Shown here in pieces: positions 1 to 64,000 of a stretch of DNA of 64,000 nt (positions are counted from its first letter, which is position 1; each line of letters opens with the position of its first letter). The stretch covers positions 7,495 through 71,494 of the forward strand of contig DATKDI010000081.1 in the NCBI GenBank assembly GCA_035512775.1. Direction: 5' to 3'. The notes below the pieces were generated by a model that was not told the DNA's origin, ran no database searches, and was given only the letters and a program-made list of their open reading frames with translations. The stretch is from Actinomycetota bacterium (GTDB taxonomy: Bacteria; Actinomycetota; UBA4738; HRBIN12). Both the position numbers and the translations under genes were made by a program.

Positions 1-1110
1 GGCAAGACGAACTGCGACGAGTTCGCGATGGGATCGTCCAACGAGAACTCGGCGTTCGGGCCCGTCCGCAACCCGTGGGACCTGGAGCGGGTCCCCGGCG
101 GCTCCAGCGGCGGCAGCGCCGCCGCCGTCGCCGCCGGGGAGGTCGTCTGGGCGCTCGGCACCGACACGGGTGGCTCGGTGCGCCAGCCGGCGTCCCTCTG
201 CGGTGTGGTGGGGATGAAGCCGACGTACGGGCTGGTATCCCGGTACGGGCTGATCGCGTTCGCATCGTCGCTGGACACGGTGGGGACGCTCACCCGGAGC
301 GTCCGCGATGCGGCGTTGCTGCTCGGTGCGATGGCGGGCAAGGACGACCGCGACGCCACGAGCCTGGACGATGAGGTGCCCGACTACCTCGCCGGTCTCG
401 AGGACGGGGTCGACGGTCTCCGGGTGGGCGTCGTCGCGGAGGCGTTCGGCGAGGGCGTCGAGCCGGGCGTCCGAGACGCCGTGCGCGCCTCGGTCGACCG
501 GCTCACGGCACTGGGCGCCGAGGTGGGGGAGGCGACGCTCCCGCACGCCGACTACACCCTGTCCGCCTACTACCTCATCGCTCCGTCGGAGGCGTCCTCG
601 AACCTCGCGCGCTACGACGGCGTTCGCTACGGCTACCGAGCCGAGGGCGCCGACTCCGTGGAGATGATGTCCCGCACGCGCGGCGAGGGTTTCGGCCCGG
701 AGGTGAAGCGCCGGATCATGCTGGGCACGTACGCGCTGTCGGCCGGGTACTACGAGGCCTACTACGGCCAGGCGCAGAAGGTCCGAACGCTGATCATCCG
801 CGACTACGAGAAGGCCTTCGAGTCGTTCGACGTGCTGGTCTCGCCGACGTCGCCGACCACCGCGTTCCGGATAGGCGAGCGCGCCGACGATCCACTGGCG
901 ATGTACCTGTCGGACGTGTTCACGATCCCGGCGAACCTCGCGGGTGTGCCCGCGATCACGGTGCCGTGCGGGTTGGACGATGCGGGACTGCCGGTGGGCC
1001 TCCAGCTCACCGCACCCGTGCTCGGCGAGCAGGTGCTGTTCCGCGCGGCCAACGCCTTAGAGCGGGACCTCGACCTCGTCCTCCGCCCGCCGGTCCTCGC
1101 CGGCATCTGA
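1..1110 (+). CDS. gatA: Asp-tRNA(Asn)/Glu-tRNA(Gln) amidotransferase subunit A (5'-truncated by window edge)
   Basis: Frame open from base 1 ([13 protein letters not shown]). Amidase signature [31 protein letters not shown]. gatB nearby. Confidence 0.97.
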
Positions 1111-2031
1111 CGCGCGGTCGTCCCGGGCCACGCCTCCTGCCGACACGGTGAGCGCCACGGCCGCCAGGACCACGGCGCCGGCGATCAGGGAGCGGCTCCG
1201 GAGCTGCTCGTCGGCGATCAGGTGTCCGAGGTAGACCGCGAGCATCGGCGTCACCCACGCGTAGGTGGCGACGAGCGACGTCCGCGCGTTGCGGAGCAGC
1301 CACACGTAGGCCGTGAACGCGATCCAGGAACCGAACACGATGAGGTAGCCCAGCGCCAGCACCGACGCGGTCGAGAATCGGTCGGGATCGACCAGCGAGA
1401 GCTCCCCGCGGGCGATGCCCCACGCGAGCGAGATCGCGCCGCCGGCCATCATCACCATCGCGTTGCCGACGAGGGGGCGATGCGGCAATCGTGCGCCACG
1501 GGCGAAGAGCGAGCCGGCGGCCCAGCTCATCGACGCTCCCACCGCGAGCAGCAACCCCGAGATGGGCACGTCGGCGAGGCGCGCGTCGTTGACGAGGAGC
1601 GCGGCGCCAACGAACCCCAGCAGGATGCCCACCGCCACGCGCCCCGGCAGCCGGCGACGTCCGGCGAACCGATCCCAGAGCGCGATCCACAGAGGCACCA
1701 GCGCGAAGATCAGGGCGACCGTGCCCGATGGGACCGTCCGCTCCGCGAGGACCACCGAGCCGTTCCCGAACGCGATCAGGCCGGTGCCGACGAGGATCGC
1801 CGCCAACCACTGCGGCCGGCCGATCGGGTCGGCTTCGGAATCGCGCCGCCGGGTGGAGACGGCGAACAGGACGGCGCCGGCGATCACGAAGCGCGTCCCC
1901 GCCGCGATGAGGGGCGGCAGGGTCTCGTTCGTGACGCGGATGCCCAGGTAGGTCGTCCCCCAGATCACGTAGACGATGCCGAGGGCGACCCAGATCAGCC
2001 ATGTCGGCGCAGGGCGCCGGTGATCGAGCAT
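1057..2031 (-). CDS. EamA/DMT family transporter
   Basis: About 10 TM helices in two repeats (YVIWGTTY...; [14 protein letters not shown]). ATG at 2031 lies 6 nt after a TATCCT -10. 3' end overlaps gatA. Confidence 0.9.
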
Positions 2032-2095
2032 CCGCAAAGGATACGGATGGGTTCCGACCGGCCCGTCGGGAGGGTCCGATAGGCTGGCCCGCGCG

Positions 2096-3547
2096 ATGGG
2101 CGACTGGGAGACCGTGATCGGGCTCGAGTGTCACGTCGAGCTCAGCACGAGGACCAAGATGTTCTGCGGTTGCCGCAACGAGTTCGGTGCCGAGCCCAAC
2201 ACGCTGACCTGCCCGGTCTGCCTCGGGCATCCGGGGTCGCTGCCGGTTCCCAACCGGGAGGCGATCGCGCGGATCGTGAAGATCGGGCTCGCCCTGGGGA
2301 GTGAGATCGCCCCGCGGTCGGTCTTCCACCGGAAGAACTACTTCTATCCGGACATGCCGAAGAACTACCAGATCAGCCAGTACGACCTGCCGGTGTGCGT
2401 CGGCGGCCACCTGGACGTGGAGCTCGCCGACGGGTCGACGACGCGTGTCGGCATCACGCGGGTGCATATGGAGGAGGACACCGGCAAGACCGTGCACGGC
2501 AGCGCGTCGGGTCGGATCCATGAGGCCGAGTACGCGCTGATCGACTACAACCGCGCCGGTGTCCCGTTGGTCGAATGCGTGTCGGAGCCGGACATGCGAT
2601 CGCCCGAGGAAGCGGGCGCCTACCTGCGCGAGCTCCGCGCCCTCCTCGGCTCCCTCGACGTCTCCGACGTGCGGATGGAGGAAGGCTCGCTGCGTTGCGA
2701 TGCGAACGTGTCGGTGCGGCCGCCGGGGACGGAGGCGTTGGGCACGAAGGTCGAGATCAAGAACATGAACTCGGTCCGGTCGCTTGAACGGGCGCTCGTC
2801 TTCGAGGCGGCGCGGCAGGTCGCAGCTCTCGAAGCGGGCGAGCCGCTCGTGCAGGAGACGCGGCACTGGGACGAGGACTCGGGCACCACGAAGACGATGC
2901 GTTCCAAGGAGGAGGCGTTCGACTACCGGTACTTCCCGGAGCCGGACATCCCCGCATTGGAGCCGGACGACGCATGGATCGAGGAGATCCGTGCGTCGCT
3001 GCCGCAGCTCCCGCAGGCACGAAGGACCCGCTACGTGGACGAGTGGGGACTGAAGCCCGAGGTCGCGCGCGTCCTCGTGGCCGACCGTTCGGCGGCGATC
3101 CTGTTCGAAGAGACGGTGGCGCTCGGCGCGGAACCGGCCGCGTCGGCCAACTGGATCACCCAGGATCTGGCCGGCCTGCGCAACGAGGCCGACGCGGCCG
3201 GCGACCCCACCGTAGGCCCGCAGCACATCACCGACCTGGTCGCCCTCGTCGCGGACGGCACGATCGCAGGCGCGGGTGCGAAACGGGCGCTCGAAGAAGC
3301 CTTCCAGACCGGTGATCCCATCGGGGAGATCGTCGAGCGGCGCGGACTCCGGCAGGTGTCGGACGCGGGCGAGCTCGGAGGTGTCGTGGACCGGGTGATC
3401 GTGGAGAACGCGGACGCGGCCGAGAAGTTCCGTGCGGGCAACGAGAGCGTGATCGGGTTCCTCGTGGGGCAGGTCATGAAGACCTCCGGCGGCTCTGCCA
3501 ACCCGAAGCTCGCGCAGGAGCTCCTGCGCGAGCGGCTCTCGGGGTAG
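2096..3547 (+). CDS. gatB: Asp-tRNA(Asn)/Glu-tRNA(Gln) amidotransferase subunit B
   Basis: VIGLECHVEL, RKNYFYPDMPKNYQISQ, EEGSLRCDANVS, DYRYFPEPD and C-terminal YqeY-like domain. Confidence 0.98.
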   Translation: MGDWETVIGLECHVELSTRTKMFCGCRNEFGAEPNTLTCPVCLGHPGSLPVPNREAIARIVKIGLALGSEIAPRSVFHRKNYFYPDMPKNYQISQYDLPVCVGGHLDVELADGSTTRVGITRVHMEEDTGKTVHGSASGRIHEAEYALIDYNRAGVPLVECVSEPDMRSPEEAGAYLRELRALLGSLDVSDVRMEEGSLRCDANVSVRPPGTEALGTKVEIKNMNSVRSLERALVFEAARQVAALEAGEPLVQETRHWDEDSGTTKTMRSKEEAFDYRYFPEPDIPALEPDDAWIEEIRASLPQLPQARRTRYVDEWGLKPEVARVLVADRSAAILFEETVALGAEPAASANWITQDLAGLRNEADAAGDPTVGPQHITDLVALVADGTIAGAGAKRALEEAFQTGDPIGEIVERRGLRQVSDAGELGGVVDRVIVENADAAEKFRAGNESVIGFLVGQVMKTSGGSANPKLAQELLRERLSG

Positions 3548-3552
3548 GACGG

Positions 3553-4830
3553 GTGCGCGTCGACCAGAAGCGCAACCGGATCCCGTTCTGGCAGCTCGCG
3601 CTCTACGCCGTCGCCGCGGCCGCCTCGGGCGCCACCCACCCGATCCGCAAGATGTGGCACTCGGGGAACGCGATCGATCGCTACGCTCTCTGTCATCTCA
3701 CGAGCGCCGCCGGCGACTCGCTCCTCGCGATCTCGCTCGCCGACTCGGTGTTCTTCTCCCTACCGGTCGGCCAGGCACAGTGGCGGGTCGTCGCCTATCT
3801 CGGGCTCACGATGCTCCCGCTCGCCGTCGCGGCCCCGCTCCTGGTGGTGCCGCTCGACCGGGCGGGGCCGCGACGGCTGATCTCCTTCCTGGCGGCCATC
3901 GTCCGTGGAGGGATCGCCTTCTACGTGGCCGGGCGGCTGGACACCGTCGCCCTGTACCCCGCGGCGCTTGCGATCCTCGTGGCCGCGCGCGTCCACGGGA
4001 TCACGAAGAACGGACTGACGATGGCCTACGCGGGATCGGGCGAGGGATTGATGCGTTCCAACGCGAGACTCGGCCGCGTCGCAGTGGTGGGAGCGCTCAC
4101 GGCGGCGCCGCTCGGCGTTGGCGCCGTGAGACTCTGGGGCTCCGGCGGTGCGATGGTGCTGGCCGGGATCGTGTACTCGATCTGCGCCCTGGTCACGCTG
4201 CGCCTGCCGCACCCGAGGGTCCGCACCGACCCCAAGCCGCTCGGCCGGCGCGGACGGATCCCCATCCTCACGGGGCCCGCGCTCGGCGCGACCGGCATGC
4301 GCGCGGCCACGGGCTTCATCCTGTTCCTGTCGGCCTTCGCGATCCGACGCGAGAACTTCCCCTCCACGTGGTTCGCCGCGTTGGTGATCTCGGCCGCGCT
4401 GGGAGGCTTCCTCGCCGACCTCCTCGCCCCCCGGCTGCCCGAGACGCTCCGCGAGGAGTTCATCGTCGCCGGCTGCACGATCACGGCGGGCGTGGGCGCG
4501 TTCTTCGCGTTCCAGGCGTTCTCCCTCCCCGTCCTCGCGATCTTCGGGCTCACCGCGGGCGCGGCGACCGAGCTCGGCCGCCTCGCCTTCCAGAGCCTGA
4601 TGCAGGCCAACGCGCCGGAAGGCGCGCTCGGGCGAGTGTTCGTCCGCTACGAGGTGATGTTCCAACTCGCGTGGGTGGCGGGGGCCGTCGGCCCCGCCGT
4701 GCTCCCGATCGACTTCAAGGCAGGGATGCTGATCATGGCGGGCTTCTACCTCGCCCTCGCGAGCGCGTGGGCCGTCCGGTTCTTCCGCGGGGGACCGGAG
4801 CCCCTCAGAGCCTCACCGCAGGTGCCGTAG
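3553..4830 (+). CDS. MFS-type membrane transporter
   Basis: 425 aa, about 12 hydrophobic segments, DRAGPRR loop motif, QSLMQ...ALGRVF second-half motif. Confidence 0.8.
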   Translation: MRVDQKRNRIPFWQLALYAVAAAASGATHPIRKMWHSGNAIDRYALCHLTSAAGDSLLAISLADSVFFSLPVGQAQWRVVAYLGLTMLPLAVAAPLLVVPLDRAGPRRLISFLAAIVRGGIAFYVAGRLDTVALYPAALAILVAARVHGITKNGLTMAYAGSGEGLMRSNARLGRVAVVGALTAAPLGVGAVRLWGSGGAMVLAGIVYSICALVTLRLPHPRVRTDPKPLGRRGRIPILTGPALGATGMRAATGFILFLSAFAIRRENFPSTWFAALVISAALGGFLADLLAPRLPETLREEFIVAGCTITAGVGAFFAFQAFSLPVLAIFGLTAGAATELGRLAFQSLMQANAPEGALGRVFVRYEVMFQLAWVAGAVGPAVLPIDFKAGMLIMAGFYLALASAWAVRFFRGGPEPLRASPQVP

Positions 4831-4873
4831 GCTGCCGGCGCGCATCACCGGTCACGGAGGAGGATGAGGAGCG

Positions 4874-5185
4874 ATGGCGGAATACGTGTCGGTCGGGGAT
4901 TCCGACGAGGTGCCGGACGGAGAGGCGAAGGCGTTCGACGTGAGCGGCGCCGAGATCGCCGTCGCTCGGGTCGAGGGTCAGCTCTACGCGTTCAGCGACA
5001 TCTGCACACACCGACACTGCAACCTCGCCAACGGCGGCGAGATCGACGGCACCACCATCGAGTGCGAGTGTCACGGGAGCCAGTTCGACATGAAGACGGG
5101 AGAGGTCCTCAACCCACCCGCCACCGAGCCGCTCGAGACCTACGAGGTCCGCGAGGTCGACGGGATCATCCAGGTCGGTGCCTGA
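4874..5185 (+). CDS. Rieske [2Fe-2S] ferredoxin
   Basis: CTH...CECHGSQF Rieske ligands in a 103-aa acidic protein; SD GAGGAG upstream. Confidence 0.93.
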   Translation: MAEYVSVGDSDEVPDGEAKAFDVSGAEIAVARVEGQLYAFSDICTHRHCNLANGGEIDGTTIECECHGSQFDMKTGEVLNPPATEPLETYEVREVDGIIQVGA

Positions 5186-6437
5186 GGAGGGCGACGCCCC
5201 TCGCTCCATCGTCATCGTCGGCGCGAGCCTGGCCGGCGGGACCGCCGCGGGAGTGCTGCGGGATCACGGCTACGAGGGCCGCCTCAGCCTGATCGGCGCG
5301 GAGGAGGAGCCTCCCTACGAGCGTCCTCCGCTCTCCAAGGAGCTCCTGCGCGGAGAGCTCGACTTCGAGGACGCCCTCGTGCGACCCGCCTCCTGGTACG
5401 AGGAGCACGACGTCGACGCTCGCTTCGGCACGATGGCGGTGCAGATCGACGTCCATGCGCGCGAGGTGGTGCTCGCGGGCGGGGAACGACTCCCGTTCGA
5501 TCGACTGCTGGTGAGCACCGGGAGCCGCAACCGGCGGCTGGAGGTGCCGGGAGCCGGTCTGCCGGGCGTGTTCGACCTCCGCTATCACCGCGACGCCGTT
5601 CGGATCCGCGACGCCGCCAAGGAGGGCGCCCGTGTCGTGTGCGTCGGCATGGGATTCATCGGCGCGGAGGTGGCGGCGTCGCTCCGGGCGATCGGGTGCG
5701 ACGTCACGGTCGTCGAGATCTTCGAGACCACCCTGTATCGGATCCTCGGGCCGGAGATCGGCCGCGTGCTCGAAGGGATCCATCGCGATCACGGCGTGAC
5801 GATGCACTTCAGCGACTCGGTGGAACGGTTCGAAGGCGACAGCAGGCTCGAGCGCGTCGTCACCGAGAGCGGCAAGCAGATCGACGCCGACGTCGCGGTG
5901 ATCGGCGTCGGCACCGAGCCGGCCGTGGAGATCATGGCCGGGACAGGCTTGGACCAGGGGGGCGGGATCCGGGTGGGTTCGGGCCTCGAGACGACCGTCC
6001 CGGGCGTCTTCGCCGCCGGCGACGTCGCCCTGCACGACCATCCCGTGTTCGGACCGATCCGTGTCGAGCACTACGACAACGCCGTGAAGATGGGGGAACA
6101 CTCGGCGAACGCGATGCTGGGCTCCGCGAAGGCCTTCGACGACCCGCACTGGTTCTGGTCGGATCAGTACGACTCGAAGATCGAGATGGCCGGGTACGCG
6201 CCGACCTGGGACCGGATGGTGGTCCGGGGATCGCTCGAGGAGCGCTCCTTCTGCGCGTTCCTGTTGGATAGTGGAGGGGTGGTTCGATCGACGGTGTCCC
6301 TTGACTGGAAGCGCGACGTGCGGCGGTCGTTCGGATTGATCAGGTCCCAGGTGGCTCCCGACCCGGAGGCGCTCGTCGACCCGGACGTGGATCTTCGGAA
6401 GCTCGTGCCCCAGCCAGAGAGCGAGAAGGGCGGCTAG
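5178..6437 (+). CDS. FAD/NAD(P)H-dependent ferredoxin reductase
   Basis: GASLAG FAD motif, PYERPPLSK, GMGFIGAEVA NADH motif, FAAGD, FWSDQYD. Overlaps the ferredoxin stop. Confidence 0.93.
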   Translation: MPEEGDAPRSIVIVGASLAGGTAAGVLRDHGYEGRLSLIGAEEEPPYERPPLSKELLRGELDFEDALVRPASWYEEHDVDARFGTMAVQIDVHAREVVLAGGERLPFDRLLVSTGSRNRRLEVPGAGLPGVFDLRYHRDAVRIRDAAKEGARVVCVGMGFIGAEVAASLRAIGCDVTVVEIFETTLYRILGPEIGRVLEGIHRDHGVTMHFSDSVERFEGDSRLERVVTESGKQIDADVAVIGVGTEPAVEIMAGTGLDQGGGIRVGSGLETTVPGVFAAGDVALHDHPVFGPIRVEHYDNAVKMGEHSANAMLGSAKAFDDPHWFWSDQYDSKIEMAGYAPTWDRMVVRGSLEERSFCAFLLDSGGVVRSTVSLDWKRDVRRSFGLIRSQVAPDPEALVDPDVDLRKLVPQPESEKGG

Positions 6438-6644
6438 ATGTTCGGCTCGCCCGTCGTCACGCACCCGGTCTGTGACCTCGATCTGCACCAGCGCATCCGG
6501 GAGGCGAGGCGAGACGCCGTCGCCCGATCCGTCCGAGGGAGGGGACGGCATCGCCGCCTGTTCAGGCGTGGGCGGCTGGTCGACGTGGACGGAGAGGTCT
6601 TCCGCCCCGCCGGCGAGGACGTCGAACATTCATTCCGTTTCTAG
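6438..6644 (+). CDS. Small Arg-rich hypothetical protein
   Basis: 68 aa ORF starting immediately after the reductase stop (TAGATG); no family recognised. Confidence 0.5.
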   Translation: MFGSPVVTHPVCDLDLHQRIREARRDAVARSVRGRGRHRRLFRRGRLVDVDGEVFRPAGEDVEHSFRF

Positions 6645-6678
6645 GCCGTTTCTAGGCCGTTTCTAGGCCGTTTCTAGG
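6635..6678. repeat. Tandem repeat, 4 x 11 bp (CCGTTTCTAGG)
   Basis: Four perfect copies at 6635, 6646, 6657 and 6668. Confidence 0.97.
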
Positions 6679-6702
6679 AAGGTTCGCGCTGGATCGCTTC
6701 GA

Positions 6703-7422
6703 TCAGTCGACGGTGAGATGGGACACCATCTCCTGCGGCGTCCCTTCCCCTTCGACCAAGCCGTCGCGGAAGAGCACCACGCGGTTCGCGTAGCGGAGCG
6801 CCTCGGGGTTGTGCGTCGCCGCGAAGACCGCGCCGCCACGCTGGATCACGTCCCAGAGCGCCTCGAGGATCACGTCGGCGTTCTCGGTGTCGACCTCGGC
6901 GATCGGTTCGTCCGCCATCACGATCTCCGGCTCCGGGATCAGCGCGCGGGCCACTGCCACCCGCTGCTGCTGGCCGGAGGAGAGCTCGTACGTCCGGTTG
7001 TGCATGCGCGTCTCGAGGCCGAGTCGGCGCAACCAGCCCTCGGCTCTCTCGCGAGCCTCGGTGAGATCAACCCCGATCACGCGGAGCGGCAGCTCGACGT
7101 TCTCGACCGCCGACAGCGCCGGCAGCAGCCCGAAGCTCTGGAAGACGACGCCGATCCCCTGTTGGCGGAGGACGCGTCGCTCATCCGACGAGAGCGAACC
7201 CATCGGCCGGCCCTTCCATCGAACCTCCCCTTCATCGGGGAGATCCAGTCCGGCCAGCACACCGAGGAACGTCGTCTTGCCCGAGCCGCTCGGTCCCATC
7301 AACGCCACGAAGTCCCTTGACCGCACCGTGACCGATGCGCCGCGGACCGCCACGACCCCCTGCGCCCCCGGATAGCGCCGGACGATGGCGGTCCCTTCGA
7401 CGAGGACATCGGGCTCAGGCAT
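6703..7422 (-). CDS. ABC transporter ATP-binding protein (LolD/MacB-like)
   Basis: GPSGSGKT, LSSGQQQRVAVARAL, MADEP, ATH. True start MPEPDV at 7422; the longer ORF call is read-through in an overlapping frame. Confidence 0.93.
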   Translation of the reverse strand: MPEPDVLVEGTAIVRRYPGAQGVVAVRGASVTVRSRDFVALMGPSGSGKTTFLGVLAGLDLPDEGEVRWKGRPMGSLSSDERRVLRQQGIGVVFQSFGLLPALSAVENVELPLRVIGVDLTEARERAEGWLRRLGLETRMHNRTYELSSGQQQRVAVARALIPEPEIVMADEPIAEVDTENADVILEALWDVIQRGGAVFAATHNPEALRYANRVVLFRDGLVEGEGTPQEMVSHLTVD

Positions 7423-8284
7423 GGCCGGTCTCGCTCCGGCGCCGCAGGCGCACCTCGTCCGGGGTGACCTCGGCCTCGAGATCGACGCCGCCCAGCGCCG
7501 CCACGGCTTCGTCCGGGAGCCTGACCCGGCCGTCGTCTGAGATGGGGTCGACCGGCACGCCCTCGTGCAGGACGCGCCCGTCGCGCACCCTGATCCGGCG
7601 GTCCGCGCGCCTGGCGGCCACCAGGTCGTGCGTGACCATGATGATCGTGACGTGGAACTCGCGGTTGACCGCGCGGAACGCGTCCAGCACCCGGCCGGCG
7701 GACTCGGAGTCCAGCTCCGCGGTCGGCTCGTCCGCAAGAAGGATGGAGGGCGTGTTCGACAGCGCCGCGGCGATTGCCACGCGCTGCTGCTCGCCGCCGG
7801 AGAGCATGCCGGGCTTGTGCTTGGCACGGTCGGTGAGGCCGACGAGCTCGAGCAGGCCGTCGACGTCGTGTTTCTTGGCGACCTGCGTCCGGCGAACCGT
7901 CGCCGGGAGGCGGATGTTGTCGCGGACCGACAGGTAGGGGACCAGGTTGCGCGCCGTCCCCTGCCAGACGAAGCCGACCCGCTCGGCTCGGTAGTCCGTG
8001 AGGGCTTGATCTCCGAGCAGACCGAGGTCGCGTCCCTCCACCTCCACGACACCGGCCGAAGCATGGTCGAGACCACCCACCAGGTTCAGGATCGTCGATT
8101 TGCCGGCACCGCTCGGACCCACGACCGCCAGGAACTCCGCCGGCATCACGTCGAGGTCGACGCCGGCGAGCGCCACCACGCCGACGTCGCTCACCCGATA
8201 CACCTTGTAGGTGTGGCGGAGACGCACGAGCGCATCGGACCCCTCCGGCCGGAAGCGGTCGGCACTGACGACGTTCTCGATCAC
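7415..8284 (-). CDS. ABC transporter ATP-binding protein (LolD/MacB-like)
   Basis: GPSGAGKS, LSGGEQQRVAIA, LLADEPT, VTHD. GTG start at 8284 overlaps the permease stop. Confidence 0.93.
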   Translation of the reverse strand: MIENVVSADRFRPEGSDALVRLRHTYKVYRVSDVGVVALAGVDLDVMPAEFLAVVGPSGAGKSTILNLVGGLDHASAGVVEVEGRDLGLLGDQALTDYRAERVGFVWQGTARNLVPYLSVRDNIRLPATVRRTQVAKKHDVDGLLELVGLTDRAKHKPGMLSGGEQQRVAIAAALSNTPSILLADEPTAELDSESAGRVLDAFRAVNREFHVTIIMVTHDLVAARRADRRIRVRDGRVLHEGVPVDPISDDGRVRLPDEAVAALGGVDLEAEVTPDEVRLRRRSETGHA

Positions 8285-11200
8285 TCGGCCTCCCCTCGGA
8301 GCACGCCGGTGACGGAGGCGCGCAGGAGAGCGCGCGCGGACAGCGCGAGCGCGATCGTGGTCGCGGCCACGATGGCCGCGAGCGCCACGCCGAGTGAGAC
8401 CCAGTCCATCAGGAACACCGGAGGTGGATACGCGACCGAGAGGCTCGGTCCGACGTAGGGCATCATCAGGCGCAGCAGGAGGTAGCCGAGGCCGAGACCG
8501 GCCGCGACCGCGAAGCCGAGGAGCAGCAACTGTTCGAGGGCGAGCGTCCGGACGATCTGTCCGGACGCGGCGCCCATCGCCCTGAGGGCGGCGAACTCGT
8601 AGTCGCGTCGGCGCTGAGCGAAGTACAGCGCCGCCGCGACCCCCACGACCACGAGGCCCGCGCCACCGGCCGCCGCGACGAAGTTCATCCCGAGGGCGAG
8701 GCTCTGGGGGAGCTGAGCGAGGAACCCCTCGATCGGCGCCGTCCCAGCCACGTCCCCGGGGAAGAAGCCTTTCTGACGGAGCGCCGGCACCGGGCTCTGC
8801 TCGCCCTCGGCCCAGACCTCGTTCAGGACGAGCCCCGGCTCGGGCACCACCGCCGCGCGTTCGAGGAGGGCGGTGCTTGACGTGACGATGAACGGCTGAT
8901 TGGGAAGCATCGACGGGAACTGGATCGCGCTTGCGACCGGATCGAGCTCGATCTCCTGCCCGCCGAGGGTTGCGGGGAAGACGGGTCCCCCGGAGGACGA
9001 GATGCCGGGTGATACGAGGACGGGCAAGGGGTCGGAGGGCGGCACGATCCCGCCGATCACGTCGGAGGCTCCCGAGTCCATCTCGAATCGGACGCCGGGA
9101 CCCGCGGGCTCGATGGAGCCGGCGCTGCCACGCCACGTGAGCGGTTCCCACTCGCTCAACGACAGTGGCCCGCCGTCGGCGGCGATCGACGGGAACTCGA
9201 AGGTCGCCTCGTCCGGGGCGTCCAATGACGTTCGGTGGATCGTGATCGAGAGCAACCGAACCGCGCCCTCGATCGGCACCTCGTAGGAGGCGAATCCCGG
9301 CTCGATCGGCTGAGGCGGGGCGCTGTGGACGACCCCGGCCTCGTCCACGGCCGTCGCGGTGATCTTCAGGTCACGCACCCGCCGACTCGAGTCCATCTCG
9401 AACGTCAGCGCCGAGGACTCGGCCGGGAGTTCCATGCCGAAGGCGGGCGCCTGCAGCCGTCGCAGGATCTCGGGCAACGGCGTCTCGGAGAAGTCCTCGC
9501 GCCACCACCCGGCCGTCGCGTACGAGGCAGGGTCGATACCGAGGGTGACCGGTGGGAGCTGGAACGGTCCGCTCTCGAGTCGCGGCTCGGTGCGAACCAC
9601 CGGTGTCGTCATCGCGGGCATCTCGCGGATAACCGCTAGGACGTCCGCGGGCGGGGTGACGTTCACGCGCCAGTCGGCGCCGACCTGCGCGTGCGCCGCG
9701 TCCTCGTGATTGCGCAGGACGATCGCTCGGTACGACGTTGACACCACGAGGAGTCCCATCGAGAGCAGCAAGAGCAGGGCGGCGGCGAAGCCGGTCCCCG
9801 GCGAACGTCCGATCCGTCTCCCCGCGAGGTACCTCGGCAGTCGTCGCGAGCGGCCGATCCGGGAGTCGAGCGCTCGGAACACCAGGAGCAGGAGCCTGAG
9901 CGCGAGGAACGACCCGCCGAACAGCAGGAGGGTGGGGGCGACGAGGATCAGCGGGTCGATCTCGCCGGATCCGGCCTCGGGCCGCGTCCCGGTCCGAAGC
10001 TGGAGGAACGCGAACAGGCCGAGCGGAAGGACGAACAGCTCCACCGGCACGCGCGCGAGCAGCGGACGGTCCTCCCGGGACGCCGCCCTCCGCTCCTCGA
10101 GCACCGTCCGTGACACGTACGGGACGGAGAGCCCCAGGAGGATCACGCCTCCGACGACGGCGGCGACGAGCCCGAGGAGCTGGCCCGTGGTGTTCAGGCG
10201 GATCGGGAAGGTCACGCCGGGGAGATCGGGTCCGTTCGCGGTGCTCGCGAGCGCCGCGAGACCCATGCCGAGGAGCAACCCGAGAGGGAACGCGACGATC
10301 GCGGCGAACACGGCTTGGATCGCCTGCGCGGCGAGGAGCACACCTCGGCGGAAACCCCGGCTGTGCAGCACGGCGAGCTCGAACGCCTGTCTGGTGAGTG
10401 CGAGCGCACCGACGCCGGCGAGCACGGCCAGCGTGACCGCGCCGATCTGGAAGACCACGAGCAGGATCGGCACGGCGAGGTCGGCGATGCGCTGCCGGAC
10501 GATGTCGAGAAGCGTGCCCAGTCCCGAGATCAGATCCACCGTGCTGAGCCCCGCTTCTGTCTGCAGGCTCGTGAAGATCTGCTGCAGCTGGTCCGGAACC
10601 TCCGAGGCCCGCTCGAACGGCACGCCTGTGAGCGCGAGGTACGCGTCCCATGTGAACTGGGTCGTGAGCTCCAGCTCCCGTGTGACTCGGACCAGCGTCT
10701 CGAGCCCTACGACGGCGGGCTGGGGCTGGGTCGAGTCCGGATCCGGCAAGGGATTCTGCGAGCCGAACCAGAAGGGATCGTCTCGCTCGGCGGTGAGGTA
10801 GGTACCGGCGACGACGAGTGCCAGCCGCTTGCCGGAAGGACCGATGACGTCGAGACGGTCGCCAGGGCGCACGCGCAGGAGCCGGGCCATCGCGGCGTGG
10901 AGGATGATCCCGTCGTCGCCGGGGGGATCGCCGCGGATCTCGAGGTGCTCTTCGATGGTCTCGCGCGCAAGGATGGGCACGGACGGTCCGGCGGGGGTCC
11001 CGAGGCGTACCGTGCCCAACCCCTGCCGGACGATCCGATCCAGGGGAAGCGACTCGGTGCGCGTGGTGATGACCTCGTCCGCAGCGTCCCAGTCGAAGCT
11101 CTGATCGCCGAACACCTGCAGGCGAGCGTGCCGCACGGTGGGGGGAGCGCCGGCGAGCTCCGAGGACAGGATCGCTTCGCGTGCGGCGTCTGCGTAGATC

Positions 11201-11313
11201 GGACCGGCGACGAGGACCCCCACCGAGAAGGCCAGCGTGACCACGACGGCCAAGCCCAGCAGCCGCTGAGCGACGAAGCGCTTCAACAGGAACCGAAGGG
11301 TTGCCATACGCAT
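8281..11313 (-). CDS. Large FtsX-like ABC permease
   Basis: 1010 aa, two FtsX-type TM blocks (AFELAVLHSRG; RRDYEFAALRAMGA) separated by large extracytoplasmic domains; directly upstream of two ATPases. Confidence 0.88.
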   Translation of the reverse strand: MRMATLRFLLKRFVAQRLLGLAVVVTLAFSVGVLVAGPIYADAAREAILSSELAGAPPTVRHARLQVFGDQSFDWDAADEVITTRTESLPLDRIVRQGLGTVRLGTPAGPSVPILARETIEEHLEIRGDPPGDDGIILHAAMARLLRVRPGDRLDVIGPSGKRLALVVAGTYLTAERDDPFWFGSQNPLPDPDSTQPQPAVVGLETLVRVTRELELTTQFTWDAYLALTGVPFERASEVPDQLQQIFTSLQTEAGLSTVDLISGLGTLLDIVRQRIADLAVPILLVVFQIGAVTLAVLAGVGALALTRQAFELAVLHSRGFRRGVLLAAQAIQAVFAAIVAFPLGLLLGMGLAALASTANGPDLPGVTFPIRLNTTGQLLGLVAAVVGGVILLGLSVPYVSRTVLEERRAASREDRPLLARVPVELFVLPLGLFAFLQLRTGTRPEAGSGEIDPLILVAPTLLLFGGSFLALRLLLLVFRALDSRIGRSRRLPRYLAGRRIGRSPGTGFAAALLLLLSMGLLVVSTSYRAIVLRNHEDAAHAQVGADWRVNVTPPADVLAVIREMPAMTTPVVRTEPRLESGPFQLPPVTLGIDPASYATAGWWREDFSETPLPEILRRLQAPAFGMELPAESSALTFEMDSSRRVRDLKITATAVDEAGVVHSAPPQPIEPGFASYEVPIEGAVRLLSITIHRTSLDAPDEATFEFPSIAADGGPLSLSEWEPLTWRGSAGSIEPAGPGVRFEMDSGASDVIGGIVPPSDPLPVLVSPGISSSGGPVFPATLGGQEIELDPVASAIQFPSMLPNQPFIVTSSTALLERAAVVPEPGLVLNEVWAEGEQSPVPALRQKGFFPGDVAGTAPIEGFLAQLPQSLALGMNFVAAAGGAGLVVVGVAAALYFAQRRRDYEFAALRAMGAASGQIVRTLALEQLLLLGFAVAAGLGLGYLLLRLMMPYVGPSLSVAYPPPVFLMDWVSLGVALAAIVAATTIALALSARALLRASVTGVLRGEAE

Positions 11314-11486
11314 CTCAGGGCCCGGCGAGGGCCCCGTCGACCGATGATACGGACCTGCGCTTCCTTGCCGATGGCCGGGAGTGTCGGAACCTTGCCCCCG
11401 GGTGAGTGCTTGCTAGGCTGCGAGTGACCGCCGGACCCGTCGAGGAACCCCAGAGAGACCCTAGAAGAAACCTCGAGGAGACGCAG

Positions 11487-12644
11487 ATGGATAGGCCCGA
11501 GATCATCCTGGCGCCCGGCCCCACGCCCATCCCGCCCGAGGTGCTCCTCGCACAGGGCAGTCCTCTCGTCTATCACCGAGGGCCCGGCTTCGGACGGCTG
11601 ATGCGCGACGTGACGGCGCGACTGAAGGAGCTGTACCGAACGGAGGGAGCCGACGTCCTGCTGATGACGTCCTCCGGCACCGGCGGGCTCGAGTCCGCCG
11701 TCCAGAACGTCTTCTCTCCCGGAGACGAGGTCCTCATCCCGCTCGCAGGCTTCTTCTCCGAGCGGTGGCGCTCCCTCGCGACCGCCATGGGCCTTGTGGT
11801 TCGCACGGTGGACCACGAGTGGGGAGAGAAGGTCGACACGTCGCGGGTCGCGGACGCGCTCGCGGAGCGTCCCGTGAAGGCCGTGCTGCTCACCCACTCG
11901 GAGACCTCGACCGGCGTGATCCAGCCGGTGCAGGAGCTCGCCCGCGTCGCCAACGACGCCGGTGTGATGGTGGTCGCGGACGTCGTGAGCAGCCTCGGCG
12001 CCGTTCCGTTCGAGTTCGATGCCTGGGGGATCGATGTCGCCGTCGGCGGCTCGCAGAAGGCGCTCTCGGCGAGCCCGGGTATCGCGTTCGTCGCGATCAG
12101 CCGGCGGGCGTGGGATGCCCACGCCGCCGCGACGATGCCGCGGTTCTACTTCGACTGGTCGATCTACCGCCGATTCGCCGAGCTGCCCGACCCGGAGAAC
12201 CCGTGGACGCCGGCGATCAGCGTGATGCAGGGACTCCACGCGGCACTCGAGCTGTACTTCCAGGACGGGGTCGACACGGCCCATCGCCGCCATGAGCTCC
12301 TGTCGCGCGCGGTGAAAGAAGGCGTGAAGGCGCTCGGCCTCGATCTGTTCGGCGAAGGGCTCGATCACAACTGGACCGTCACCGCGATCCGCGCCCCGGA
12401 GGGGATCGACGCCGACACGATCAGCGACCGTATCCGATCGGACTTCGGCTGTGTGCTCGCGCCCGGCCAGGGCCCGTTGAAGGGGAAGGTCTTCCGGATC
12501 GGACACTTCGGGTACTTCAGCGAGCTCGACATCATCCGCGGCCTCGCCGCCCTGGAGATGACCCTCGAACGGCTCGGCCATCCCGTGAAGCGGGGAGCGG
12601 CCGTGGCTTCGGCCGAGGGTGTGTTCCAGGACGCGGCCACGTAA
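11487..12644 (+). CDS. Class V PLP aminotransferase (serine-pyruvate/phosphoserine aminotransferase-like)
   Basis: PGPTPIP, HSETSTG, DVVSSLG, GSQKAL (PLP lysine), FRIGHFG. SD GAGGAG before ATG 11487; abuts serA. Confidence 0.92.
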   Translation: MDRPEIILAPGPTPIPPEVLLAQGSPLVYHRGPGFGRLMRDVTARLKELYRTEGADVLLMTSSGTGGLESAVQNVFSPGDEVLIPLAGFFSERWRSLATAMGLVVRTVDHEWGEKVDTSRVADALAERPVKAVLLTHSETSTGVIQPVQELARVANDAGVMVVADVVSSLGAVPFEFDAWGIDVAVGGSQKALSASPGIAFVAISRRAWDAHAAATMPRFYFDWSIYRRFAELPDPENPWTPAISVMQGLHAALELYFQDGVDTAHRRHELLSRAVKEGVKALGLDLFGEGLDHNWTVTAIRAPEGIDADTISDRIRSDFGCVLAPGQGPLKGKVFRIGHFGYFSELDIIRGLAALEMTLERLGHPVKRGAAVASAEGVFQDAAT

Positions 12645-14231
12645 GTGCGGGTCCTCGTTACCGAGAAGCTCTCGGAGGCCGGTCTCGAGCTGTTGCGCGA
12701 GCGGTTCCGGGTCGACGTGCGCGAGGATCTCGCGCACGGCGACCTCGCCGCAGAGATCGCTCCGTACGACGCTCTCGTGGTCCGGAGCGCGACACGAGTG
12801 ACGGGCGAGGTCCTCGAGGCGGCGCCGCGTCTGAAGGTCGTCGCCCGCGCCGGCATCGGCGTCGACAACGTCGACGTCGAGGCTGCGACCCGCCGGGGGG
12901 TCATGGTGGTGAACGCGCCGCAGTCCAACACGATCAGCGCGGCGGAGCACACGATGGCGCTCCTGCTCGCCCAGGCGCGCAACATCCCGCAGGCGAACAG
13001 CGAGCTGCACGCCGGACGGTGGGACCGTGAGCGATGGGAGGGCGTCGAGCTCTCCGGCAAGACCATCGGACTGATCGGGCTCGGCCGCGTCGGCACGCTC
13101 GTCGCGTCGCGCGCGCAGGGCTTCGGCATGCGCGTGATCGCGTTCGACCCGTACGTGTCCTCGGAGCGAGCGAAGGAGTTGGGCGTGGATGTGATGCCCA
13201 CGCTCGAATCACTCCTCGTGCAATCCGACTTCGTGTCGATCCACCTGCCGGGCTCCCCGGACACCCAGGGACTGATCGGAGCGCACCAGCTCGCGATGGT
13301 GAAGCACGGTGCGCGCCTCGTGAACACCTCGCGCGGGGGCATCGTGGACGAGGACGCGTTGGCGAAGGCGCTCGAGGACGGACGCCTCGCCGGCGCGGCG
13401 CTCGACGTCTTCGCCGTGGAACCCTCCACCGCCTCCCCGCTCTTCGGGTTGGACCAGGTGGTGGTCACACCGCATCTCGGCGCATCGACGGTCGAGGCGC
13501 AGGACAAGGCGGGGACGACCGTCGCGGAGATGGTGCGGCTCGCCCTGGAAGGACAGTTCGTCCCGTACGCCGTGAACGTGTCCGCAGGCGCAGAGGTGAG
13601 CGAGGCGGTTCGCCCGTTCGTCGGCCTGGCCGAACGTCTCGGGGCGCTCGTCGTGGGCCTGGCGGACGGCGGTGTCCGCTCGATCGTCGCGTCCTACCTG
13701 GGCAGGATCGCGGAGCACGACACCCGCGTGCTCACGCTCGCGATCCTGAAGGGCATCCTCGGCCGGTCCGTGCACGAGCCGGTGTCGTTCGTGAACGCGC
13801 CGACGCTCGCCCGCGAACGGGGCCTCACCGTGAGCGAGATGCGCTCGACGGGCTCCCAGGACTACGTGAGCCAGGTGTCCATCCGCGCGGAGACCGAGTC
13901 GGAGTCCGACGTCGAGGTCGCGGGAACGTTGCTCGGGAAGAAGAACGCGGAGCGAGTGATCCAGGTCTGGGACTTCGAGGTGGAGATCGAGCCCGCGCCG
14001 CACATGCTCTTCTTCATCTACGTCGATCGTCCGGGGATCATCGGGAAGGTCGGCACGATCCTCGGCGAGCACGAGATCAACATCGCGACGATGGAGGTCG
14101 GAAGGAAGGGTGCGGGCGGTGACGCCCTCATGGGTCTCACGGTTGACTCGCCCGTCCCGCCGGACGTTTTGGGCACGGTCGCCGACGCGATCGACGCCCA
14201 CATGATCCGCGCCGTCACGCTCGGCACGTGA
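12645..14231 (+). CDS. serA: D-3-phosphoglycerate dehydrogenase with C-terminal ASB/ACT domains
   Basis: RAGIGVDNVD, GLGRVG, NTSRGGIVDE, TPHLGAST, DRPGIIGKVG ACT motif. Confidence 0.97.
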   Translation: MRVLVTEKLSEAGLELLRERFRVDVREDLAHGDLAAEIAPYDALVVRSATRVTGEVLEAAPRLKVVARAGIGVDNVDVEAATRRGVMVVNAPQSNTISAAEHTMALLLAQARNIPQANSELHAGRWDRERWEGVELSGKTIGLIGLGRVGTLVASRAQGFGMRVIAFDPYVSSERAKELGVDVMPTLESLLVQSDFVSIHLPGSPDTQGLIGAHQLAMVKHGARLVNTSRGGIVDEDALAKALEDGRLAGAALDVFAVEPSTASPLFGLDQVVVTPHLGASTVEAQDKAGTTVAEMVRLALEGQFVPYAVNVSAGAEVSEAVRPFVGLAERLGALVVGLADGGVRSIVASYLGRIAEHDTRVLTLAILKGILGRSVHEPVSFVNAPTLARERGLTVSEMRSTGSQDYVSQVSIRAETESESDVEVAGTLLGKKNAERVIQVWDFEVEIEPAPHMLFFIYVDRPGIIGKVGTILGEHEINIATMEVGRKGAGGDALMGLTVDSPVPPDVLGTVADAIDAHMIRAVTLGT

Positions 14232-14265
14232 CCCAAGGTTCTTCCGTGCCCTCGATCCCTCGTGC

Positions 14266-14271
14266 TACCCT
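14266..14271 (+). promoter_or_regulatory. Probable -10 hexamer (TACCCT, preceded by TG) for the MFS leader transcript
   Basis: TANNNT, 8 nt before the uORF ATG at 14280. Confidence 0.5.
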
Positions 14272-14279
14272 GGGCGACC

Positions 14280-14324
14280 ATGAAGCGGTACACGACGAAA
14301 CGACCAGTGCACGGGGCCCTCTGA
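14280..14324 (+). CDS. Putative leader peptide MKRYTTKRPVHGAL (uORF)
   Basis: Read directly from sequence (absent from ORF track). Sits inside a nested hairpin 14293-14361 upstream of the MFS pair. Confidence 0.55.
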   Translation: MKRYTTKRPVHGAL

Positions 14325-14401
14325 CGCGTCCCACGCGTCGCGCCCCGTAGTTCTTTCGTCGACCCTCCGCACCGTCCGAAGTGCCGCAAGGAGACCGCTC
14401 C

Positions 14402-15682
14402 ATGACCCGCTCACCGAAGTCCAACGTCCGTCGTCTCGCCATCGGACGACTCATCTCCGTCACCGGAAGCGCCGCCGCGTACACGGCGCTCAACTACACG
14501 GTGTGGGAGCGCACCCACTCGCCGGTGATGCAGGCGCTGTCGCTCCTGCTCACCTTCGGCGTCGCCGGCCTGATCGGTCCCCTCACGGGGGCGCTCGGAG
14601 ATCGATACAACCGCAGAACCGTGATGATCTGGTCGGAGGCGATCTCGGCGGCCTTCTTCGCGGCGATGGTCTTCGCGAAGGACCCCGGCGTTCTGATCGC
14701 CCTGGCGTTCGGATCGGCGATTGCGGAGCTTCCGTTCTTCGCGGCCTCGCGCGCCGCCATCCCGAACCTCGTCGAGTCCGAGGACGACCTCTCGTGGGCC
14801 AACAGCATGGTCTCGATGGGCGCGCACGCCGGCATCGCGGTCGGCCCGGTCATCGGCGGCGGCCTCGTCGCGATCCTCGCGCCGGGTGAGATGCCGTCCG
14901 CGGACCGGCTGCACCTGGCCGGCGCCGTCGTCTTCGGTCTGAACACGATCTCGTTCCTGATCTCGCTCGCCGTCACCTTGACGGTTCGCGGCCGGTTCGA
15001 GCAGGAGCGTTCGAGCGAACCCAACCCGGAGCACGAAGGCCTCCTCGCCGGCGCGACCTACCTGTTCCGCGAGCCCGTCCTCCGCCGGATGACGTTCGCC
15101 TGGCTGGTGTTCGTCCTCGGGATGGGCATGGGGATGGTGGCCGACGCTCCCCTCGCCGAATCGTTCGGGACCGGCGGCTGGGGATTCGGTCTCTTGATCG
15201 CCTGCTGGGGGACCGGCTCCGTGCTCGGTACGTTGTTCGGACGCTGGATGGACGCCCGCACGGAGCCGCTCTGGATGGTGTTCGGGGCGGCCGGCGTGGC
15301 CATCTCGGCCTTCGGGGTCGGTCTCTTCGGCGTGTTCCCGCTCGTCCTCGTGTCGCTCCTCGTGATGGGGACCTCGGACGGGATCTCGATCGTCGCGGAG
15401 AACGGCATCATGCAGCGCCGCACGCCGGACGCCGTTCGGAGCAGGACGATGGCTGCGCTCGAGGCCGTCTTGTCCCTGGGCCTGGCCGCCGCGTACCTGG
15501 CCGCGGCACCGGTGCTCCGCGTGGTGGAGCCGCAGACCGTCTACGTGATCGCCGGCGTCTTCGCCCTTGGGGCGACCATCGTCCTCCTTCCGCTGGTCCG
15601 CCTCAGAGCCGACCATGGTAGGGCGAGTGGCCCAGATGGGGTACTGCCGGAACCGACTACCGAGGACCACGCGACTGTGTGA
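14402..15682 (+). CDS. MFS drug:H+ antiporter-like transporter (paralog 1)
   Basis: Motif A GALGDRYNRR, MQRRTPDAVRSR; SD AAGGAG before ATG 14402. Confidence 0.92.
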   Translation: MTRSPKSNVRRLAIGRLISVTGSAAAYTALNYTVWERTHSPVMQALSLLLTFGVAGLIGPLTGALGDRYNRRTVMIWSEAISAAFFAAMVFAKDPGVLIALAFGSAIAELPFFAASRAAIPNLVESEDDLSWANSMVSMGAHAGIAVGPVIGGGLVAILAPGEMPSADRLHLAGAVVFGLNTISFLISLAVTLTVRGRFEQERSSEPNPEHEGLLAGATYLFREPVLRRMTFAWLVFVLGMGMGMVADAPLAESFGTGGWGFGLLIACWGTGSVLGTLFGRWMDARTEPLWMVFGAAGVAISAFGVGLFGVFPLVLVSLLVMGTSDGISIVAENGIMQRRTPDAVRSRTMAALEAVLSLGLAAAYLAAAPVLRVVEPQTVYVIAGVFALGATIVLLPLVRLRADHGRASGPDGVLPEPTTEDHATV

Positions 15683-15694
15683 TTCTTGCCCTCG

Positions 15695-16981
15695 ATGGCG
15701 GAGGGCAGTGGGCGCTCAGCGGTACGGCGGGTGGCGGTGGCGCGAGGCATCTCCCTCACCGGGAGCGGAGCCGCGTTCACGGTGCTCGCATACATCGTCT
15801 ACCGGCTGACGGGCGAGTCCGCGATCTGGCTCTCGGTGACCCTGCTCCTCACGATGGGGATGCAGGGGCTGGTGCAGCCGATCGCGAGCTGGCTCGGGGA
15901 TCGGTTCGATCGGCGGCGCGTGCTCGTGATCTCGGACCTGGCCGCCGCGGCAGGGTTCGTCGGCTTGGCGTTCGCCCGGACGCCGGGCCAGCTGGTGGTC
16001 GTCGCGTCGATCACCGCGATCCTCGAGTCGCCGGTCTGGGCAGTGGCGGGCGCCTCGATCCCGAACCTCATCGAGGAGGAACACCTCCCGTGGGCGAACG
16101 GACAGGTGGCGATCGGGCGACACCTCGGCAGCTTCATCGGGCCGTTGCTGGGGACGCAGCTGGTCGTGTTGCTCGCCGGCGACGGAGCGTCGCCCGATCG
16201 CCTACTCGGTGCCGGCGCCTTCGTGTTCGGTCTCAACACCGCATCGTTCCTGTTCTCGGCGTGGCTCATGGGCTCGACGCCGGGCCGGTTCAACGACGAA
16301 CGGTCGGAGAAGCAGGAGCATCCCGGGATCCGGGCCGGCTTCCGCTACGCGATGAGCGACCCGGTGTTGCGGGCGATCCTCATCGGCTGGTCGGTCCTGC
16401 TCCTCGGCGTCGGCCTGATCCTCGTGGCGGAGCTGCCCTACGCGGACGAGTTCGGCAAGGGGGCGTTCGGATTCGGGTTGATCTCCGCGCTCTGGGGAGG
16501 AGGAGCCGCGCTCGGCGCGGTGTTCGCGGCTCGCTGGCTCACGGCCGAGCGAGAACCCCGGACCCTCCTGGTCTCCGTGCTCCTCGGCGGGGTGATCATG
16601 TTCGCGGTCGGGTGGTCGCCCGTGTGGATCGCCGCCCTCGCGCTCATGGTGGCAGAGGGGATCTGCGAGGGCTTCGCGAGCGTGGCGGAGCAGGGGCTGC
16701 TCCAGCGGCGAACCCCCGACGACGTCCGCAGCCGTGTGGCGGGGGCCGTCGAGACCGCGACACTCATCGCCCTCGCGGTCTCGCTGACCGCCGGGGGTCC
16801 GATCGTCGAGGCGCTCGGACCCCGCACCGCCTACTACATCGGCGGCGCGATGACGGTCGCCGCCGCGCTCATCATGGCCGGTGCGCTGCGACACCCGGGC
16901 CCACCACCCCATCAGGCGGACCAAGCGTTCGGATTCGCGCCGGCGGAACACGTGGTGGCCGACCGGACCGCGAACCCCTAG
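15695..16981 (+). CDS. MFS drug:H+ antiporter-like transporter (paralog 2)
   Basis: SWLGDRFDRRR, LQRRTPDDVRSR; colinear similarity to paralog 1. Confidence 0.92.
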   Translation: MAEGSGRSAVRRVAVARGISLTGSGAAFTVLAYIVYRLTGESAIWLSVTLLLTMGMQGLVQPIASWLGDRFDRRRVLVISDLAAAAGFVGLAFARTPGQLVVVASITAILESPVWAVAGASIPNLIEEEHLPWANGQVAIGRHLGSFIGPLLGTQLVVLLAGDGASPDRLLGAGAFVFGLNTASFLFSAWLMGSTPGRFNDERSEKQEHPGIRAGFRYAMSDPVLRAILIGWSVLLLGVGLILVAELPYADEFGKGAFGFGLISALWGGGAALGAVFAARWLTAEREPRTLLVSVLLGGVIMFAVGWSPVWIAALALMVAEGICEGFASVAEQGLLQRRTPDDVRSRVAGAVETATLIALAVSLTAGGPIVEALGPRTAYYIGGAMTVAAALIMAGALRHPGPPPHQADQAFGFAPAEHVVADRTANP

Positions 16982-19302
16982 GACGCGGGCAGCCGGCTCG
17001 TCGGATCGGGGAACAGCACCCGGAACGAGGCGCCGCCACCTTCGCGATCCTCCACCCACGCGCGGCCCCCGTGCGCGTCGGCGAATCGAGCCACCAGGGA
17101 CAGGCCGACGCCGAGGCCCGGCGAGGGCGCCGAGCGCTCACCTCGCTCGAACGGTTCGAAGAGCCGATCTCGCTCGTCCGCGGCGACCCCCGGTCCGTCA
17201 TCCTCGACCCGGAGGACCACGCCGTCGACCACCCGGCGCGCCCCGACCCAGATCGTCGCCGTCGGCGGCGTGTGCTTCACGGCGTTCACTAGCAGGTTCT
17301 CCACGATCCTCACGACCATCGACTCGTCGATCCAGGCATCGATCGGCTCGGCATGCACATGGACCGTGCGTTCGTCGAGCACGTCGGACTCGGCCGCCGT
17401 GCGACCGAGCAGGGCGCCCAGATCCATCAGCTCTCGCCGTGGTTGCACGAGGCCACGGGTGAGGCGATCCATATCGAGGAGGTCGTTGACCATCGCGGTG
17501 AGACGCCTGGCCTTCTTCGCGAGGCTCCGGATCAGCTGCTGACGATCTTCCTCGGCGATCCCGAGCTCATCGGCGCTCTCCAGCGTGATCGCGCTTCCGA
17601 GGATCGCGGACAGCGGCGTCCGCAGGTCGTGGGACACGGCGGTCAGGAACGTGTTCTTCATGTCGTCTGCCTCGCGGAGCCGATCGACGGCACGGCGCTC
17701 CATCTCGAGCGCCTGCGCGAGCTCCTGCTCGGCTCGCTTCTGCTCGCTGATGTCGTACAACACGCCCTGCCAGAACAAGGGGTTCCCCTCGTCGTCCCGG
17801 ATCAGCACGGTCTCGTCGTGGACCCAGACGATCCGTCCGTCCCGAGCGACCATCCGATAGTCCTCACTGAAGCCGCCCTCTTCGTACGAGCGCTTCGCCG
17901 CCTCGATCGCTCGCTCGCGATCCTGCGGGTGCAGGAGCTCGCGCCACAGCGTCGGGTTCGCCTGGCGTTCCTCCGGTGTGTAGCCGAACAGCTCCTCGTA
18001 TTGGGGACTCATATAGAACGGTGCGTCGTCCGACCCCCCTTCGCCCTCGATGTAGACGACGGCGGGGATCCGCTCGGCGAGCGATTTGAACTTGACTGCC
18101 TCCGATCGGAGCTCCGACTCGAGCCGCTTCTGTTCTGAGATGTCCTCGTACAGGCCCTGCACGTACGCGGGCTGCCCCGCCTCGTTCATGACCACGGAAC
18201 CCCGGTCCCGGATCCACACGATGCTGCCGTCCGAGCGGATCATCCGATACTCGAGGGTGAACGGATCGCCTGCGCGGATCGCATCGCGGAGCGCCTGCAC
18301 CGTCTGCTCGCGATCGTCGGGATGGAGGTGAGCGGACCACGCGCTGTCCGTGACGAACGCGTCGGCCGACAAACCGAGGATCGTCTCGACCTGCGGGCTC
18401 ACGTAGATCGAGGTCATCTCCTCGTCGGCCGTGTCCATGTAGGTGACGGCGGGCAACTGCTCCACGAGGCTGCGGTAGCGGCGCTCGAGCTCCTGCAGCC
18501 GGAACTCCGCTTCCTTGCGTTGCGTGATGTCGTAGAAGGAGCCGAGGACGTATTCCGGCTCGCCCCGATCGTTGCGAACGGTGGTCGCGGAGTCGCTCAC
18601 CCAGATCACGCGTCCGTCGTCTCGGACCATCCGATACTCGAGGGTGAACGGCTTGCCCGAGCGAACGCCGTCCACCGTCTCCCGTCGTGCTCGCTCGCGA
18701 TCCTCCGGATGCACCCGCTCCGCCCACTCGTCGCCCGTCGCGCCGGAGGGACGCCCGAGCAGGTCGTTGATCTGAGGGCTGACGAAGAGGTTGGCCAGGC
18801 TCTCGTCCGGCGCATCGATGTAGGTCACGATCGGGAGCCGTTCGATCAACGTCCGGTAGCGCTCTTCCGCTTCGGCGGCGTGCGACTCCGCTTCCTTCTC
18901 GCGGGTGATCTCCACGATGAGCCCGATCCAGTGCGCCGGGCGACCCTCCACCGCCGGAACGTGCACGGTTTCGTCTCGGACCCACACGGTGCGGCCGTCG
19001 GCGGTGACCATGCGGTATTCCTCCATGTAGGGCGAGGACGTGGCATCCGCGGCCGCTTCGGCCGCCTCCACGCGCTCCCGGTCGTCCGGATGCACGAGGG
19101 TGAACCAGAAGTCACTGGATTCGACGAACCGCTCCGGCGGATAGCCGCTCAGCTCCTCGATCCGGGGGCTCATGTACGCGATCCTCCCCGTCGGGCCCTC
19201 GGCCTCGACATACGCCACGCCCGGCATCGAGCTCAACACATGGTGGAACCCCGCGTCGAAGAGTGGGAGATCGCGCTCGTCGAGCGGTGTCGATCTGCTC
19301 AT
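16978..19302 (-). CDS. Cytoplasmic sensor histidine kinase with four PAS/PAC domains
   Basis: Four repeats of (Y/F)(M/V)SP..E..G....W...HP.DR...EYRM..DG..VW; HisKA SHDLRTPL; HATPase NAVKH, DDGPG, GVGL. No TM segment; start uncertain (19302 or up to 19377). Confidence 0.93.
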   Translation of the reverse strand: MSRSTPLDERDLPLFDAGFHHVLSSMPGVAYVEAEGPTGRIAYMSPRIEELSGYPPERFVESSDFWFTLVHPDDRERVEAAEAAADATSSPYMEEYRMVTADGRTVWVRDETVHVPAVEGRPAHWIGLIVEITREKEAESHAAEAEERYRTLIERLPIVTYIDAPDESLANLFVSPQINDLLGRPSGATGDEWAERVHPEDRERARRETVDGVRSGKPFTLEYRMVRDDGRVIWVSDSATTVRNDRGEPEYVLGSFYDITQRKEAEFRLQELERRYRSLVEQLPAVTYMDTADEEMTSIYVSPQVETILGLSADAFVTDSAWSAHLHPDDREQTVQALRDAIRAGDPFTLEYRMIRSDGSIVWIRDRGSVVMNEAGQPAYVQGLYEDISEQKRLESELRSEAVKFKSLAERIPAVVYIEGEGGSDDAPFYMSPQYEELFGYTPEERQANPTLWRELLHPQDRERAIEAAKRSYEEGGFSEDYRMVARDGRIVWVHDETVLIRDDEGNPLFWQGVLYDISEQKRAEQELAQALEMERRAVDRLREADDMKNTFLTAVSHDLRTPLSAILGSAITLESADELGIAEEDRQQLIRSLAKKARRLTAMVNDLLDMDRLTRGLVQPRRELMDLGALLGRTAAESDVLDERTVHVHAEPIDAWIDESMVVRIVENLLVNAVKHTPPTATIWVGARRVVDGVVLRVEDDGPGVAADERDRLFEPFERGERSAPSPGLGVGLSLVARFADAHGGRAWVEDREGGGASFRVLFPDPTSRLPAS

Positions 19303-19425
19303 AGGGGACTCAGATCCTCCGAGAAGGGGTTCGGTGGAAGCATCGGCGTGTTCGAGCCTCGACGTGAATGTTCTCACCGAGCCCGCGAGGAGCTTGCCAC
19401 GACATGTCTCGCGGGATCGCGGGCA

Positions 19426-20634
19426 TCATCGGCCGGCGGCACCCTGCGGCACGACCTCGGGGTCTCCTCTCGGGATGAGCACTTTGAACGAGGCGCCTCC
19501 ACCTTCCCTCTGCTCGATCCAGACGCGCCCATGGTGGAGCTCGGTGAACTTCGCGACCAGCGAGAGACCGACACCGACGCCAGGATCGTGCACCGACGTC
19601 ATGGGGCCGTGCTCGAACGGTCGGAACACCGACTCCCGGTGCTCCTCGGGGATCCCCGGTCCGTCGTCCTCGACCGCGATCAACACGTCCTGGTCCTCGG
19701 GCAGGACCTTGACCCACACCTGACATCCGGGTGGCGTGTGCCGGGCGGCGTTCATCAGGAGGTTCTCGACGATCCGAGAGATCATCTGCGGGTCGATCCA
19801 CGCCGTCACCGAACCGGCGTCCACGTGCACCTGGCGGCCGGCCATCGCTTCCGAATCCCAGACGAGGAGGGAGACGAGGCGTCCGACGGCGATCTCCTGG
19901 AGCTTGGGCTCCACGACGCCCCGCGCCAGCCGCTCGGTGTCGAGAAGGTCTGTCACGATCGCATTCAGACGACGGGCTTTCGCCGCCAGGCTGTGGATCA
20001 GCTGCTTCCGTTCCTCCTCGGTGATGCCGAGCCGGTCGCCCTCCTCGAGGGTGAGGGCGTTCCCGAGGATGGCGGACAAGGGGGTCCTGATGTCGTGGGA
20101 CACCGCGGTGAGGAACGTCGTTTTGATCTCATCGGCCTTGCGCATGTCCTGGGTGGCCTGCCGCTCCAGATCGAGCGCGCGGGTGAGGTCGTCGTTCGCC
20201 TGCTTGGCAACGGTGATGTCCAACATCACGCCCTGCCAGTGCATGGGATCGCCTCCATCATCACGGAGGAGCACCGCCTCGTCGCGGATCCACACGGTTC
20301 GCCCGTCGGCGGCCACCAGGCGATACTCCCCGGCATAAGGCTCGCCCGTGTCGTCGCTCCTCCGCCATTCCGCCTGCACGCGTTCACGGTCATCGGGATG
20401 GAGCGCCTGCGCCCACCACTCCGGGTCGCCGGTCGCGACCTCAGGCGGGTAGCCGAGCAACTGCTCGATGAACGGGCTCACGTAGGTCGGTGAGGTGGCG
20501 TCGGGGCCGACCGGGTCGATGTAGACGATCGCGGGGACGGCCTCGACCAGCGATCGATACGGGAGCTCGGCTTCCCGGTCGGTCGCCACCTCGTGGCCCT
20601 TCGATCGCTTGGCGCGCGTCGGTGACATGGGCAC
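19426..20634 (-). CDS. Sensor histidine kinase with one PAS/PAC domain
   Basis: YVSPFIEQLLGY...HPDDRE, SHDIRTPL, NAARH, DDGPG, GVGL. Confidence 0.93.
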   Translation of the reverse strand: MPMSPTRAKRSKGHEVATDREAELPYRSLVEAVPAIVYIDPVGPDATSPTYVSPFIEQLLGYPPEVATGDPEWWAQALHPDDRERVQAEWRRSDDTGEPYAGEYRLVAADGRTVWIRDEAVLLRDDGGDPMHWQGVMLDITVAKQANDDLTRALDLERQATQDMRKADEIKTTFLTAVSHDIRTPLSAILGNALTLEEGDRLGITEEERKQLIHSLAAKARRLNAIVTDLLDTERLARGVVEPKLQEIAVGRLVSLLVWDSEAMAGRQVHVDAGSVTAWIDPQMISRIVENLLMNAARHTPPGCQVWVKVLPEDQDVLIAVEDDGPGIPEEHRESVFRPFEHGPMTSVHDPGVGVGLSLVAKFTELHHGRVWIEQREGGGASFKVLIPRGDPEVVPQGAAGR

Positions 20635-20725
20635 AGACCTCCGATCCCCCCATCGGACGGGACGCCGCGGTTCTTGACGTTCCCTGCATCGTAGGCTCCC
20701 GCGGTCCCTTCACCGAGGAGCTTCG

Positions 20726-21880
20726 ATGTCAGAGACGTTCACGTTCTACATCCAGCCCTGGTACCGGAAGTCCCCGTACTTCGAGGCGACCAAACGTGCC
20801 GGATGCCGGAGCTGGGGTCTGTACAACCACATGCTGCTGCCCACCCTGTACGACGACCCGGTCGCCGAGTACTGGGCGCTGTTGGATCACGTGACGATGT
20901 GGGACGTCGCGGTCGAGCGCTGCGTCGAGATCGCCGGACCGGACGCGCTCGCGTTCACGAACCTGCTCACGTGCCGCGACCTCACGACGTGCGCGGTGGG
21001 CCAGTGCAAGTACGTGCTGCTCACGGAGAGTCGCGGAGGCATCGTCAACGACCCGGTGCTGCTGCGGCTCGAAGAGGATCGGTTCTGGCTGGCGCTCGCG
21101 GATTCGGACGCGCTCCTGTTCGCCAAGGGCGTGGCCGCCCTCGCCAAGATGGACGTCGACGTCGTCGAGGCGGACGTGTCGCCGATGCAGATCCAGGGCC
21201 CCCGCTCGAAAGACGTGGTTCGCGGCCTTTTCGGCGACGAGATCGCCGACCTCCGCTACTACTGGTGCGCCGAGGCAGAGCTGTACGGCATCCCTCTCGT
21301 CGTCTCGCGCACGGGGTGGACCGGGGAGGTCGGCTACGAGATCTACCTGCGGGACTCCTCCCGTGGTGACGAGCTATGGCGGCTGGTCGAGGAGGCCGGC
21401 GCGCCGTTCGACATCCGGGCGATCGCGCCGTCGGAGGCGCGCCGGATCGAAGCCGGCATCTTCAACTACGGCTCGGACATGCGAACCGAGGACACGCCGT
21501 TCCACATCACCGGGCTGGAGCGGCTCGTCGAGCTCGAGCAGGACGCCGACTTCATCGGCAAGGACGCGCTCCGGCGGATCGCCGAGGAGGGCGTCGATCG
21601 CAAGCTGGTCGGCATCGACATCGCCGGCGACCCGATGACGGAGGAAGGCGCGCTCAACGATCTCTGGCCGGTGCACGAACCGGGGGACGGAGCGATCGGT
21701 CGCGTGACGGCGGGGGCGTGGTCGCCGCGACTCGAGCGGAACATCGGCTACGCGTGGGTGCCGGCTTCCCACCAGGATGTCGGAACACCGTTGGCCCTCC
21801 ACGCGGATGGCGGGGTTCGTGCGGCGTCGGTGGCGGCGCTGCCGTTCGTCGATCCGAGCAAGGAGATCCCCAAGTCGTGA
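20726..21880 (+). CDS. GcvT-family THF-dependent aminomethyltransferase/demethylase (DmdA-like subfamily)
   Basis: YNHMLLP, WDVAVER, NDPVLL, QGPRS, SRTGWTGEVGYEIY, RRIEAG..YGSDM. Confidence 0.88.
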   Translation: MSETFTFYIQPWYRKSPYFEATKRAGCRSWGLYNHMLLPTLYDDPVAEYWALLDHVTMWDVAVERCVEIAGPDALAFTNLLTCRDLTTCAVGQCKYVLLTESRGGIVNDPVLLRLEEDRFWLALADSDALLFAKGVAALAKMDVDVVEADVSPMQIQGPRSKDVVRGLFGDEIADLRYYWCAEAELYGIPLVVSRTGWTGEVGYEIYLRDSSRGDELWRLVEEAGAPFDIRAIAPSEARRIEAGIFNYGSDMRTEDTPFHITGLERLVELEQDADFIGKDALRRIAEEGVDRKLVGIDIAGDPMTEEGALNDLWPVHEPGDGAIGRVTAGAWSPRLERNIGYAWVPASHQDVGTPLALHADGGVRAASVAALPFVDPSKEIPKS

Positions 21881-22653
21881 GCGGCTCCGTACCCTTCGAT
21901 CGCGCCGTCGAGTACTACGACCGCACGCGCGGCCTTTCCGAGGAGGCGTCGCGGGAGATGGTCGCGCTGCTCGGCGCCGAGCTGCGGGGCCGAGGCCGCT
22001 GCCTGGAGATCGGCGTCGGGACCGGCCTCGTCGCGCTTCCTCTCGCGGAGGCCGGCGTGCCGCTCGTGGGCGTCGATCTCTCCGGCCCGATGCTCGCGAA
22101 GCTCGTGGAGAAAGCCGGTGGCAGCGCGCCGTTCCCGCTCGTGCGCGGCGACGCGACGGCGCTCCCGTTCCGCGACGACAGCTTCCGTGCGGCAGTGGTT
22201 CGACACGTCTTCCACCTCGTGTCGCAGTGGAGGACGGTGATCTCGGAGCTCCACCGCGTGACGTCCTCCGACGGCGTCGTCCTGGTCGCTCGAGGAGACG
22301 TTCCGGCCGCGTGGCGCGAGGCGATCGAGCGGTTCCGGGCCCTCGTCGGCAGGCCGGCGTTCGTCCCGGGTCCCGAGGCATGGGATCCCGTGACGGTCGA
22401 TCGGGCGTTCGAGGAGCACGGGGCTCGAGCGCGCTCACTGCCGACGATCGCGGAACGCGTTCCGCAGACCCTCGGGTCGTTCCTGGAACAGATGGGGGAC
22501 GGGCTGCACTCCTGGACCTGGGAGATCGACGAGCCGACGCGCCGGGCGGCCGCGAACGAGCTGCGCGCATGGGCGCTCGAGCGCTTCGGATCGCTTGACC
22601 CGCCGGAGGCGCGCGACGTCGCGATCGAGTGGCGCGCGTACGACCTTTCCTGA
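21877..22653 (+). CDS. Class I SAM-dependent methyltransferase
   Basis: FDRAVEYYD, LEIGVGTG motif I, GVDLS, GDATALPF. GTG start overlaps the upstream stop. Confidence 0.9.
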   Translation: MSGSVPFDRAVEYYDRTRGLSEEASREMVALLGAELRGRGRCLEIGVGTGLVALPLAEAGVPLVGVDLSGPMLAKLVEKAGGSAPFPLVRGDATALPFRDDSFRAAVVRHVFHLVSQWRTVISELHRVTSSDGVVLVARGDVPAAWREAIERFRALVGRPAFVPGPEAWDPVTVDRAFEEHGARARSLPTIAERVPQTLGSFLEQMGDGLHSWTWEIDEPTRRAAANELRAWALERFGSLDPPEARDVAIEWRAYDLS

Positions 22654-22717
22654 CGTCGTTCCTTTCCAACCCGGCTTCGGCGCCGGGTATTCTGTGGGCT
22701 CGTCGAAGGAGGGCCCG

Positions 22718-23644
22718 GTGCCGATCACAGAGGTCGAGAAGATCTGGATGGACGGCGAGCTGGTGCCGTGGCACGACGCCCAGATTCACGTCCTCTCCCA
22801 TGCCGTCCACTACGGGAGCGGCGTCTTCGAGGGGATCCGGGCCTACGAAACCGCGCGCGGCGCCGCCGTGTGGCACCTCGACGAGCACCTGAAGCGGCTC
22901 TTCCGGTCCGCGAAGCTCTACCACACCGAGATCCCGTACTCGCGCGAGGCGATCACGCAAGCGACCAAGGCCGTGATCCTCGCGAACGGTCTCAACGCCT
23001 GCTACGTGCGTCCGCTCGTGCTCCGAGGGTACGGCGAGATGGGCGTGAACCCGCTGGAGGCGCCGGTCAACGTCGTCATCGCCGTGTGGCCGTGGGGCGC
23101 CTACCTCGGAGAGGACGCGCTCGAGCAGGGCGTCCGCATCAAGGTCAGCAGCTGGCGCCGGAACGGGCAGAACTCGCTGCCGGCGGCCGCGAAAGCCACG
23201 GGGCAGTACATCAACTCGGTCCTGGCGAAGGTGGAGAGCCTGAAGGCCGGCTACGACGAAGCGATCATGCTGAACGAGAGCGGCTTGGTGACCGACGGCT
23301 CGGGGGAGAACGTGTTCGTCGTGAGAGACGGTGTGCTGACCACGCCGCCCATCTCGGCCGGATGCCTCGACGGGATCACGCGGGGCTCGGTGATCACGCT
23401 CGCGCGGGATCTCGGGTACGAGGTCCGCGAAGACAACCTGGTGCGCACGGACCTCTACAACGCCGACGAGTGCTTCTTCACGGGGACCGCGGCCGAGCTC
23501 ACGCCGATCCGCGAGGTGGATGACCGGATCGTCGGCGAGGGACATCGCGGCCCGGTGACCAAGGAGCTCCAGGGCGCCTTCTTCGCCGCGACCAAGGGTG
23601 AGAACGAGAAGTACGTCCACTGGCTCACGTACGTGAACGACTGA
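22718..23644 (+). CDS. ilvE: Branched-chain amino acid aminotransferase
   Basis: HYGSGVFEGIRAY, AKATGQYINS, EAIML, GSGENVF, LDGITR; SD AAGGAGG before GTG 22718. Confidence 0.96.
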   Translation: MPITEVEKIWMDGELVPWHDAQIHVLSHAVHYGSGVFEGIRAYETARGAAVWHLDEHLKRLFRSAKLYHTEIPYSREAITQATKAVILANGLNACYVRPLVLRGYGEMGVNPLEAPVNVVIAVWPWGAYLGEDALEQGVRIKVSSWRRNGQNSLPAAAKATGQYINSVLAKVESLKAGYDEAIMLNESGLVTDGSGENVFVVRDGVLTTPPISAGCLDGITRGSVITLARDLGYEVREDNLVRTDLYNADECFFTGTAAELTPIREVDDRIVGEGHRGPVTKELQGAFFAATKGENEKYVHWLTYVND

Positions 23645-26181
23645 TGCCGGAGACCGAGCAGCCATACCGGCTCCCGCGGACGGTCGTCCCGTCCCGGTAC
23701 GACCTGACGCTGGAGCCGAACCTCGACACCGGCGCGTTCATCGGAGCGATCGAGATCGCGATCGAGGTCGTCGAGCCGGTCACCGAGATCGTCCTGAATG
23801 CGAACGAGCTGAGGCTCGACGACGCGACGCTCACCGCCGCCGACGGACGCACGGTCGAGGTGTCGAAGATCCTCACGGACGACGACGCCGAACGCGCGAC
23901 GGTGGATCTCGCCGAGACGGCCGCGCCGGGGGAGTGGACGCTCCGGATCGGGTTCAGGGGTGAGCTGAACCCGCGGCTGACCGGCTTCTACCGGAGCACC
24001 TACACGGAGGCCGGCGGGACGCAGGTCATCGGCACGACGCATTTCGAGGCGACGGATGCCCGCCGGGCGTTCCCGTGCTGGGACGAACCCGACCTCAAGG
24101 CCGTCTTCGCGATCACCCTGGTCGTGAAGGACGGGCTCACCGCCGTCTCGAACGGTCCCGAGGTGGAGCGGGAGTCGCTCGACGACGGCCGTGTGCGGAT
24201 CCGGTTCGCCGACACGATGAAGATGTCGACCTACCTGGCCGCCTGGGTGGTGGGCCGGCTCGAGCTCTCCGAGCCGGCCGACGCGCGAGGCGTGCCGATC
24301 CGGACCGTGCACGTGCCGGGCAAGGGACACCTCACATCGTTCGCGGAGGAGGTGTCCGTCCATTCCCTGAACTGGTTCGCCGACTACTACGGGATCCCGT
24401 ATCCGGAGGCGAAGCTCGACAACGTCGCGCTTCCGGACTTCGCACAGGGGGCGATGGAGAACGTCGGGTGCGTGACGTACCGCGAGCAAGTGCTGCTGAT
24501 CGATCCGGCTCGGTCGACCCAGGAGGAGCAGCTCGGGGTCGCGGAGACGGTGGCGCACGAGCTGGCCCACATGTGGTTCGGCGACCTGGTCACGATGCGC
24601 TGGTGGAACGGCATCTGGCTGAACGAGGCGTTCGCGACCTTCATGTCCATGCTCGCCGTCGACGACCTCCGGCCGGACTGGGAGATCTGGAACACGTTCA
24701 CGCGCGACCGTACGAACGCGTTCGAGATCGACGCGCTCGAGACCACACGCCCGATCGAGTACGAGGTCCGCTCGCCCGACGACGCCAGCGGCATGTTCGA
24801 CACCCTCACGTACGTGAAGGGAGGCGCGGTCCTTCGGATGCTCGAGCAGTGGCTCGGCGCCGAGCGGTTCCGTGACGGGATCCGCCGCTATCTGCAGAAG
24901 CACGCCTACGGCAACACCGAGACGCACGATCTCTGGGACGCGCTCGAGGAGGAGACCGGCGAGCCGGTCCGCCGGATCATGGACGCGTGGATCTTCCAGC
25001 CGGGCTACCCCGCCATCTCGATCGATCTCAAAGGGGAGCGCGTTCGCTTCTCGCAGCGACGCTTCATCCCGTCGAAGGACGACGACGCGACCACGTGGCC
25101 GGTCCCGCTCACGGTCCGTCAGGTCTCGGGCGAGGAGGAACGCGTCGATCGCATCCTGATCGAGGCGGACGGCGCGGAGCTCGAGCTGCTCGCGCCCGAT
25201 GCGGTCGTCGTGGCGAACGCCGGCTCGGCGAGCTTCGTGCGGGTCTGGTACGACGACGAACTCCGCTCGCGGGTGGTCGCACGAGCGATGGACGTGTTGT
25301 CGCCGATCGAGCGGTACAGCCTGGTCGACGACGGATGGGCCGCCGTCGTCGCGGGGACGGCCTCCGCCGTGTCGTTCCTTGATCTCGTGCGGGGGTTCCA
25401 GGACGAGACCGATCTCCGCGTCTGGCAGGGGATCCTCGGCGGCCTCGGCTGGCTCGACCGGTTCGTCGACGACGAGCCGCGTGAGCGCCTGCGGGCGTTC
25501 GTGCGCGACCTCGTGCGGCCGGCGCTCACGCGGCTCGGCTGGGACGCCTCGAAGGACGACTCCGTCCTCACCCGCGCGCTCCGCGGCCAGCTCGTGCAGT
25601 CCCTCGCCGTCCTGGGTGCCGATCCCGAGACCCTCGCGCAGTGTCGCGAGCTGGAGCTCGAAGGGGAGGGCGATCCGCAGCTCCTGCAGGCCGCTGTGGA
25701 AGCCGTGGCCGCCGAGGGAACCGCGGGAGACCTCGATCGGTACTGGCAGCGGTACCGCAGCGCATCCACACCGCAAGAGGAAGAGCGCTACCTGTTCGCG
25801 ACGTCACGGTTCCCCGGCGAAGCCGAGGTCGATCGGATCCTCGCGTCGGCGATGTCGGACGAGGTCCGGACGCAGGACGCGCCGTACCTGCTCGCCCGCG
25901 CGACGACGAACCGCCGGCAGGGCCCCAAGGTGTGGCGGTTCATCGCGGATCGATGGGACGAGATGCAGGACCGTTTCGCCTCGTCCAACATCATGGGCCT
26001 CGCCTCGGGCATCCGGTACCTGACCGAACCGGAGATCGTCGATGAGGTCGATGCGTTCTTCCGCGACCACGACATCCCTCAGAACCACCTCATGCTCCAG
26101 CAGGCCCTGGAGCGCATGCGCGTGGCCGCGAAGCTCCGCGAACGCGTGACCCCGGAGCTGCTCGAGCGCTTCGGCAGCTGA
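23644..26181 (+). CDS. pepN: M1 family aminopeptidase N with ERAP1-like C-terminal domain
   Basis: GAMEN, HELAH(18)E Zn motif, YVKGGAVLRML. Confidence 0.93.
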   Translation: MPETEQPYRLPRTVVPSRYDLTLEPNLDTGAFIGAIEIAIEVVEPVTEIVLNANELRLDDATLTAADGRTVEVSKILTDDDAERATVDLAETAAPGEWTLRIGFRGELNPRLTGFYRSTYTEAGGTQVIGTTHFEATDARRAFPCWDEPDLKAVFAITLVVKDGLTAVSNGPEVERESLDDGRVRIRFADTMKMSTYLAAWVVGRLELSEPADARGVPIRTVHVPGKGHLTSFAEEVSVHSLNWFADYYGIPYPEAKLDNVALPDFAQGAMENVGCVTYREQVLLIDPARSTQEEQLGVAETVAHELAHMWFGDLVTMRWWNGIWLNEAFATFMSMLAVDDLRPDWEIWNTFTRDRTNAFEIDALETTRPIEYEVRSPDDASGMFDTLTYVKGGAVLRMLEQWLGAERFRDGIRRYLQKHAYGNTETHDLWDALEEETGEPVRRIMDAWIFQPGYPAISIDLKGERVRFSQRRFIPSKDDDATTWPVPLTVRQVSGEEERVDRILIEADGAELELLAPDAVVVANAGSASFVRVWYDDELRSRVVARAMDVLSPIERYSLVDDGWAAVVAGTASAVSFLDLVRGFQDETDLRVWQGILGGLGWLDRFVDDEPRERLRAFVRDLVRPALTRLGWDASKDDSVLTRALRGQLVQSLAVLGADPETLAQCRELELEGEGDPQLLQAAVEAVAAEGTAGDLDRYWQRYRSASTPQEEERYLFATSRFPGEAEVDRILASAMSDEVRTQDAPYLLARATTNRRQGPKVWRFIADRWDEMQDRFASSNIMGLASGIRYLTEPEIVDEVDAFFRDHDIPQNHLMLQQALERMRVAAKLRERVTPELLERFGS

Positions 26182-26337
26182 CCGCTGTCACGGGCCGGCC
26201 CTCACCGGGCATGGGCGTATCGATCGAACCTTCGGAGACCCCGGGGAACCCATCGCGGTCGAAGGGCCGTCGAAGGGTGATCGAGACCGGCCGAGATCAC
26301 GGGCCCTCAGGCCCGGATCATCGAAAGGAGTCCCGCC

Positions 26338-27417
26338 ATGCGGAACCCGTTCGCACGTGCCCTTACCCTCACGATCCTCACCGCTGTCATGCTCACCGGC
26401 GCGGCCGGGAGCGCCCTCGCCTGCGGCGGACTGGTCACGCCCAACGGCACGATCAACCTGCTGAAGACGACGACGCTCGCGGCCTATCACGAGGGCATCG
26501 AGCATTACGTCACCTCGTTCGAGTTCGCCGGCGAGGGCCAGGAGGTCGGGTCGATCATCCCGCTCCCGGGCGTGCCCACGGACGTGATCAAGGGCGGTGA
26601 CTGGACGCTCCAGCGCCTGATCATCGAGACCCAGCCGCAGCCGGAGGAGGGGCTCTTCCGAGCGGCCGGAGCTGCAGTCGCCAGCGACAGCGCGGAGGTC
26701 CTCCTCGAGAAGAAGATCGACGCCCTCGACATCACCGTGCTGAAGGGCGGTGCCGTCGAGGTCGGCAACTGGGCGCGCGAGCACGGGTACTTCCTGCCAC
26801 CCGACGCGCCGGAGATGCTCGCCTTCTACGCGGACCGCAGCCCGATCTTCCTCGCCGCTCGGTTCAACGCGGAGCGCGCTGCCAACCGCGGCGTGCAGAC
26901 CGGGCAGGGAACGCCCATCCACGTCGTGATCCCGACGCCCAACCCGTGGGTGCCGCTGCGGATCCTGGCGCTCGGCCGCAAGGCCGCGGAGGTCGTGCAG
27001 GCGGACGTGTACCTGCTCACCGACCGGCGGCCGGAGACACTTCCCCAGGCCGAGAGCTCGAAGGGGTTCGATCCGAACCAGCGCGGATTGATCCAGGAGG
27101 TCAGCGAGCCGGCCTCGGCCACCCTCCTGGCCGATCTTCGGTCCGATCGCGGGATGAAGTGGCTGCCGGAGAACGGCATGTGGCTGACCTACATCCGGAT
27201 CAACGAGACGGCGGCGAACCTGAAGCACGACCTCGCGATCGACGCGAGCGGCTACGGGCGGCCGAACCCCGTCGCGGCCGGATACCCCACCGCATCGGGC
27301 GCGGCCCCGTGGCCGATCGTCTGGACCGTGATGGCGGCGCTCGTCGCGGTCGCGTTCCTGATGGTCGTCACCGATCCCGCGGTCAGGCGCCAAGCGACTC
27401 GGGTCTTCCGGCGGTGA
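26338..27417 (+). CDS. Exported DUF2330-like protein (signal peptide, C-terminal TM anchor)
   Basis: Signal peptide ending ALA-CG; IIPLPGVP, ITVLKGGA.EV..W...GY pattern; hydrophobic C-terminus. Confidence 0.7.
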   Translation: MRNPFARALTLTILTAVMLTGAAGSALACGGLVTPNGTINLLKTTTLAAYHEGIEHYVTSFEFAGEGQEVGSIIPLPGVPTDVIKGGDWTLQRLIIETQPQPEEGLFRAAGAAVASDSAEVLLEKKIDALDITVLKGGAVEVGNWAREHGYFLPPDAPEMLAFYADRSPIFLAARFNAERAANRGVQTGQGTPIHVVIPTPNPWVPLRILALGRKAAEVVQADVYLLTDRRPETLPQAESSKGFDPNQRGLIQEVSEPASATLLADLRSDRGMKWLPENGMWLTYIRINETAANLKHDLAIDASGYGRPNPVAAGYPTASGAAPWPIVWTVMAALVAVAFLMVVTDPAVRRQATRVFRR

Positions 27418-27830
27418 AGCTGCGGGCGGCGGCGACCGCGGTGGCGCTGGTGCTCCTTATCGGGGCGGCAGCGGCATCCCGCGGCGCCGCCGCTCGCGCC
27501 AACGACGGCACGGTCCGCATCACGATCCACTACTCCAAGTTCGAACCGGCCGGTCTCGCCGTCGAGCCCGGCGAGACCGTCCGCTTCGTGATCGTGAACA
27601 CGGATCCGATCGACCACGAGTTCATCCTCGGCGACGAGGAAGTACAGCGTGTCCACGAGGATGGGACGGAAGCGCACCACGCGCCGCGCCCCGGAGAGGT
27701 GTCCGTCCCGGCGGGGGAGACCGTGGTGACGACCTACACGTTCCCAGAGGCCTCCGGCGAGCTGATCTTCGGCTGCCACCTCCCCGGCCACTACGACTTC
27801 GGCATGCGCGGCACCGTCACCGTCGCTTGA
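27414..27830 (+). CDS. Secreted cupredoxin (type 1 copper protein)
   Basis: Signal peptide; DHEF His and CHLPGHYDFGM (Cys-His-Met) ligands; GTG overlaps the upstream stop. Confidence 0.88.
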   Translation: MKLRAAATAVALVLLIGAAAASRGAAARANDGTVRITIHYSKFEPAGLAVEPGETVRFVIVNTDPIDHEFILGDEEVQRVHEDGTEAHHAPRPGEVSVPAGETVVTTYTFPEASGELIFGCHLPGHYDFGMRGTVTVA

Positions 27831-27866
27831 CCCTACGAAGTCCGCTCTCGCATATCGATCACGGGG

Positions 27867-28423
27867 TTACGTGGCCCTGAGCAGCGAGAGGGTGGATTCG
27901 GCGTCCGTCGAACCGATGACCTCCGCCATCCTGGCGTTATAGGCGCTGCCGAGCCGATCCCGGAGGAGCGCTTCGCCTTCGCTCATGCGCCTCCCGTCGA
28001 GGCGATGGTCGCCATCCGAGTCGCGGGCGATGACGTACGACACCATCTCGCGTTCGAGTCCCGTCGAGCTGAGGGCAAGGTAGACGGAGTCACCGTCGGC
28101 CAGCGCTTCCTCCATCCCTGCGATGAACCAGGAATGGACCGCGATCGTCTCTCCGTGGCGAGGTCCTTCTGAACGATCCGTGCGAACCTCGATCACCTCG
28201 AGGTCGGCGTCAACCGTTCTATCGCCGTCCGGAAGCGTCGTGCGCGATGCCACTCGGAGCCAGCGCTCCGCTGAGGCGACCATGTTGTCGACGCCCGGAC
28301 CGTCGTCCCCGCATGGCTCTCCACAGCTCGGCATGGTCAGCATGCAAGGAGCGTCGCGGTCGCGCCGATCCCAGCGAACGTACGAGGACGGCGGACCCAG
28401 TGAGCACCCCGAGGCGTCGTCAT
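27867..28423 (-). pseudogene. Probable lipoprotein split by a frameshift near 28340
   Basis: SD GGGAGG then ATG 28423 gives MTTPRGAHWVRRPRTFAGIGATATLLAC-stop. The adjacent frame continues MLTMPSCGEPCGDDG... to 27867; joined, they give a signal peptide with a lipobox-like PSC. Confidence 0.5.
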
Positions 28424-28473
28424 CCAGCGCGTCCTCCCTCGGCGGCCAACCGACGAGCAACGAACCGGTGCGT

Positions 28474-28516
28474 TTGACATCCTCTCGGCAGGGTTCATAC
28501 CGTTCGGGTACGAACG
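28474..28516 (+). promoter_or_regulatory. Sigma-A-like promoter TTGACA-N18-TACCGT with overlapping inverted repeat CGTTCG-N4-CGAACG
   Basis: TTGACA at 28474-28479, TACCGT at 28498-28503, inverted repeat at 28501-28516, directly upstream of the ALDH operon. Confidence 0.55.
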
Positions 28517-28535
28517 AGTCTCGGGGAGGACGGCA

Positions 28536-30002
28536 CTGAACGAGCGCGTCGAGGTCGAGGGCGTCGAGGTCTCGACCGAGCATTGGATCGGCGGTGAGCG
28601 CGTCCCATCCGGCTCGACCTTCGCCGACATCTCGCCGATCGACGAACAGGCCATCGCCGAGGTCGCCCGAGGCGGCGCGGACGAGGCTTCGAAGGCAGCC
28701 GATGCCGCGAAAATGGGCTTCGAGGCCTGGGGTTCGATGGAGCCGAAGCAACGGGCCGAGATCCTCCACCGGGTCGGAGAGCTGATCGAGGAAAGAGCGG
28801 CCGACATCGCGAAGGTCGAGACGCGGGACAACGGCTCCCTCCTCCGCTCGATGACGAACTCGGTGATCCCGAGGGCCGGCTACAACTTCCACTACTTCGC
28901 CGATCATCTCGAGAAGCTCACGGTCGACGACTTCGATACCCGTGGTCACACGAACCACGTGAGCTGGAACCCGTCCGGCGTCGCCGTCGTGATCACGCCG
29001 TGGAACGCGCCATTGATGCTCGCGACCTGGCGGATCGCGCCGGCGCTCGCCGCCGGCGACGCCGTGATCGCGAAGCCCCCGGAGTGGGCGCCGCTGACCG
29101 CCTCGCTCCTGGCCGACATCACGAAAGACGCCGGGATGCCCGACGGCGCCTTCAACGTGGTGCAGGGGATCGGGGAGGAGGCCGGCGCCGCCCTGGTCGC
29201 GCATCCCGACGTGAACCGGGTCGCGTTCACGGGGTCGGTCCCCACCGGGAAGCTCGTCGCCGCGGCCGCCGGTGCGAACCTCACGCCCGTCTCGCTCGAG
29301 CTCGGCGGCAAGGCGCCGTTCCTGATCTTCGCCGACACCGATCTCGACGCCGCGGTGAAGCAAGCCGTGAACCAGTTCGACAATGCGGGCCAGGTCTGCC
29401 TCGCTGGCACCCGGCTTCTGGTCGAGGACGCGATCCATGACGAGTTCTTGCATCGGTTCACGGAGGCCGCCGCCGCGATCCGCCAGGGTGACCCTCGCGA
29501 GGACACCACCGACATCGGGCCGCAGATCACCCGGGAGCACTTCGACCGGGTCGACGGCTACGTGCAGCGCGCCAAGGCCGACGGCGTCGAGGTCGTGTTC
29601 GGCGGCGGGCCGAACGAGGAGCTCGGCGGCCTCTACTACCGGCCGACGCTGTTCCGCGAGCCGCCCCGCGACGCCGAGATCGTCCAACACGAGGTCTTCG
29701 GCCCCGTCCTCACGCTCCAACGCTTCTCCGGTGAGGACGAGGGCGTCGCATTGGCGAACGACACGACCTACGGCCTGTCGGCGATCGTCTACACAGGCGA
29801 CCCCGATCGCGCCGAGCGGGTCTCAGCGGCGCTCGTGGCCGGCACCGTGTGGGTGAACTCCTTCTATGTCCGTGATCTGCGAGCCCCTTTCGGCGGCTCA
29901 CGCAACAGCGGGATCGGCCGGGAGGGCGGCATCTGGAGCTTCGACTTCTACTCCGACGTGAAGAACGTCTGCATGGCCCCATGGACGCCAACGGAACACT
30001 GA
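28536..30002 (+). CDS. NAD-dependent aldehyde dehydrogenase (hydroxymuconate-semialdehyde DH/HpaE-like)
   Basis: ITPWNAP, FTGSVPTG, LELGGK, NAGQVC, EVFGPV, GREGG. The conserved N-terminus (HWIGGE..F..ISP) extends to a CTG at 28536 preceded by SD GGAGG. Confidence 0.92.
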   Translation: MNERVEVEGVEVSTEHWIGGERVPSGSTFADISPIDEQAIAEVARGGADEASKAADAAKMGFEAWGSMEPKQRAEILHRVGELIEERAADIAKVETRDNGSLLRSMTNSVIPRAGYNFHYFADHLEKLTVDDFDTRGHTNHVSWNPSGVAVVITPWNAPLMLATWRIAPALAAGDAVIAKPPEWAPLTASLLADITKDAGMPDGAFNVVQGIGEEAGAALVAHPDVNRVAFTGSVPTGKLVAAAAGANLTPVSLELGGKAPFLIFADTDLDAAVKQAVNQFDNAGQVCLAGTRLLVEDAIHDEFLHRFTEAAAAIRQGDPREDTTDIGPQITREHFDRVDGYVQRAKADGVEVVFGGGPNEELGGLYYRPTLFREPPRDAEIVQHEVFGPVLTLQRFSGEDEGVALANDTTYGLSAIVYTGDPDRAERVSAALVAGTVWVNSFYVRDLRAPFGGSRNSGIGREGGIWSFDFYSDVKNVCMAPWTPTEH

Positions 30003-30014
30003 GAGGAGCACGCG

Positions 30015-30914
30015 ATGGGTGAGATCGTCGGCGCGGGGATCGTCTCGCACGTCCCCACGATCATGTTGCCGGAGGAAGTGCGGCTGGAGATCAACGAGGG
30101 CAAGGAGATCACCCTCGTCCCCGGGCTGCAGCGGCTCCGGACCGAGGTGCTCGACCGAGTCCAGGCCGACACGTTCGTCTTGATGGACACCCACTGGGAG
30201 GTGACGTTCGAGCACATCATCACCGCGCACGAGAAGCGCGAGGGGATCTTCACCTCGCACGAGCTGCCGCGCGGGATGCGCCAGATCCCGTACGAGATGC
30301 CGGGCGACCCCGAGCTCGCGTTCGCCGTCTCGAAGGAGGCCGAGAACCGCGACGACACGTGGGTGCTCGCCTCCGACGACCCGTACCTGCCGATCTTCTA
30401 CGGGACCATCAACATCTGGTCCTACCTCAAGGACGGCCCGGAGAAGTGGGTGAGCGTCGGCATCAACCAGTGCGGGACCACGGAGGACTTCCTCCTCCTA
30501 GGGGAGCTGATCGGCGAGGCCGTGCTGTCGCTGGATCGGAAGGTCGTGCTCCTCGCTTCGGGCGGGCTGTCGCATCGCTTCCTGCCGTTCCGCGAGCTGC
30601 GGGGCCGCGAGAGCTCCGACCCGATGAAGAACATCATCACGCCCGAGGCTCGAGAGGCCGATCTGCACGTGCTCGACCTGCTCCAGAAGGGAGATCATGC
30701 GTCGCTGATCGATTGGGTGCCGGAGTACAAGAAGGTCGGACCGGAGGGCAAGTTCGGTCACTACCTGATCATGGCCGGCGCGCTCGGCGGTGCGGCGTGC
30801 ACGGCGCCGGGCGAGCTCTTCAGCGAGTACGAGGCCTCGGTCGGCACGGGCCAGGTCCACGTGTGGTTCGAACGGCCGGCGACCGGTTGGACCGGCTCGA
30901 CGACGGCGGCGTAG
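30015..30914 (+). CDS. Class III (LigB/HpaD/DODA-type) extradiol ring-cleavage dioxygenase
   Basis: SHVPT, DTHW, ASGGLSH, EGKFGHY metal/catalytic histidine pattern. Confidence 0.85.
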   Translation: MGEIVGAGIVSHVPTIMLPEEVRLEINEGKEITLVPGLQRLRTEVLDRVQADTFVLMDTHWEVTFEHIITAHEKREGIFTSHELPRGMRQIPYEMPGDPELAFAVSKEAENRDDTWVLASDDPYLPIFYGTINIWSYLKDGPEKWVSVGINQCGTTEDFLLLGELIGEAVLSLDRKVVLLASGGLSHRFLPFRELRGRESSDPMKNIITPEAREADLHVLDLLQKGDHASLIDWVPEYKKVGPEGKFGHYLIMAGALGGAACTAPGELFSEYEASVGTGQVHVWFERPATGWTGSTTAA

Positions 30915-30944
30915 GGTTCGCGAAGTCAACCGAAGGGGGCTTGC

Positions 30945-32441
30945 GTGGCAACCGAGATGGACAAGATGACCGGAGACACCGGATACGAGCGGCTGGGGAG
31001 GCGGCGGCTGAAGCTCGTGGACGTCGTCGCGCAGTCCGTCGGCCTGATCGGCCCCGTGTTCTCGGCGGCGTTCCTGATCCCGTTGATCGCGGGCTTCAAC
31101 TTCTCCGGCAACGGCGCAGGGATCGCCACTCCGTTCGCGGTGATCCTGGCCGCCATCGGAGTGCTCGCACTGGGATGGATCGTGGCGCAGTACGCGAAGC
31201 GCGTCCACGCGGCGGGGTCCCTCTACGACTACGTGACGATGGGCTTCGGTTCGCGTGTGGGCGGCTGGGCCGGGTGGATCTACTACGGAGGCACCCTCCT
31301 GCTCTCCTCGGCGATCGCCGTCCTGGTGGGCTGGTTCCTTCGCGACAACATCCTTCCCGCGTTCGAGATCGACCCGATTATGCCTTCGTGGGCATGGTCC
31401 CTGATCTACGTCGGCCTCGTCTTCCTGATCCTCGCGGCCGGCGTCCAGATCTCGACCCGCGTCCAGCTCCTGCTCGCGCTCGTCTCCGTGGTGGTCGTGC
31501 TCGGCTTCTTCATCAACGTGATCATCAACGCGCCGGAGAATAGCTTGAAGGCGTTCAACCCTGCGGAGGCGCCGAACTACACGGGGATCCTGTTCGGCGT
31601 GTTGTACGGCGTCTTGATCTTCGTCGGGTTCGAGACGGCGGCGAACCTCGCCGAAGAGGCAGAGCAGCCGAAGCGCGCGATCCCGAAGGCGGTGATGCTG
31701 TCGGTGGCGATCGTCTCCGTCTTCTACGTGATCGCCGCGTACGCGCAGGTCGCCGGGTTCGGGTTCGATCTCGCGGTCCTGACCTCTCCGGAGGTCGCCG
31801 CGGCGCCGTTGTTCGCGCTCGGGTCTCCCGATTCTGCCGGAGGCATGGGGGGCTCGTCGGACACGATGCTCAAGATCCTGCTCGTCGTCGTGTTACTGGA
31901 CGTGATGGCGGTGGGGCTGGGCGCGGCGACGGCAACCACCCGCGGGCTCTTCGCGCTAGCGCGCGACAGGAAGATCCCCGGGGTCATCGCCGCAACGACC
32001 AAGGGTGGCAATCCGGTCGCGGCCGCGCTCGTCGTGGCCGTCGTGTCCGCCGCGTGGGTCCTGTCGACGGTCGCGTTCGACTCGCTCTTCGCTAACGGCG
32101 CGTTGGAAGGCGTGCCGCACGAGCTGGGGGTGTTCCAGTGGATCTCGACGCTCGGAGCGTTCCTGATCATGTTCGTGTACGGGATCATGGCGCTGGGCGC
32201 CTTCGTCGGGCTGAGCGATCACCCGAACAAGGTCGCCCTCGTGATCTCCGGCCTGCTCGGCACAACCGTCGCCGTCGGTGCGATCTTCGGCGCGATCTAC
32301 AAGGTGGCACCACCGTTCGACGGCATCTGGGTCTGGGGTGTCATCTGGGCGGCGCTGGGTCTGCTCGTGACGCTCGCCGTGAGGGGACGCGAGCCGGCTC
32401 GCCAGGTGCTCACCGACCTCTCGACGGGGGAGGAGGGCTGA
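30945..32441 (+). CDS. APC family amino acid/amine permease
   Basis: AQSVGLIGP, AGSLYDY, FVGFETAANLAEE, RGLFALARD; about 12 TM. Confidence 0.92.
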   Translation: MATEMDKMTGDTGYERLGRRRLKLVDVVAQSVGLIGPVFSAAFLIPLIAGFNFSGNGAGIATPFAVILAAIGVLALGWIVAQYAKRVHAAGSLYDYVTMGFGSRVGGWAGWIYYGGTLLLSSAIAVLVGWFLRDNILPAFEIDPIMPSWAWSLIYVGLVFLILAAGVQISTRVQLLLALVSVVVVLGFFINVIINAPENSLKAFNPAEAPNYTGILFGVLYGVLIFVGFETAANLAEEAEQPKRAIPKAVMLSVAIVSVFYVIAAYAQVAGFGFDLAVLTSPEVAAAPLFALGSPDSAGGMGGSSDTMLKILLVVVLLDVMAVGLGAATATTRGLFALARDRKIPGVIAATTKGGNPVAAALVVAVVSAAWVLSTVAFDSLFANGALEGVPHELGVFQWISTLGAFLIMFVYGIMALGAFVGLSDHPNKVALVISGLLGTTVAVGAIFGAIYKVAPPFDGIWVWGVIWAALGLLVTLAVRGREPARQVLTDLSTGEEG

Positions 32442-32461
32442 GGGACTCGAGGACCGCAGGG

Positions 32462-33834
32462 ATGGACGACTCCGATCGGCCGCTGCGGCTCGACGCGCCT
32501 CGGGAGGAGGCGCTCGAGCATGCGGCGAAGCTCGTCGCCGAGGCATGGCGGAGCTTCGACCGCCCCCGGCCGGAGGAGCCACCGCTCGACGAGGGGCTCC
32601 GGGCGCTCCTGCAGGCCGGGCTCCCACAGGAGCCGGTGAGCGTCCACGAGGCGTTGGAGGACGCGGCTCGTGCGCTCGACGAGTCGATCGCCCAGCCGCG
32701 CCCCCGGTACTTCGCGTTCATCGGATCGTCCGGCCTCGAGATCGGGGCGCTCGGAGACCTGCTGGCGTCCACGTACGACATGAACCTCGCCGTGGACGCG
32801 CGTGCCGCCACGATGATCGAGCAGCAGGCGGTCGGGTGGGTAGGGGAATTCGTCGGCTATCCGGCGACGAACGGCGCCTTCACGAGCGGCGGCACGATCT
32901 CGAACATGACCGCGTTGGCGGCGGGCTCCGCGCCGCCGTGTACGCCTCGGCCGAGGTCCACTACTCGATCACCCGCGCCGTGGAGCTGCTCGGGATCGGG
33001 AGCGACCGGCTCCGCGACATCCCGATCGACGGCGAGCACCGGATGCGCCCGGAGCTGCTGGCCGAGTCGATCGACCGGGACGTGGCCGATGGCGTGACGG
33101 CGGTCGCGGTGATCGCGACCGCCGGAACCACGCTCACCGGCGCGATCGACCCGGTCGCGCAGATCGCCGACGTCTGCGAGGCACGCGGGATCTGGCTGCA
33201 CGTGGACGGCGCCTACGGGCTGCCCGCCGCATCGGTCGTGCCCGACCGATTCGCGGGCGTCGAGCGCGCCGACTCGATCAGCGTCGACGCGCACAAGTGG
33301 CTCTACGTCCCCAAGGCGTGCAGCCTGGCGCTCGTCCGAGAGCCCGGCGCGCTCTCGCAGGCGTTCGCGCACGAGCAGGGTTACCTTCCGCATCAGCAAC
33401 ACGAGCTGCACGCGGCCGACATCACCCTGGAGTACTCGCGTCCGCTCCGGGCGCTGAAGCTCTGGCTCGCGTTCCGTGCGCACGGTGCCGAGCAGTTCCG
33501 GGAAGCGATCCGCCGGAACCTCGCGGAGGCACAGCTCCTGCATCGGGCCGCTTCGGATCGACCGAGCTTCGAGACGTTCGACGCCCCTCCGCATCTATCG
33601 ATCGTGCCGCTCAGGCACACCCCGAAGGGAGTGGATGACCTCGACGCCCACAACCAGTCCCTCGCCGAGGCGATCCAGGCCGACGGCCGCGTCTATCTCG
33701 CCTCGGCGCTGATCGAGGGGAAAGTCTGGCTCCGTCCGTGCTTCGTGAACTACCGCACCACCGACGACGACGTGATCGCGATCCTCGACGTCGCCGACGA
33801 ACTTGGGGAAAGGATCGCGAAGGGGTCTTCGTGA
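32462..33834 (+). pseudogene. Group II PLP-dependent (aromatic amino acid-type) decarboxylase, frameshifted at ~32925
   Basis: N-half (PRYFAFIG, FTSGGTISNMTAL) in one frame; C-half (SAEVHYS, WLHVDGAYG, DAHKWL, LRPCFVN) in another. Confidence 0.85.
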
Positions 33835-34328
33835 GCGCCGACGGCCTGCTGCCCGCCGAACGCAAGATCGTGGAGGAGCTCGGACACCTTCCGCTCGACT
33901 TCCGAGCGATGTGGGCCATCTCCAACGTCTTCCGGAGCGGCGCCGCGATCAGACGTCACCTCGAGTCCACCGTGCTCGCCGCCGATCGACTGTCATGGAC
34001 CGCCTTCACCGCACTCTGGGTGCTCTGGATCTGGGGCGAGATGGAGGCTCGCGACTTCGCGGCCGCGGTCGGGATCAGCCGCCCGACCGCGAGCGGGGTT
34101 CTCACCACGTTGCAGGGCCGACGCTACGTGAGGCGCCGGAAGGCATCGAAGGACGGTCGGGTGGTCCTCGTCTCGCTGACCCCGAGCGGCCGGAAGAAGA
34201 TCGAGGCGCTGTTCCCGCGGTTCAACGCCGAGGAGGCTCGGGTCGCCTCTGTCCTGGCCGAGGAGGAGCAGGAACGGTTCGCCGAGATGCTTCGCACGCT
34301 CCTCCGCGGCGTCGACGCGGGGCGCTGA
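33831..34328 (+). CDS. MarR family transcriptional regulator
   Basis: ISRPTASGVLTTL...DGRVVLVSLTPSG winged helix; GTG overlaps the decarboxylase stop. Confidence 0.92.
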   Translation: MSADGLLPAERKIVEELGHLPLDFRAMWAISNVFRSGAAIRRHLESTVLAADRLSWTAFTALWVLWIWGEMEARDFAAAVGISRPTASGVLTTLQGRRYVRRRKASKDGRVVLVSLTPSGRKKIEALFPRFNAEEARVASVLAEEEQERFAEMLRTLLRGVDAGR

Positions 34329-34333
34329 TCGCC

Positions 34334-35581
34334 CTAGACGGTCCGGACCCGGACAGGCATCCGCTTGATCCCGTTGACGAAATCCGACCGGATCCGCTCG
34401 ACCGGCCCCGCGAGCTCGATCGAATTCAGGCGCGGGAGGAGCTCCTGGAAGAGGATCTTCGTCTCCAGCCGGGCGAGGTGTGCCCCCAGACAGAAGTGCG
34501 GGCCACCCGGGCCGAACGTCACGTGGTCGTTCGGCGTCCTCGTGACGTCGAACGTGTAGGGGTCGGGGAAGACTTCCTCGTCGCGGTTGGCGCTCGTGAA
34601 CCAGGTGACGACCTTGTCGCCCCGCTGGATCTTCGCGCCACGGAGCTCGAGGTCGCGAGTGGCCGTCCGGCGGAAGTGGTGCACGGGCGTCGCCCATCGG
34701 AGGATCTCCTCGGTCGCGCGCGGGATCCGCTCGGGGTCTTCCTGCAAGAGCTTCAGCTGCTCCGGATGCTCCATCAGCGCGAGCATCCCGTGGCTGATCG
34801 TGTGCCGCGTCGTCTCGTTGCCCGCGATCATCAGCACCCCGAAGTAGTTGTGGAACTCCTGCTCGTTCAGGACGCCCTCCGACTGTGCGACCGTGAGGGC
34901 GTTGATCACGTCGTCCTGCGGATCCTTCAGGCGCAGGTCGCGCTGACCGTCGGCGTAGTCGAACACCTCGTAGGCGGCCGGGGAGCGGAACGGCAGGAGC
35001 CGGTAGGCCTCGGTGTCCACTCGGTCGACCACTGCCCGGGAGAGGTCGGGGTCCTGGTTCGCGATCATCTGGTCGCCCCAGGAGATCAGTTGCGGCGCGT
35101 CCTCTTGCGGGACCGTGAAGATCGAGCAGAGGAACCGGATCGGCAGGTCTCGGCTGATCTCGGGCACGAAGTCGAACTCGCCCGTGGGGAGCGCCTTGTC
35201 CAAGACGTCGCTCGCGACCTCGCGGATCCAGTCCTCGTACTTGCCGACCCCGCGCGCGGAGAAGCGGCTGGAGCAGATCCGTCGGAGCTGGGTGTGCCGG
35301 GGAGGGTCGGTCTCGAGCATCGACTTCCTGATCTCGAGCTGCTCGTCGTCGAGCTCCTCGAGTGCGACCGCGCCGAGCTCCGAGGAATAGGTCTGCCAGT
35401 CCATGTGGATCGCGGTGAGGTCGTCGTAGCGGGTGACCGCCCAGAAGCCCTTGTTGGGCGGGCGTTCCGGATGCCAGAAGACCGGGTGCTCGTGGCGGAG
35501 GTGATCGAACCAGTCGTAGGGAACGCCCTCGACGTAGTTGTCGGGGTTCGCGAGATCGATCTCGGGGTGTTCCTCGGCCAT
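34334..35581 (-). CDS. Cytochrome P450 (CYP124/125-like appearance)
   Basis: DPPRHT, I-helix AGNETT, EEILR (ExxR), FGPGGPHFCLG heme motif. Start at 35581 lies 7 nt after TATGAT. Confidence 0.95.
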   Translation of the reverse strand: MAEEHPEIDLANPDNYVEGVPYDWFDHLRHEHPVFWHPERPPNKGFWAVTRYDDLTAIHMDWQTYSSELGAVALEELDDEQLEIRKSMLETDPPRHTQLRRICSSRFSARGVGKYEDWIREVASDVLDKALPTGEFDFVPEISRDLPIRFLCSIFTVPQEDAPQLISWGDQMIANQDPDLSRAVVDRVDTEAYRLLPFRSPAAYEVFDYADGQRDLRLKDPQDDVINALTVAQSEGVLNEQEFHNYFGVLMIAGNETTRHTISHGMLALMEHPEQLKLLQEDPERIPRATEEILRWATPVHHFRRTATRDLELRGAKIQRGDKVVTWFTSANRDEEVFPDPYTFDVTRTPNDHVTFGPGGPHFCLGAHLARLETKILFQELLPRLNSIELAGPVERIRSDFVNGIKRMPVRVRTV

Positions 35582-35588
35582 CGAGCGA

Positions 35589-35594
35589 ATCATA
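35589..35594 (-). promoter_or_regulatory. -10 hexamer TATGAT of a probable leaderless P450 transcript
   Basis: Near-consensus -10, 7 nt before ATG, no SD. Confidence 0.6.
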
Positions 35595-35600
35595 CGGGCA

Positions 35601-36905
35601 CTAGAAATACGGGAGGTAGTACTCGAGCTCCCAGGGCGTGACCTCGGTGTCGGACGTCTCGCCCGCAGCCTCGTAGCGATCCCACTCCGCGCGCTTGAGG
35701 GCGACGAACGACTCCACGAGCCATTCGCCCATCGCGCCGACGAGCTTGGTGTCCGACTGGAGCTCGTCCAGCGCGTCGGAGAGCGTGTTGGCGACCGCCA
35801 CGTCGGTGTTGGGTTCGGCTCCGGGCTCCTGCCGGGGGCCGAGCTCCAACTCTTCCGTGACGCCGATCCGGGCCGCGTGGAGCAGCGCGGCACCGGCCAG
35901 ATAGGGGTTGGCAGCGGCGTCGGCCATCCGGTGCTCGATGCGCGAGCCCTCTCCCCGTGCCGACGGGACGCGGATGCCCACGGTCCGGTCGTCGAGTCCC
36001 CAGTTGGCGAGGTAGCCGTTCAACATGTCGGGCTTCAGACGCTTGTAGGCGTTGACGGTGGGGGCGCAGATCGCCGCCATGCCACGGTGGTGTGCGAGCA
36101 GGCCCGCGATCGACCTTCGGGCGAGCTCGGACAGTCCGTCGGGATCGTCGGGATCGTGGAACGCATTCGACCCGTCGCGACGGCGGAACGAGAGGTTCAT
36201 ATGCATGCCGCACCCGCCGCGATCGTTGAACGGCCTGCCCAGGAACGTGGCGTGCTTGCCGTGCCGGGCGGCGATCTCACGTACGAGCACGCGGAACAGG
36301 AACGCCTCGTCGGCGGCCGCGATCCCGTCCCGGTAGCGCCAGTTCACCTCGTAGGCCGCCGAGTCGAACTCGCTGCACCAGCTCTCCACGTGGAAGCCCG
36401 AAGCGAGCGAGGCCGTGACCATGTCGTGGATGGCGCCACTCGGGTCCACCGACATCCCGGTGCCGTAGACGCGGTGCGAGGGCAGCTCGGCCGGGACCCA
36501 CGCGCCGTCCTCGGCCTGCTCGCACAGATAGAACTCCAGCTCGAACGCCAGCTGCGGCTCCAGGCCCATGTCGCGCCATGCCTGGATCGCCTGCTTCAGG
36601 ACCTGCCGCGGGTCGAGCTCCAGCGGGCGGCCGTGCTGCGCCACGTCGGCGATCCCGACCATGGTGTCGTCCTCCCAGCCCGGTCGAAGGGTGTCGCGGT
36701 CCAGCTGGGCCTCGACGTCGGGGAGTCCGATATCGAACTGCTGTCGCGGGATCGGCAGGATCTCCCGGTCCGTGGTGAGCGGGTAGAGCCCGATGCAGAA
36801 CGCCGCGTGGCCGGCCTCCGCGACGTCGCCGAACAGGTACTTCCCGCGCTCGAGCCCGAGGATGTCCGGGATGAGCAATCGCAGCCGCCTACCGCTCAGG
36901 TCCAT
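35601..36905 (-). CDS. Glutamine synthetase-like gamma-glutamyl-amine ligase (PuuA/GlnA3-4 type)
   Basis: DILGLERGK, FELEFY, E...YEVN, GCGMHMNLS, NRT-like DRTVGIR, RIEHRMADAAANPYL. GS family but not canonical GlnA. Confidence 0.85.
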   Translation of the reverse strand: MDLSGRRLRLLIPDILGLERGKYLFGDVAEAGHAAFCIGLYPLTTDREILPIPRQQFDIGLPDVEAQLDRDTLRPGWEDDTMVGIADVAQHGRPLELDPRQVLKQAIQAWRDMGLEPQLAFELEFYLCEQAEDGAWVPAELPSHRVYGTGMSVDPSGAIHDMVTASLASGFHVESWCSEFDSAAYEVNWRYRDGIAAADEAFLFRVLVREIAARHGKHATFLGRPFNDRGGCGMHMNLSFRRRDGSNAFHDPDDPDGLSELARRSIAGLLAHHRGMAAICAPTVNAYKRLKPDMLNGYLANWGLDDRTVGIRVPSARGEGSRIEHRMADAAANPYLAGAALLHAARIGVTEELELGPRQEPGAEPNTDVAVANTLSDALDELQSDTKLVGAMGEWLVESFVALKRAEWDRYEAAGETSDTEVTPWELEYYLPYF

Positions 36906-36989
36906 GTCCCGCCCTTCCTGTGGTGGCTCAGGGAAGGTATCTGATGCCGGACGGTTCCGCTCGGCTGGAGCGCCTACTGCCGAACCGCG

Positions 36990-37835
36990 TCAGCCCCGTT
37001 TCGGGGCCCTGACGCCGCGGAACTCCCAGTCCCCGCCGAACGCGGTCGAGATCACCTCTTCGGACTCCGAGGGCTTGGCACCGACGTCTTCGCGCACCGG
37101 CACGTCGCCTTCGACGATGAAGTTGCGAAGGACGCCGAGCCCTTCGACCTCGACCTCGACGACATCGCCCGGATCGACCGGGCGGGAGTTGGCGGGTGTT
37201 CCCGAGAGGATCACGTCGTTGGGCAGGAGCGTGATCGTGCGGGCGATGTCCGCCACCAGGTACCGCATGTCCCAGATCATCTCGTCCGTGTTCCCGTCCT
37301 GCTTCACGTCGCCGTTCACGCGTGTCCGGATCGCCTTGCCGTGGAAGTCCCAGTCCGTGACGAGGCCGGGGCCGAGCGGACAGAGGGTGTCCGAGCCCTT
37401 CACTCGAAGCATCGAGCCGGCGTCGGTGTCGCGGAAGTCGTGGAGCCCGTAGTCGTTGGCGACGGTGTAGCCGAGGATGTAATCGTCGACCTCGTCGGGG
37501 GCGATGTGCTTGCAGCGCTCGCCGATCACGATCGCGATCTCGCCCTCGTAGTTCAGGTACCGGCATCGCGGAGGACGAACGACCTCGCCGCCGTGCGCGT
37601 TGAGCGAGGTCGTGGGCTTGTGGAAGAACGTGGGCGCCGGGCCGAGTGCCGCCTGGAACTCCGCCCGGCGACTCTCGTAGTTGAGGTGGACGCAGATGAT
37701 CTTCGACGGCTGGACGGGCGGGAGGTGGGCGGGTTCGTCCATCGGGATGCGCCGGCCGTCCGGCGCGACCAGCTCCTCGTCCTCGCGCGTGACTGTGGTG
37801 GCCACCCCGTCCAGGAGGATCCGCCGCGTTTCCAT
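36990..37835 (-). CDS. Fumarylacetoacetate hydrolase family protein (HpaG-like)
   Basis: KIICVHLNY, FFHKP, YEGEIA, NDYGLHD, KGSDTLCPLGP, LSGTP. Confidence 0.92.
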   Translation of the reverse strand: METRRILLDGVATTVTREDEELVAPDGRRIPMDEPAHLPPVQPSKIICVHLNYESRRAEFQAALGPAPTFFHKPTTSLNAHGGEVVRPPRCRYLNYEGEIAIVIGERCKHIAPDEVDDYILGYTVANDYGLHDFRDTDAGSMLRVKGSDTLCPLGPGLVTDWDFHGKAIRTRVNGDVKQDGNTDEMIWDMRYLVADIARTITLLPNDVILSGTPANSRPVDPGDVVEVEVEGLGVLRNFIVEGDVPVREDVGAKPSESEEVISTAFGGDWEFRGVRAPKRG

Positions 37836-37842
37836 CCGGCGA

Positions 37843-37849
37843 TAGCCTA
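37843..37849. promoter_or_regulatory. Overlapping divergent -10 elements (TAGCCT on +, TAGGCT on -)
   Basis: 20-bp intergenic gap; the hexamers lie 7 nt (plus) and 8 nt (minus) upstream of the respective start codons; no SD on either side. Confidence 0.55.
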
Positions 37850-37855
37850 CGGCCC

Positions 37856-38764
37856 GTGGGATGGCTCGTCGGCACGCGGAACGGGCTGTTCGGGCAGGGC
37901 GGAGACCATTGGCTCGACGGTCGCGAGATCACGGCGTCGGTGCCCGACGCGGATGGGTGGTGGGCGCTGGCGGACGGCCGCGACGTGATCCGGTTCCAGG
38001 GTGGCGCCGTGGAGGCGATCGCATCGATCGAGGAGGAGCTGGGCCGGTGCATGCTTCCGGTGGATGGCGGCGTGCTCGTCGGCACGGCGAACGCCCGGAT
38101 TGCCTTCGCGCGTTCGGGGTCGATCGAGATGCTCACGTCGTTCGACGGTGCGAAGGGTCGCGACCGCTGGTACACGCCGTGGGGTGGTCCTCCCGACACC
38201 CGGTCGCTGTCTGCCGCTCCCGACGGCGCTCTGTTCGCCAACGTGCATGTCGGCGGGATCCTTCGCGCGCGTGACCCTCATGACACGTGGGAGCCGACCA
38301 TCGACATCGATGCCGACGTGCACCAGGTCCTCGCGGACCCGATCAGGGCGGGGCACGTCGTCGCGGCGACGGCCCTCGGGCTGGCCGAGTCCCTCGACGG
38401 TGGCGACACCTGGCGGTTCATCACCGACGGTCTCCACGCGGCGTACGCGCGAGCGGTGGCGCTGGACGGCGAGGAGCTGTTCTTGAGCGCATCCGTCGGG
38501 CCTCGAGGCGGCCGGGCGGCCGTCTACCGTCTTCCGCCCGGGGAGATGGCGTTCGTCAGATCCACCGGCGGCCTCCCGGATCGGTTCGGCCAGAACATCG
38601 ACAGCCACTGCCTCGCGGCCGGGGGCGGCACGGTCATATTCGGCGCCGAAGGCGGCAGGCTGTTCGTCTCCGAGGATGGCGGCGCGTCGTGGCGCGACGC
38701 AGGCACCACCTATCCGGAGATCACATGCGTCGCGGTGGCGGACTCCGAAGGACCTGGGCCGTAG
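37856..38764 (+). CDS. BNR/Asp-box beta-propeller protein (WD40/YCF48-like)
   Basis: Asp-boxes SLDGGDTW and SEDGGASW; RWYTPWGGPPDTRS. Confidence 0.75.
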   Translation: MGWLVGTRNGLFGQGGDHWLDGREITASVPDADGWWALADGRDVIRFQGGAVEAIASIEEELGRCMLPVDGGVLVGTANARIAFARSGSIEMLTSFDGAKGRDRWYTPWGGPPDTRSLSAAPDGALFANVHVGGILRARDPHDTWEPTIDIDADVHQVLADPIRAGHVVAATALGLAESLDGGDTWRFITDGLHAAYARAVALDGEELFLSASVGPRGGRAAVYRLPPGEMAFVRSTGGLPDRFGQNIDSHCLAAGGGTVIFGAEGGRLFVSEDGGASWRDAGTTYPEITCVAVADSEGPGP

Positions 38765-38775
38765 ACTCCGCGTCC

Positions 38776-39564
38776 GTGGCCGAGCTGAAGGGGTTCTTCC
38801 CGCCGCGTTCACCCGAAGGCAAGGCGTCGCTCGTGCCCGCGCCGCCCTGGCATTACTCGGGCGACGTCCTCACGATCGAATACCGGACGGATCCCGGTCG
38901 GGTCGCCGCGCTTCTTCCGCAAGGCGTCGAGCCGGCCGACGAGGATCCCGGAGCCGTCGCGGTCATCTGGGCGGACTGGCAGTCGTGCAGCGACTCGGGC
39001 GAGGAGCTGTTGGACCCCGTCCGCTCCCAGTACAAGGAATGCTTCGTCGTCGTCCGGTGCCGGTACGAGGGCGAGACGTACTCGCGCTGCGTCTACATCT
39101 GGGTCGACAAGGACTTCGCGCTCGCCCGCGGCTGGTACCAGGGCTATCCGAAGAAGCTCGGCTCGATCTGGATGACGCGTCCGGTGACCGTGGGGCGCGC
39201 CGGGCCTCGGCTCGGCGCCGGGGGAGCCTTCGGCGCCACGCTTGCGGCGAACGACCGGCGCCTCGCCGAAGCCCGCTTGACGCTGACCGGCGAGTCGGAG
39301 TCGGGTGGCTTCGTGAACGCCCTGCCGATGCTGCACTCCCGCTGGATGCCCTCGATCGAGAAGGACAGCGGGGATTCGATGGCCGAGCTCGTGACGATGG
39401 GGTCCCGCGACGTGGAGGTCGGCCCGGCCTACACCGGCGACGCCGAGATCCGGCTCTTCGAAGCGCCGCGGGAGGAGCTCGCCGCCTTGGAGCCCCGCGA
39501 GACGATCGCCGGCTACTGGCGTCAGGTCGGCGCGACCTTCGACGGCGGCACCAGGCTCGGCTAG
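38776..39564 (+). CDS. Acetoacetate decarboxylase superfamily protein
   Basis: PPPWHYSGD, YKECFV, IWVD.DFAL.RGW.QGYPKKLG (Schiff-base lysine); GTG 8 nt after TAGACT. Confidence 0.88.
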   Translation: MAELKGFFPPRSPEGKASLVPAPPWHYSGDVLTIEYRTDPGRVAALLPQGVEPADEDPGAVAVIWADWQSCSDSGEELLDPVRSQYKECFVVVRCRYEGETYSRCVYIWVDKDFALARGWYQGYPKKLGSIWMTRPVTVGRAGPRLGAGGAFGATLAANDRRLAEARLTLTGESESGGFVNALPMLHSRWMPSIEKDSGDSMAELVTMGSRDVEVGPAYTGDAEIRLFEAPREELAALEPRETIAGYWRQVGATFDGGTRLG

Positions 39565-40326
39565 ATGCGCCTCGTCCGATTCCGGCACGGCGATCGCATC
39601 GCGACCGGCGCGATCGAGCCGGGCTCCGACGACATCAAGATCCTCCGCGGCACGTTCTTCGAGGATCCTCTCCCGTCGGGCGAGACGGTCGCGCTCGGCG
39701 ATGTCCTTCTCCTCGCACCGGTGCTTCCTTCCAAGCTCGTCTGCGTGGGAAGGAACTACGTCGCGCACGCCGAGGAATGGGGTCTCACCGTGCCCGAGGA
39801 GCCGCTGCTGTTCCTCAAGCCCTCAACGGCGGTGATCGGGCCCGGCGATCCGATCAAGCTGCTCCCCATCAGCAAGCGGGTCGACTACGAGGGCGAGCTC
39901 GGGGTCGTGATCGGCCGTCTGGCCCGCGGTGTCCGCGCGGAGGACGCCTACAAGTTCATCCTCGGATATACATGCGGAAACGACGTCACGCTCCGGGACC
40001 TGCAGAAGACCGACGACCAGTGGGCGCGCGCGAAGGGCTTCGACGGGTCGGCGCCTCTCGGCCCCTGGATCGAGACCGACCTTGATCCGAACGATGTGAT
40101 CGTCCGCACGAGCCTGAACGGAGAGATCCGCCAGCAGGCATCGACCGCCGAGATGGTCTTCGGTGTGGCGACGCTGATCGAATACATCACGGTGTTCATG
40201 ACGCTGCTCCCCGGCGACGTGGTGCTCACGGGTACGCCGGAGGGCGTGGGCAAGCTCACCGACGGAGACGTCGTGGAGGTCGAGGTCGAGGGTGTCGGCG
40301 TGTTGCGGAACGAGGTGCGCGGGTGA
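39565..40326 (+). CDS. Fumarylacetoacetate hydrolase family protein (gltX-linked type)
   Basis: KLVCVGRNY, FLKP, DYEGEL, NDVTLRD, WARAKGFD, LTGTPEG. Confidence 0.93.
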   Translation: MRLVRFRHGDRIATGAIEPGSDDIKILRGTFFEDPLPSGETVALGDVLLLAPVLPSKLVCVGRNYVAHAEEWGLTVPEEPLLFLKPSTAVIGPGDPIKLLPISKRVDYEGELGVVIGRLARGVRAEDAYKFILGYTCGNDVTLRDLQKTDDQWARAKGFDGSAPLGPWIETDLDPNDVIVRTSLNGEIRQQASTAEMVFGVATLIEYITVFMTLLPGDVVLTGTPEGVGKLTDGDVVEVEVEGVGVLRNEVRG

Positions 40327-41744
40327 CGGTCCGATGCCGATTCGCACCCGCCCCCTCGGGGTCGATCCATGTGGGGAACGCGAGGAGCGCGCTGTTCTCG
40401 TGGCTCTTCGCCCGTCATCACGACGGTGTCTTCACCCTCCGGATCGAAGATACGGACGCGAGCCGCGTCACCGAAGAGGCCTCTCAAGGCGTGCTCGACG
40501 ATCTTCGCTGGCTCGGCCTCGATTGGGACGAGGGCCCCGATGTCGGCGGGCCGAACGGGCCGTACCGGCAATCCGAGCGACTGGACACCTACCGGCAGAT
40601 GTCCGAACGGCTTCTCGAGGCAGGCCATGCCTACCGGTGCTTCTGCACGCCGGAGGAGCTCGACGAGCGCCGGAAGGCGGCGCTCGCCCGGGGCGAGCCG
40701 CCCGGATACGACGGCCGCTGCCGGAACCTCACCGACGAGGAGCGCGCGGCGTTCGAATCGGAGGGCCGGTCGTTCGCGATCCGATTCCACATGCCCGAAC
40801 GGGAGTGGGTGATCGAGGATCTGGTGAAGGGCGAGGTCCGTTGGGGGCCTCGCGACCTCGGCGACTTCGTGATCGTGCGTTCGGACGGCACGCCCGTGTT
40901 CCTGCTGGCGGTCGCGGTCGACGACATGCTGATGGAGGTCACCCACGTGGTTCGAGGCGACGATCTCCTCGCGAGCGCGCCTCGCAACGCGGCGGTGATC
41001 GAGGCGCTCGGGGGGACGCCGCCCGCCTACGCGCATCTGCCGCAGGTGCTGGGCCCGGATTCCAAGCCGCTGTCGAAGCGCCACGGTGCGACGAGCGTCG
41101 CTGCTTTCCGGGAACAGGGATCCCTCCCGGAGGCGCTGGTGAACTACCTCGCGCTCCTCGGATGGGCGAAGGACGACCACACCACGTTCCTTTCTCGAGT
41201 CGAGCTGATCGAGGCCTTCGACTTGTCGCACGTCTCACGCAACCCTGCGGTCTTCGACACACAGAAGCTCGAGTGGATGAACAACCACTACATCCAGTCG
41301 TTGGATGAGGACGACCTCGCGGCCCGATGCGTCCCGTTCCTCACGTCGGAGGGTCTGTCCGTTGACCCCTTGCTGCTCCGCCGGGCCATCCCCATCATCC
41401 GGGAACGCATGAAGACCCTCACCGAGGCGCCCGTGCTGCTCCGCTTCCTGTTCACCGACGACGTCGTGCCGAACGAGAAGGCCTCGGCGCTGATCGCGAA
41501 GGCTCCTGAGGGATATCTCAAGGCGACGGCCGATGCGCTCGATGCCTTGGGGACATGGGATACCGAGCACATCCAGGCGGTTCTGGACGGACTGGCGTCG
41601 GAGGCGGGACTGAGCCGGACGAAGGGCTGGCAGCCTATCCGCGCCGCCGTGACGGCATCGAACGTGTCGCCGCCCCTGCCGGAGTCGCTCGCCCTGTTGG
41701 GCAAGGAGCGCACGGTGGCACGGCTCCGCGCCGCCGCCGCGTGA
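40323..41744 (+). CDS. gltX: Glutamate--tRNA ligase
   Basis: RFAPAPSG, HVGN (HIGH), RIEDTD, CFC..EL, KPLSKRHG (KMSKS). Confidence 0.97.
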   Translation: MTVRCRFAPAPSGSIHVGNARSALFSWLFARHHDGVFTLRIEDTDASRVTEEASQGVLDDLRWLGLDWDEGPDVGGPNGPYRQSERLDTYRQMSERLLEAGHAYRCFCTPEELDERRKAALARGEPPGYDGRCRNLTDEERAAFESEGRSFAIRFHMPEREWVIEDLVKGEVRWGPRDLGDFVIVRSDGTPVFLLAVAVDDMLMEVTHVVRGDDLLASAPRNAAVIEALGGTPPAYAHLPQVLGPDSKPLSKRHGATSVAAFREQGSLPEALVNYLALLGWAKDDHTTFLSRVELIEAFDLSHVSRNPAVFDTQKLEWMNNHYIQSLDEDDLAARCVPFLTSEGLSVDPLLLRRAIPIIRERMKTLTEAPVLLRFLFTDDVVPNEKASALIAKAPEGYLKATADALDALGTWDTEHIQAVLDGLASEAGLSRTKGWQPIRAAVTASNVSPPLPESLALLGKERTVARLRAAAA

Positions 41745-42514
41745 CCGTCGCAGCGCTCCTGCTCGTCTCCGCCCTCGCCGCCACGCCCGCTCCGTTCATG
41801 GCGCGACCCGTCCACGCTTCCCCGATCCACGGCGCCCCGACGAACCGCGCCGCGTCGGTCGCGGCGACCGTGCCTCGCACACCCGACGTCGCCTCTCTTC
41901 GGCCGCGGATCCTGTGGAAGCCGATCCCGTACGGCGAGCGCCGCCGCAACCAGATGGCCGCGTACTCGAGTCGTCACTACGGTCAGTGGACGTGGCGGCT
42001 GCGAGCCCCCGTCGCCGTCGTCCAGCACTACACGACCGGCACCACGTGGCAGGGTGCGTGGAACACCTTCGCCGCGAACTCACCCCACCTGGGCGAGTAT
42101 CCGGGCACGTGCACCCACTTCATCGTCCACACCGACGGCCGGATCTTCCAGCTCGTGCCGCTCTGGATCCGTTGCCGACACGTGATCGGGATGAACCACC
42201 TCTCGATCGGGATCGAGCACGTCGGCCGCTCCGACGCCGAGGTCATCCGGAACGCGCGCCAGATGAACGCGTCCTTGAAGCTCACGCTCTGGCTCGTGGC
42301 GAAGTTCCAGATCCAGAATCGGAACGTGATCGGGCACGGCGAGAGCCTCCAGAGCCCGCTGCGGTACGAGCGATACGCCGCCTGGAAGTGCAGGTCGCAC
42401 ACCGACATGGCTCGACCCGCGATGAGGACCTATCGGGGATGGCTGCGGGATCGGTCCCGTGTCGCCGGGGTGCCCATCGGCCCGGCACCGGAATGGGTCG
42501 ACATCGGCTGCTGA
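41741..42514 (+). CDS. Secreted N-acetylmuramoyl-L-alanine amidase (Amidase_2/PGRP-like)
   Basis: Signal peptide; VQHYT, THFIV..DG.I.QLVP, SIGIEH, IGHGE. Confidence 0.85.
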   Translation: MTVAALLLVSALAATPAPFMARPVHASPIHGAPTNRAASVAATVPRTPDVASLRPRILWKPIPYGERRRNQMAAYSSRHYGQWTWRLRAPVAVVQHYTTGTTWQGAWNTFAANSPHLGEYPGTCTHFIVHTDGRIFQLVPLWIRCRHVIGMNHLSIGIEHVGRSDAEVIRNARQMNASLKLTLWLVAKFQIQNRNVIGHGESLQSPLRYERYAAWKCRSHTDMARPAMRTYRGWLRDRSRVAGVPIGPAPEWVDIGC

Positions 42515-42577
42515 TCCGGAGAGATGGCTTCCCTCGACGAGGGCCCCTGGTCTAGGATTGGGTTCCAGGAGGCGCCC

Positions 42578-42799
42578 GTGTCGAAGGTCCTGAACCTGCC
42601 CGAGCGCCAGGACGCCGAGGGATCCTGGCACATGGTCCTGAAGGACGTGTGCGGTTGGTGTGGATGCGGATATCTCGTCGCCGAGGACGACCACGACCTC
42701 GTCTGGGAGCCGGGCCGCCACCACGACAAGCACTGCTCCGACGACGAATGCGAGTGCCACACCCGTGCTCGCGTCGGGCGGCGACACGACGAATGGTGA
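42578..42799 (+). CDS. Small Cys/His-rich hypothetical protein
   Basis: SD AGGAGG before GTG; CGWCGC and HHDKHCSDDECECH. Confidence 0.65.
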   Translation: MSKVLNLPERQDAEGSWHMVLKDVCGWCGCGYLVAEDDHDLVWEPGRHHDKHCSDDECECHTRARVGRRHDEW

Positions 42800-42974
42800 G
42801 ACGCGCGCGGCGCTGATCCCCCCCGACGACCTCCCTCAGATGCTTCGGAACTAGCCCGTATGGGCCATCCGGCCTTCCTACACGTATGTCTGCAAGAGCC
42901 GACGGAAGCCAGATGTGCGCTTCGGCCATGAGGCCTACTGTCGGAGCACGACTCCCATGGACGGAGGAGCTCGG

Positions 42975-43274
42975 ATGGTTGGTGAAGACGGATCGGTCAC
43001 GATCGAGGTCGCGGCTGAACTGATGAACATCGAGGTGCGAGCGATCAGGGAATGGTCGGCGATCGGGTCCCTGCAGATCGAACGACGAGGAGACTCGGAG
43101 GTCGTGCACCTCGGTCAGGTGAAGGCGCTGGCTCGCTCGCCGATCGGGCCGGACGGAGGCGTGGAGACGCACCCGGGAGCTCTCCGTGAGCTCCTCCGTG
43201 AAACCACGGTGGACACGCAGAGCCTCGCCGGACTGCAGGAGCTCGCTCGTGAACGGAGCACGGCCGGCGACTGA
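42975..43274 (+). CDS. Hypothetical protein with MerR/excisionase-like HTH
   Basis: SD GGAGGA; VTIEVAAELMNIEVRAIREWSAIGSL resembles an HTH_17-type fold. Confidence 0.55.
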   Translation: MVGEDGSVTIEVAAELMNIEVRAIREWSAIGSLQIERRGDSEVVHLGQVKALARSPIGPDGGVETHPGALRELLRETTVDTQSLAGLQELARERSTAGD

Positions 43275-43382
43275 CCCCTGTCGCGTCGCTCCATCGGCAG
43301 GATCGACGAACCTTGCACACCAGTCTGTGAAGCGTCGGCCTGTCGGGTGAGTGCCTTGCGCGAGGGGCTAGACTCGCGCGCG

Positions 43383-43643
43383 ATGACTGGGGATCCGATG
43401 GACGACGCCTCCGATCGGTTGTTGAAGGTCATCGAGGAGTTCGAGCGTGTTGCCGAGTCGGCGACCCCCGATGAGGCTGCGGCTTCGTTCGACGAGCCCA
43501 CGCTGCAGGTCTTCTGGCAGAGCTGGCCGCACGCGAGCTCCTGGGCGGGCGCCCTCTGGCGTCGTCTCAACGAGAACCTCGCAGACGCCGCGATACCGGA
43601 AGACCGGTCCGATTTCCACGAAGTCGGTGGCGAGGGCGGCTGA
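43383..43643 (+). CDS. Small acidic hypothetical protein
   Basis: Compact ORF with protein-like composition (LQVFWQSWPHASSWAGALW); start uncertain. Confidence 0.6.
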   Translation: MTGDPMDDASDRLLKVIEEFERVAESATPDEAAASFDEPTLQVFWQSWPHASSWAGALWRRLNENLADAAIPEDRSDFHEVGGEGG

Positions 43644-43663
43644 GAGGGGATCGAGGGCTACAC

Positions 43664-44047
43664 ATGGCCATCCTGAAGGAGATCATGACCGGTCAGGTGT
43701 TCACGACCACGAGTGACACCTCGGTCGCAGAGGTGGCCTCCAGCATGCTGAAAGGGCGGTTCGGATCCGCCGTCGTGATGGAGGGTTCGTGGTTGAGCGG
43801 CATCTTCACCGAACGCGACGTGCTCCGCGCGGCGGCGTCGGGATCCGATCTGACCTCCTCGGCCGTCTCGGAATGGATGACCAGCGACCCTGTGACCGCG
43901 GACGCGGACATGGATGCGGACGAAGCCACCGAGGTCATGATGAGCCGTGGCTTCCGGCACCTGCCGGTCGTGGAGGGGAAGACCCTCATCGGGATCGTGA
44001 GCCTTCGCGACATCCTGCGAACGCGGATCCGGCGCCCGCAGCCCTAG
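43664..44047 (+). CDS. Stand-alone tandem CBS domain protein
   Basis: EIMT, GIFTERDVL, EWMT.DP, FRHLPVV, GIVSLRDI. Confidence 0.92.
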   Translation: MAILKEIMTGQVFTTTSDTSVAEVASSMLKGRFGSAVVMEGSWLSGIFTERDVLRAAASGSDLTSSAVSEWMTSDPVTADADMDADEATEVMMSRGFRHLPVVEGKTLIGIVSLRDILRTRIRRPQP

Positions 44048-44084
44048 GACTCGAGAACCCGCACCGACGTTGGGGAACCGCCCG

Positions 44085-44771
44085 CTACTTCCAGGCGTGG
44101 AGGATCAGACGACCTTCCTCGATCAGCTCCGGATGCTTGCGCTCGATCCGCCGGAAGCCGACGTCGCGGAGCATCGCCTCCACGGCCGGGGGGTTCGCCC
44201 CCCACCAGTTCGTCGGGTCATCGTTCAGCTCGGTTCCCGGATAGAAGAGCATGACTGGGTCGGGGTCTTCGACCTTCGCCGTGTGCGAGTCGAAGATCAG
44301 TTGATCGCCCGTCACGCTTGCGACGCGCTCGAGCGCGAGCAGCGGATGTCGGAGGTGGTACAGCACGCCGACGAACAGCACCAGATCGAACGTTCCGACC
44401 TTTTCGGGCGAGAGGTCCATCACGTCGATCTCGAGGTCGTCGGCCCGCGAACCGAGGATCCGGCTCGCCGTGAGGAAGCCCTCCTTCGTTCCCCAGCCCT
44501 CCCCACTCCAGCAATAGGAGTCGGTGGCGAGGACGCGGCTGGCGCCCCGCCTCTCGGCTTCGAACGTGAAGACCCCGTCCCAGGCCCCGATGTCCAGCAC
44601 GCTCTTGCCGGAGAGGTCCGAAGGCAGCTCGAGCGGGGCCATCCGGCTCGGCGTGTCGTCGACGCCGGGCGTGACGATGCCGTCCCCAAGATCGATCCGG
44701 TGGTACCAGTTGACGTCGGCGATCTCCGCCTTGACCTTCTCGATGTCCTGGAAGCCACTACTTCGGTTCAT
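44085..44771 (-). CDS. Class I SAM-dependent methyltransferase (CmoB/DUF1698-like)
   Basis: WYHRIDLGDG..TPG, VLDIGAWDG, FVGVLYHLRHP, NWWG.N. Confidence 0.85.
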   Translation of the reverse strand: MNRSSGFQDIEKVKAEIADVNWYHRIDLGDGIVTPGVDDTPSRMAPLELPSDLSGKSVLDIGAWDGVFTFEAERRGASRVLATDSYCWSGEGWGTKEGFLTASRILGSRADDLEIDVMDLSPEKVGTFDLVLFVGVLYHLRHPLLALERVASVTGDQLIFDSHTAKVEDPDPVMLFYPGTELNDDPTNWWGANPPAVEAMLRDVGFRRIERKHPELIEEGRLILHAWK

Positions 44772-44853
44772 CGCTTCGGCCCTCGTGCGATCCGCATCGA
44801 CTCTCGATCTCCGCTGCATCCTAGCGTTGTGCCGGAGGGCACATCGTCACGCC

Positions 44854-44900
44854 TGGTAGTCCCAACGGGATCTGAACCCATGTCTTCACCTTGAGAGGGT
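44854..44900 (-). repeat. tRNA-Glu 3'-half copy A (att-like), ending in encoded CCA
   Basis: 44857-44900 matches tRNA 54900-54943 with 2 mismatches; TGG at 44854-44856 reads CCA on the minus strand. Confidence 0.95.
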
Positions 44901-45279
44901 TCTCGGGGCCGGTTCCACTACCTGCGACGATGACCGAGCTCGTGCTGCCGACCTGCGGATTCCTTGCTCGATGGTTCCCATCGTTACTTGACGGGTCCCG
45001 GTCGTTCGCGGGACGAATGCGGGACGAATGAGCCGCCCGCCGCGTGTGGGCATCAGGTCGTGAAGCACAGGCGGCCACGAGGAGAGAGCGCGCTCAGGCC
45101 AGCCCCCCAAAGAAGAGTCAATCCGAGAGGTCGAGGCCGATTGGGTCCGGCCAGCGGCATGGCCCGAAGCAGGGCCAGGAGTCTGGTCGCCTCATATGGC
45201 CGCGTGAGCGCTTCTCCTGCACCCATGCAGCGAGCGCGGCACCTCCGAACCGAGCGCACCAGGCTCGGAGGAGGTGAGA

Positions 45280-45578
45280 GTGACCGAACCACCCTGGGGC
45301 TCGTTGCGGCCAGCTGGGGCGTGATCATGGCGTTATCGCCGGTCATGCAGATCCGCTGGATGATGCGCCTCAGATCCTCTCGTGACGTGTCGATCGGCTA
45401 CCTGCTTGTCATCGTCGTGGGGTTCGCGATCTGGATCGCCTACGGGATCGTGATCCGCGATCCCGCGGTCGTTGGCCCCTACACCGTCGCGTTCATCGTG
45501 GGGCTGGGGACGATCGCGGTCGCCGTCCACTTGCGGAAGCTGCAGGAGCGCCGAGCCACGCACGCCAAGGTTCCATGA
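45280..45578 (+). pseudogene. SemiSWEET/PQ-loop family small transporter, apparent 1-nt frameshift just after the start
   Basis: SPVMQI...SSRDVS...GF.IW..YG...D..V...N-like pattern in the reading frame from ~45282. SD GGAGG and GTG (45280) are out of frame with it. Confidence 0.65.
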
Positions 45579-46187
45579 CCGATCGGGTTGCCGCCGGAGT
45601 TGGTTGCGATGACGGCCACGCAGGGAGAGGACGGCCGTGGTCCAAAGGTTTGCCGTTCTGCTGGCCTGCTGGATGGGCGAGCGAACCTCGGTCACGAGAT
45701 GACGGTGGAACCGCGCCGGGCGGACCCGGCCGAGGCAAGGCGTGACCCCGGAGGCTAAGTGGGTGCGTTGTGTTGAGGGCGAGAGGAGAGACTGGGGAAC
45801 CCTCGGGTGAGCAGCGCAGGAAGAGGCGGCCTTGGCGACGATCGCCCGAGACGCCATGGATAACGTGCCGCACGCTCGGGGTCGGAGCCCCATTCCATCC
45901 GAACGGTCTCAACAACCGACCGGGCTTCGGTCTGTGTTCAACTACGAATGATGATGCGAGTCCGGCGACACAGCGCCTGCATGATCGGTATGGCGATCGC
46001 GGTCCCCGGCGGGACGGCGCAGGCACCCACGGCTGGCCGGGCCTTCATCGCCAGCGTGGCTCCCTTTCGACGCCTCGTCTCCATGGTCGGGCTGTTCGTC
46101 GACCCCGCTAGGCCTCAACGGCGGCACCCTGTTCTGTTCCCCGTCCCGGTGGTCGCTTCCCGTTGGTCACATCGGCGGGCGGGTTAG

Positions 46188-47420
46188 ATGTCGGGTCCTC
46201 CCGATGACGACAAGGCTGTCCGATCCGTTCGTCAGCGGATGGCCATCCCGGTGGCCGAGTTCCTTCGCACTGAAGCTGCCGGCGGGGTGCTGTTGGTCCT
46301 GGCGACATTGGGCGCGCTCGTGTGGGCGAACAGCCCGTGGGATGAGTCCTACCGGGACCTCTGGCACCATGAGCTGAGCATTGGAGTCGGCCGGTTTGCC
46401 ATAAGCGAAGACCTCGGCCACTGGATCAACGACGGACTGATGGCTGTGTTCTTCTTCGTCGTCGGTTTGGAGATCAAGCGCGAACTCGTGGTGGGCGAGT
46501 TGAGCGACCCGCGGGCGGCAAGCCTTCCGGTCCTGGCCGCGCTCGGCGGGATGGTCGTGCCGGCGGTGTTGTTCATCGCCATAGCAGGAGGCGGCGAGGC
46601 AGGACGGGGCTGGGGCATCCCGATGGCGACCGACATCGCATTCGTCGTCGGGGTGCTGGCGCTGCTCGGCTCCCGCGTCCCTTCGGGTCTCAAGCTGTTC
46701 CTGCTGACCTTGGCGATCGTCGATGACCTCGGCGCGATCGCCGTGATTGCCGTCTTCTACTCCGAAGGTATCGACGCCGCCTGGCTGGCCGGGGCAGGCG
46801 CGTCCCTCCTGCTCGTCGTCGTCGCCCGCCGGCTCGGGCTGCGCTCGCCGCTGGCGTACGTGCCGCTCGCCCTGGCGGCATGGGTGTGTACCCTCGAGTC
46901 CGGGGTCCACGCCACCGTGGCCGGGGTCGGGCTCGGCCTGCTGACGCCGGCACGTCCATTTCGAGGTCAGCCGGTGCTCGAGAATCTCGAGCACCGGCTC
47001 CATCCATGGAGCAGCTTCTTGATCGTGCCGGTGTTCGCGCTGGCCAACGCCGGTGTGGATCTTGGATCGGGCGCGGTCGGATCCGCGCTCGGCGGTCGAA
47101 TCGCGTGGGCGGTGATCGTCGGGTTGCTGGTTGGAAAGACGTTCGGTATCGCCGCGTTCGCCGCGCTCGGTCTGCGGCTCCGGGCCGGCACGCTCCCCGC
47201 CGACGTACGGCTCGGCCACACCGTGGGAGCCGGTGCCCTAGCCGGCATCGGCTTCACCGTGTCGCTGTTCGTCACAGGCCTTGCGTTCGACACGCCAGAC
47301 CTGATCGCAGACGCGAAGATCGGCATCCTCGCCGCTTCGATCCTGGCCGGCACGTTGGGCACCACCGTGCTCCTCACGCTGCGCCGCCACCCGGCAACGT
47401 CCTCGGGCTCCGGTCGATGA
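46188..47420 (+). CDS. nhaA: Na+/H+ antiporter NhaA
   Basis: WINDGLMAVFF, EIKREL, GWGIPMATDIAF, LAIVDDLGA, GIGFTVSLF. Confidence 0.96.
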   Translation: MSGPPDDDKAVRSVRQRMAIPVAEFLRTEAAGGVLLVLATLGALVWANSPWDESYRDLWHHELSIGVGRFAISEDLGHWINDGLMAVFFFVVGLEIKRELVVGELSDPRAASLPVLAALGGMVVPAVLFIAIAGGGEAGRGWGIPMATDIAFVVGVLALLGSRVPSGLKLFLLTLAIVDDLGAIAVIAVFYSEGIDAAWLAGAGASLLLVVVARRLGLRSPLAYVPLALAAWVCTLESGVHATVAGVGLGLLTPARPFRGQPVLENLEHRLHPWSSFLIVPVFALANAGVDLGSGAVGSALGGRIAWAVIVGLLVGKTFGIAAFAALGLRLRAGTLPADVRLGHTVGAGALAGIGFTVSLFVTGLAFDTPDLIADAKIGILAASILAGTLGTTVLLTLRRHPATSSGSGR

Positions 47421-47451
47421 CCGGGCATTCCGACCTGTCCGCTCGAGCGCC

Positions 47452-49293
47452 ATGAGCGGCGCCGAGCGGGGCTACGCCGCGCCGCCGTTCGCTCCGCTGG
47501 AGCACGCCGATGGGTACCTGCCGCTGGAGGATCACGGACTGATCGGTGACGGCGCCACCGCCGCACTCGTCGGCCGTGACGGAGCGATCTCCTGGCTGTG
47601 CCTGCCGCGGTTCGACTCCCCGCCTGTGTTCTGCTCGATCCTTGACCACCGACGGGGCGGGAGGTTCCTCGTCGCACCCGAAAGCCCTTCCGAGACCCGG
47701 CAGCGCTACGAACCTGACAGCGGCGTCCTGACCACCGAGATGCGCTCGCCGACCGGCCTGGTACGCGTGACCGACGCGTTGACGCTGCGCCGTGGGGTCG
47801 ACATCACCGAGGACGTGACCGCCGCCCGCGGCGAGCTCCTCCGCTCGGTGGTCGTCCTCGACGGCGAGGCCCGGATCAGGGTCAGCGTCGAGCCACGCGG
47901 CGGCGCATCGGCGTCGCGGCGCGGCGACGGCTTCCACGTCCGCTGTCACGACCATCCCGACCTCGACCTGCAGTTGTCGGCCACCGGCCAGCTCGAAGGG
48001 CTCGACACCATCCTGGCGTTGCGCGCCGGTGAGCAGATCCACGTCGGGCTGCGCTGGGGGCGGGGCCCTCATCGCGGCTACGATTGGCGGCCCGCTGAGG
48101 ATCTGCAGGGAACGCTCGACGTGTGGCGGGCGTGGATACACCACTTCAACTACGTCGGGCCGAACGGACCACTGGTGCGTCGGTCGGCCATAACCCTCAA
48201 GCTCCTCGATCACTTTGCCAGCGGCGCCATCGTCGCCGCGCCCACTTCGTCGCTGCCCGAAGCCCTCGGCGGGCTGCGCAACTGGGACTACCGCTATACC
48301 TGGGTCCGCGACGCCGCCTTCTCGGTCTACGCCCTGCGCCGCATCGGGCTCGATCGCGAGGCGTGGAGGTTCCTCAGCTGGGTCCTCGACGCCATCGAGG
48401 GAGAAGGTGAGCCCCGTGTGATGTACGATCTCGACGGGAACCAGCCCCCTGCCGAACGCGAGGACGCCGAGCTGGAGGGCTACCGCAGGTCGCAGCCGGT
48501 TCGCTGGGGGAATGCCGCCGCCTCGCAGCGCCAGAACGACGTCTTCGGTGAGATCCTCGACTGCGCCTACCTATGGGTCCGCGGTGGTGGCACGATCGAT
48601 CCGCGGTTGTGGGAGCGGCTGCGATCGCTGGCCGAGAGTGCCGCCGACTCGTGGCGGACTCCGGACCACGGCATCTGGGAGGTCCGCGCGATGGGGCGGG
48701 TCTTCACCTACTCCGCCGCCCTGTGCCAGGTCGCCCTCGACCGGGCCGCGAAGCTGGCCGGCCAGCTCGGATCCGTCGGCGATGCCAACCGCTGGGCGGC
48801 AGAGGCGGCGCGGATCCGCGACGCGATCCTGACCGACGCCTGGGATCCCGAGCGGACGTCGCTGACCGAGCACCTCGGAGGCGGCGGGCTCGACGCCAGC
48901 CTGCTCGCCCTCCCACTCCGGCGCGTTGTCACGACCCAGCATCCCAAGATGGTCGCGACGGTCGACGCGGTGATGCGGCGTCTCGGCGCCGGCGACGGTC
49001 TTCTCTACCGCTACCTTCCCCATGAGTCCCCCGACGGGATCGCCGGTCAGGAAGGAGCCTTCCTGCTGTGCAGCTTCTGGCTCGTCGACAACCTCGCCGG
49101 CCAGGGCCGCCTCGACGAGGCCCACGCACTGTTCGAGTCCCTCTGTTCGCGCGCGGGCCCGCTCGGGCTCCTACCCGAGCAGATCGACCCGACCACCGGC
49201 GCATTCCTGGGCAACTACCCACAGGCGTTCAGCCACGTCGGGCTCATCTCCAGCGGCATCAACCTCGGTCGCCGGGCCGAGGAGCGATCATGA
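47452..49293 (+). CDS. Glycoside hydrolase family 15 (trehalase/glucoamylase-like)
   Basis: DHGLIGD, RNWDYRYTWVRD, PDHGIWEVR, EGAFLLCSFW, GNYPQAFSH. Confidence 0.93.
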   Translation: MSGAERGYAAPPFAPLEHADGYLPLEDHGLIGDGATAALVGRDGAISWLCLPRFDSPPVFCSILDHRRGGRFLVAPESPSETRQRYEPDSGVLTTEMRSPTGLVRVTDALTLRRGVDITEDVTAARGELLRSVVVLDGEARIRVSVEPRGGASASRRGDGFHVRCHDHPDLDLQLSATGQLEGLDTILALRAGEQIHVGLRWGRGPHRGYDWRPAEDLQGTLDVWRAWIHHFNYVGPNGPLVRRSAITLKLLDHFASGAIVAAPTSSLPEALGGLRNWDYRYTWVRDAAFSVYALRRIGLDREAWRFLSWVLDAIEGEGEPRVMYDLDGNQPPAEREDAELEGYRRSQPVRWGNAAASQRQNDVFGEILDCAYLWVRGGGTIDPRLWERLRSLAESAADSWRTPDHGIWEVRAMGRVFTYSAALCQVALDRAAKLAGQLGSVGDANRWAAEAARIRDAILTDAWDPERTSLTEHLGGGGLDASLLALPLRRVVTTQHPKMVATVDAVMRRLGAGDGLLYRYLPHESPDGIAGQEGAFLLCSFWLVDNLAGQGRLDEAHALFESLCSRAGPLGLLPEQIDPTTGAFLGNYPQAFSHVGLISSGINLGRRAEERS

Positions 49294-50645
49294 CCCAGCT
49301 CGTCATCCTCGGCGCCGCCGGCGATCTCACCTCCCGCTACCTCATCCCCGCGCTCGGCGAGCTCGGCGGCGCAGGTGCCCTGCCCCCGGAGCTCACCATC
49401 ATCGGCGTCGACCGGCAACCGTGGGACTACGATGAGTTCCGGCTTCACCTCGCCCAACGGCTCGATAGCCAGGCTGCGACGTTCCTCTCGGGCCTTCGCT
49501 ATCACCGCGGCGATGTGACCGACGCCGAGACGCTCCGCGCCGCGTTCGACCCACCCGACGCGCCCGCCGTGGTCTACCTCGCGCTGCCCCCACACGTCGT
49601 CCCCGGAGCCGTGCAGGCGCTCGGCGCGCTGCCGCTCGCTCGGCGCAGCCGGATCGTGGCCGAGAAGCCCTTCGGCGACGATCTGCACTCGGCCCGCTGG
49701 CTCAACACGCTCTTGCACGAAGTGGCGCCCGAGGAACAGGTGTTCCGAATCGACCACTTCCTCGGCAAGCAGACCGTGCAGAACGTCCTGGGCTTGCGCT
49801 TCGCCAACCGGATCTTCGAGGCCGTCTGGAACGCCCAACACGTCGAAGCTGTCGACATCGTCTGGGACGAGACCCTCGCCCTCGAGGGGAGGGCCGGCTA
49901 CTACGACACTGTAGGGGCGCTGCGCGACATGGTGCAGAACCACCTCATCCAGTTGCTGTGCCTGCTCGCCATGGAGCCGCCCGTCACGCTCGACGAGCGC
50001 TCCCTTCGCGACCGCAAGGTCGACGTGCTGCGTGCCGTCCGTCGACCCACCCTCGACGACGTACGTCGCCACACCCTTCGGGCTCGCTACCGGGCCGGTA
50101 CGGCCGGCGGAATCACCGTCCCGGGCTACGTTGACGAACCCGGTGTCGACCCTGAACGCCGAACCGAGACCTTTGCCGCCGTCACGTTGTTCGTAGACAA
50201 CTGGCGCTGGGCGGGCGTACCGTTCACGCTGCGCAGTGGCAAGGCGCTCGGCGCCGACCGCCACGAGGTCCGCGTCCGCTTCCGCCCCGTCCCTCACCTC
50301 GCCTTCGACCAAAACCAAGACCAGGACCCACAGCCCAACGTCCTACGCCTGCACGTCGATCCAGACCGGGTCACCCTCGAAGTCAACCTCAACGGTACCG
50401 GCGATCCGTTCCGACTCGAACGGGCCGGCATGGCCGTGGTCCTGGCCCCCCAGGAGCTGTCCGCCTACGCTAGGCTGCTCCTCGACATCTTCGCCGGCGA
50501 TCCGGTCCTGAGCATCCGGGCCGATGAGGCGGAAGAAGCATGGCGGTTCATCGAGCCGATCGTCGACGGATGGCGCAACGAAGCAACACCTCTGCTCGAA
50601 TACCCCGCCGGCTCGTCAGGACCCCACGAACGCGACCGCACATGA
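49290..50645 (+). CDS. zwf: Glucose-6-phosphate 1-dehydrogenase
   Basis: GAAGDLT, EKPFG.D, RIDHFLGK, RDMVQNH, RWAGVPF.LR.GK; ATG overlaps the GH15 stop. Confidence 0.93.
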   Translation: MTQLVILGAAGDLTSRYLIPALGELGGAGALPPELTIIGVDRQPWDYDEFRLHLAQRLDSQAATFLSGLRYHRGDVTDAETLRAAFDPPDAPAVVYLALPPHVVPGAVQALGALPLARRSRIVAEKPFGDDLHSARWLNTLLHEVAPEEQVFRIDHFLGKQTVQNVLGLRFANRIFEAVWNAQHVEAVDIVWDETLALEGRAGYYDTVGALRDMVQNHLIQLLCLLAMEPPVTLDERSLRDRKVDVLRAVRRPTLDDVRRHTLRARYRAGTAGGITVPGYVDEPGVDPERRTETFAAVTLFVDNWRWAGVPFTLRSGKALGADRHEVRVRFRPVPHLAFDQNQDQDPQPNVLRLHVDPDRVTLEVNLNGTGDPFRLERAGMAVVLAPQELSAYARLLLDIFAGDPVLSIRADEAEEAWRFIEPIVDGWRNEATPLLEYPAGSSGPHERDRT

Positions 50646-50862
50646 GTATCTCACCACCGTCTGAACCGCCCTGGGTTTCATGGGACCTGATGCACCCCAA
50701 GTCGCGGAGCCAGAGACGGTCATCGTGCGTGACGGCCCCGCCGAAGCGCCGCGCATCTTCGTATCCTAAGTAGGAGGCGCCGAACCTCGCGCGCATCGAC
50801 CACTGGGTGCTTCATCCGCGATGAACACCCAGGATCTAAGCCCTGACAAGGGCGGGGGCACC

Positions 50863-52008
50863 ATGAACTCACTTGTTGACGATTATCCGGCCGACCTCCT
50901 CCTGGCTCATGAGCCGCCCTGCATCTCGCTCTACCAGCCGACCCATCGGAGTCATCCGGAGAACAAGCAGGACCCGACCCGAGTCCGCAACCTCGTCAAG
51001 GCGGTGGAGGAGTCGCTGCGGCAGAAGTACCCGACGCGTGAGGTCCAACCGCTCCTCGAACCGTTCGAGGCCCTCGCGATCGATCGCGGCTTCTGGAACC
51101 ACACCCTTGACGGATTGGCGGTGCTCGGGGCGTCGGGCACGTTCCTCGTCTACCGGCTCCAGCGGCCGGTTGTCGAGTTGGCTGTCGTGGCCGATAGCTT
51201 CCACACGAAGCCGCTGATGCGCATCCGCCAGTCGGCCGACCGATACCAAGTCCTCGGTCTTACGCTCACCGAGATCAAGTTGTTCGAGGGCAACCGCGAT
51301 GCACTCGACGAGGTCGAGCTGGCCGAAGGGGTTCCGCGAACCATCGTTGAAGCTCTGGGCGAGGAGTTGACGGATCCGCATCAAACCGTCGCTTCCTACG
51401 CAGGCGTCAGAGGGCCGGCTATGAAGCATGGTCACGGTGCCAGGAGCGATGAGACGGACATCGACGCTGAGAGATTCTTCCGCGCGGTCAGCCGTGCGGT
51501 CCTCGAACACCACTCAAGGACGTCGGAGCTTCCGCTGTTGTTGGCGGCCCTGCCTCAGCACCACCACCTCTTCCGCAAGGTCAGCGACAACCCGTTCTTG
51601 ATGGCGGAAGGGATCGATGCCCATCCGGATTCCCTTCCGATCGACGAACTCCGCGACCGCGCCTGGGGCGTCGTCGAGCCTTACTATCGTGCGCGGTTGG
51701 CCCAACTGGTCGAAGCGTTCGGCGCAGCGAGGTCGGAAGGGCTCGGCGCGGACGATCCGGCGCAGGTCGCCGAGGCGGCCGCGGCCGGGCGGGTTGCGAC
51801 GTTGCTCATCGAGGTCGACCGTCAGATCCCCGGTCGGATCGACGCCGCGACTGGCGGGCTCGATTTCGGTGAACTGACTCATCCGGAGGTGGACGACATC
51901 CTCGACGACCTTGGTGCGTTGGTCATGGGCGCGGGTGGTGGGGTGGTGGTCGTCCCGGCCGAGCAGATGCCGACACCCACGGGGGTAGCTGCGATCTACC
52001 GGTACTGA
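50863..52008 (+). CDS. Bacterial aeRF1/pelota-fold protein (baeRF3-like), no GGQ
   Basis: CISLYQPTHR, FW....GLAV, DSFH.KPL, HGHG loop, A..GRV.TL, C-terminal GVAAIYRY typical of the aeRF1 L7Ae-like domain. Alternative start at 50821. Confidence 0.8.
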   Translation: MNSLVDDYPADLLLAHEPPCISLYQPTHRSHPENKQDPTRVRNLVKAVEESLRQKYPTREVQPLLEPFEALAIDRGFWNHTLDGLAVLGASGTFLVYRLQRPVVELAVVADSFHTKPLMRIRQSADRYQVLGLTLTEIKLFEGNRDALDEVELAEGVPRTIVEALGEELTDPHQTVASYAGVRGPAMKHGHGARSDETDIDAERFFRAVSRAVLEHHSRTSELPLLLAALPQHHHLFRKVSDNPFLMAEGIDAHPDSLPIDELRDRAWGVVEPYYRARLAQLVEAFGAARSEGLGADDPAQVAEAAAAGRVATLLIEVDRQIPGRIDAATGGLDFGELTHPEVDDILDDLGALVMGAGGGVVVVPAEQMPTPTGVAAIYRY

Positions 52009-52037
52009 GTCGGAGTCAACAACGGAGAGGATGTTTC

Positions 52038-52352
52038 GTGAAGGTTCAGATCAACACCGATAGCAACATCGAGGGTCACGAAGAGATGACCCAGCAGGTC
52101 GAGGCCGCGCTGGGAGCCGCCGTGGGCCGGTTCATCGATCAGATCACCCGGGTGGAGGTCCACCTCAGCGACCTCAACAGCCACAAGTTCGGCGCCGACG
52201 ACAAGCGCTGCTTGCTCGAAGCCCGCCTTGCAGGCCGCCGGCCGACAGCGGTGAGCCATCAGGCGGCGACCGTCCAGGAGGCGATCGAAGGCGCCGCCGA
52301 CAAGCTGAAGAACAACCTCGAGAGCACCCTCGGGCGGCTTGGCAGAGGATAG
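52038..52352 (+). CDS. Short HPF/RaiA family ribosome-associated protein
   Basis: MKVQIN.D..IEG, ITRVEVHLSD, DKRC.LEARL.G..P.AV; SD GGAGAGGA. Confidence 0.85.
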   Translation: MKVQINTDSNIEGHEEMTQQVEAALGAAVGRFIDQITRVEVHLSDLNSHKFGADDKRCLLEARLAGRRPTAVSHQAATVQEAIEGAADKLKNNLESTLGRLGRG

Positions 52353-52450
52353 CTGCCCCCGAAGCGGGAGGACGGGCTCGTCGGAGTTCCTTCGAGCGTT
52401 CACTCGAGCGTTCCTTGCGAGAGGTCGGCGCAGGTCAGCGGTCTATTGAG

Positions 52451-52496
52451 TAGTCCCAACGGGATTTCAACCCGTGTCTTCACCTTGAGAGGGTGA
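52451..52496 (-). repeat. tRNA-Glu 3'-half copy B (att-like)
   Basis: 46 bp identical to 54900-54945 except one substitution in the T-loop. Confidence 0.95.
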
Positions 52497-52723
52497 CCGG
52501 GGGTCTGTGACCTGCAACCCTTGCCGCAAGCAGGCCCTGACCTGCTGTTTCGGCTTCTGTTTACGCTGGGTCGCTACCCGTCGTTCTTCGACATCGTGCG
52601 GGATCTGTGCGGGATCGTCGTCTCTCCCCGCGCCTCTCCGGGCGACCCAACGAGGGCCCACAGGACCATTGTCGACGTCGGTTGCCGGTAGGGGCAGAGG
52701 CCATATGCTGGGAGAATCGAGGG

Positions 52724-53026
52724 ATGCCACTTCCCGAGATCGCCTGCCCCTCGTGCGGCGAGAGCGAGCGTTTACGCGGCCGACGTGAGACGAAGGGACT
52801 GGTCATCACCTGCGAAGCGTGCGGGGGCAGTTGGGAGCGCGACGTACGGCGTCGGTGCCGGTTGTGCGGCTCGGAGGACCTCCGCTACACGCCGCGGCCG
52901 TTGTGGGAGCGGGGTCGCGGTAACCAGCGCACTCCGGCCGGTCGCGTGGACGCGTGGGCGTGCAACTCGTGTGGCGGCCGCAACGTGACGTCGGCCGAGC
53001 CGGGGGTCGCTTCTGCCCACGGCTGA
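52724..53026 (+). CDS. Small double zinc-ribbon protein
   Basis: Four CxxC pairs: CPSC, CEAC, CRLC, CNSC in 100 aa. Confidence 0.7.
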   Translation: MPLPEIACPSCGESERLRGRRETKGLVITCEACGGSWERDVRRRCRLCGSEDLRYTPRPLWERGRGNQRTPAGRVDAWACNSCGGRNVTSAEPGVASAHG

Positions 53027-53232
53027 CGCCGGTCCTCGAGCTGGTGAGCGAGTACTACATGACCACCCGGTCGGCGGTTCCTGCGTTTCACCGAGTCAAG
53101 GCATCGCGCAAGCGTAGCGCGAAGGCCGGCCGCTCGGTATCCGCGACCGCGCTGATCGGTTACGCGCAACTCCCGGTCGTCGGCGCGGCGATCAGAGGCA
53201 GTAGCTCTCACAGTCTCGATTCGTCATCGATC

Positions 53233-53448
53233 TCACCCGGCCGACGCGAGGGATACCAGCATGGCCTCCGGCCGCTGTTTCCGCGCCTGCTCGAGCCAGA
53301 AAGCGTTCGGGAACAGGGCGAGCAGCGTTCCGTCGGTCCGCGAGAGCACCTCGACCCCCCGGATGTCCCGAAGGGCTGCGGCGCCGTCGGCGTCGGTGAG
53401 CCGTGCCACGGTGTAGGGGAGTGTGGACAGCTCAACAGGAGCGCCGTC
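53233..53448 (-). pseudogene. prfC: C-terminal remnant of peptide chain release factor 3
   Basis: GAPVELSTLPYTVARLTD...RGVEVLSRTDGTLLALFPNAFWL resembles the actinobacterial RF3 C-terminus; no GTPase domain upstream. Confidence 0.6.
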
Positions 53449-53540
53449 TTGGGTGCGGTTGCCGACGACTTGGTCTTCCTCATGCGCGACGTCGACGATC
53501 CCCTCCGCGGGTGTCAACGAATGGGTGGGACACACCTGGA

Positions 53541-54260
53541 TCACCCGTGACCCACCGTGGCGACATACACGGTGCTTGCAGCCTCGCCCCCGGTAAGTGG
53601 GTTCGGAAAGGTGATGACGTGCGCCTCGCATGACGCGAACACTTGCTCGAGGACGGAGATGTAGCCCTCGTCCGGGGAGGCGTCGGACCACAGGCCGTAG
53701 ACGCCTCCCGGGTTGAGACGATCGGCGAGTCGCCGCTGCCCCTCTGGATGGTAGAAGGGGGCGTGGCTGGGATGCAGGAGGTGCTGAGGCGTGTGGTCGA
53801 CGTCCACGAGGACGGCGTCATGGCGGTCCGGGGTGTCGGGCCCGAAGCTCGAGCCGGTGGCGACCATAGCGAAGAAATCGCCGTTGACGAGGTTGCATCG
53901 CCGATCCGAAGTCAATCCGTGGCTCAGCGGAAGCAGTCCACGTTGATGCCATTCGATGACCTCGCCCAGGACTTCGATGACCTGCAGGGAGCGCACCCGG
54001 GGGTCTCTCAGGACGGCTTGTGCGGTGTAGCCGAGGCCGAGCCCTCCGACCACGACGTCGAGATCTGCACCAGGGATGCTGGCGAGCGAGATATCGGCGA
54101 GTGCGATCTCAGCGGCAGTGAAGAGGCTCGACATGAGGAACTCATCGCCGAGCTTCACCTCGTAGACGTCGACCTGCAGGGTTGGTTCGAGTCGACGTCG
54201 CAGGCTGATCTCGCCGAGTGGTGTCGGGCGCCAGTCGAGCTCCTCGAAACTTGCACTCAC
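53541..54260 (-). CDS. Spermidine synthase-like SAM-binding protein
   Basis: DEFLMSSLFT.AE.ALA, VVGGLGLGYTA, GDFF, LVDVDHTP. Confidence 0.85.
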   Translation of the reverse strand: MSASFEELDWRPTPLGEISLRRRLEPTLQVDVYEVKLGDEFLMSSLFTAAEIALADISLASIPGADLDVVVGGLGLGYTAQAVLRDPRVRSLQVIEVLGEVIEWHQRGLLPLSHGLTSDRRCNLVNGDFFAMVATGSSFGPDTPDRHDAVLVDVDHTPQHLLHPSHAPFYHPEGQRRLADRLNPGGVYGLWSDASPDEGYISVLEQVFASCEAHVITFPNPLTGGEAASTVYVATVGHG

Positions 54261-54899
54261 CGTGTCATCCCGCCCGTGTGCACGTCGCTACGGTCCGGGG
54301 GCGTCGACGCGTCCATCGCCCTGACGTAGCCAGCATCCGCACCGCTGCGCAGGTCCACGCGATAGACCCCGGCTTGGGGAGCCTCTGTATCGGAGGCCGG
54401 TCGCCGAGCAGCGAGGGCCCGTTGAGCACGTCCGGTTCCATTAGCGCAGTGTCACGTTCAGGCATCGGCCGGCTTCCCGTCAAACCACCGAGCCCCTCGC
54501 GCAAGATGTCAGGGTCAATCCGCCCAACCGGCGCGAGGAGCGGCTTGCCCATGAAGAATGCCAGCGTGCTGTCTCGGCGCCGGAACACCTCCGCCCAGAG
54601 TGAGCTTCGGAGCGCCGTTGCTCCCGATCCCGACGTCCCTGAGATGGACCGCCGATCGAAGGAGCTCTCGTAGAGAGGGTTCAGGAAGGATTCCACACTT
54701 CTCCCCGTGCCCCCGGCGCTCGCCGCGAGATTGGTGCAGCCAGCTCCGTCGTCCGGATGGTTTCTCGCGAGCAGGGTCAACCACCGCAGAGGGTGGTTGC
54801 AACTCGCATGCGGGATCTGGCGGGATCTGGGCCTGCCAGTCCCACTCTCACAGGCCTGCCCGAGGCATGATTCGGCCCGTGACCTGCGGCTTTACCTCG

Positions 54900-54972
54900 T
54901 AGTCCCAACGGGATTTGAACCCGTGTCTTCACCTTGAGAGGGTGATGTCCTAGGCCTCTAGACGATGGGACC
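54900..54972 (-). tRNA. tRNA-Glu(CTC)
   Basis: GGTCCCATCGTCTAGAGGCCTAGGACATCACCCTCTCAAGGTGAAGACACGGGTTCAAATCCCGTTGGGACTA; complete cloverleaf, CCA not encoded. Confidence 0.97.
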
Positions 54973-55022
54973 GTGGGCCCTGATGGGTCCGGGGAGCGAG
55001 GATAGCACCGGCCTCCGGCGGC

Positions 55023-55883
55023 TCAGCCCTTCCCGATGATCCGCGAAAGGACCGTCGAGTAGTCCTGGTCGCCGAGGCCGGCTTCCTCGGCCTCGGCGAA
55101 CCACTCCGCGGCCGCCGCGAGTAAGCGAGCGTCCACGCCGGCGGCCGCCGCGGTCTCCAGGATCAGCTCGGCGTCCTTCCGAGCGAGGGCGAGCCGGAAT
55201 CGAAGGGGGAATTCGCCTGTCTCGAGCTGATCGCGACGCCGCTTCGCTGCGAGTGAGAGCGGCGTCGAGGCCAGGATGTCCATCGTGAGCTCGCGGCCGA
55301 GCCCCATGCGGTCCGCGAGCGCGATCGTCTCTCCGAGGAGCGTGAGGGAGCCGACGAGGGTCGCGTTCGCCACCAGCTTCGCCGCCGCTCCGGAACCGAG
55401 GGGCCCTGCGACGAGAACGGATCCCAGATCGGCGAGCAGCGGGATCCATCGTTTGACGAGTCGGTGCGGGCCGCCGGCGAAGACCAAGAGCGTTCCGGAC
55501 TCCGCCTCCGACAAGCTCCCCAGAACCGGGGCATCGAGCAGCCCGGTCTCGGGCGGCAGCGCCGAGGCGAGCCATCGGATGGCGAGGGGCCCGACCGTGG
55601 ACATCTCGACCACCGTGGTCGAGGCGTCGGCGCCCGAGGCGATCCCATCTGGCCCCTCGGTCACGTCACGGAGCGCCGTGGGATCCGACACGACCGTGAC
55701 GAGCACCTCCGCCCGGCGGGCGGCGTCGCCCGGGCTCTTCGCCGGCACCGCTCCCCGCCCCACGAGCTCGGCCGCCTTCTCGGGTGTGCGGTTCCACACG
55801 ATCACCTCATGCCCGGCATCGAGGAACCGACGCGCGAATCGCCCGCCCATCGCCCCCAACCCGACCACCGCCACCTGGGTCAT
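55023..55883 (-). CDS. NAD(P)-dependent beta-hydroxyacid dehydrogenase (3-hydroxyisobutyrate DH family)
   Basis: GLGAMG, WNRT, EMSTVGP, LDAPVLGS, GSGAAAKLVAN. Confidence 0.92.
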   Translation of the reverse strand: MTQVAVVGLGAMGGRFARRFLDAGHEVIVWNRTPEKAAELVGRGAVPAKSPGDAARRAEVLVTVVSDPTALRDVTEGPDGIASGADASTTVVEMSTVGPLAIRWLASALPPETGLLDAPVLGSLSEAESGTLLVFAGGPHRLVKRWIPLLADLGSVLVAGPLGSGAAAKLVANATLVGSLTLLGETIALADRMGLGRELTMDILASTPLSLAAKRRRDQLETGEFPLRFRLALARKDAELILETAAAAGVDARLLAAAAEWFAEAEEAGLGDQDYSTVLSRIIGKG

Positions 55884-56023
55884 GCCGACCATGATGGCGT
55901 GGGACGTGACGTGCGACACGTCGGTGACGTGTCCAAGATCACGGGGCGTCCGTGCCCACGGGCACCGCCCGAGATCGCCCGTGCGCGTACCGTCAGACCC
56001 GTTACCGACGAAGGGGGCGGAAG

Positions 56024-56194
56024 ATGATCACCGGAGACATGGCGAGGGAGCAGATCCGCGATCGCGTGCGCGAGGCCGATGCTTTCCGTCGGTCCCGGGC
56101 CACCCGGACGGCCCAGCGCCACGACCGCCGTGCGGTCGCTCGCAAGGCCTACAGTGGCTTCGTCGCCATCCTGGCGACACCGTTCCGCCACTGA
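56024..56194 (+). CDS. Small Arg-rich hypothetical protein
   Basis: 56 aa, SD-like AAGGGGG, followed by a strong hairpin. Confidence 0.55.
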   Translation: MITGDMAREQIRDRVREADAFRRSRATRTAQRHDRRAVARKAYSGFVAILATPFRH

Positions 56195-56206
56195 GCGTCA
56201 AGGCAC

Positions 56207-56249
56207 ACGGAGCCGGGACGGACGGCGAAGCCGTCCGTCCCGGCTCCGT
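56207..56249. terminator. Perfect 20-bp GC-rich hairpin between convergent genes
   Basis: ACGGAGCCGGGACGGACGGC-GAA-GCCGTCCGTCCCGGCTCCGT. Confidence 0.85.
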
Positions 56250-56250
56250 C

Positions 56251-57708
56251 TCAGTTCTCGCCCTGGTCCCGCGTGAAGCCGAGCTCTCCGTCGAACTCCT
56301 GCAGCTTCTCGATGTGCATCCATCGATGCCGCTGGCTGATCGCCACCAGGAGCTGATGGACGTCGTCGTCGGAGAGGTCGCCGGGGCTCTCCTTGATGAT
56401 GAAGCGACACCGGTAGTGGTCCACCGTGTCGGTGATCGCGCCGGTCGGTGGGAACACCCTGGTCCCACGCGACGACAGCAGCTTCAGTGAGAGGGGCGTC
56501 TCGAGTGTCAGCTCCATCAGGGAGGCTCCGAGCTCGGCGGGGCCCATGGGTGATTCAACGAACACGTCCATCCCGACCACCGCTCGGGATGCCGCCTTCA
56601 CGTAGTCGATGTCGTCCGACAGCTTCGGCAGGACGAGCGGAAGGTGGTCGCGGACCGCCCAGCTCTCGGATCGACGGCCCAGGTTCCGGATGATCGTGTC
56701 GGTGTAGTCGGTCGTCGATGCGCCCTTGTCGTATCCGGCCACGTCGCCCGTGAGGACGCCGTCCTCCAGTGTCACCAGCACGGCGTGCTCGAGGGCGTCC
56801 GCCTGCTCGAACAGCTGGAGGTAGCGCAGCATCAGGACGGCGGACAGGATGAGCGCGGTCGGGTTGATCACGTTCTTGCCCGCGTACTTCGGTGCCGAGC
56901 CGTGGACGGCCTCGAAGATCGCGACCTCGCTCCCGATGTTGGCGCTGGGGGCGAAGCCGAGACCGCCGACGAGCGCGCTCGACAGGTCGGACAGGATGTC
57001 CCCGTTCATGTTCGTCATCACCAGCACGTCGAACTGCTCCGGCCGCTTCACCAACTGATGCGCGCAGTTGTCGACGATCAGATGCCAGGCCTCGATGTCC
57101 GGGTAGTCGGGCGCGACCTGTTCGAAGACGCGTTTCAACGTCCCCTCGGAGAGCTTCATGATGTTCGCCTTCGTGGCGCAGGTGACCTGGGTACGGTGTT
57201 CGCTCCTCGCGTACTCGAAGGCGAAGCGAGCGATCTTCTCGCATCCTTTGACCGAGATCAGCTTGAGTGCTTCGGCGACGCCGGGCGTCTGCATGTACTC
57301 GATGCCCGCGTAGAGATCCTCGACGTTCTCCCGGACCATCACGAGGTCGATGCCTCGTCCGCTGTAGGGGGTCTTCACTCCGGGGAGCTCTCGCACCGGC
57401 CGAACGTTCGCGTAGGTCTCGAAGAGCTTGCGGAGCGTGACGTTCGCGCTCTTCTCACCGAAGCCGACCGGGGTCTCGAGGGGTCCCTTCAGCATCACGC
57501 GGGTGCGGGACAACGAGGCGATCGTCTCCTCGGGCACGCCGGACGGGAGGCCTTTCTTGAAGACCTCGGCGCCGGCTTCGCATCCCTCCCAGTCGATGGG
57601 AGCTCCCGACGCTTCGACGATCCGCCGGGCCGAGTCGATGACCTCCGGTCCGATGCCGTCGCCGGGTACCAGGGTGACCGGGATCCGTTGGTCGGTCGAT
57701 GTTGCCAC
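56251..57708 (-). CDS. icd: NADP-dependent isocitrate dehydrogenase with C-terminal extension domain
   Basis: PGDGIGPE, LKGPLETPVG.G.KSANVTLRK, RENVEDLY, NMNGDILSD, EAVHGSAP; SD GAGGAGG. Confidence 0.93.
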   Translation of the reverse strand: MATSTDQRIPVTLVPGDGIGPEVIDSARRIVEASGAPIDWEGCEAGAEVFKKGLPSGVPEETIASLSRTRVMLKGPLETPVGFGEKSANVTLRKLFETYANVRPVRELPGVKTPYSGRGIDLVMVRENVEDLYAGIEYMQTPGVAEALKLISVKGCEKIARFAFEYARSEHRTQVTCATKANIMKLSEGTLKRVFEQVAPDYPDIEAWHLIVDNCAHQLVKRPEQFDVLVMTNMNGDILSDLSSALVGGLGFAPSANIGSEVAIFEAVHGSAPKYAGKNVINPTALILSAVLMLRYLQLFEQADALEHAVLVTLEDGVLTGDVAGYDKGASTTDYTDTIIRNLGRRSESWAVRDHLPLVLPKLSDDIDYVKAASRAVVGMDVFVESPMGPAELGASLMELTLETPLSLKLLSSRGTRVFPPTGAITDTVDHYRCRFIIKESPGDLSDDDVHQLLVAISQRHRWMHIEKLQEFDGELGFTRDQGEN

Positions 57709-57757
57709 GCGCGCCTCCTCGAGATGGGTGCGCCATGGTATCGGCGCCGCGGGAGGC

Positions 57758-58297
57758 TCAGGCCGTCAGGTCGTCCACCACGGCCCGGTCCGGCCCCCAT
57801 TCCGACACGATCGCCTCCAGGTCCCGGTACAGGGGCACTCCGTACGCGGCGGCGGCGACACCCATCTCCCGGGTGTGGCTCGTGACGGTGGGCCCCGCGA
57901 AGAGCGCGAGGATCTTGCCGAAGCGGGCGCGCCAGCCCTCGGTGCCGATGAGCACCCGCCCGTAGCCGGCCGCCACGCCGAGCACGAGACCGTGCCGGCC
58001 GCCCGAGGTCGCCGTGTCGATATCCCAGATCGCCCGGTCCAGACCGTCGTTCATCTCCGGGAGGGAGTGGAGCGCGTAGAATCCGCACTCGCATCCGGTT
58101 GCGGGGCACCCGAGGGGATGCGGGGCTCGCGCCATCCTCCACCCGAACATCCCGCGCCGGGCGAGGCACGACGCCTCGTTCCCACCGGGCCGCCAGCACA
58201 CGGGCCCGCGCCACGGCGACAGCAGCTCCCCGCTGCCCGACAGTCGCCACCAGCGGAACCCTCTGACGGACCCGACCATGGGGACGACCTCTGCCAT
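57758..58297 (-). CDS. Conserved-looking hypothetical protein with Cys/His cluster
   Basis: GFRWWRL..GELLSPW...W.PG.NEA.C...H...P...CECGFYA; function unknown. Confidence 0.65.
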   Translation of the reverse strand: MAEVVPMVGSVRGFRWWRLSGSGELLSPWRGPVCWRPGGNEASCLARRGMFGWRMARAPHPLGCPATGCECGFYALHSLPEMNDGLDRAIWDIDTATSGGRHGLVLGVAAGYGRVLIGTEGWRARFGKILALFAGPTVTSHTREMGVAAAAYGVPLYRDLEAIVSEWGPDRAVVDDLTA

Positions 58298-58528
58298 CGC
58301 TAGACGGGCACGTGGACCGGCTCAGACAGGGGCTCGGGAGCGGGTTCCGACATCGGGAGGGGCTCGATCTCGGTGTCCGGTACCACTTCGACTTCCCGGA
58401 CGATCCTCCCGATGTTCATGGCCGCCTCTTACCCGGCCGCCGCGCTGACTACACCGTGCGGAGCCTTCCGGTTGGTTTGCCGTCACTGCCAGCCGGGTAG
58501 ATGCTCGACACCGTTTGCCCCCGAAGCG

Positions 58529-60704
58529 ATGAGTGCGATCCCCACTACCCGGTTCCGAACGCTCGGACCTCCTGGTCTGACAAAAAGCGATGCCTGGGCG
58601 GCGGCCGCGCCGGCTCCGGCGACGAGCCGAGGCCGGCGCCTGGCCTGGATCGTGATCCTGTCGGTCCTCCTCCCGTCACTGTCCGTCACCGGCGCGCTCG
58701 CCGCACTGTTCATGTCGACCGAGCTGCCGGACATCCCGCCCCTGGAGGAGACGACCGAACTCCTCGACCGTGCCGGGAACGAGATCGCGGAGCTCCACGC
58801 GGGCGTGGACCGGGTCCTGATCCCGTTCGCGCAGATGCCATCGTCCCTCCGACAAGCCGTGGTGGCGGTCGAGGACGCCGACTTCTACCGTCACGACGGC
58901 CTCGATCTCGGCTCGGTGGCTCGCGCGTCCTGGGCCAACGTCACGAGCGGCTCCATGAGCCAGGGCGGGTCGACGATCACCCAGCAATACGTGAAGAACG
59001 TGCTGACCGGGCCCGAGCGCTCGATCGCGCGGAAGGTCCGCGAGGCGATCCTCGCCGTGAAGCTCGAGCACACATCGTCCAAGCGAGAGATCCTCGAGGG
59101 GTATCTCAACACCGTGTACTTCGGCCACGGCGCCTACGGGGTCCAGGCGGCGGCTCGGACCTACTTCGATCTCGACGCCAGGGACCTCTCCGTGCTGCAG
59201 TCGGCGACACTGGCGGGTCTGATCGCGGCCCCGTCGGCTCGCGACCCCTTCGAGTACCCGGAGGTGGCGCACCGCTATCGGAACTTCGTGCTCGATCGGA
59301 TCGTGGAGGTCGGCTCGATCGACGCGGAGGAAGCCCGACGGCTGCAGGCTCGCCCGCTTCGGCTGACCGAGGAGCCGTTGGTGCGATCGCTGGCCGCCCA
59401 TTTCATGGAGCACGTCCGGCTCGACCTCAAGCGAGTTACGGACTGGACGCCTTGTACCGAGGCGGCCTGCGCGTCAAGACGACGCTCGACACGGAGTGGC
59501 AGCGCGCGGCGGAGCGAGCGATCCGATCGCATCTCCCCGGGCCGCGCGGCCCCGAGGCCGCACTGGTCGCCATCGATCCGAGGACGGGTGCGATCCGCGC
59601 GATGGTCGGCGGGCGCAGCTTCGCCCGGAGCGAGTTCAACCTCGCGACCCAAGGACGACGCCAGGCGGGAAGCGCGTTCAAACCGTTCGTCCTCCTCGCC
59701 GCTCTCGAGCGAGGGATCTCGCCGACCGAGGTCCGCTACGGCCTTCCTCGCTGACGATCCGCGATCCGTTCTGCGAAACGGACGGGAAGCCGTGGACGGT
59801 GTCGAACGCAGGAGACCAGCGAGCGGGCACGATGTCGCTCGAGAGCGCGATGGCCGGTTCCGTGAACACGATCTATTCCCAGCTCACGGTCGAGGTCGGG
59901 CCGGAAGCGGTCGCGGACGTCGCGCACCGGATGGGGATCCGCTCGCGACTCGCCGACGTGTGCTCGATCGGTCTCGGCACCTCAGAGGTGAGTCCCCTGG
60001 AGATGACCTCAGCCTTCGCCACGCTCGCGGCCAGAGGCATCTACGTCGAGCCGACCGGCGTGGAGCGCGTGTCCGCGCCCGATGGGACGATCCTTCAGGG
60101 GCCGCTTCGCGGCGTGGCGAACGTCGGCAGCTCGGCGATATCGGCGCAGGACGCGGATGCCACCACCCGCGTCCTCCAGGGCGTGATCGACCATGGGACC
60201 GGGACGGCGGCGCGTCTCGCCGGCCGCCCTGCGGCCGGCAAGACCGGCACCGCGCAACATGCGACCGATGCCTGGTTCTGCGGCTACGTCCCGCAGCTCG
60301 CGACGTGCGTGTGGGTCGGGTACCCGAACGGGTCGCGACCGATGCGCGACGTGGCGGGCTTCTCGGAGGTCTACGGAGGAACGATCCCTGCTCAGATCTG
60401 GCACGACTTCATGACTGAGGCCACCACGGGCATGCGAGTGGTCGGATTCAGGCCCGGGAGTTACGAGATCTACGCGGACCCCCCGCCATCGACACCTTCT
60501 CCGGAGCCGCTTCCGTCCGCGGAGCCTTCGCCCGCCACGGAGCCTGAGCCCTCCCCGCCTCCGGAGCCTTCTCCGTCGCCATCGCCCGAGCCGTCGCCGA
60601 TGCCTCCTCCCGAGCCCTCACCGAGCTCCCTGCCCTCGCCGTCGCCTTCCGCCGAGCCGGAAGAGCCCGCCGCTCCGATCGTCGAGCGATCTCGGGACCC
60701 CTGA
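58529..60704 (+). pseudogene. Class A penicillin-binding protein (transglycosylase-transpeptidase) with two apparent frameshifts (~59430, ~59745)
   Basis: EDADFY.H.G, QGGSTITQQYVKN, RK.RE in frame 1; RQAGSAFKP (SxxK) in frame 2; SVN (SxN), GKTGT and Pro-rich tail in frame 3. Confidence 0.88.
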
Positions 60705-60712
60705 GCGGACTC

Positions 60713-60994
60713 CTACCCTTCTTCCGCCTCTTCTTTGGTCGCCTCGTATGCGGCTTCCTCGTCGGGCGAGGGCGACGCGACGTCTTCCGAGGTTCGCTGC
60801 TCGACGTCCAGTCGGTCCGTATCGGCGACCTCGAGAGGTGCCCGCGGTACCTCGTGCCCGCATGTGTAGGTATCCACCTGCCGGCTCTCCGGATCTTGGA
60901 ACTGGTCGTCTCCGTCGAAATCGATGTCCGCGAGGGTGCCCTTGCCGCAGATGGGACAGGGGTCGTCGGATGCGGCGGTACCGGATGTCGTCAT
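60713..60994 (-). CDS. Small acidic hypothetical protein with CPIC...CGH
   Basis: ATG 6 nt after TACCCT; Zn-ribbon-like CPIC/TCGH. Confidence 0.6.
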   Translation of the reverse strand: MTTSGTAASDDPCPICGKGTLADIDFDGDDQFQDPESRQVDTYTCGHEVPRAPLEVADTDRLDVEQRTSEDVASPSPDEEAAYEATKEEAEEG

Positions 60995-61068
60995 GATGAC
61001 AGGGTACCGAGCCCGCATCTGCCCCACCTCGGCGTTTGACGCCGGAGGGGCGAGGGAAGGAAACCCGC

Positions 61069-62064
61069 ATGACGGCAGCGAGAGACGGCGCGGCGCAGCG
61101 GATGCTGCGCCGAGTCGACGACGCGCAGCGGCACCACGCGGTGCTCGCCTTCCCGTTCGGCGTGATCAAGAAGTTCACCGACGATCGCGCGAGCCAGCTC
61201 GCCGCATTGATCGCCTACTACGGCTTCTTCTCGCTCTTCCCGCTGATGCTGCTGTTCGCCACGGTGGTCGCCATCGTGGTCCGCGATGATCCGGAGCTCC
61301 GCCGGCAGCTGCTCGACTCGGCGCTCAACCAGTTCCCGGTCGTGGGCACACGGATCGGAGAGAGCGTCCGGGGGCTGACGGGGTCATCGTTCGCGTTGAC
61401 CGTCGGCGTCGTCGGCGCGATGTGGTCGGGGACGGCGGTGGTGGCGGCTGCTCAGCACGCGATGGACGAGGTATGGGACGTCCCTCGCGTCGAGCGTCCC
61501 GGACTCGTCAACCGGGTGACACGCGCGTTCCTGCTGCTGTTCGTCTTCGGTGCCTCGATCGTCTTGTCCTCGTTCCTCGCGGGAACCGGCGGGGAGAACG
61601 GCTGGAGCGCAGCGCTGCTCAAGGCGCTCTCGCTCGCCGGCGGGGTGCTCGTCTCCGTCGCTGTATTCGCGTTCGCGTTCCGGGTGCTGACGGTCGCCCA
61701 CGTAAGCTGGCGTGAGGTGCTGCCCGGCGCGATCTTCGCCGCGGTCGCGTGGACGATCTTGCTGATGCTCGGGAGCTGGCTGGTGGATCGGCATATCCGG
61801 AATGCTTCGCAGATCTACGGGTTCTTCGCGATCGTGATCGGGCTGCTCGCGTGGATCTCCCTGGTCGCCCAGCTCTTCCTCCTCGCCGCGGAGATCAACG
61901 TGGTGCGCGCCCGGCGCCTCTGGCCGCGATCGCTCATCGCGCCCCCGCTCGCCGACGAGGACAGGGAGGTGCTCGCGAGTCAGGCCGAGGAGGAGCAGGC
62001 CCGTCCCGAGGAGCGGGTGGATGTGAGGTTCGACGAGCGGGCGGGCGGGGGGCGGGACCGATGA
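61069..62064 (+). CDS. YihY/virulence factor BrkB family membrane protein
   Basis: LAALIAYYGFFSLFPL, YGFFAIVIGLL.WI.L...L.L.AE.N. Confidence 0.92.
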   Translation: MTAARDGAAQRMLRRVDDAQRHHAVLAFPFGVIKKFTDDRASQLAALIAYYGFFSLFPLMLLFATVVAIVVRDDPELRRQLLDSALNQFPVVGTRIGESVRGLTGSSFALTVGVVGAMWSGTAVVAAAQHAMDEVWDVPRVERPGLVNRVTRAFLLLFVFGASIVLSSFLAGTGGENGWSAALLKALSLAGGVLVSVAVFAFAFRVLTVAHVSWREVLPGAIFAAVAWTILLMLGSWLVDRHIRNASQIYGFFAIVIGLLAWISLVAQLFLLAAEINVVRARRLWPRSLIAPPLADEDREVLASQAEEEQARPEERVDVRFDERAGGGRDR

Positions 62065-63083
62065 GCGCGCTCAAGCGAGTGCGATGCACTGGGCCGGGCA
62101 TCTCGCGGCGGCGGCAGGGCCGAGGTTTCACCTACGTGCACCCCAACGGGCAGCGGGTCCGCGACGACCAGACGCTGGTCCGGATACGGTCGCTGGCGAT
62201 CCCGCCCGCATGGCAGGACGTGTGGATCTGCCCGGACGAACGCGGTCATCTGCAGGCGGTGGGCACCGACGCGGCAGGCAGGAAACAGTACCTCTACCAC
62301 GAGGACTGGAGCGTCCGTCGCGGCCGGCAGAAGTTCGATCGAGTGCTCCGACTGGCCCGGCGCCTCCCCGCGATGAGGAAGGTCAGCGACAGGGACATCG
62401 CCTCGCGCGGTCTGACGCGGGAACGAGCGCTCGCGGGTGCCGTCCGTCTCTTGGATCTCGGTTTCTTCCGTATCGGCTCGGAGGTCTACACGGAGGAGAA
62501 CGGTTCCTACGGGCTCGCGACGCTCCGGCGCACGCACGTGAAGGTCACCGGCGACGAAGTCCGCTTCGACTTCGCAGCGAAGAGCGGCCAACGCCGCATC
62601 CAGGCGATCCGAGATCCGGCGCTTGCCCGGCTCACGGGTTCGCTGCTCCGACGCAAGGGGGGAGGACCCGAGCTGCTCGCCTTCCGAGACGGGAAGGCGT
62701 GGCGCGACGTGCGGTCCGAGGACATCAACGCGTACCTCAAGGACCTGGCCGCCGAGGACATCTCCGCGAAGGACTTCAGGACCTGGCACGCGACGGTGTT
62801 GACGGCCTCGCTCCTCGCCTCGCAAGGTGAGGGGCTCACCTCGGTCACCTCTCGCAAGCGGGTGGTCTCGACGGTCGTCAAGGAGGTGGCCGAGGCTCTC
62901 GGGAACACGCCGGCCGTCTGCCGAGCGTCCTACATCGATCCACGAGTGATCGAACGGTTCCTCAACGGGGAGACGATCGATCTGCCGCGGGGCCGGGACC
63001 TCACCGACGACCGGGTCAGGGCGGCGGTGGAATCGGCGGTCCTTGATCTCCTCGACCCAGAGAGCGCACAGCGTGCCGCCTGA
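62061..63083 (+). CDS. Bacterial DNA topoisomerase IB
   Basis: IPPAW.DVWIC....GHLQA.G.D.AGRKQY.YH, KSG, KDFRTWH, LGNTPAVCR.SY (catalytic Tyr). Confidence 0.95.
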   Translation: MSALKRVRCTGPGISRRRQGRGFTYVHPNGQRVRDDQTLVRIRSLAIPPAWQDVWICPDERGHLQAVGTDAAGRKQYLYHEDWSVRRGRQKFDRVLRLARRLPAMRKVSDRDIASRGLTRERALAGAVRLLDLGFFRIGSEVYTEENGSYGLATLRRTHVKVTGDEVRFDFAAKSGQRRIQAIRDPALARLTGSLLRRKGGGPELLAFRDGKAWRDVRSEDINAYLKDLAAEDISAKDFRTWHATVLTASLLASQGEGLTSVTSRKRVVSTVVKEVAEALGNTPAVCRASYIDPRVIERFLNGETIDLPRGRDLTDDRVRAAVESAVLDLLDPESAQRAA

Positions 63084-63209
63084 GGGTCTCCGTCGAGGGC
63101 TGGTGGCCGGAAAGGTTCAGAGCCGGATGCCGGCCTATCCTCTCAAGTTCCTCTCGAACTCTCCGACATCTTCAGTATGGAACGACCGCGATCGGGGTAT
63201 CAACGTCGC

Positions 63210-63326
63210 ATGAGATCAGAGAACGACCAAGACGACCTACGCAGCGAGGTGGGGCAGACCCTGGCCCTGTTCGGGATGAGCCTGGCCGTGGTGCTGGTGG
63301 GGCTGCTCGTCGGGTTGGGCCTCTGA
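63210..63326 (+). CDS. Small single-pass membrane protein (38 aa)
   Basis: MRSENDQDDLRSEVGQTLALFGMSLAVVLVGLLVGLGL, read directly (below the ORF-track cutoff). Confidence 0.55.
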   Translation: MRSENDQDDLRSEVGQTLALFGMSLAVVLVGLLVGLGL

Positions 63327-63356
63327 TCTAGGCCTCCGGACGAACCCGAGTCGGAG

Positions 63357-63427
63357 CTGGGGCGCAAGGATTCGAACCTCGACTAACAGGGCCAGAACCT
63401 GTCGTGCTGCCGTTACACCACGCCCCA
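63357..63427 (-). tRNA. tRNA-Gln(CTG)
   Basis: TGGGGCGTGGTGTAACGGCAGCACGACAGGTTCTGGCCCTGTTAGTCGAGGTTCGAATCCTTGCGCCCCAG; TAGACT -10 at 63440-63445. Confidence 0.96.
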
Positions 63428-63649
63428 GGGGCGAAGGTCAGTCTACCGGAGGCGTCCTCCCGTCCCCGCAGCGGGATCCATCTCGGCCGCGTCGTGGCCT
63501 CTCAGGGACGCCCGAAGGATGGGCCCGGAGGATGGCGGAGAGATGAACGAGAGACGGAAAGGATTCCGCCGCACACCTGCTCGGTTGACCCTTCCCTTCC
63601 CAGTTCGGTACGTTCGAAGGCAACCACGACGACCCTGGAGGGAGCATCC

Positions 63650-63940
63650 ATGAACAAGGGCGGCCTGGTCACTGAAGTCGCGAAGAAGACCGGCCTGAGC
63701 AAGGCCGAGGTCGGGCGCGTGATCGATGCGGCGATCGACACGGTCCGCGAAACAGTGGTGGTGGGCGACCGCGTCACCCTCGCGGATTTCGGCACGTTCG
63801 AACGCAAGCATCGGAACCGTCGCATAGCGCGCAATCCCCGCCAGCCGGAGGTGCCCATCGAGGTCCCCGAGCGGGATCTGCCGGCGTTCACGCCTGGGAA
63901 GGAATTCCGTCACCAGGTGCTCGGCAACGATTCGGGGTGA
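63650..63940 (+). CDS. hup: HU/IHF family DNA-binding protein
   Basis: MNK..LV.EVA.KTGLSK, V.L.DFGTF, ARNP, PAF.PGK; SD GGAGG. Confidence 0.92.
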   Translation: MNKGGLVTEVAKKTGLSKAEVGRVIDAAIDTVRETVVVGDRVTLADFGTFERKHRNRRIARNPRQPEVPIEVPERDLPAFTPGKEFRHQVLGNDSG

Positions 63941-64000
63941 GGGAGCGGGGCCTCAGTCCCAGGTCACGAGTCGCAGCGAGCGTGCCACGGGAGCGCCGTC

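Follow-up and report, generated by a model that had tools for sequence, protein, structure and literature searches.

A gene cluster in the window, the 64,000-nucleotide stretch of DNA analysed here, probably constitutes a single catabolic regulon for an amine made from an aromatic amino acid, judging by gene families and linkage. The genes are grouped far above chance, and this is not an accidental neighbourhood. The direct observations are which families the genes belong to, their conserved linkage and co-occurrence, the operator they share and the replacement of one dioxygenase by a non-orthologous one. All ten gene families named in a preliminary description of the region were found using Pfam and NCBIfam, with slight corrections to the coordinates. 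Every family match in the cluster scored below its own NCBIfam equivalog cut-off, so the substrates may differ from those of the Hpa and Puu paradigms. A literature search found no published description of a glutamate-tagged aromatic amine route, and no papers on the enzymes of this cluster in any organism.

The forward-strand genes begin with an aldehyde dehydrogenase (ALDH, 28536..30002; Pfam Aldedh, 482 bits), whose best NCBIfam match was HpaE (527 bits, cut-off 638). By family match it resembles this 5-carboxymethyl-2-hydroxymuconate semialdehyde dehydrogenase type. The ALDH start is a CTG at 28536, 6 nt past GGAGG; no ATG, GTG or TTG for this gene was found upstream of 28713, and relatives have CTG, TTG, GTG or ACG at the start position. 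The class III extradiol dioxygenase that follows (30015..30914, forward; Pfam LigB) had HpaD_Fe as its sole NCBIfam match (143 bits, cut-off 316). Its best PDB match was 8iq8, a 3,4-dihydroxyphenylacetate 2,3-dioxygenase, with which the SHVP, DTHW, LSHRF and EG motifs align; it is distantly related to HpaD, the homoprotocatechuate 2,3-dioxygenase of Fe type. An APC-family amino acid/amine permease (30945..32441, forward) matched Pfam AA_permease and AA_permease_2 and no specific NCBIfam equivalog.

The group II PLP decarboxylase (32462..33834, forward; Pfam Pyridoxal_deC) is interrupted. Its frame is disrupted at 32919-32924, where 46 nt found in relatives are absent and the gap is flanked by CGGCGG. 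Both Logan contigs from the probable source run stop at the gap junction. The 40 missing letters are present in three other runs, and the frameshift is probably an assembly artefact. An intact orthologue (L009:13629-15047, 472 aa) retained the stacking histidine as well as the PLP lysine (HKW), and best matched 7xin and 4obu, structures of DOPA and tryptophan decarboxylases. The earlier proposal that an aromatic amino acid is decarboxylated was supported, as the full-length enzyme best matches decarboxylases of that class. A MarR-family regulator (33831..34328, forward; Pfam MarR) is weakly HpaR-like (best NCBIfam match HpaR, 49 bits, cut-off 121). Its GTG start overlaps the decarboxylase stop (GTGA), an arrangement by which, as read from the sequence, it is translationally coupled to the decarboxylase.

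A unit on the reverse strand begins with an FAH-family gene (FAH1, 36990..37835; Pfam FAA_hydrolase). FAH1 matched NCBIfam HpaG-C-term (194 bits, cut-off 276) and, best in the PDB, 1gtt (HpcE), and resembles the C-terminal domain of HpaG, which acts as a decarboxylase/isomerase in homoprotocatechuate breakdown. It is followed by a GS-like ligase (35601..36905, reverse), a candidate gamma-glutamyl-amine synthetase and one of eight GS-family paralogues in the genome. This ligase has Pfam Gln-synt_C alone, with no Gln-synt_N, and scored best in NCBIfam against gamma-glutamylputrescine synthetase (248 bits, cut-off 650), compared with 217 bits for GlnA (cut-off 429). The cytochrome P450 gene (34334..35593, reverse; Pfam p450) starts 7 nt downstream of the ligase stop. 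The P450 contains AGNETT and FGxGGPHFCLG motifs and belongs to the CYP125/124/142 clan, with PDB matches to the reconstructed CYP125MRCA (427 bits), CYP125A1 (280 bits) and CYP124 (258 bits). In the Ipu pathway for isopropylamine and the Pip pathway for piperidine, a GS-like ligase and a P450 act on gamma-glutamyl amides, and in betalain synthesis CYP76AD and a LigB-type DODA act in series.

Forward-strand genes resume with a BNR/Sortilin-Vps10-type beta-propeller (37856..38764), which had no match in a Pfam search and was assigned from Atlas propeller clusters (model pTM 0.92). It was found in 14 of 80 related loci, all with GS identity of at least 79%, and lies between FAH1 and the ADC-like gene in the window's closest clade only. 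It is a clade-specific insert and probably not a pathway step, and its suggested role in a missing step of the route is accordingly disfavoured. The gene beyond it encodes an ADC-superfamily enzyme of the MppR/Sbi00515 type (38776..39564, forward; Pfam ADC). It matched NCBIfam MppR (228 bits, cut-off 380) and the PDB entries 4jm3 (MppR, 204 bits) and 4zbo (Sbi00515, 187 bits), and it retains both the Schiff-base Lys (PKK) and the QY(K/R)E motif. Sbi00515 itself acts as a pyruvate aldolase-dehydratase. A second, Rv2993c-like FAH-family gene (39565..40326, forward; Pfam FAA_hydrolase and Rv2993c-like_N) is coupled to gltX (40323-41744, forward; Pfam tRNA-synt_1c). It is missing from the clusters of other families and is syntenic housekeeping DNA in the window's own family; its membership of the pathway is uncertain.

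Co-occurrence was scored in 401 Actinomycetota genomes, where counts come from related genomes and are not independent samples. An orthologue of the LigB dioxygenase was present in 36, of which all 36 also had the ADC-like orthologue and 34 the P450; three genomes from the window's own family had none of the three genes. Both halves of the cluster are retained in genome G287, with 930 kb between them. Neighbourhoods were compared around the GS orthologue, the anchor of the 80 loci; full 10-kb flanks were available for 43. Within those 43, the P450 was present in 42, FAH1 and ADC in 40 each, MarR in 35, the decarboxylase in 28 and LigB in 24. Conserved neighbourhoods with shuffled order occurred in at least eight families; other families kept LigB, ADC, FAH1, ALDH, GS, P450 and MarR in differing order, and rearranged orders were seen at L066, L071 and L086. 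Streptomyces versions had an extra ferredoxin, ferredoxin reductase and class-I amidotransferase-type hydrolase (GATase). In families f16 and f58 the operon reads FAH-GATase-GS-P450-VOC dioxygenase-ADC-ALDH-M20-APC-DC, where DC is the decarboxylase. The VOC-type extradiol dioxygenase best matches type I HpaD and is unrelated to LigB; an unrelated fold therefore occupies the identical slot. The preliminary description had suggested comparing the dioxygenase with HpaD and DODA; both types best match homoprotocatechuate 2,3-dioxygenases and not DODA.

The operator-like palindrome CGTTCGGGTACGAACG (28501..28516) lies 20 nt upstream of the ALDH start and is the sole exact match in the window, with none ahead of the other units there. 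Among relatives, CGTTCG-N4-CGAACG precedes ALDH-, GS-, FAH1- and ADC-led units. There were 36 exact sites in 1.81 Mb of relatives (0.2 expected), 32 of them no more than 160 nt upstream of one of these genes. The MarR encoded in the cluster probably binds this palindrome and would repress the units through it.

These data bear on the reading that two unrelated modules merely adjoin, namely a small operon for homoprotocatechuate meta-cleavage and an Ipu/Puu-like operon that gamma-glutamylates an aliphatic amine. On that reading the substrate hydroxylated by the CYP125-like P450 would be a methyl-branched amide, as it is when isopropylamine is catabolised. The two-module reading is consistent with the CYP125/124 clan of the P450, with the 15 of 43 full-flank loci that carry FAH-GS-P450-ADC and no decarboxylase, LigB or ALDH inside 10 kb, with the distance between the two halves in G287, and with a lower module in genome G133 that has no GS or P450. 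However, the genes co-occur and are lost together at the genome level, the f16/f58 dioxygenase of different fold lies between P450 and ADC in a single co-directional operon, units of both halves are preceded by the common operator, and ADC-like and FAH genes accompany GS-P450 as well as the dioxygenase. We regard two separate modules as very unlikely. The genes recur together elsewhere, as the earlier proposal that amine activation and ring cleavage belong together requires.

Under the single-regulon reading, all substrates and the order of steps are our inference. The permease would take up an amino acid, most likely tyrosine or L-DOPA, the decarboxylase would convert it to tyramine or dopamine, and the ligase would use ATP to couple the amine to the glutamate gamma-carboxyl, giving an amide for oxidation by the P450. 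A catechol ring would then be degraded by a homoprotocatechuate-type lower pathway of LigB dioxygenase, HpaE-like ALDH and HpaG-like FAH. The ADC-fold enzyme, instead of HpaH and HpaI, would carry out the last hydration and retro-aldol cleavage to pyruvate and an aldehyde. It had been put forward as a stand-in for an amine oxidase or hydrolase but is more likely a candidate hydratase-aldolase closing the meta-cleavage route: in G133 the ADC-like gene lies in a cluster of hpaB, flavin reductase, LigB, ALDH and FAH genes with no HpaH or HpaI, and the window genome (93.5% complete) has no HpcH/HpaI aldolase.

That genome, from an uncultured soil actinobacterium, also lacked HpaB, copper amine oxidase and homogentisate dioxygenase, and contained only two P450s. 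Neither ferredoxin nor ferredoxin reductase was present in the window cluster. Homologues of GATase and of ferredoxin reductase are encoded outside the cluster, including a ferredoxin-reductase homologue at 5178-6437 of the window; no ferredoxin was found in the genome with the query used. The reported lack of an amine oxidase and a gamma-glutamyl hydrolase in the cluster was confirmed. The view that the route is incomplete held for the window cluster, which has no hydrolase, but not for those of relatives, where a candidate hydrolase, GATase or M20, is present.

A biosynthetic locus, turning tyrosine or DOPA into a small metabolite (a gamma-glutamyl amide, a pyridine or a betalamic-acid-like extradiol product), is highly improbable in our assessment. 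Decarboxylase, P450 and extradiol dioxygenase do co-occur in natural-product routes, for instance those leading to betalains or to the units of lincomycin that derive from L-DOPA. The cluster also occupies a syntenic chromosomal site, and identities across the family (P450 75-84%, FAH1 78-87%) are about as strong as for the neighbouring GltX (69-75%). Degradation is favoured over synthesis by the importer-type APC permeases, the local MarR or GntR repressor with its operator, the tag-removing hydrolases, the FAH and aldolase-type enzymes that shorten the carbon chain to central metabolites, and the use of the same lower module in an hpaBC catabolic cluster; neither an exporter nor an NRPS, PKS or tailoring set is present in the cluster.

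For the catabolic route, the data fit two step orders. In one, which we consider rather unlikely, the regulon is unchanged and the P450 would hydroxylate the carbon adjoining the amide nitrogen of gamma-glutamyl-dopamine. The carbinolamide would decompose to 3,4-dihydroxyphenylacetaldehyde and glutamine, so that ligase and P450 together act as an effective amine "oxidase" and nitrogen passes directly to glutamine, which GATase, where present, would convert back to glutamate. ALDH would yield homoprotocatechuate, and an unmodified Hpa-type lower pathway would give pyruvate and succinic semialdehyde. This order agrees with the best matches of both dioxygenase folds, ALDH, FAH and MarR to homoprotocatechuate families, with the identical lower module behind HpaBC in G133, where the product is homoprotocatechuate, and with relatives of the P450 that hydroxylate aliphatic C-H bonds. 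A PuuC-like second ALDH, also present in the GS-less G133 cluster, would fit an arylacetaldehyde dehydrogenase; the window clade's clusters lack a hydrolase, and the closest structural relative of the decarboxylase is DOPA decarboxylase. However, a ready-made catechol (L-DOPA or dopamine) would be required, since the window genome lacks HpaB and encodes just one P450 besides this one. On chemical reasoning the benzylic carbon is an easier P450 target, and relatives widely retain GATase and M20 hydrolases. We know of no case in which primary amines are catabolised by such carbinolamide-type chemistry.

In the other order, which we favour tentatively, the P450 would hydroxylate the ring of gamma-glutamyl-tyramine and the glutamyl tag would be kept through ring fission. 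P450 hydroxylation had been proposed before; a P450 is indeed in the cluster, but its closest characterised relatives are CYP125/124 hydroxylases of sterols and methyl-branched lipids, which act on aliphatic methyl termini and not aromatic rings, and ring hydroxylation is therefore not established. The tag would prevent cyclisation of the amine with the aldehyde formed on ring fission. This order would yield pyruvate and gamma-glutamyl-4-aminobutanal, the latter an intermediate of the Puu pathway, and the route would be completed by an ALDH together with a gamma-glutamyl hydrolase.

Genes in the window were called by third-position GC and then checked with Pfam and NCBIfam, and every gene family named in the preliminary description was confirmed. 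The cluster is made up of three transcription units. Unit 1 runs rightward and contains the genes for an ALDH (28536-30002), a LigB-type dioxygenase (30015-30914), an APC permease (30945-32441), a PLP decarboxylase (32462-33834) and a MarR regulator (33831-34328), the GTG start of which overlaps the decarboxylase stop. Unit 2 runs leftward, converging on unit 1, and contains FAH1, the FAH gene of the cluster (37835-36990), a GS-like ligase (36905-35601) and a P450 (35593-34334) that starts 7 nt past the ligase stop. Unit 3 diverges from unit 2 and runs rightward through a beta-propeller protein (37856-38764), an ADC-like enzyme (38776-39564) and a second FAH gene, FAH2 (39565-40326), followed by gltX (40323-41744). 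FAH2 has an Rv2993c-like N-terminal domain, lies directly 3' of the ADC-like gene and overlaps the start of gltX; the FAH2-gltX pair is kept in most loci of the window's family and looks like housekeeping synteny, and Mycobacterium tuberculosis presumably carries the same pair as Rv2993c-gltS.

The window's contig, DATKDI010000081.1, belongs to a MAG of 2.56 Mb in 83 contigs (93.5% complete, GC ~69%); its closest relatives are MAGs of uncultured Actinomycetota recovered from soil and sediment. Several unrelated genes separate pepN from the cluster (26338-28334): a DUF2330 protein gene, a cupredoxin-like ORF (~27480-27830) and, on the minus strand, an ORF of 155 aa (27867-28334) that has a homologue in only 1 of 80 related loci (L009).

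In the window (28501-28516), as in relatives, ~20-40 nt separate the palindrome CGTTCG-N4-CGAACG, the presumed MarR operator, from the ALDH start downstream of it. In 1.81 Mb of fetched loci there were 36 exact copies, compared with 0.2 expected from base composition, and 32 of the 36 stand no more than 160 nt upstream of a cluster gene: 21 upstream of ALDH, three each upstream of the GS-like ligase and FAH1, two upstream of the ADC-like gene and three in the divergent spacer between the ADC-like gene and FAH1. Copies with one mismatch added more sites upstream of the ligase. The window has a single exact site, at ALDH; a second was sought near FAH1 and the ADC-like gene and was not found, and the spacer between FAH1 and the propeller gene is only 20 nt. 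Because the operator precedes units of both halves of the cluster, one regulator, presumably MarR, appears from these sites to control both.

Alignment of ligase orthologues gave 80 loci from species-representative genomes, all of uncultured Actinomycetota, 43 of them with full 10-kb flanks. The P450 was present in 42 of the full-flank loci, FAH1 and the ADC-like gene in 40 each, MarR in 35, the decarboxylase in 28 and LigB in 24. Three loci (L066, L071 and L086) have both halves together in a rearranged order. More distant relatives (loci L035, L037, L040, L047, L059, L080 and others) carry an extended cluster that adds a GATase (a class-I amidotransferase-type hydrolase), a MetE-like (Meth_synt_2) protein, two SDRs, a luciferase-like monooxygenase, a further P450 and a further GS-like ligase, and that may handle further or modified substrates, for example methylated or non-hydroxylated amines.

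Co-occurrence at the genome level was assessed in 401 genomes sampled evenly across the phylum, with related genomes included; no conclusion draws on G082, an unpublished genome. A LigB orthologue was found in 36 genomes besides the window's own; all 36 have an ADC-like orthologue, and 34 have the P450 at an identity of at least 45%. Of the 22 genomes in the window's family, 19 carry the full set of three genes and the remaining 3 carry none of them. The halves lie 930 kb apart in one genome (G287), one beside pepN and the other beside gltX, and both are kept. In seven other families the surroundings of LigB again contain the ADC-like, FAH1, ALDH, GS-like, P450 and MarR genes in varying orders. 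Two 9-Mb genomes have a ferredoxin and a ferredoxin reductase between the ADC and GS genes, one of them also with a GATase beside a second ALDH, and in one of these genomes (G054) the dioxygenase shares up to 91% identity with Streptomyces proteins.

Thirteen further genomes, from two families (f16 and f58), have the ADC-like enzyme (~50%) and the P450 (~55%) and no LigB. In the six loci examined the genes are arranged as a single operon read in one direction; the order in the four f16 loci is FAH, GATase, GS, P450, gap, ADC, ALDH, gap, APC, decarboxylase, and the two f58 loci differ in order and have no GATase. Pfam scans of two loci (L138 and L139) showed that the gene just upstream of ADC encodes a two-domain VOC-type extradiol dioxygenase, with type I HpaD as its best family match, and that the second gap in L138 is an ArgE/DapE-type M20 deacylase. 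Since an unrelated fold occupies the same slot, these loci argue strongly that cleavage of a homoprotocatechuate-like catechol by an extradiol enzyme is integral to the pathway.

The best NCBIfam matches of six cluster proteins were families of the homoprotocatechuate (hpa) or gamma-glutamyl pathways or MppR, all below the curated equivalog cut-off. On the hpa side, ALDH matched HpaE (527 bits, cut-off 638), FAH1 matched HpaG-C-term (194 bits, cut-off 276) and MarR matched HpaR (49 bits, cut-off 121), while the sole match of the dioxygenase was HpaD_Fe (TIGR02298), at 143 bits short of the equivalog score of 316. The best PDB match of the dioxygenase was 3,4-dihydroxyphenylacetate 2,3-dioxygenase (8iq8, E 4e-23), followed by aminophenol dioxygenases, with no DODA/YgiD-named entry among its PDB matches; the nearest solved structure to FAH1 was HpcE (1gtt). 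The cluster resembles E. coli hpaGEDFHI and HpaR in that its dioxygenase is HpaD-like and of the LigB type, its ALDH is HpaE-like, its FAH is HpaG-like and its regulator is a MarR-family protein that has a palindromic operator. It differs in its upper part, which consists of the decarboxylase, the GS-like ligase and the P450, in the ADC-fold enzyme that occupies the place of the hydratase and aldolase, and in that cluster and genome are without HpaBC, HpaF, HpaH and HpaI. Searches for PF03328 (HpcH/HpaI aldolase) and PF03241 (HpaB) gave no match in the cluster or in the 93.5%-complete genome, and neither homogentisate dioxygenase nor copper amine oxidase was found in that genome. The genome's lack of homogentisate dioxygenase, copper amine oxidase and HpaB fits a route that takes the place of the usual options.

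Upstream of 28713 the ALDH reading frame is devoid of ATG, GTG and TTG codons, and its start is most likely a CTG at 28536, behind GGAGG. At this position the window and its close clade have CTG, six more distant relatives have ACG and two relatives have TTG or GTG, and a GGAGG-like site always precedes the codon in these loci (the window and L009-L086). The non-canonical start may mean low or regulated translation of the operon's first gene.

The ADC-like protein (Pfam ADC, 201 bits) belongs by its fold and Schiff-base lysine to the MppR-like branch of the acetoacetate decarboxylase superfamily. Its best NCBIfam match was MppR (TIGR04460, 228 bits, cut-off 380) and its best structural relatives were MppR (204 bits) and Sbi00515 (187 bits); in the alignment its Schiff-base lysine corresponds to K156 in MppR and K122 in Sbi00515, and the QY(K/R)E motif is kept. 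MppR acts in enduracididine biosynthesis, whereas the cluster protein scores below the MppR equivalog and has no MppP or MppQ nearby; by Pfam, the cluster encodes neither a PLP oxidase nor an aminotransferase as a partner. Orthology with Sbi00515 was also rejected, the Streptomyces cluster copy reaching only 156 bits. Sbi00515 is a pyruvate aldolase-dehydratase that condenses pyruvate with an aldehyde, followed by dehydration, and the reverse of this reaction is a hydratase-aldolase step. One related cluster (L132, G133:C64:27700-47699) has HpaB with a flavin reductase, LigB, two ALDHs, FAH1, MarR, the ADC-like gene and an AMP-binding ligase; the ADC-like gene sits in the place of HpaH/HpaI, and there is no HpaH, HpaI, GS or P450. 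From this arrangement, the lack of an HpcH/HpaI aldolase in the window genome and the reversed Sbi00515 reaction, we infer by analogy that the ADC-like enzyme would carry out the hydratase-aldolase step on the ring-fission product, replacing HpaH/HpaI.

The ligase matched Pfam Gln-synt_C only, and its score against GlnA (TIGR00653, 217 bits versus 429) is too low for a true glutamine synthetase. Its best NCBIfam match was gamma-glutamylputrescine synthetase (248 bits, cut-off 650), which makes it a candidate gamma-glutamyl-amine ligase of the PuuA/GlnA3/IpuC type, and among solved structures both true GS and amine ligases are only distant relatives. The window genome has eight GS-family paralogues, and the copy on contig C74 adjoins an ALDH and a GATase homologue, resembling a Puu-like set. 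With E. coli Puu (PuuP, PuuA, PuuB, PuuC and PuuD) the cluster has in common a permease and a GS-family gamma-glutamyl ligase, to which the clusters of relatives add a PuuC-like ALDH and a class-I amidotransferase-type hydrolase; unlike Puu, it has a P450 and a ring-cleavage set in place of a PuuB-type oxidase. Pfam found no PuuD-like gamma-glutamyl hydrolase (class-I amidotransferase/C26) in the window cluster; homologues lie inside the clusters of relatives and, in the window genome, on contigs C74 and C83.

In the Ipu pathway for isopropylamine (Pseudomonas sp. KIE171) and the Pip pathway for piperidine, a GS-like ligase is followed by a P450 that acts on the gamma-glutamyl amide. The cluster likewise has a GS-like gene followed directly by a coupled P450, and the Streptomyces relatives also have a ferredoxin, a ferredoxin reductase, a hydrolase and an ALDH in the same cluster. 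Ipu and Pip differ in acting on small aliphatic or alicyclic amines and in having no dioxygenase, FAH or ADC-fold enzyme. In the degradation of aniline (AtdA1/TdnQ) and 1-naphthylamine (NpaA1; PMC11335346), gamma-glutamylation of the arylamine precedes dioxygenation. The cluster resembles these routes in that a GS-family ligase would open the degradation of an aromatic amine, and the PDB GS-like entry 8wwu was a distant match to the cluster ligase (136 bits). In the arylamine routes, however, the nitrogen is on the ring and is removed by a Rieske dioxygenase, in whose place the cluster has a P450; because a decarboxylase is present, the cluster's substrate would have an alkylamine side chain.

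The P450 was closest, among characterised enzymes, to the reconstructed ancestor CYP125MRCA (427 bits; PMC12100521), followed by CYP125A1 (280 bits) and CYP124 (258 bits). These kin, CYP125/CYP124/CYP142, are omega-hydroxylases of sterols and methyl-branched lipids, and relative to CYP125 the cluster P450 has a 12-residue insertion (query residues 192-203). The preliminary description had named a steroid C26 oxidase as an activity that would speak against its reading. The clan does match, but the gene context differs from that of CYP125, with no sterol-catabolic genes in the cluster and a P450 translationally linked to the GS-like ligase, so this objection is neither borne out nor dismissed. 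The window genome has only two P450s, and the cluster itself has no P450 redox partners. A ferredoxin-reductase-like gene at 5178-6437, ~28 kb from the P450, shares 37% identity with the reductase in the Streptomyces cluster.

The nearest structures to an intact decarboxylase orthologue were DOPA and tryptophan decarboxylases, and the PLP lysine (HKW) and stacking histidine (EVHYS) are kept, making it a candidate aromatic L-amino acid decarboxylase of PLP group II. A catalytic-loop tyrosine separates decarboxylases from aldehyde synthases. In the window the frame is broken at 32919-32924, where 46 nt carried by relatives are absent and the gap is flanked by CGGCGG. Among public contigs at this gap, the two independent ones from the probable source run both break off right at the junction, and three other runs contain the missing 40 letters; on this evidence a pseudogene was rejected as the likeliest reading, and the break is taken as a probable assembly artefact, a mis-join.

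A second apparent defect lies at the junction between ligase and P450. In 17 related loci, including most close relatives, a 558-bp SRPBCC (Polyketide_cyc2) gene encoding 164 aa lies between the two (L009:11306-11863, for example); it is absent from the window junction (35594-35600), and no homologue was found anywhere in the window genome. Because the identical gene-less junction recurs in three other MAGs (L010, L014 and L026), an assembly artefact was ruled out and the absence is a real polymorphism. Gene-order strings of the related loci confine the propeller to the window's closest clade; it had been suggested for a missing pathway step, and this proposal was dropped given its clade-specific distribution.

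The best-supported reading, which we hold with moderate confidence, is a single catabolic regulon for an amine derived from an aromatic amino acid, its functional assignments resting on sequence comparison. Import and decarboxylation would be followed by gamma-glutamylation, P450 oxidation, extradiol cleavage, and the action of ALDH, FAH and an ADC-type hydratase-aldolase. The earlier interpretation, namely uptake and decarboxylation of an aromatic amino acid, protection or oxidation of the amine, P450 hydroxylation and meta-cleavage, is supported in part.

The order of the middle steps could take two forms. In one, the P450 would replace HpaBC and hydroxylate the ring of gamma-glutamyl-tyramine, the extradiol dioxygenase would cleave the tagged catechol, and ALDH, FAH and the ADC-fold hydratase-aldolase would trim the product to pyruvate and gamma-glutamyl-4-aminobutanal, a Puu intermediate. 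The retained tag would stop the free amine from cyclising onto the ring-fission aldehyde, and PuuC-like ALDHs with GATase or M20 hydrolases, which relatives have in their clusters and for which the window genome has candidates elsewhere, would finish the route. We propose only tentatively that the glutamyl tag is such a protecting group, carried through aromatic ring fission. In the other form, which we regard as rather unlikely, the P450 would hydroxylate the carbon next to the amide nitrogen and release arylacetaldehyde and glutamine, followed by an unmodified homoprotocatechuate pathway. The HpaB-containing cluster of G133 and the aliphatic-hydroxylase ancestry of the P450 are in its favour, whereas ring hydroxylation with the tag kept is favoured by conservation of the hydrolases, by the complementary distributions of HpaBC and the P450 and by tyrosine being more widely available. 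The second ALDH of relatives is PuuC-like both with and without a ligase gene and does not separate the two.

The cluster is built from known kinds of parts. No description of this combination was found in the literature, in which gamma-glutamylation is known for polyamines, ethanolamine, aniline and 1-naphthylamine, alongside standard hpa work. If the regulon reading is true, gamma-glutamyl tagging, P450 oxidation of the tagged amide and homoprotocatechuate-type meta-cleavage, which are not known to have been reported together, would be joined, and an ADC-fold protein would be seen to replace the HpaH/HpaI hydratase-aldolase pair, a natural job for that family. Should the tag be kept through ring fission, degradation of an aromatic amine would lead straight into the Puu/GABA pathway, a new catabolic logic, and MppR/Sbi00515-like ADC-fold enzymes would gain their first physiological role outside antibiotic biosynthesis; this would apply to many Actinomycetota, Streptomyces included. 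Homologous clusters occur in cultivable Streptomyces, so the proposals are directly testable. If the reading holds, many soil Actinomycetota, from 2.5-Mb uncultured lineages to Streptomyces, would consume tyrosine- or DOPA-derived amines by an undescribed route, with substrates such as tyramine and dopamine, compounds among which are plant allelochemicals and signalling molecules.

What the first reader, a model, noticed from the sequence alone, without database searches (positions are those of the whole stretch)
44854..54972. Two tandem integrase-less islands stacked at tRNA-Glu(CTC); the displaced 3' end still encodes CCA
Seen: the tRNA 3' half through the anticodon loop is repeated at 44857 (44 bp, 2 mismatches) and 52451 (46 bp, 1 mismatch). 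The distal copy ends ...GGGACTACCA while the intact gene ends ...GGGACTACGA. Copy A changes keep the T-arm foldable (G-U pair); copy B breaks the TTC loop. No tyrosine or serine recombinase ORF was recognised in either island. Established: repeats extending to the anticodon loop typify tyrosine-integrase tRNA sites. Inference: two successive integrations, with the original chromosomal 3' end pushed to 44854; the islands either lost their integrases or are satellites mobilised in trans.
Basis: partly seen in the sequence, partly recalled or inferred. Interest (0 to 1): 0.7.

Follow-up and report, generated by a model that had tools for sequence, protein, structure and literature searches.

The report
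Two integrase-less islands stacked at tRNA-Glu
Two pieces of foreign DNA (7.5 kb and 2.4 kb) were inserted one behind the other into a glutamate tRNA gene of an uncultured soil actinobacterium; both keep their docking sequences but have no integrase gene, which is a clear but ordinary example of how genomic islands pile up and become stranded at tRNA genes.

Summary
The 3' 45-47 nt of tRNA-Glu(CTC) (54899-54972, minus strand) recur in direct orientation at 52450 (1 mismatch) and 44856 (2 mismatches); none is expected by chance. The distal copy ends in CCA and the live gene in CGA.

A congener (G015) has the clean empty site. The window's two flanks, joined, align to it in one 2,456-nt stretch at 89.6% identity, and its tRNA encodes CCA.

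Both islands carry the arm architecture of an integrase-bearing element that sits at the same tRNA in relative G036: tandem GCGGGAY repeats about 105 nt from the core plus ACCTGC boxes. Neither island shows any integrase trace by Pfam, tblastn or six-frame phmmer. The 93.5%-complete MAG has only two Xer-like tyrosine recombinases.

In this family the site is a hot spot, with arrays of up to four islands. Of 29 islands tallied, 4 have an intact integrase, 5 a broken or truncated one, and 20 none.

Best reading: successive integrations followed by integrase loss, that is, CIME-like remnants. Mobilisation in trans is not excluded. This is a new member of a known kind, of moderate-to-low interest. 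Island A carries a horizontally acquired Balon-like/HPF ribosome-hibernation pair.

The parts
54899..54972 (-). Live tRNA-Glu(CTC). Its 3' 47 nt (54899-54945) are the proximal att core (attL of island B). The 3' tail reads A73-C74-G-A, so CCA is not encoded.
   Evidence: ARAGORN; sequence and fold; 100% identical to the tRNA of more than 20 congeners.
52497..54898 (.). Island B, 2.4 kb, with no recombinase.
   Evidence: Bounded by core copies. Absent from all congeners examined. No integrase by Pfam, tblastn or phmmer.
54810..54829 (+). P-arm arm-type repeats of island B: GCGGGATCTG twice, 70-89 nt from the tRNA 3' end.
   Evidence: Pattern GCGGGA-N4-5-GCGGGA occurs 5 times in the window against 0.2 expected, and 3 of the 5 are at island ends. 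Colinear with the three GCGGGATC repeats at the 3' end of the G036 integrase gene.
54879..54889 (+). GTGACCTGCGG box next to the core on the attL side of island B.
   Evidence: Same box at the same distance in G036 attL. The heptamer alone is common in the window (32 matches against 14.7 expected), so only its position is informative.
53541..54260 (-). Island B cargo: spermidine-synthase-like class I methyltransferase (239 aa).
   Evidence: Weak PF01564 and NF002010 hits. More than 7,900 homologues in Actinomycetota metagenomes, best 92%. 94% nt identical to a copy in an unrelated context (L284), and 91% identical to a copy beside a similar P' arm and core (L286).
52607..53026 (+). Island B cargo: small zinc-ribbon protein (conserved part about 52715-53002).
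   Evidence: PF13453 E 2e-5. 75% aa homologue in G056, others in G038 and G135.
52598..52617 (+). P'-arm arm-type repeats of island B: GCGGGATCTGTGCGGGATCG, about 105 nt from copy B. ACCTGC boxes lie at 52509-52515 and 52539-52545.
   Evidence: 93% identical to the equivalent 29 nt of the G036 attR.
52450..52496 (+). Core copy B: attR of island B and attL of island A. 47 nt with 1 mismatch (TTC to TTG in the T-loop).
44901..52449 (.). Island A, 7.5 kb, with no recombinase. Its tRNA-proximal (attL) arm is only 97 nt long and degenerate: one GCGGGA at 52364-52369, TCGAGCGTTC twice at 52392-52413, and an inverted ACCTGC box at 52430-52436.
   Evidence: A 95.5% identical copy of 44928-51026 is on soil metagenome contig Ga0302046_10016917 (L195).
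52038..52352 (+). Island A cargo: short HPF/RaiA-type ribosome hibernation factor.
   Evidence: PF02482 E 1.7e-9. Sits next to the Balon-like gene in dozens of phylogenetically scattered genomes.
50821..52008 (+). Island A cargo: Balon-like ribosome hibernation factor with the aeRF1 fold (baeRF family 3).
   Evidence: PF18845 E 2e-50. NF052287 'AOC03_06830 family ribosome hibernation factor' E 2.8e-53, 181.7 bits, below its 330-bit cut-off. Nearest relatives are 65-75% identical and scattered over many phyla, against 30-38% within its own order.
49068..50645 (+). Island A cargo: glucose-6-phosphate dehydrogenase. The true start is probably near 49300.
   Evidence: PF02781 and PF00479. The genome's other copy, on C24, is only 39% aa identical.
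47452..49293 (+). Island A cargo: GH15 glucoamylase/trehalase-like hydrolase.
   Evidence: PF00723 and PF19291. Paralogue on C59 at 35% aa.
46188..47420 (+). Island A cargo: NhaA Na+/H+ antiporter.
   Evidence: PF06965 E 7.5e-145. Paralogue on C61 at 46% aa.
45291..45578 (+). Island A cargo: SemiSWEET-like small transporter, inside ORF 44964-45578.
   Evidence: PF03083 E 4.5e-8 and NF037968 E 5.4e-8.
45008..45029 (+). P'-arm arm-type repeats of island A: GCGGGACGAAT twice, about 108 nt from copy A. ACCTGC boxes lie at about 44921 and 44950-44956.
   Evidence: The 126-nt arm is 78-92% identical to attR arms in G102, G197, G208, G251 and more than 30 soil metagenome contigs whose cargo differs.
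44856..44900 (+). Core copy A: the displaced original tRNA 3' half, 45 nt with 2 mismatches, followed on the tRNA strand by CCA.
   Evidence: Its left flank is homologous to the sequence just downstream of the tRNA in G015.
44085..44819 (-). Chromosomal left flank: class I SAM methyltransferase gene.
   Evidence: Pfam. A 90% aa homologue abuts tRNA-Glu in G015.

Best explanation
Two genomic islands were inserted, one after the other, into the anticodon-loop att site of tRNA-Glu(CTC) by lambda-type tyrosine integrases of the family still present at this tRNA in relatives.

Each incoming element carried a copy of the tRNA's 3' half, so the gene was rebuilt each time, now without encoded CCA. The previous 3' half was pushed outward. 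The original, CCA-ending half is now at 44856.

Both elements then lost their integrase gene by deletion and are stranded. Island B keeps complete P and P' arms. Island A keeps only its P' arm. They are therefore CIME-like remnants. They could move again only if a cognate integrase were supplied in trans, for example by a related element landing at the same tRNA.

Shown here: the three core copies, the empty site, the shared arm architecture with an integrase-bearing relative, and the absence of any recombinase.

Inferred: the order of the two events, that an integrase was once present in each island, and their present immobility.
For: - **Repeats:** three direct core copies against 0 expected.
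- **Empty site:** the joined flanks give one 2,456-nt HSP at 89.6% identity in G015, whose tRNA ends in CCA. Twelve congeners lack both islands at this site, and island B DNA has no hit in any congener.
- **Integrases at the same site:** tyrosine integrases end 20-120 nt from this tRNA's 3' end in G007, G029, G036 and G043.
- **Shared arms:** the attL and attR of island B, and the attR of island A, align colinearly with the attL and attR of the G036 element. The ACCTGC boxes and the tandem GCGGGAY repeats keep the same spacing.
- **Core position:** the block of identity starts at the anticodon stem, as in Islander's 'anticodon-centred' class (PMC4383910).
- **No recombinase:**. The whole MAG has only two PF00589 genes, each matching a gene that occurs once per relative and scores like Xer.
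- **Decay series at the same position in relatives:** full integrase (G036, G043); frameshifted (G218); C-terminal 166 aa (G148), 120 aa (G197), 55 aa (G081) and about 30 aa (G004); none in 20 of 29 islands.
- **Foreign cargo:** NhaA, GH15 and G6PD are only 35-46% identical to the genome's own copies. The Balon-like gene's nearest relatives lie in other phyla.
- **Matches the published model:** this is the three-step model of integration, decay to a CIME, then accretion (PMC5704250).
Against: - No remnant of an integrase is detectable in either island, so 'once had one' rests on analogy with relatives.
- In island B the arm repeats are intact on both sides, and the DNA where the integrase should be (54261-54800) is orphan sequence rather than a recognisable pseudogene. 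A never-autonomous element would look the same.
- Three complete metagenomic islands with island-A-type arms on both ends (L182, L235, L185) also lack any recombinase. I found no integrase-bearing member with exactly that arm motif.
- The MAG is 93.5% complete, and mobile elements are often lost in binning, so a helper integrase could exist unseen.
Confidence: 0.78

Rival explanations
1. The islands are non-autonomous 'satellite' cargo islands that never carried an integrase. They consist of conserved P and P' arm modules around arbitrary cargo. They are inserted, stacked and exchanged at tRNA-Glu(CTC) by integrases supplied in trans by rare autonomous relatives.
For: - 20 of 29 islands at this tRNA in 19 genomes have no integrase.
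- The 126-nt P' arm of island A is 78-92% conserved across genera and on more than 30 of 80 fetched soil contigs, and similarity stops where the cargo begins.
- Its 21-nt arm motif occurs on at least 120 metagenome contigs.
- Complete islands L182, L235 and L185 lack recombinases. L182 and L235 have this arm on both ends; L185 has it on the distal end.
- Island B keeps perfect arm repeats on both ends.
- A 6-kb integrase-less island is shared at 82% identity by two genera, G061 and G197.
Against: - No cognate integrase is present in this MAG.
- C-terminal integrase remnants at the expected position in G148, G197, G081 and G004 show that loss by deletion does occur in this family.
- Island A's tRNA-proximal arm is degenerate.
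- In the G061/G197 pair the tRNA-proximal ends differ (2.1 kb against 1.0 kb), as expected from independent deletions.
- The genomes were chosen for having extra tRNA fragments, so the 20 of 29 figure is biased.
Confidence: 0.18
2. A and B did not arrive separately. A tandem A+B composite formed in a donor and was acquired in one integration event that used the outer att sites.
For: - G208, from another genus, has the same order of arm subtypes: a GCGGGAT-type island of 1.4 kb next to the tRNA, then a GCGGGAC-type island of 9.6 kb distal to it.
- Transfer of such composites is documented for CIME-ICE tandems (PMC5704250).
Against: - The G208 islands share no cargo with A or B.
- Metagenome contig L195 carries island A at 95.5% identity and L286 carries an island-B-like end, but neither shows the two linked.
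- Copy A (2 mismatches) and copy B (1 mismatch) give no resolution on timing.
Confidence: 0.12
3. The repeats are not att sites. They would arise from local duplication of the tRNA 3' half, or from mis-assembly or chimerism of the MAG contig.
For: The source is a MAG and read support could not be checked.
Against: - A clean empty site exists in G015.
- The same arm-core architecture occurs in many independent genomes and metagenomes.
- Island A was assembled independently at 95.5% identity.
- The repeats are only 45-47 nt, shorter than typical assembly k-mers.
Confidence: 0.02

Closest known systems
CIMEs (cis-mobilisable elements) and site-specific accretion, the ICESt1/ICESt3 paradigm of Streptococcus thermophilus (Pavlovic 2004 and Bellanger 2011, as reviewed in PMC5704250)
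   Same: The islands are flanked by attL and attR and have no integration or transfer genes. They are stacked in tandem at the 3' end of a tRNA gene. The published three-step model (integration, decay, integration of a second element into the regenerated site) fits the anatomy.
   Different: The host is an uncultured soil actinobacterium. The parent elements seen in relatives show no conjugation module in what I examined: G007 has an integrase plus an AAA_25 protein, and G043 has an integrase plus type I R-M and an IS256-type (Mutator-family) transposase gene. Cis-mobilisation has not been shown. Island A's attL arm is degenerate.
Tandem genomic islands in tRNA and tmRNA genes as catalogued by Islander/TIGER (PMC4383910, PMC12424338)
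   Same: A tRNA gene plus displaced 3' fragments in direct orientation, an anticodon-centred att site, and restoration of the tRNA by element-borne sequence.
   Different: Islander keeps a candidate, or a member of a tandem array, only if it has its own integrase gene (PMC4383910). Arrays like this one are filtered out and therefore under-recorded.
Accretion and cis-mobilisation of Streptomyces pathogenicity islands (Zhang and Loria 2017, cited in PMC5704250; not read here)
   Same: An actinobacterial precedent for att-flanked modules that stack and move together using a single integrase.
   Different: In those islands an integrase is present in one module and mobilisation was shown experimentally. 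Here there is no integrase and there are no experiments.
Lambda-type attP organisation (core plus arm-type integrase sites on the P and P' arms)
   Same: Tandem 10-11-nt direct repeats 70-140 nt from the core on both sides. The motifs are element-specific (GCGGGAT, GCGGGAC, GGGGTTCCAC, TGTCACC) and co-vary with the integrase present.
   Different: Binding of these repeats by the integrase N-terminal domain is inferred and was not tested. The ACCTGC boxes have no assigned protein.
Integron cassette arrays and CALINs
   Same: Recombinase-less cargo units separated by a recurring recombination site, in a variable order.
   Different: There are no attC hairpins and no IntI. The junctions are tRNA-derived cores with linear arms, and the units are multi-gene.

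Membership tests
Tyrosine-integrase genomic island in a tRNA gene (Islander definition) | Intact tRNA gene plus a displaced 3' fragment, on the same strand and on the 3' side | tested here: met
   copies at 52450 and 44856 are direct repeats on the 3' side of the tRNA.
Tyrosine-integrase genomic island in a tRNA gene (Islander definition) | Precise absence (an empty site) in related genomes | tested here: met
   In G015, one 2,456-nt HSP runs across the joined flanks. Twelve congeners lack the islands.
Tyrosine-integrase genomic island in a tRNA gene (Islander definition) | An integrase gene inside the island | tested here: not met
   None found by Pfam, NCBIfam, PHROGs, tblastn or phmmer.
CIME (cis-mobilisable element) | attL and attR are retained | tested here: met
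   Island B has cores plus arm repeats and boxes on both sides. Island A has both cores and a complete P' arm, but its P arm is degenerate.
CIME (cis-mobilisable element) | No integration or transfer genes | tested here: met
   The cargo consists only of transport, metabolic and hibernation genes, a methyltransferase and a zinc-ribbon protein.
CIME (cis-mobilisable element) | Derived by decay from an autonomous integrative element | tested here: inconclusive
   Arm homology to the integrase-bearing G036 element and a series of integrase remnants in relatives support this. No remnant is present in this window.
CIME (cis-mobilisable element) | Can be excised or transferred when a related element supplies the integrase (accretion-mobilisation) | not testable with these tools
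No cognate integrase is present in the MAG.
Prophage or phage satellite | Phage structural, packaging or replication genes, or similarity to viral contigs | tested here: not met
   PHROGs gave nothing meaningful. The arm motifs and the core have 0 hits in IMG/VR.
Integron / CALIN | attC-type imperfect palindromes between cassettes, with or without IntI | tested here: not met
   The junctions are tRNA 3' halves with linear arms. No IntI-like gene is present.

The most novel reading that the evidence does not exclude
Islands A and B would belong to an abundant, uncatalogued family of recombinase-less cargo islands of soil Actinomycetota. In this reading each unit is arbitrary cargo framed by a conserved P arm of about 165 nt and a P' arm of about 130 nt around a tRNA-Glu(CTC) core. 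The units are inserted, stacked (up to four deep) and exchanged at that tRNA by integrases supplied in trans by rare autonomous relatives. In effect this would be a tRNA-anchored, multi-gene cassette system that island finders discard because they require an integrase.
Probability: 0.2. Interest if true: 0.62.

Novelty: new member of a known kind. Interest (0 to 1): 0.36.

Why it matters
For this genome, the result explains a strain-specific 10-kb block. It shows that a Balon-like/HPF ribosome-hibernation pair, a second G6PD, a GH15 hydrolase and a second NhaA arrived by site-specific integration and are now fixed in place.

More generally, it documents that tRNA-Glu(CTC) is a heavily used landing site across a whole family of uncultured soil actinobacteria. 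Most islands there no longer carry, or never carried, an integrase while keeping recognisable arms.

Standard island finders require an integrase, so this kind of accessory DNA is systematically under-counted in MAG-based surveys.

The conserved arm modules give a concrete set of sequences with which trans-mobilisation could be tested.

Tried and rejected
- **Integrase remnants.** Searched by tblastn with three site-specific integrases, by phmmer --max on all six-frame fragments, and by Pfam, NCBIfam and PHROGs on all ORFs. Nothing was found. The ORF pair 53643-54329(+) and 54218-54673(+), which sits where an integrase would be, has no hits. The real gene there is the minus-strand methyltransferase.
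- **A helper integrase elsewhere in the genome.** Only two Xer-like genes, on C18 and C71.
- **Exact-protein look-ups** for flank and island proteins, to find alternative strain contexts. There was nothing useful: one 2-kb contig for the right-flank gene and none for the others.
- **Extra GCGGGA tandem at 5236-5263.** This is a coding coincidence in the GxGxxG motif of a reductase, not an att arm.
- **L166 and L223 as possible attP of an island-A-type element.** These contigs have integrase, then core, then an island-A-type P' arm. I rejected the attP reading because the arm motif on the integrase side (ACCAT-type) differs, so they are more likely tandem junctions.
- **Phage origin.** No hits in viral contigs.
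- **Orphan ORFs 54265-54780(-) and 52954-53550(+).** They have essentially no homologues among 5.8 billion proteins.
- **Encoded CCA as functionally important.** Rejected, because about 80% of this genome's tRNA genes lack it.

Full report
**Observation**

ARAGORN places tRNA-Glu(CTC) at 54899-54972 on the minus strand. A 45-nt probe running from the tRNA's 3' end through the anticodon loop matches three times in the window, all in the same orientation: at 54899 (0 mismatches), 52450 (1) and 44856 (2). No match occurs in 100 shuffles, and the assembly holds no further copy.

On the tRNA strand, copy B is identical from the first base of the anticodon stem to C74 (47 nt), apart from TTC to TTG in the T-loop. 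Copy A is identical over 45 nt, apart from a T-stem C-to-T change (a G-U pair) and a T-loop A-to-G change. The live gene continues ...ACT-A-CGA and copy A continues ...ACT-A-CCA.

**Empty site**

The window lies in a 2.56-Mb, 83-contig MAG that is 68% G+C and 93.5% complete. Earlier notes of this scan call it an uncultured soil actinobacterium (I did not check this).

The tRNA is 100% identical in more than 20 congeners. In congener G015 the homologue of the methyltransferase gene 44085-44819 (90% aa) ends 35 nt from the tRNA, and the tRNA is followed by CCA. The window's two flanks, joined in a script (43601-44855 plus 54899-56100), align to G015 as a single 2,456-nt HSP at 89.6% identity.

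None of the 12 congeners examined carries either island at this site, and island B DNA has no hit in any congener. So about 10 kb is an insertion and copy A is the original chromosomal 3' half.

**What made the insertions**

In G007, G029, G036 and G043 a tyrosine integrase (PF00589, with SAM-like and central domains in G036) ends 20-120 nt from this tRNA's 3' end, on the opposite strand.

The G036 element shows the att anatomy. On the tRNA side there are three GCGGGATC repeats inside the 3' end of the integrase gene and a CTGACCTGCGG box 20 nt from the core. On the far side there are two ACCTGC boxes and then GTGCGGGATATGTGCGGGATCG about 105 nt from the displaced core.

Island B has the same parts in the same places:
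- GCGGGATCTG twice at 54810-54829;
- GTGACCTGCGG at 54879-54889;
- boxes at 52509 and 52539;
- GCGGGATCTGTGCGGGATCG at 52598-52617.

Island A's distal end has them too, with a variant repeat: GCGGGACGAAT twice at 45008-45029.

The tandem motif occurs 5 times in the window against 0.2 expected. Three of the five are at island ends, and the other two are a coding coincidence.

Other integrases at this site go with other repeats: GGGGTTCCAC in G029 and TGTCACC in G007. This is what arm-type sites would do. That they bind the integrase is inference.

**No recombinase**

- Pfam, NCBIfam and PHROGs scans of every sizeable ORF give cargo only.
- tblastn with the three local integrases finds nothing in the islands (best E 0.5, elsewhere). 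In the whole MAG it finds only the two Xer-like genes that PF00589 also finds.
- phmmer --max against all 252 six-frame fragments gives a best E of 0.9. The same search picks up a roughly 30-aa integrase tail in the 1.4-kb island of G004.
- The stretch where the integrase should be (54261-54800) is orphan DNA.

**Cargo**

Island A carries:
- a SemiSWEET-like transporter;
- NhaA;
- a GH15 hydrolase;
- G6PD;
- a Balon-like aeRF1-fold hibernation factor (PF18845; NF052287, below its cut-off);
- a short HPF.

NhaA, GH15 and G6PD are 35-46% identical to the genome's own copies. The Balon-like protein is 30-38% identical to homologues within its order but 65-75% identical to proteins scattered over many phyla, usually with the HPF beside it. 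The cargo is therefore foreign.

Island B carries a spermidine-synthase-like methyltransferase and a zinc-ribbon protein.

A soil contig (L195) holds island A at 95.5% identity over 6.1 kb. Another (L286) holds the island B methyltransferase gene at 91% next to a similar P' arm and core. A third (L284) holds that gene at 94% in an unrelated context.

**Family context**

The site is a hot spot. Roughly a quarter of 185 family genomes have extra tRNA-Glu matches; this is a rough upper bound from match counts.

Arrays of two islands occur in G043, G102, G197, G208, G234 and G251, and an array of four occurs in G148.

Of 29 islands in 19 genomes:
- 4 have an intact integrase;
- 1 has a frameshifted integrase;
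- 4 have only a C-terminal piece (166, 120, 55 and about 30 aa) at the expected position;
- 20 have none.

The sample was chosen for having extra fragments, so it is biased.

The P' arm of about 126 nt is 76-92% conserved across genera and on more than 30 soil contigs, and similarity stops where the cargo starts. Its 21-nt motif is on at least 120 metagenome contigs and on no viral contig.

Three complete metagenomic islands of this arm type also lack recombinases. Their cargo includes a copper ATPase with ABC and TetR genes, MarR and pirin with an oxidoreductase, and an ECF sigma with a kinase.

G061 and G197, from different genera, share 6 kb of an integrase-less island at 82% identity, but their tRNA-proximal ends differ.

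**Reading**

The anatomy matches the published three-step model of integration, decay to a CIME, and integration of a second element into the regenerated site (PMC5704250).

The graded integrase remnants in relatives argue that loss by deletion is the usual route. I put about 0.78 on 'two successive integrations, integrases lost, now stranded unless helped'.

The abundance of recombinase-less units with well-kept arms, and the failure to find an integrase-bearing member with the GCGGGACGAAT arm, keep a trans-mobilised satellite family alive at about 0.2. A single acquisition of an A+B composite is possible; G208 shows the same order of arm subtypes.

Island B should be excisable by a G036-type integrase. 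Island A, with a degenerate proximal arm, probably is not, except together with B.

The CCA difference is a good marker of which end is original but is not functionally important. Only about 10 of 50 tRNA genes here encode CCA.

**Limits**

- The source is a MAG, and a helper element could have been lost in binning.
- Islander-type pipelines reject integrase-less candidates (PMC4383910), so comparison with catalogues is limited.
- Earlier notes of this scan report similar integrase-less stacks at other tRNAs in other genomes. I treat these as leads only.

Noticed in passing
window 50821-52352: The Balon-like (baeRF family 3) gene and the short HPF gene form a two-gene module. It recurs with 51-77% aa identity in Syntrophobacteraceae, a Methylocaldum plasmid, Gemmatimonadota, Planctomycetota, Verrucomicrobiota, cyanobacteria, Dyadobacter and others. 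Homologues within the host's own order are only 30-38% identical. This is a strongly horizontally spread ribosome-hibernation cassette.
   Followed up: partly
G000 C74:19365-19449 and C1:5733-5817 (outside the window): In the window's own genome ARAGORN calls an 85-nt tRNA with a four-base anticodon (cgtt) and a second, 85-nt 'tRNA-Glu(ctc)' that is unrelated in sequence to the one studied. These could be false positives, or an unusual or frameshift-suppressor-like tRNA.
   Followed up: no
L182:11490-11820, L229:650-980, L235:12755-13085 (metagenome contigs): The tRNA-proximal arm of the GCGGGACGAAT-type islands contains a degenerate copy of the anticodon-arm part of the core only (CCCGTGTCTGCACCTTGACCAGGGTGGA). 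It lies 33-60 nt from the tRNA 3' end, after the arm repeats (at -139) and a GTGACCTGC box. It may be a second core-type site.
   Followed up: no
L168, L178, L213 (metagenome contigs): The same P' arm follows a truncated core (only GTGTCTCCACCTTGAGAG) about 185 nt downstream of a tRNA-Met(CAT) gene. This may be a secondary integration site or a rearranged junction.
   Followed up: no
G148:C2:20959-39928; G061:C1 and G197:C1: G148 has four islands stacked at this tRNA, with only a 166-aa integrase remnant. G061 and G197, from different genera, share a 6-kb integrase-less island at 82% nt identity, while the short flanks available gave no comparable hit.
   Followed up: partly
window 53541-54260 vs L284: The spermidine-synthase-like gene of island B is 94% nt identical to a gene on a soil contig whose neighbours are quite different (MerB, an adenylate-cyclase/LuxR-type regulator, an ECF sigma). 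That contig has no tRNA or arm within its 6.7 kb. The gene itself seems to move between contexts.
   Followed up: partly
window 49068-49293: The longest G6PD ORF overlaps the end of the GH15 gene by 226 nt, but the Pfam NAD-binding domain starts at residue 79. The real start is probably near 49300.
   Followed up: no

Follow-up and report, generated by a model that had tools for sequence, protein, structure and literature searches.

The locus considered here raises two questions: what do two adjacent genes inside an insertion at a tRNA gene encode, and how were they acquired by a genome that keeps its own canonical HPF elsewhere, unrelated to the short HPF of this island? A preliminary description of the window, by which we mean the whole 64,000-nucleotide stretch of DNA that we analyzed, proposed that the two genes form a mobile ribosome-hibernation cassette. 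All of its sequence-level observations were confirmed. We found its interpretation to be essentially right and not new, and overall partly supported. In our view the pair very probably consists of a Balon-type A-site factor and its short HPF partner, gained on the older of two insertions at a tRNA-Glu gene.

The first gene (50863..52008, plus strand) encodes a protein of 381 aa, which profile, fold, and motifs identify as a homologue of the A-site hibernation factor Balon (baeRF_family3). Its reading frame ends in TGA, and the ATG at 50863 is backed by the N-termini of orthologues. The protein scored 172 bits against Pfam baeRF_family3 (PF18845; gathering cut-off, 31.5), a model against which Balon of Psychrobacter urativorans scored 105.6 bits. 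The NCBIfam Balon model (NF052287, AOC03_06830 family) matched it at full length (residues 16-381; E 2.4e-53), although with 181.9 bits the match did not reach the equivalog cut-off of 330, which places the protein outside the narrow equivalog group as a homologue. Comparison with the Balon chain 8rd8_B gave an E of 6.8e-17 with phmmer and 4.4e-36 with a profile. The earlier suggestion of an uncharacterized baeRF subfamily is not supported; since P. urativorans Balon is itself a member of baeRF_family3, the family of the 381-aa protein is the Balon family.

A motif scan found neither a GGQ nor an NIKS string anywhere in the 381-aa protein. At the GGQ position, the loop of the central domain reads H189-G190-H191-G192-A193-R194, in agreement with the HGHG loop first reported, and the clade to which the protein belongs has a strongly conserved consensus there, M-H-H-G-H-G-G-K, with H-G-H-G-G-K as its core. 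In the N domain, an H-P dipeptide (H31-P32) lies within T-H-R-S-H-P and aligns with THREHP of P. urativorans Balon; P32 is invariant across 31 orthologues, and the block reads T-H-R-x-H-P. We considered and rejected the possibility that the protein is a catalytic class-I release factor, aeRF1, because the GGQ loop and the stop-codon motif (NIKS) are both missing from it. Strings reading "GGQ" are present in 12 orthologues, near residue 360 of the C-terminal domain, and have no bearing on catalysis.

The AlphaFold2 model of the protein (pLDDT 82.6, pTM 0.76) shows a three-domain aeRF1-like fold, as had been anticipated, and it is closest to the Balon structures. The best Foldseek match was Balon 8rd8_B (E 6e-22, TM 0.60/0.63), and Balon, Msmeg1130, and Rv2629 took ranks 1-5 and 7 (TM 0.55-0.64), with aRF1, eRF1, and Pelota trailing. 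[quoted passage not shown] Residues 174-192, which include the loop at the peptidyl-transferase center, were modeled with pLDDT below 50.

The protein therefore shares with Balon (P. urativorans AOC03_06830; 8RD8, 8RDV, and 8RDW), Msmeg1130, and Rv2629 (8V9J, 8V9K, and 8V9L) the family baeRF_family3, the three-domain fold, the lack of GGQ and NIKS, and the T-H-R-x-H-P block of the N domain. The adjacent HPF/RaiA gene is also as in the Balon group, and the two-strand insert in the C-terminal domain may be. By family, fold, and motif, the product of 50863-52008 is a Balon-type member of the family. Sequence identity is low: the protein shares about 21% with Balon when the structures are aligned, its identity to the two mycobacterial homologues is 15-16%, and the loop at the GGQ position (M-H-H-G-H-G-G-K in the clade, H-G-H-G-A-R here) differs from the T-G-D-G-G-S-D-R of Balon. 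Given that the clade's loop sequence is unlike that of Balon and is modeled at low confidence, contacts at the peptidyl-transferase center may differ. Unlike Balon, Msmeg1130, and Rv2629, the H-G-H-G-G-K clade has no experimentally studied member.

The second gene (52038..52352, plus strand) encodes a short HPF/RaiA-family protein of 104 aa, an assignment based on PF02482, profile, and model. It begins with GTG exactly 29 nt after the reading frame of the Balon homologue, the distance originally given, and is preceded by a GGAGAGGA ribosome-binding site. The protein scored 38.8 bits against PF02482 (Ribosomal_S30AE; cut-off, 23.7) and 19.6 bits against the yfiA/HPF equivalog model TIGR00741, short of its cut-off of 40.9, indicating a divergent subfamily. 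A profile of the short HPF matched 7m4z_v at E 2e-31 and 8rd8_D at E 0.0017. Its model (pLDDT 81.4) has a beta-alpha-beta-beta-beta-alpha topology and superimposes on 7m4z_v, the HPF of the A. baumannii 70S ribosome, with TM 0.86, on 8rd8_D, the RaiA solved with Balon, with TM 0.84, and on pY, HPF, and YfiA structures with TM 0.71-0.86. Like A. baumannii HPF (7M4Z chain v; 40% identity) and P. urativorans RaiA (8RD8 chain D; 28% identity), it is a single domain with no C-terminal dimerization domain, although it differs from them in falling below the TIGR00741 cut-off. BLASTP detected no similarity between the short HPF and the host's own canonical HPF. Scans of 50400-52700 found no sigma-70 promoter, and terminator-like matches were at chance level. 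The Balon homologue and the short HPF probably form one operon and are co-transcribed.

How did this pair reach the genome? It lies within a two-part insertion of about 10 kb at the 3' end of a tRNA-Glu(CTC) gene, and the borders of this insertion are partial copies of that tRNA, 47 nt long, taken from its 3' part. The intact tRNA-Glu(CTC), the integration target, is at 54899..54972 on the minus strand. The distal att copy (44856..44902, minus strand), which runs from the anticodon arm to the 3' end with 3 mismatches, forms the left boundary, and the middle copy (52450..52496, minus strand; 1 mismatch; Rfam tRNA, 34.5 bits) begins 97 nt past the HPF stop codon and divides the insertion into two segments. 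Identity between the att copies and tRNA-Glu ends at the anticodon arm, and a junction alignment showed the native left flank meeting the distal copy with single-base precision. The repeats far exceed what chance would give, as searches of shuffled sequence for the 47-mer att core returned zero matches.

Segment 2 (44903..52449, about 7.5 kb) carries a varied cargo ahead of the pair. It contains a SWEET/MtN3-like membrane protein frame (44964..45578, plus strand; PF03083, E 4.5e-8) with weak codon bias (GC3 0.75), an unassigned stretch, and an NhaA Na+/H+ antiporter (46188..47420, plus strand; PF06965, E 7.5e-145). Profile matches further identify a trehalase/glucoamylase-like GH15 glycoside hydrolase (47452..49293, plus strand) and a second, foreign glucose-6-phosphate dehydrogenase (G6PD; 49287..50645, plus strand), which has a low identity of 44% to the genome's own zwf on contig C24 (congeners, 39-50%). 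The tRNA-proximal segment 1 (52497..54898, about 2.4 kb) holds two annotated frames, a zinc ribbon (52721-53026, plus strand) and a spermidine-synthase-like methyltransferase (53541-54260, minus strand), as well as unassigned sequence. Segment 2 is probably the older and segment 1 the younger of two stacked, integrase-less insertions.

Related genomes supplied clean empty sites. In two congeners (G015 and G011), a gap of about 164 bp that holds just tRNA-Glu separates the flanking genes, compared to 10.2 kb in the window, and four congeners have an identical 47-nt tRNA core. A Balon homologue was found in 1 of 24 congeners (33% identity) and in none of 16 other genomes of the order, and the short HPF in none of 25 congeners. 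The lone congeneric homologue lies beside a 2-oxoglutarate dehydrogenase and a permease, without an HPF, and we rejected it as a case of the same island because it is a different paralogue with other neighbors. An exact-protein look-up found no other assembly. On the basis of the empty sites and the absence from congeners, we conclude that the Balon-HPF pair was acquired horizontally, as part of a tRNA island with att boundaries. Both the transfer and the att boundaries had been proposed from the first, and the 47-nt tRNA copies, together with the empty sites, make the case for the boundaries stronger than it was initially put.

The pair itself is not unique to this locus. We found it at 45-78% identity in more than 10 phyla. 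The HPF gene directly follows the Balon gene in 36 of the 68 informative loci and directly precedes it in at least 6 others, so the adjacency that was first seen here recurs. The H-G-H-G-G-K clade of Balon is very widespread (60-75% identity across phyla), is common in environmental bacteria, and has its own short-HPF partner; the short-HPF subfamily comprises about 760 clusters at 50% identity in the protein library (E <= 1e-10), and its members usually adjoin Balon-clade genes (80 loci examined). Pairwise identity in one protein tracks that in the other (Mantel r 0.845; 0 of 2000 permutations). The phylogenetic tree is scrambled by phylum, needing 38 label changes where 19 would be the minimum, and has well-supported cross-phylum pairs. 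A Methylocaldum sequence is the sister of the copy in the window, with an SH-aLRT of only 91%; no well-supported clade in the tree holds that copy, and its best identity is 75%. A tRNA lies within about 8 kb of the pair in only 2 of 60 other loci, so carriage on tRNA islands is not the general route. Plasmids do not appear to be the vehicle either: a plasmid-borne cassette was rejected, as 72,556 plasmid records yielded one homologue, a distant match. With no integrase, other cargo on board, and this scarcity of tRNA and plasmid neighbors, "mobile cassette" is too strong a term for the pair.

These considerations bear on an alternative account of the insertion, in which there was no site-specific integration: the side of tRNA-Glu would be a recombination hotspot, the att-like copies would be decayed tRNA duplicates, and the pair would not now be mobile. 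In line with this account, the frames adjoining the att copies gave no Pfam match to an integrase, and a six-frame scan of the whole genome with PF00589 found only two recombinases, on contigs C18 and C71, and neither an integrase nor a remnant of one in the island. Excisionase and transfer genes were absent from both segments and not detectable elsewhere in the window. At this tRNA, two further congeners (G019 and G023) have inserts of another kind with no detectable distal att copy, Rfam rates the middle copy as a weak tRNA, and outside this phylum the pair hardly ever lies beside a tRNA or on a plasmid. However, copies that end exactly at the anticodon arm, with the left flank abutting the distal one, are the signature of a tyrosine recombinase acting at a tRNA 3' end. 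In addition, each of the three att copies has an element-specific GCGGGA doublet at a comparable distance, and the loci of the congeners lack such doublets. A GCGGGA-N5-GCGGGA direct doublet lies about 105 nt inside the distal copy (45008..45024, plus strand), where it is a candidate arm-type recombinase site; another lies about 100 nt inside the middle copy (52598..52614, plus strand), and a GCGGGA-N4-GCGGGA doublet (54810..54825, plus strand) precedes the 3' end of the tRNA by about 75 nt. The window contains 5 such doublets against 0.25 expected. We therefore consider an origin without site-specific integration unlikely, although the two views are partly compatible, in that a past integration could be combined with present immobility.

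Like other tRNA-integrated islands, including integrase-less mobilizable ones, the insertion has a direct repeat of the tRNA 3' part around foreign cargo, tandem accretion at a single tRNA, and cargo that varies at this site among sister species. It differs in having no integrase, excisionase, or transfer genes, and its cargo consists of stress and physiology genes.

What might the pair do once acquired? Alongside the observed family, fold, motifs, insertion, absence from relatives, and recurrence across phyla, analogy with studied systems suggests that the two proteins bind the ribosome, occupy it simultaneously, and are induced by stress. By homology to the P. urativorans complex, under starvation or stress the 381-aa protein would enter the ribosomal A site, where the H-P element of its N domain would touch the decoding center and not the mRNA. 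The central-domain loop would lie beside, not inside, the peptidyl-transferase center, and because H-G-H-G-A-R has no catalytic glutamine, no peptide would be released. The 104-aa HPF would at the same time occupy the tRNA/mRNA channel of the 30S subunit, and together the two factors would keep 70S ribosomes silent and protected until better conditions return. The Balon and HPF genes close the probably older insertion at tRNA-Glu(CTC), which also carried the extra G6PD, the GH15 hydrolase, and NhaA into the genome. The module of A-site factor plus HPF proposed at the outset is upheld by the family, fold, and motif tests.

Alternatively, the large protein could be a noncatalytic rescue or splitting factor like Dom34/Pelota, or a defense against ribosome-targeting toxins, with the HPF acting only afterwards. 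In addition to their shutdown model, Burroughs and Aravind suggested that baeRF-1 could serve in rescue and conflict (PMC6514570), the clade profile aligns the loop at the GGQ position with the H-N-L-G-G-K-R loop of Pelota, and Balon genes also adjoin RtcB repair genes (PMC10901736). Nevertheless, Foldseek favored Balon (E 6e-22) over Pelota (8e-8 or weaker), three family members have been seen in the ribosomal A site, both mycobacterial ones inhibit translation in vitro, and recovery from a long stationary phase has been examined in a Balon knockout (PMC10901736). The tight linkage to HPF fits hibernation, and profile searches of the island's genes found no toxin, RtcB, or splitting ATPase. 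We accordingly give little credence to a rescue role. A further possibility, that misassembly or misbinning of this metagenome-derived genome (83 contigs, 93.5% complete) created the island and that the pair comes from another organism, is extremely improbable: both flanks lie on the same contig and keep the gene order of four congeners, with 84-95% protein identity; the partial-tRNA duplications expected at the junctions are present and correctly oriented, which a chimeric join would not yield; and the island GC (0.665-0.676) is close to that of the flanks (0.68-0.685), a gap too small to be diagnostic.

The hibernation reading has clear precedents, and the novelty implied by the preliminary description is not supported. 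The baeRF-HPF neighborhood, the noncatalytic A-site model, and lateral spread were published in 2019 (PMC6514570); Balon with RaiA was solved on the ribosome in 2024, with Balon described as "most frequently adjacent to RaiA" (PMC10901736); and the transfer of hpf copies adjoining Balon was reported in a 2025 preprint (10.1101/2025.11.04.686544). The linkage that we observed is exactly the baeRF-1/HPF neighborhood of the 2019 study, which predicted a noncatalytic A-site insertion working jointly with HPF and remarked that the clade has been transferred laterally on a large scale. That study was a survey, whereas the present case is a single insertion known at base resolution, with empty sites in congeners.

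A bolder and, in our judgment, doubtful idea is that the H-G-H-G-G-K clade is a functionally distinct, self-sufficient unit of Balon and short HPF, which could function whatever the phylum, since rRNA, the target of both proteins, is universally conserved. The clade's histidine-rich remnant of the GGQ loop might then engage the peptidyl-transferase center differently from Balon's lasso loop, for example in a pH- or metal-dependent manner, and the unit might spread on integrase-less tRNA islands mobilized in trans via the GCGGGA doublets.

The locus reveals no new mechanism and no new kind of system. It is a cleanly resolved natural gain of a second ribosome-hibernation system by horizontal transfer, whose insertion point, duplicated att sequences, empty counterparts in sister species, and resident canonical HPF are all visible at once. 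It also marks out a widespread Balon clade with its own short HPF and a distinctive H-G-H-G-G-K loop, and it lends support to the recent proposal that bacteria acquire hibernation machinery horizontally besides inheriting it.

Both reading frames of the pair proved to have the coordinates, lengths, spacing, and loop motif given in the preliminary description: the Balon homologue occupies 50863-52008 on the forward strand (381 aa, TGA stop), and the short HPF gene occupies 52038-52352 on the same strand (104 aa, GTG start), in a window with a GC content of 0.685. The 29 nt between the stop codon and the GTG contain a GGAGAGGA ribosome-binding site, and the ATG at 50863, rather than an upstream ATG at 50821, agrees with the N-termini of 30 orthologues. 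An exact-protein look-up matched neither protein in any other assembly.

It had been suggested that the larger protein might represent an uncharacterized baeRF subfamily. Our HMM searches placed it in Pfam baeRF_family3 (172 bits against a cut-off of 31.5), and its sole NCBIfam match was NF052287 ("AOC03_06830 family ribosome hibernation factor"), which it matched over its full length (E = 2.4e-53) at 181.9 bits, under the equivalog cut-off of 330. Among PDB sequences, phmmer returned a single match (E = 6.8e-17, improving to 4.4e-36 with a profile of 31 orthologues), to 8rd8_B, the Balon chain in the P. urativorans 70S complex (PMC10901736). Since P. urativorans Balon, scanned using the residues from this PDB match, itself scores 105.6 bits in baeRF_family3, the window protein belongs to Balon's own Pfam family, and the suggestion of a new subfamily is not borne out. 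An AlphaFold2 model built from the orthologue alignment (pLDDT 82.6, pTM 0.76) was aeRF1-like, and Foldseek against the PDB ranked Balon 8rd8_B first (E = 6e-22, TM 0.60/0.63), followed by Msmeg1130 and Rv2629 and then, far more weakly, by aRF1, eRF1, and Pelota/Dom34.

Neither GGQ nor NIKS occurs anywhere in the Balon homologue, and the GGQ-less HGHG loop noted previously is H189-G190-H191-G192-A193-R194. Residues 174-192 form a low-confidence loop in the model, ending in M-H-H-G-H-G-G-K, a motif kept across the clade of orthologues, and in the profile alignment this motif falls opposite archaeal Pelota's H-N-L-G-G-K-R loop, with a shared x-F-F-x-x-V helix following it. We take the H-G-H-G-G-K loop of the clade to stand at the GGQ position of eRF1 (H-G-R-G-G-Q-S). 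On these alignments, the clade loop retains the glycines, with K or R standing in place of the catalytic Q; in the window copy, the second glycine of the G-G pair is also changed to alanine (A193). In the N-domain, a T-H-R-x-H-P-x-N-x-Q-D-P block that is almost invariant among orthologues pairs with Balon's THREHPANDQDP; the "HP motif" of the Balon N-domain contacts the decoding centre (Helena-Bueno et al. 2024, PMC10901736).

The short HPF passes PF02482 (38.8 bits against 23.7) and fails TIGR00741 (19.6 bits against a cut-off of 40.9). Its closest solved relative is 7M4Z chain v (E = 1e-17; 2e-31 with a profile), from an A. baumannii 70S ribosome with HPF bound, and its profile also matches chloroplast PSRP1/pY and 8rd8_D, the RaiA that shares a ribosome with Balon (PMC10901736). 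The model (pLDDT 81.4) has a beta-alpha-beta-beta-beta-alpha topology and superposes on 7m4z_v (TM 0.86, 40% identity) and 8rd8_D (TM 0.84, 28% identity), with all other HPF, YfiA, and pY structures ranking behind these two. The host also encodes a canonical HPF (MDLTFTGRG..., ~122 aa from that Met) at G000:C77:8284-8565 (L001:1426-1977) on the reverse strand, adjoining a NarL-type response regulator gene; BLASTP detected zero similarity between it and the island protein.

The 47-nt 3' part of tRNA-Glu(CTC) (54899-54972, reverse strand), from the anticodon arm to the 3' end, is repeated at 52450-52496 with one mismatch and at 44856-44902 with three, and identity with the tRNA stops precisely at the anticodon arm. 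The middle copy scores above gathering as an Rfam tRNA (34.5 bits, 52451-52512, reverse strand), where ARAGORN makes no call; it is a truncated pseudo-tRNA, the remnant of an integration. The native flank genes outside the block, a methyltransferase on the left (44085-44819) and a 3-hydroxyisobutyrate-dehydrogenase-like gene on the right (55023-55919), are 10.2 kb apart in the window and 164 bp apart in the congeners G015 and G011, with tRNA-Glu alone between them. In the junction alignment, the native left flank meets the distal partial copy to the base, and at the other end the intact tRNA-Glu is followed by the native right flank. The repeats, empty sites, and junctions thus confirm the proposed att-bounded island, and, as read from sequence, the junctions are what two tandem integrations at a tRNA 3' end would leave. 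Within the distal segment, which we infer to be the older of the two insertions, the pair comes last on the right, and 97 nt separate it from the middle att copy.

Of 24 congeners, 23 lack the Balon homologue, as do all 16 further genomes examined from the order; the one copy found, in G010, is 33% identical and sits in a different gene context with no HPF near. The short HPF is missing from 25 of 25 congeners. For G6PD, the genome has both its native zwf and the island copy, which is 44% identical to it. Absence from congeners, the empty sites, and the foreign G6PD support the horizontal transfer that had been proposed for the pair. Base composition of the island is not diagnostic of origin.

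The view of the pair as a mobile cassette goes too far: it was inserted here at an att-bounded tRNA, but among 60 other loci tRNA linkage is confined to 2 from Alcaligenaceae, in which the pair lies between two tRNA-Gly genes, plasmid carriage occurs in 1 of 72,556 plasmid records, and a family search of ORFs found no integrase in either island segment. A six-frame PF00589 search of the whole assembly found 2 recombinases only, both off this contig. The window has 5 direct GCGGGA-N4-6-GCGGGA doublets, where 0.25 would be expected. Those of the island (45008-45024, 52598-52614, and 54810-54825) lie ~75-105 nt inside each of the three att copies, a further doublet site lies at 5236-5263, and the congeners' tRNA-Glu loci have zero; the doublets may be arm-type recombinase sites belonging to an element without an integrase. 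Adjoining att copies, the stretches 44903-46187 and 53027-54898 show weak codon-position bias and ORFs without a family match, and may be what is left of element genes in decay. G019, whose flanks make it the closest relative, has another 8-kb cargo at this tRNA-Glu (L008, G019:C155:1-11000, at 1362-9526), comprising a HisKA_3 histidine kinase, an FAD-binding monooxygenase, and DUF2975; no distal att copy was detectable there. G023 carries a 1.5-kb insert at the tRNA, and these differing inserts mark the site as a hotspot for integration within the genus. In the two Alcaligenaceae loci (L072:6885-10595 and L073:6884-12771), the HPF-Balon pair sits between two full tRNA-Gly(GCC) genes, which form an 86-nt repeat (97% identical); this may represent a second, independent tRNA-bounded carrier; L073 also has four tandem repeats of ~600 nt each at 9539-11841.

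Orthologues at 45-77% identity occur in 80 loci from >10 phyla, and phylum labels must change 38 times on their tree, where 19 changes would be the minimum. Well-supported cross-phylum groupings include Thermoleophilia with Desulfaltia, Nitrosospira with an Acidobacteria MAG, and a Lysobacterales sequence within a Verrucomicrobiota clade; the tree contains no close donor for the window copy. Its nearest neighbour there is from Methylocaldum sp. GT1BB (L011, NZ_CP194902.1), a 5.3-Mb record titled "plasmid unnamed," which we rejected as plasmid carriage because a record this large is probably chromosomal or mislabelled. Pairing is not unique to this locus: across phyla, a short HPF lies immediately downstream of the Balon gene in 36 of the 68 loci with room to show it, and immediately upstream in at least 6 more. 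Pairwise Balon and HPF identities correlate (Mantel r 0.845, 0/2000 permutations); the two genes therefore have a common history. Other cargo of the island recurs with Balon in other phyla, as in a Binatia MAG (L079:5862-9146; GH15 at 64% identity, a G6PD fragment, and Balon, in that order) and in Dyadobacter (L068-L071 and L087; Balon, HPF, NhaA), a pattern suggestive of a broader neighbourhood of stress genes that is loosely conserved.

On the model of the homologous 8RD8 complex, the Balon homologue would enter the A site and carry out no peptidyl-tRNA hydrolysis, the short HPF would simultaneously occupy the 30S tRNA/mRNA channel, and 70S ribosomes would be kept in a protected, stored state. 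Double occupancy by Balon and RaiA is sterically possible, and mycobacterial Balon homologues inhibit in vitro translation (Helena-Bueno et al. 2024, PMC10901736). The pair would be expected to bind ribosomes, to be induced, and to benefit its host.

The dormancy module envisaged in the preliminary description is therefore correct, yet it was published beforehand. Burroughs and Aravind (2019, PMC6514570) described a baeRF-1/HPF neighbourhood, predicted non-catalytic A-site insertion with HPF, and recorded extensive lateral transfer of the baeRF-1 clade; Helena-Bueno et al. (2024, PMC10901736) solved Balon and RaiA on the ribosome and found RaiA to be the commonest neighbour of Balon genes; and a 2025 preprint (10.1101/2025.11.04.686544) reported extra hpf copies acquired horizontally, often beside Balon and some on integrative plasmids. 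The Balon-HPF feature on the tRNA-Glu island is real and well supported, its homology, fold, motifs, linkage, and acquisition being shown here. Beyond those papers, the locus contributes an insertion event resolved to the base, with empty sites in congeners, and draws attention to a clade that is unstudied, highly conserved, and marked by its H-G-H-G-G-K loop.
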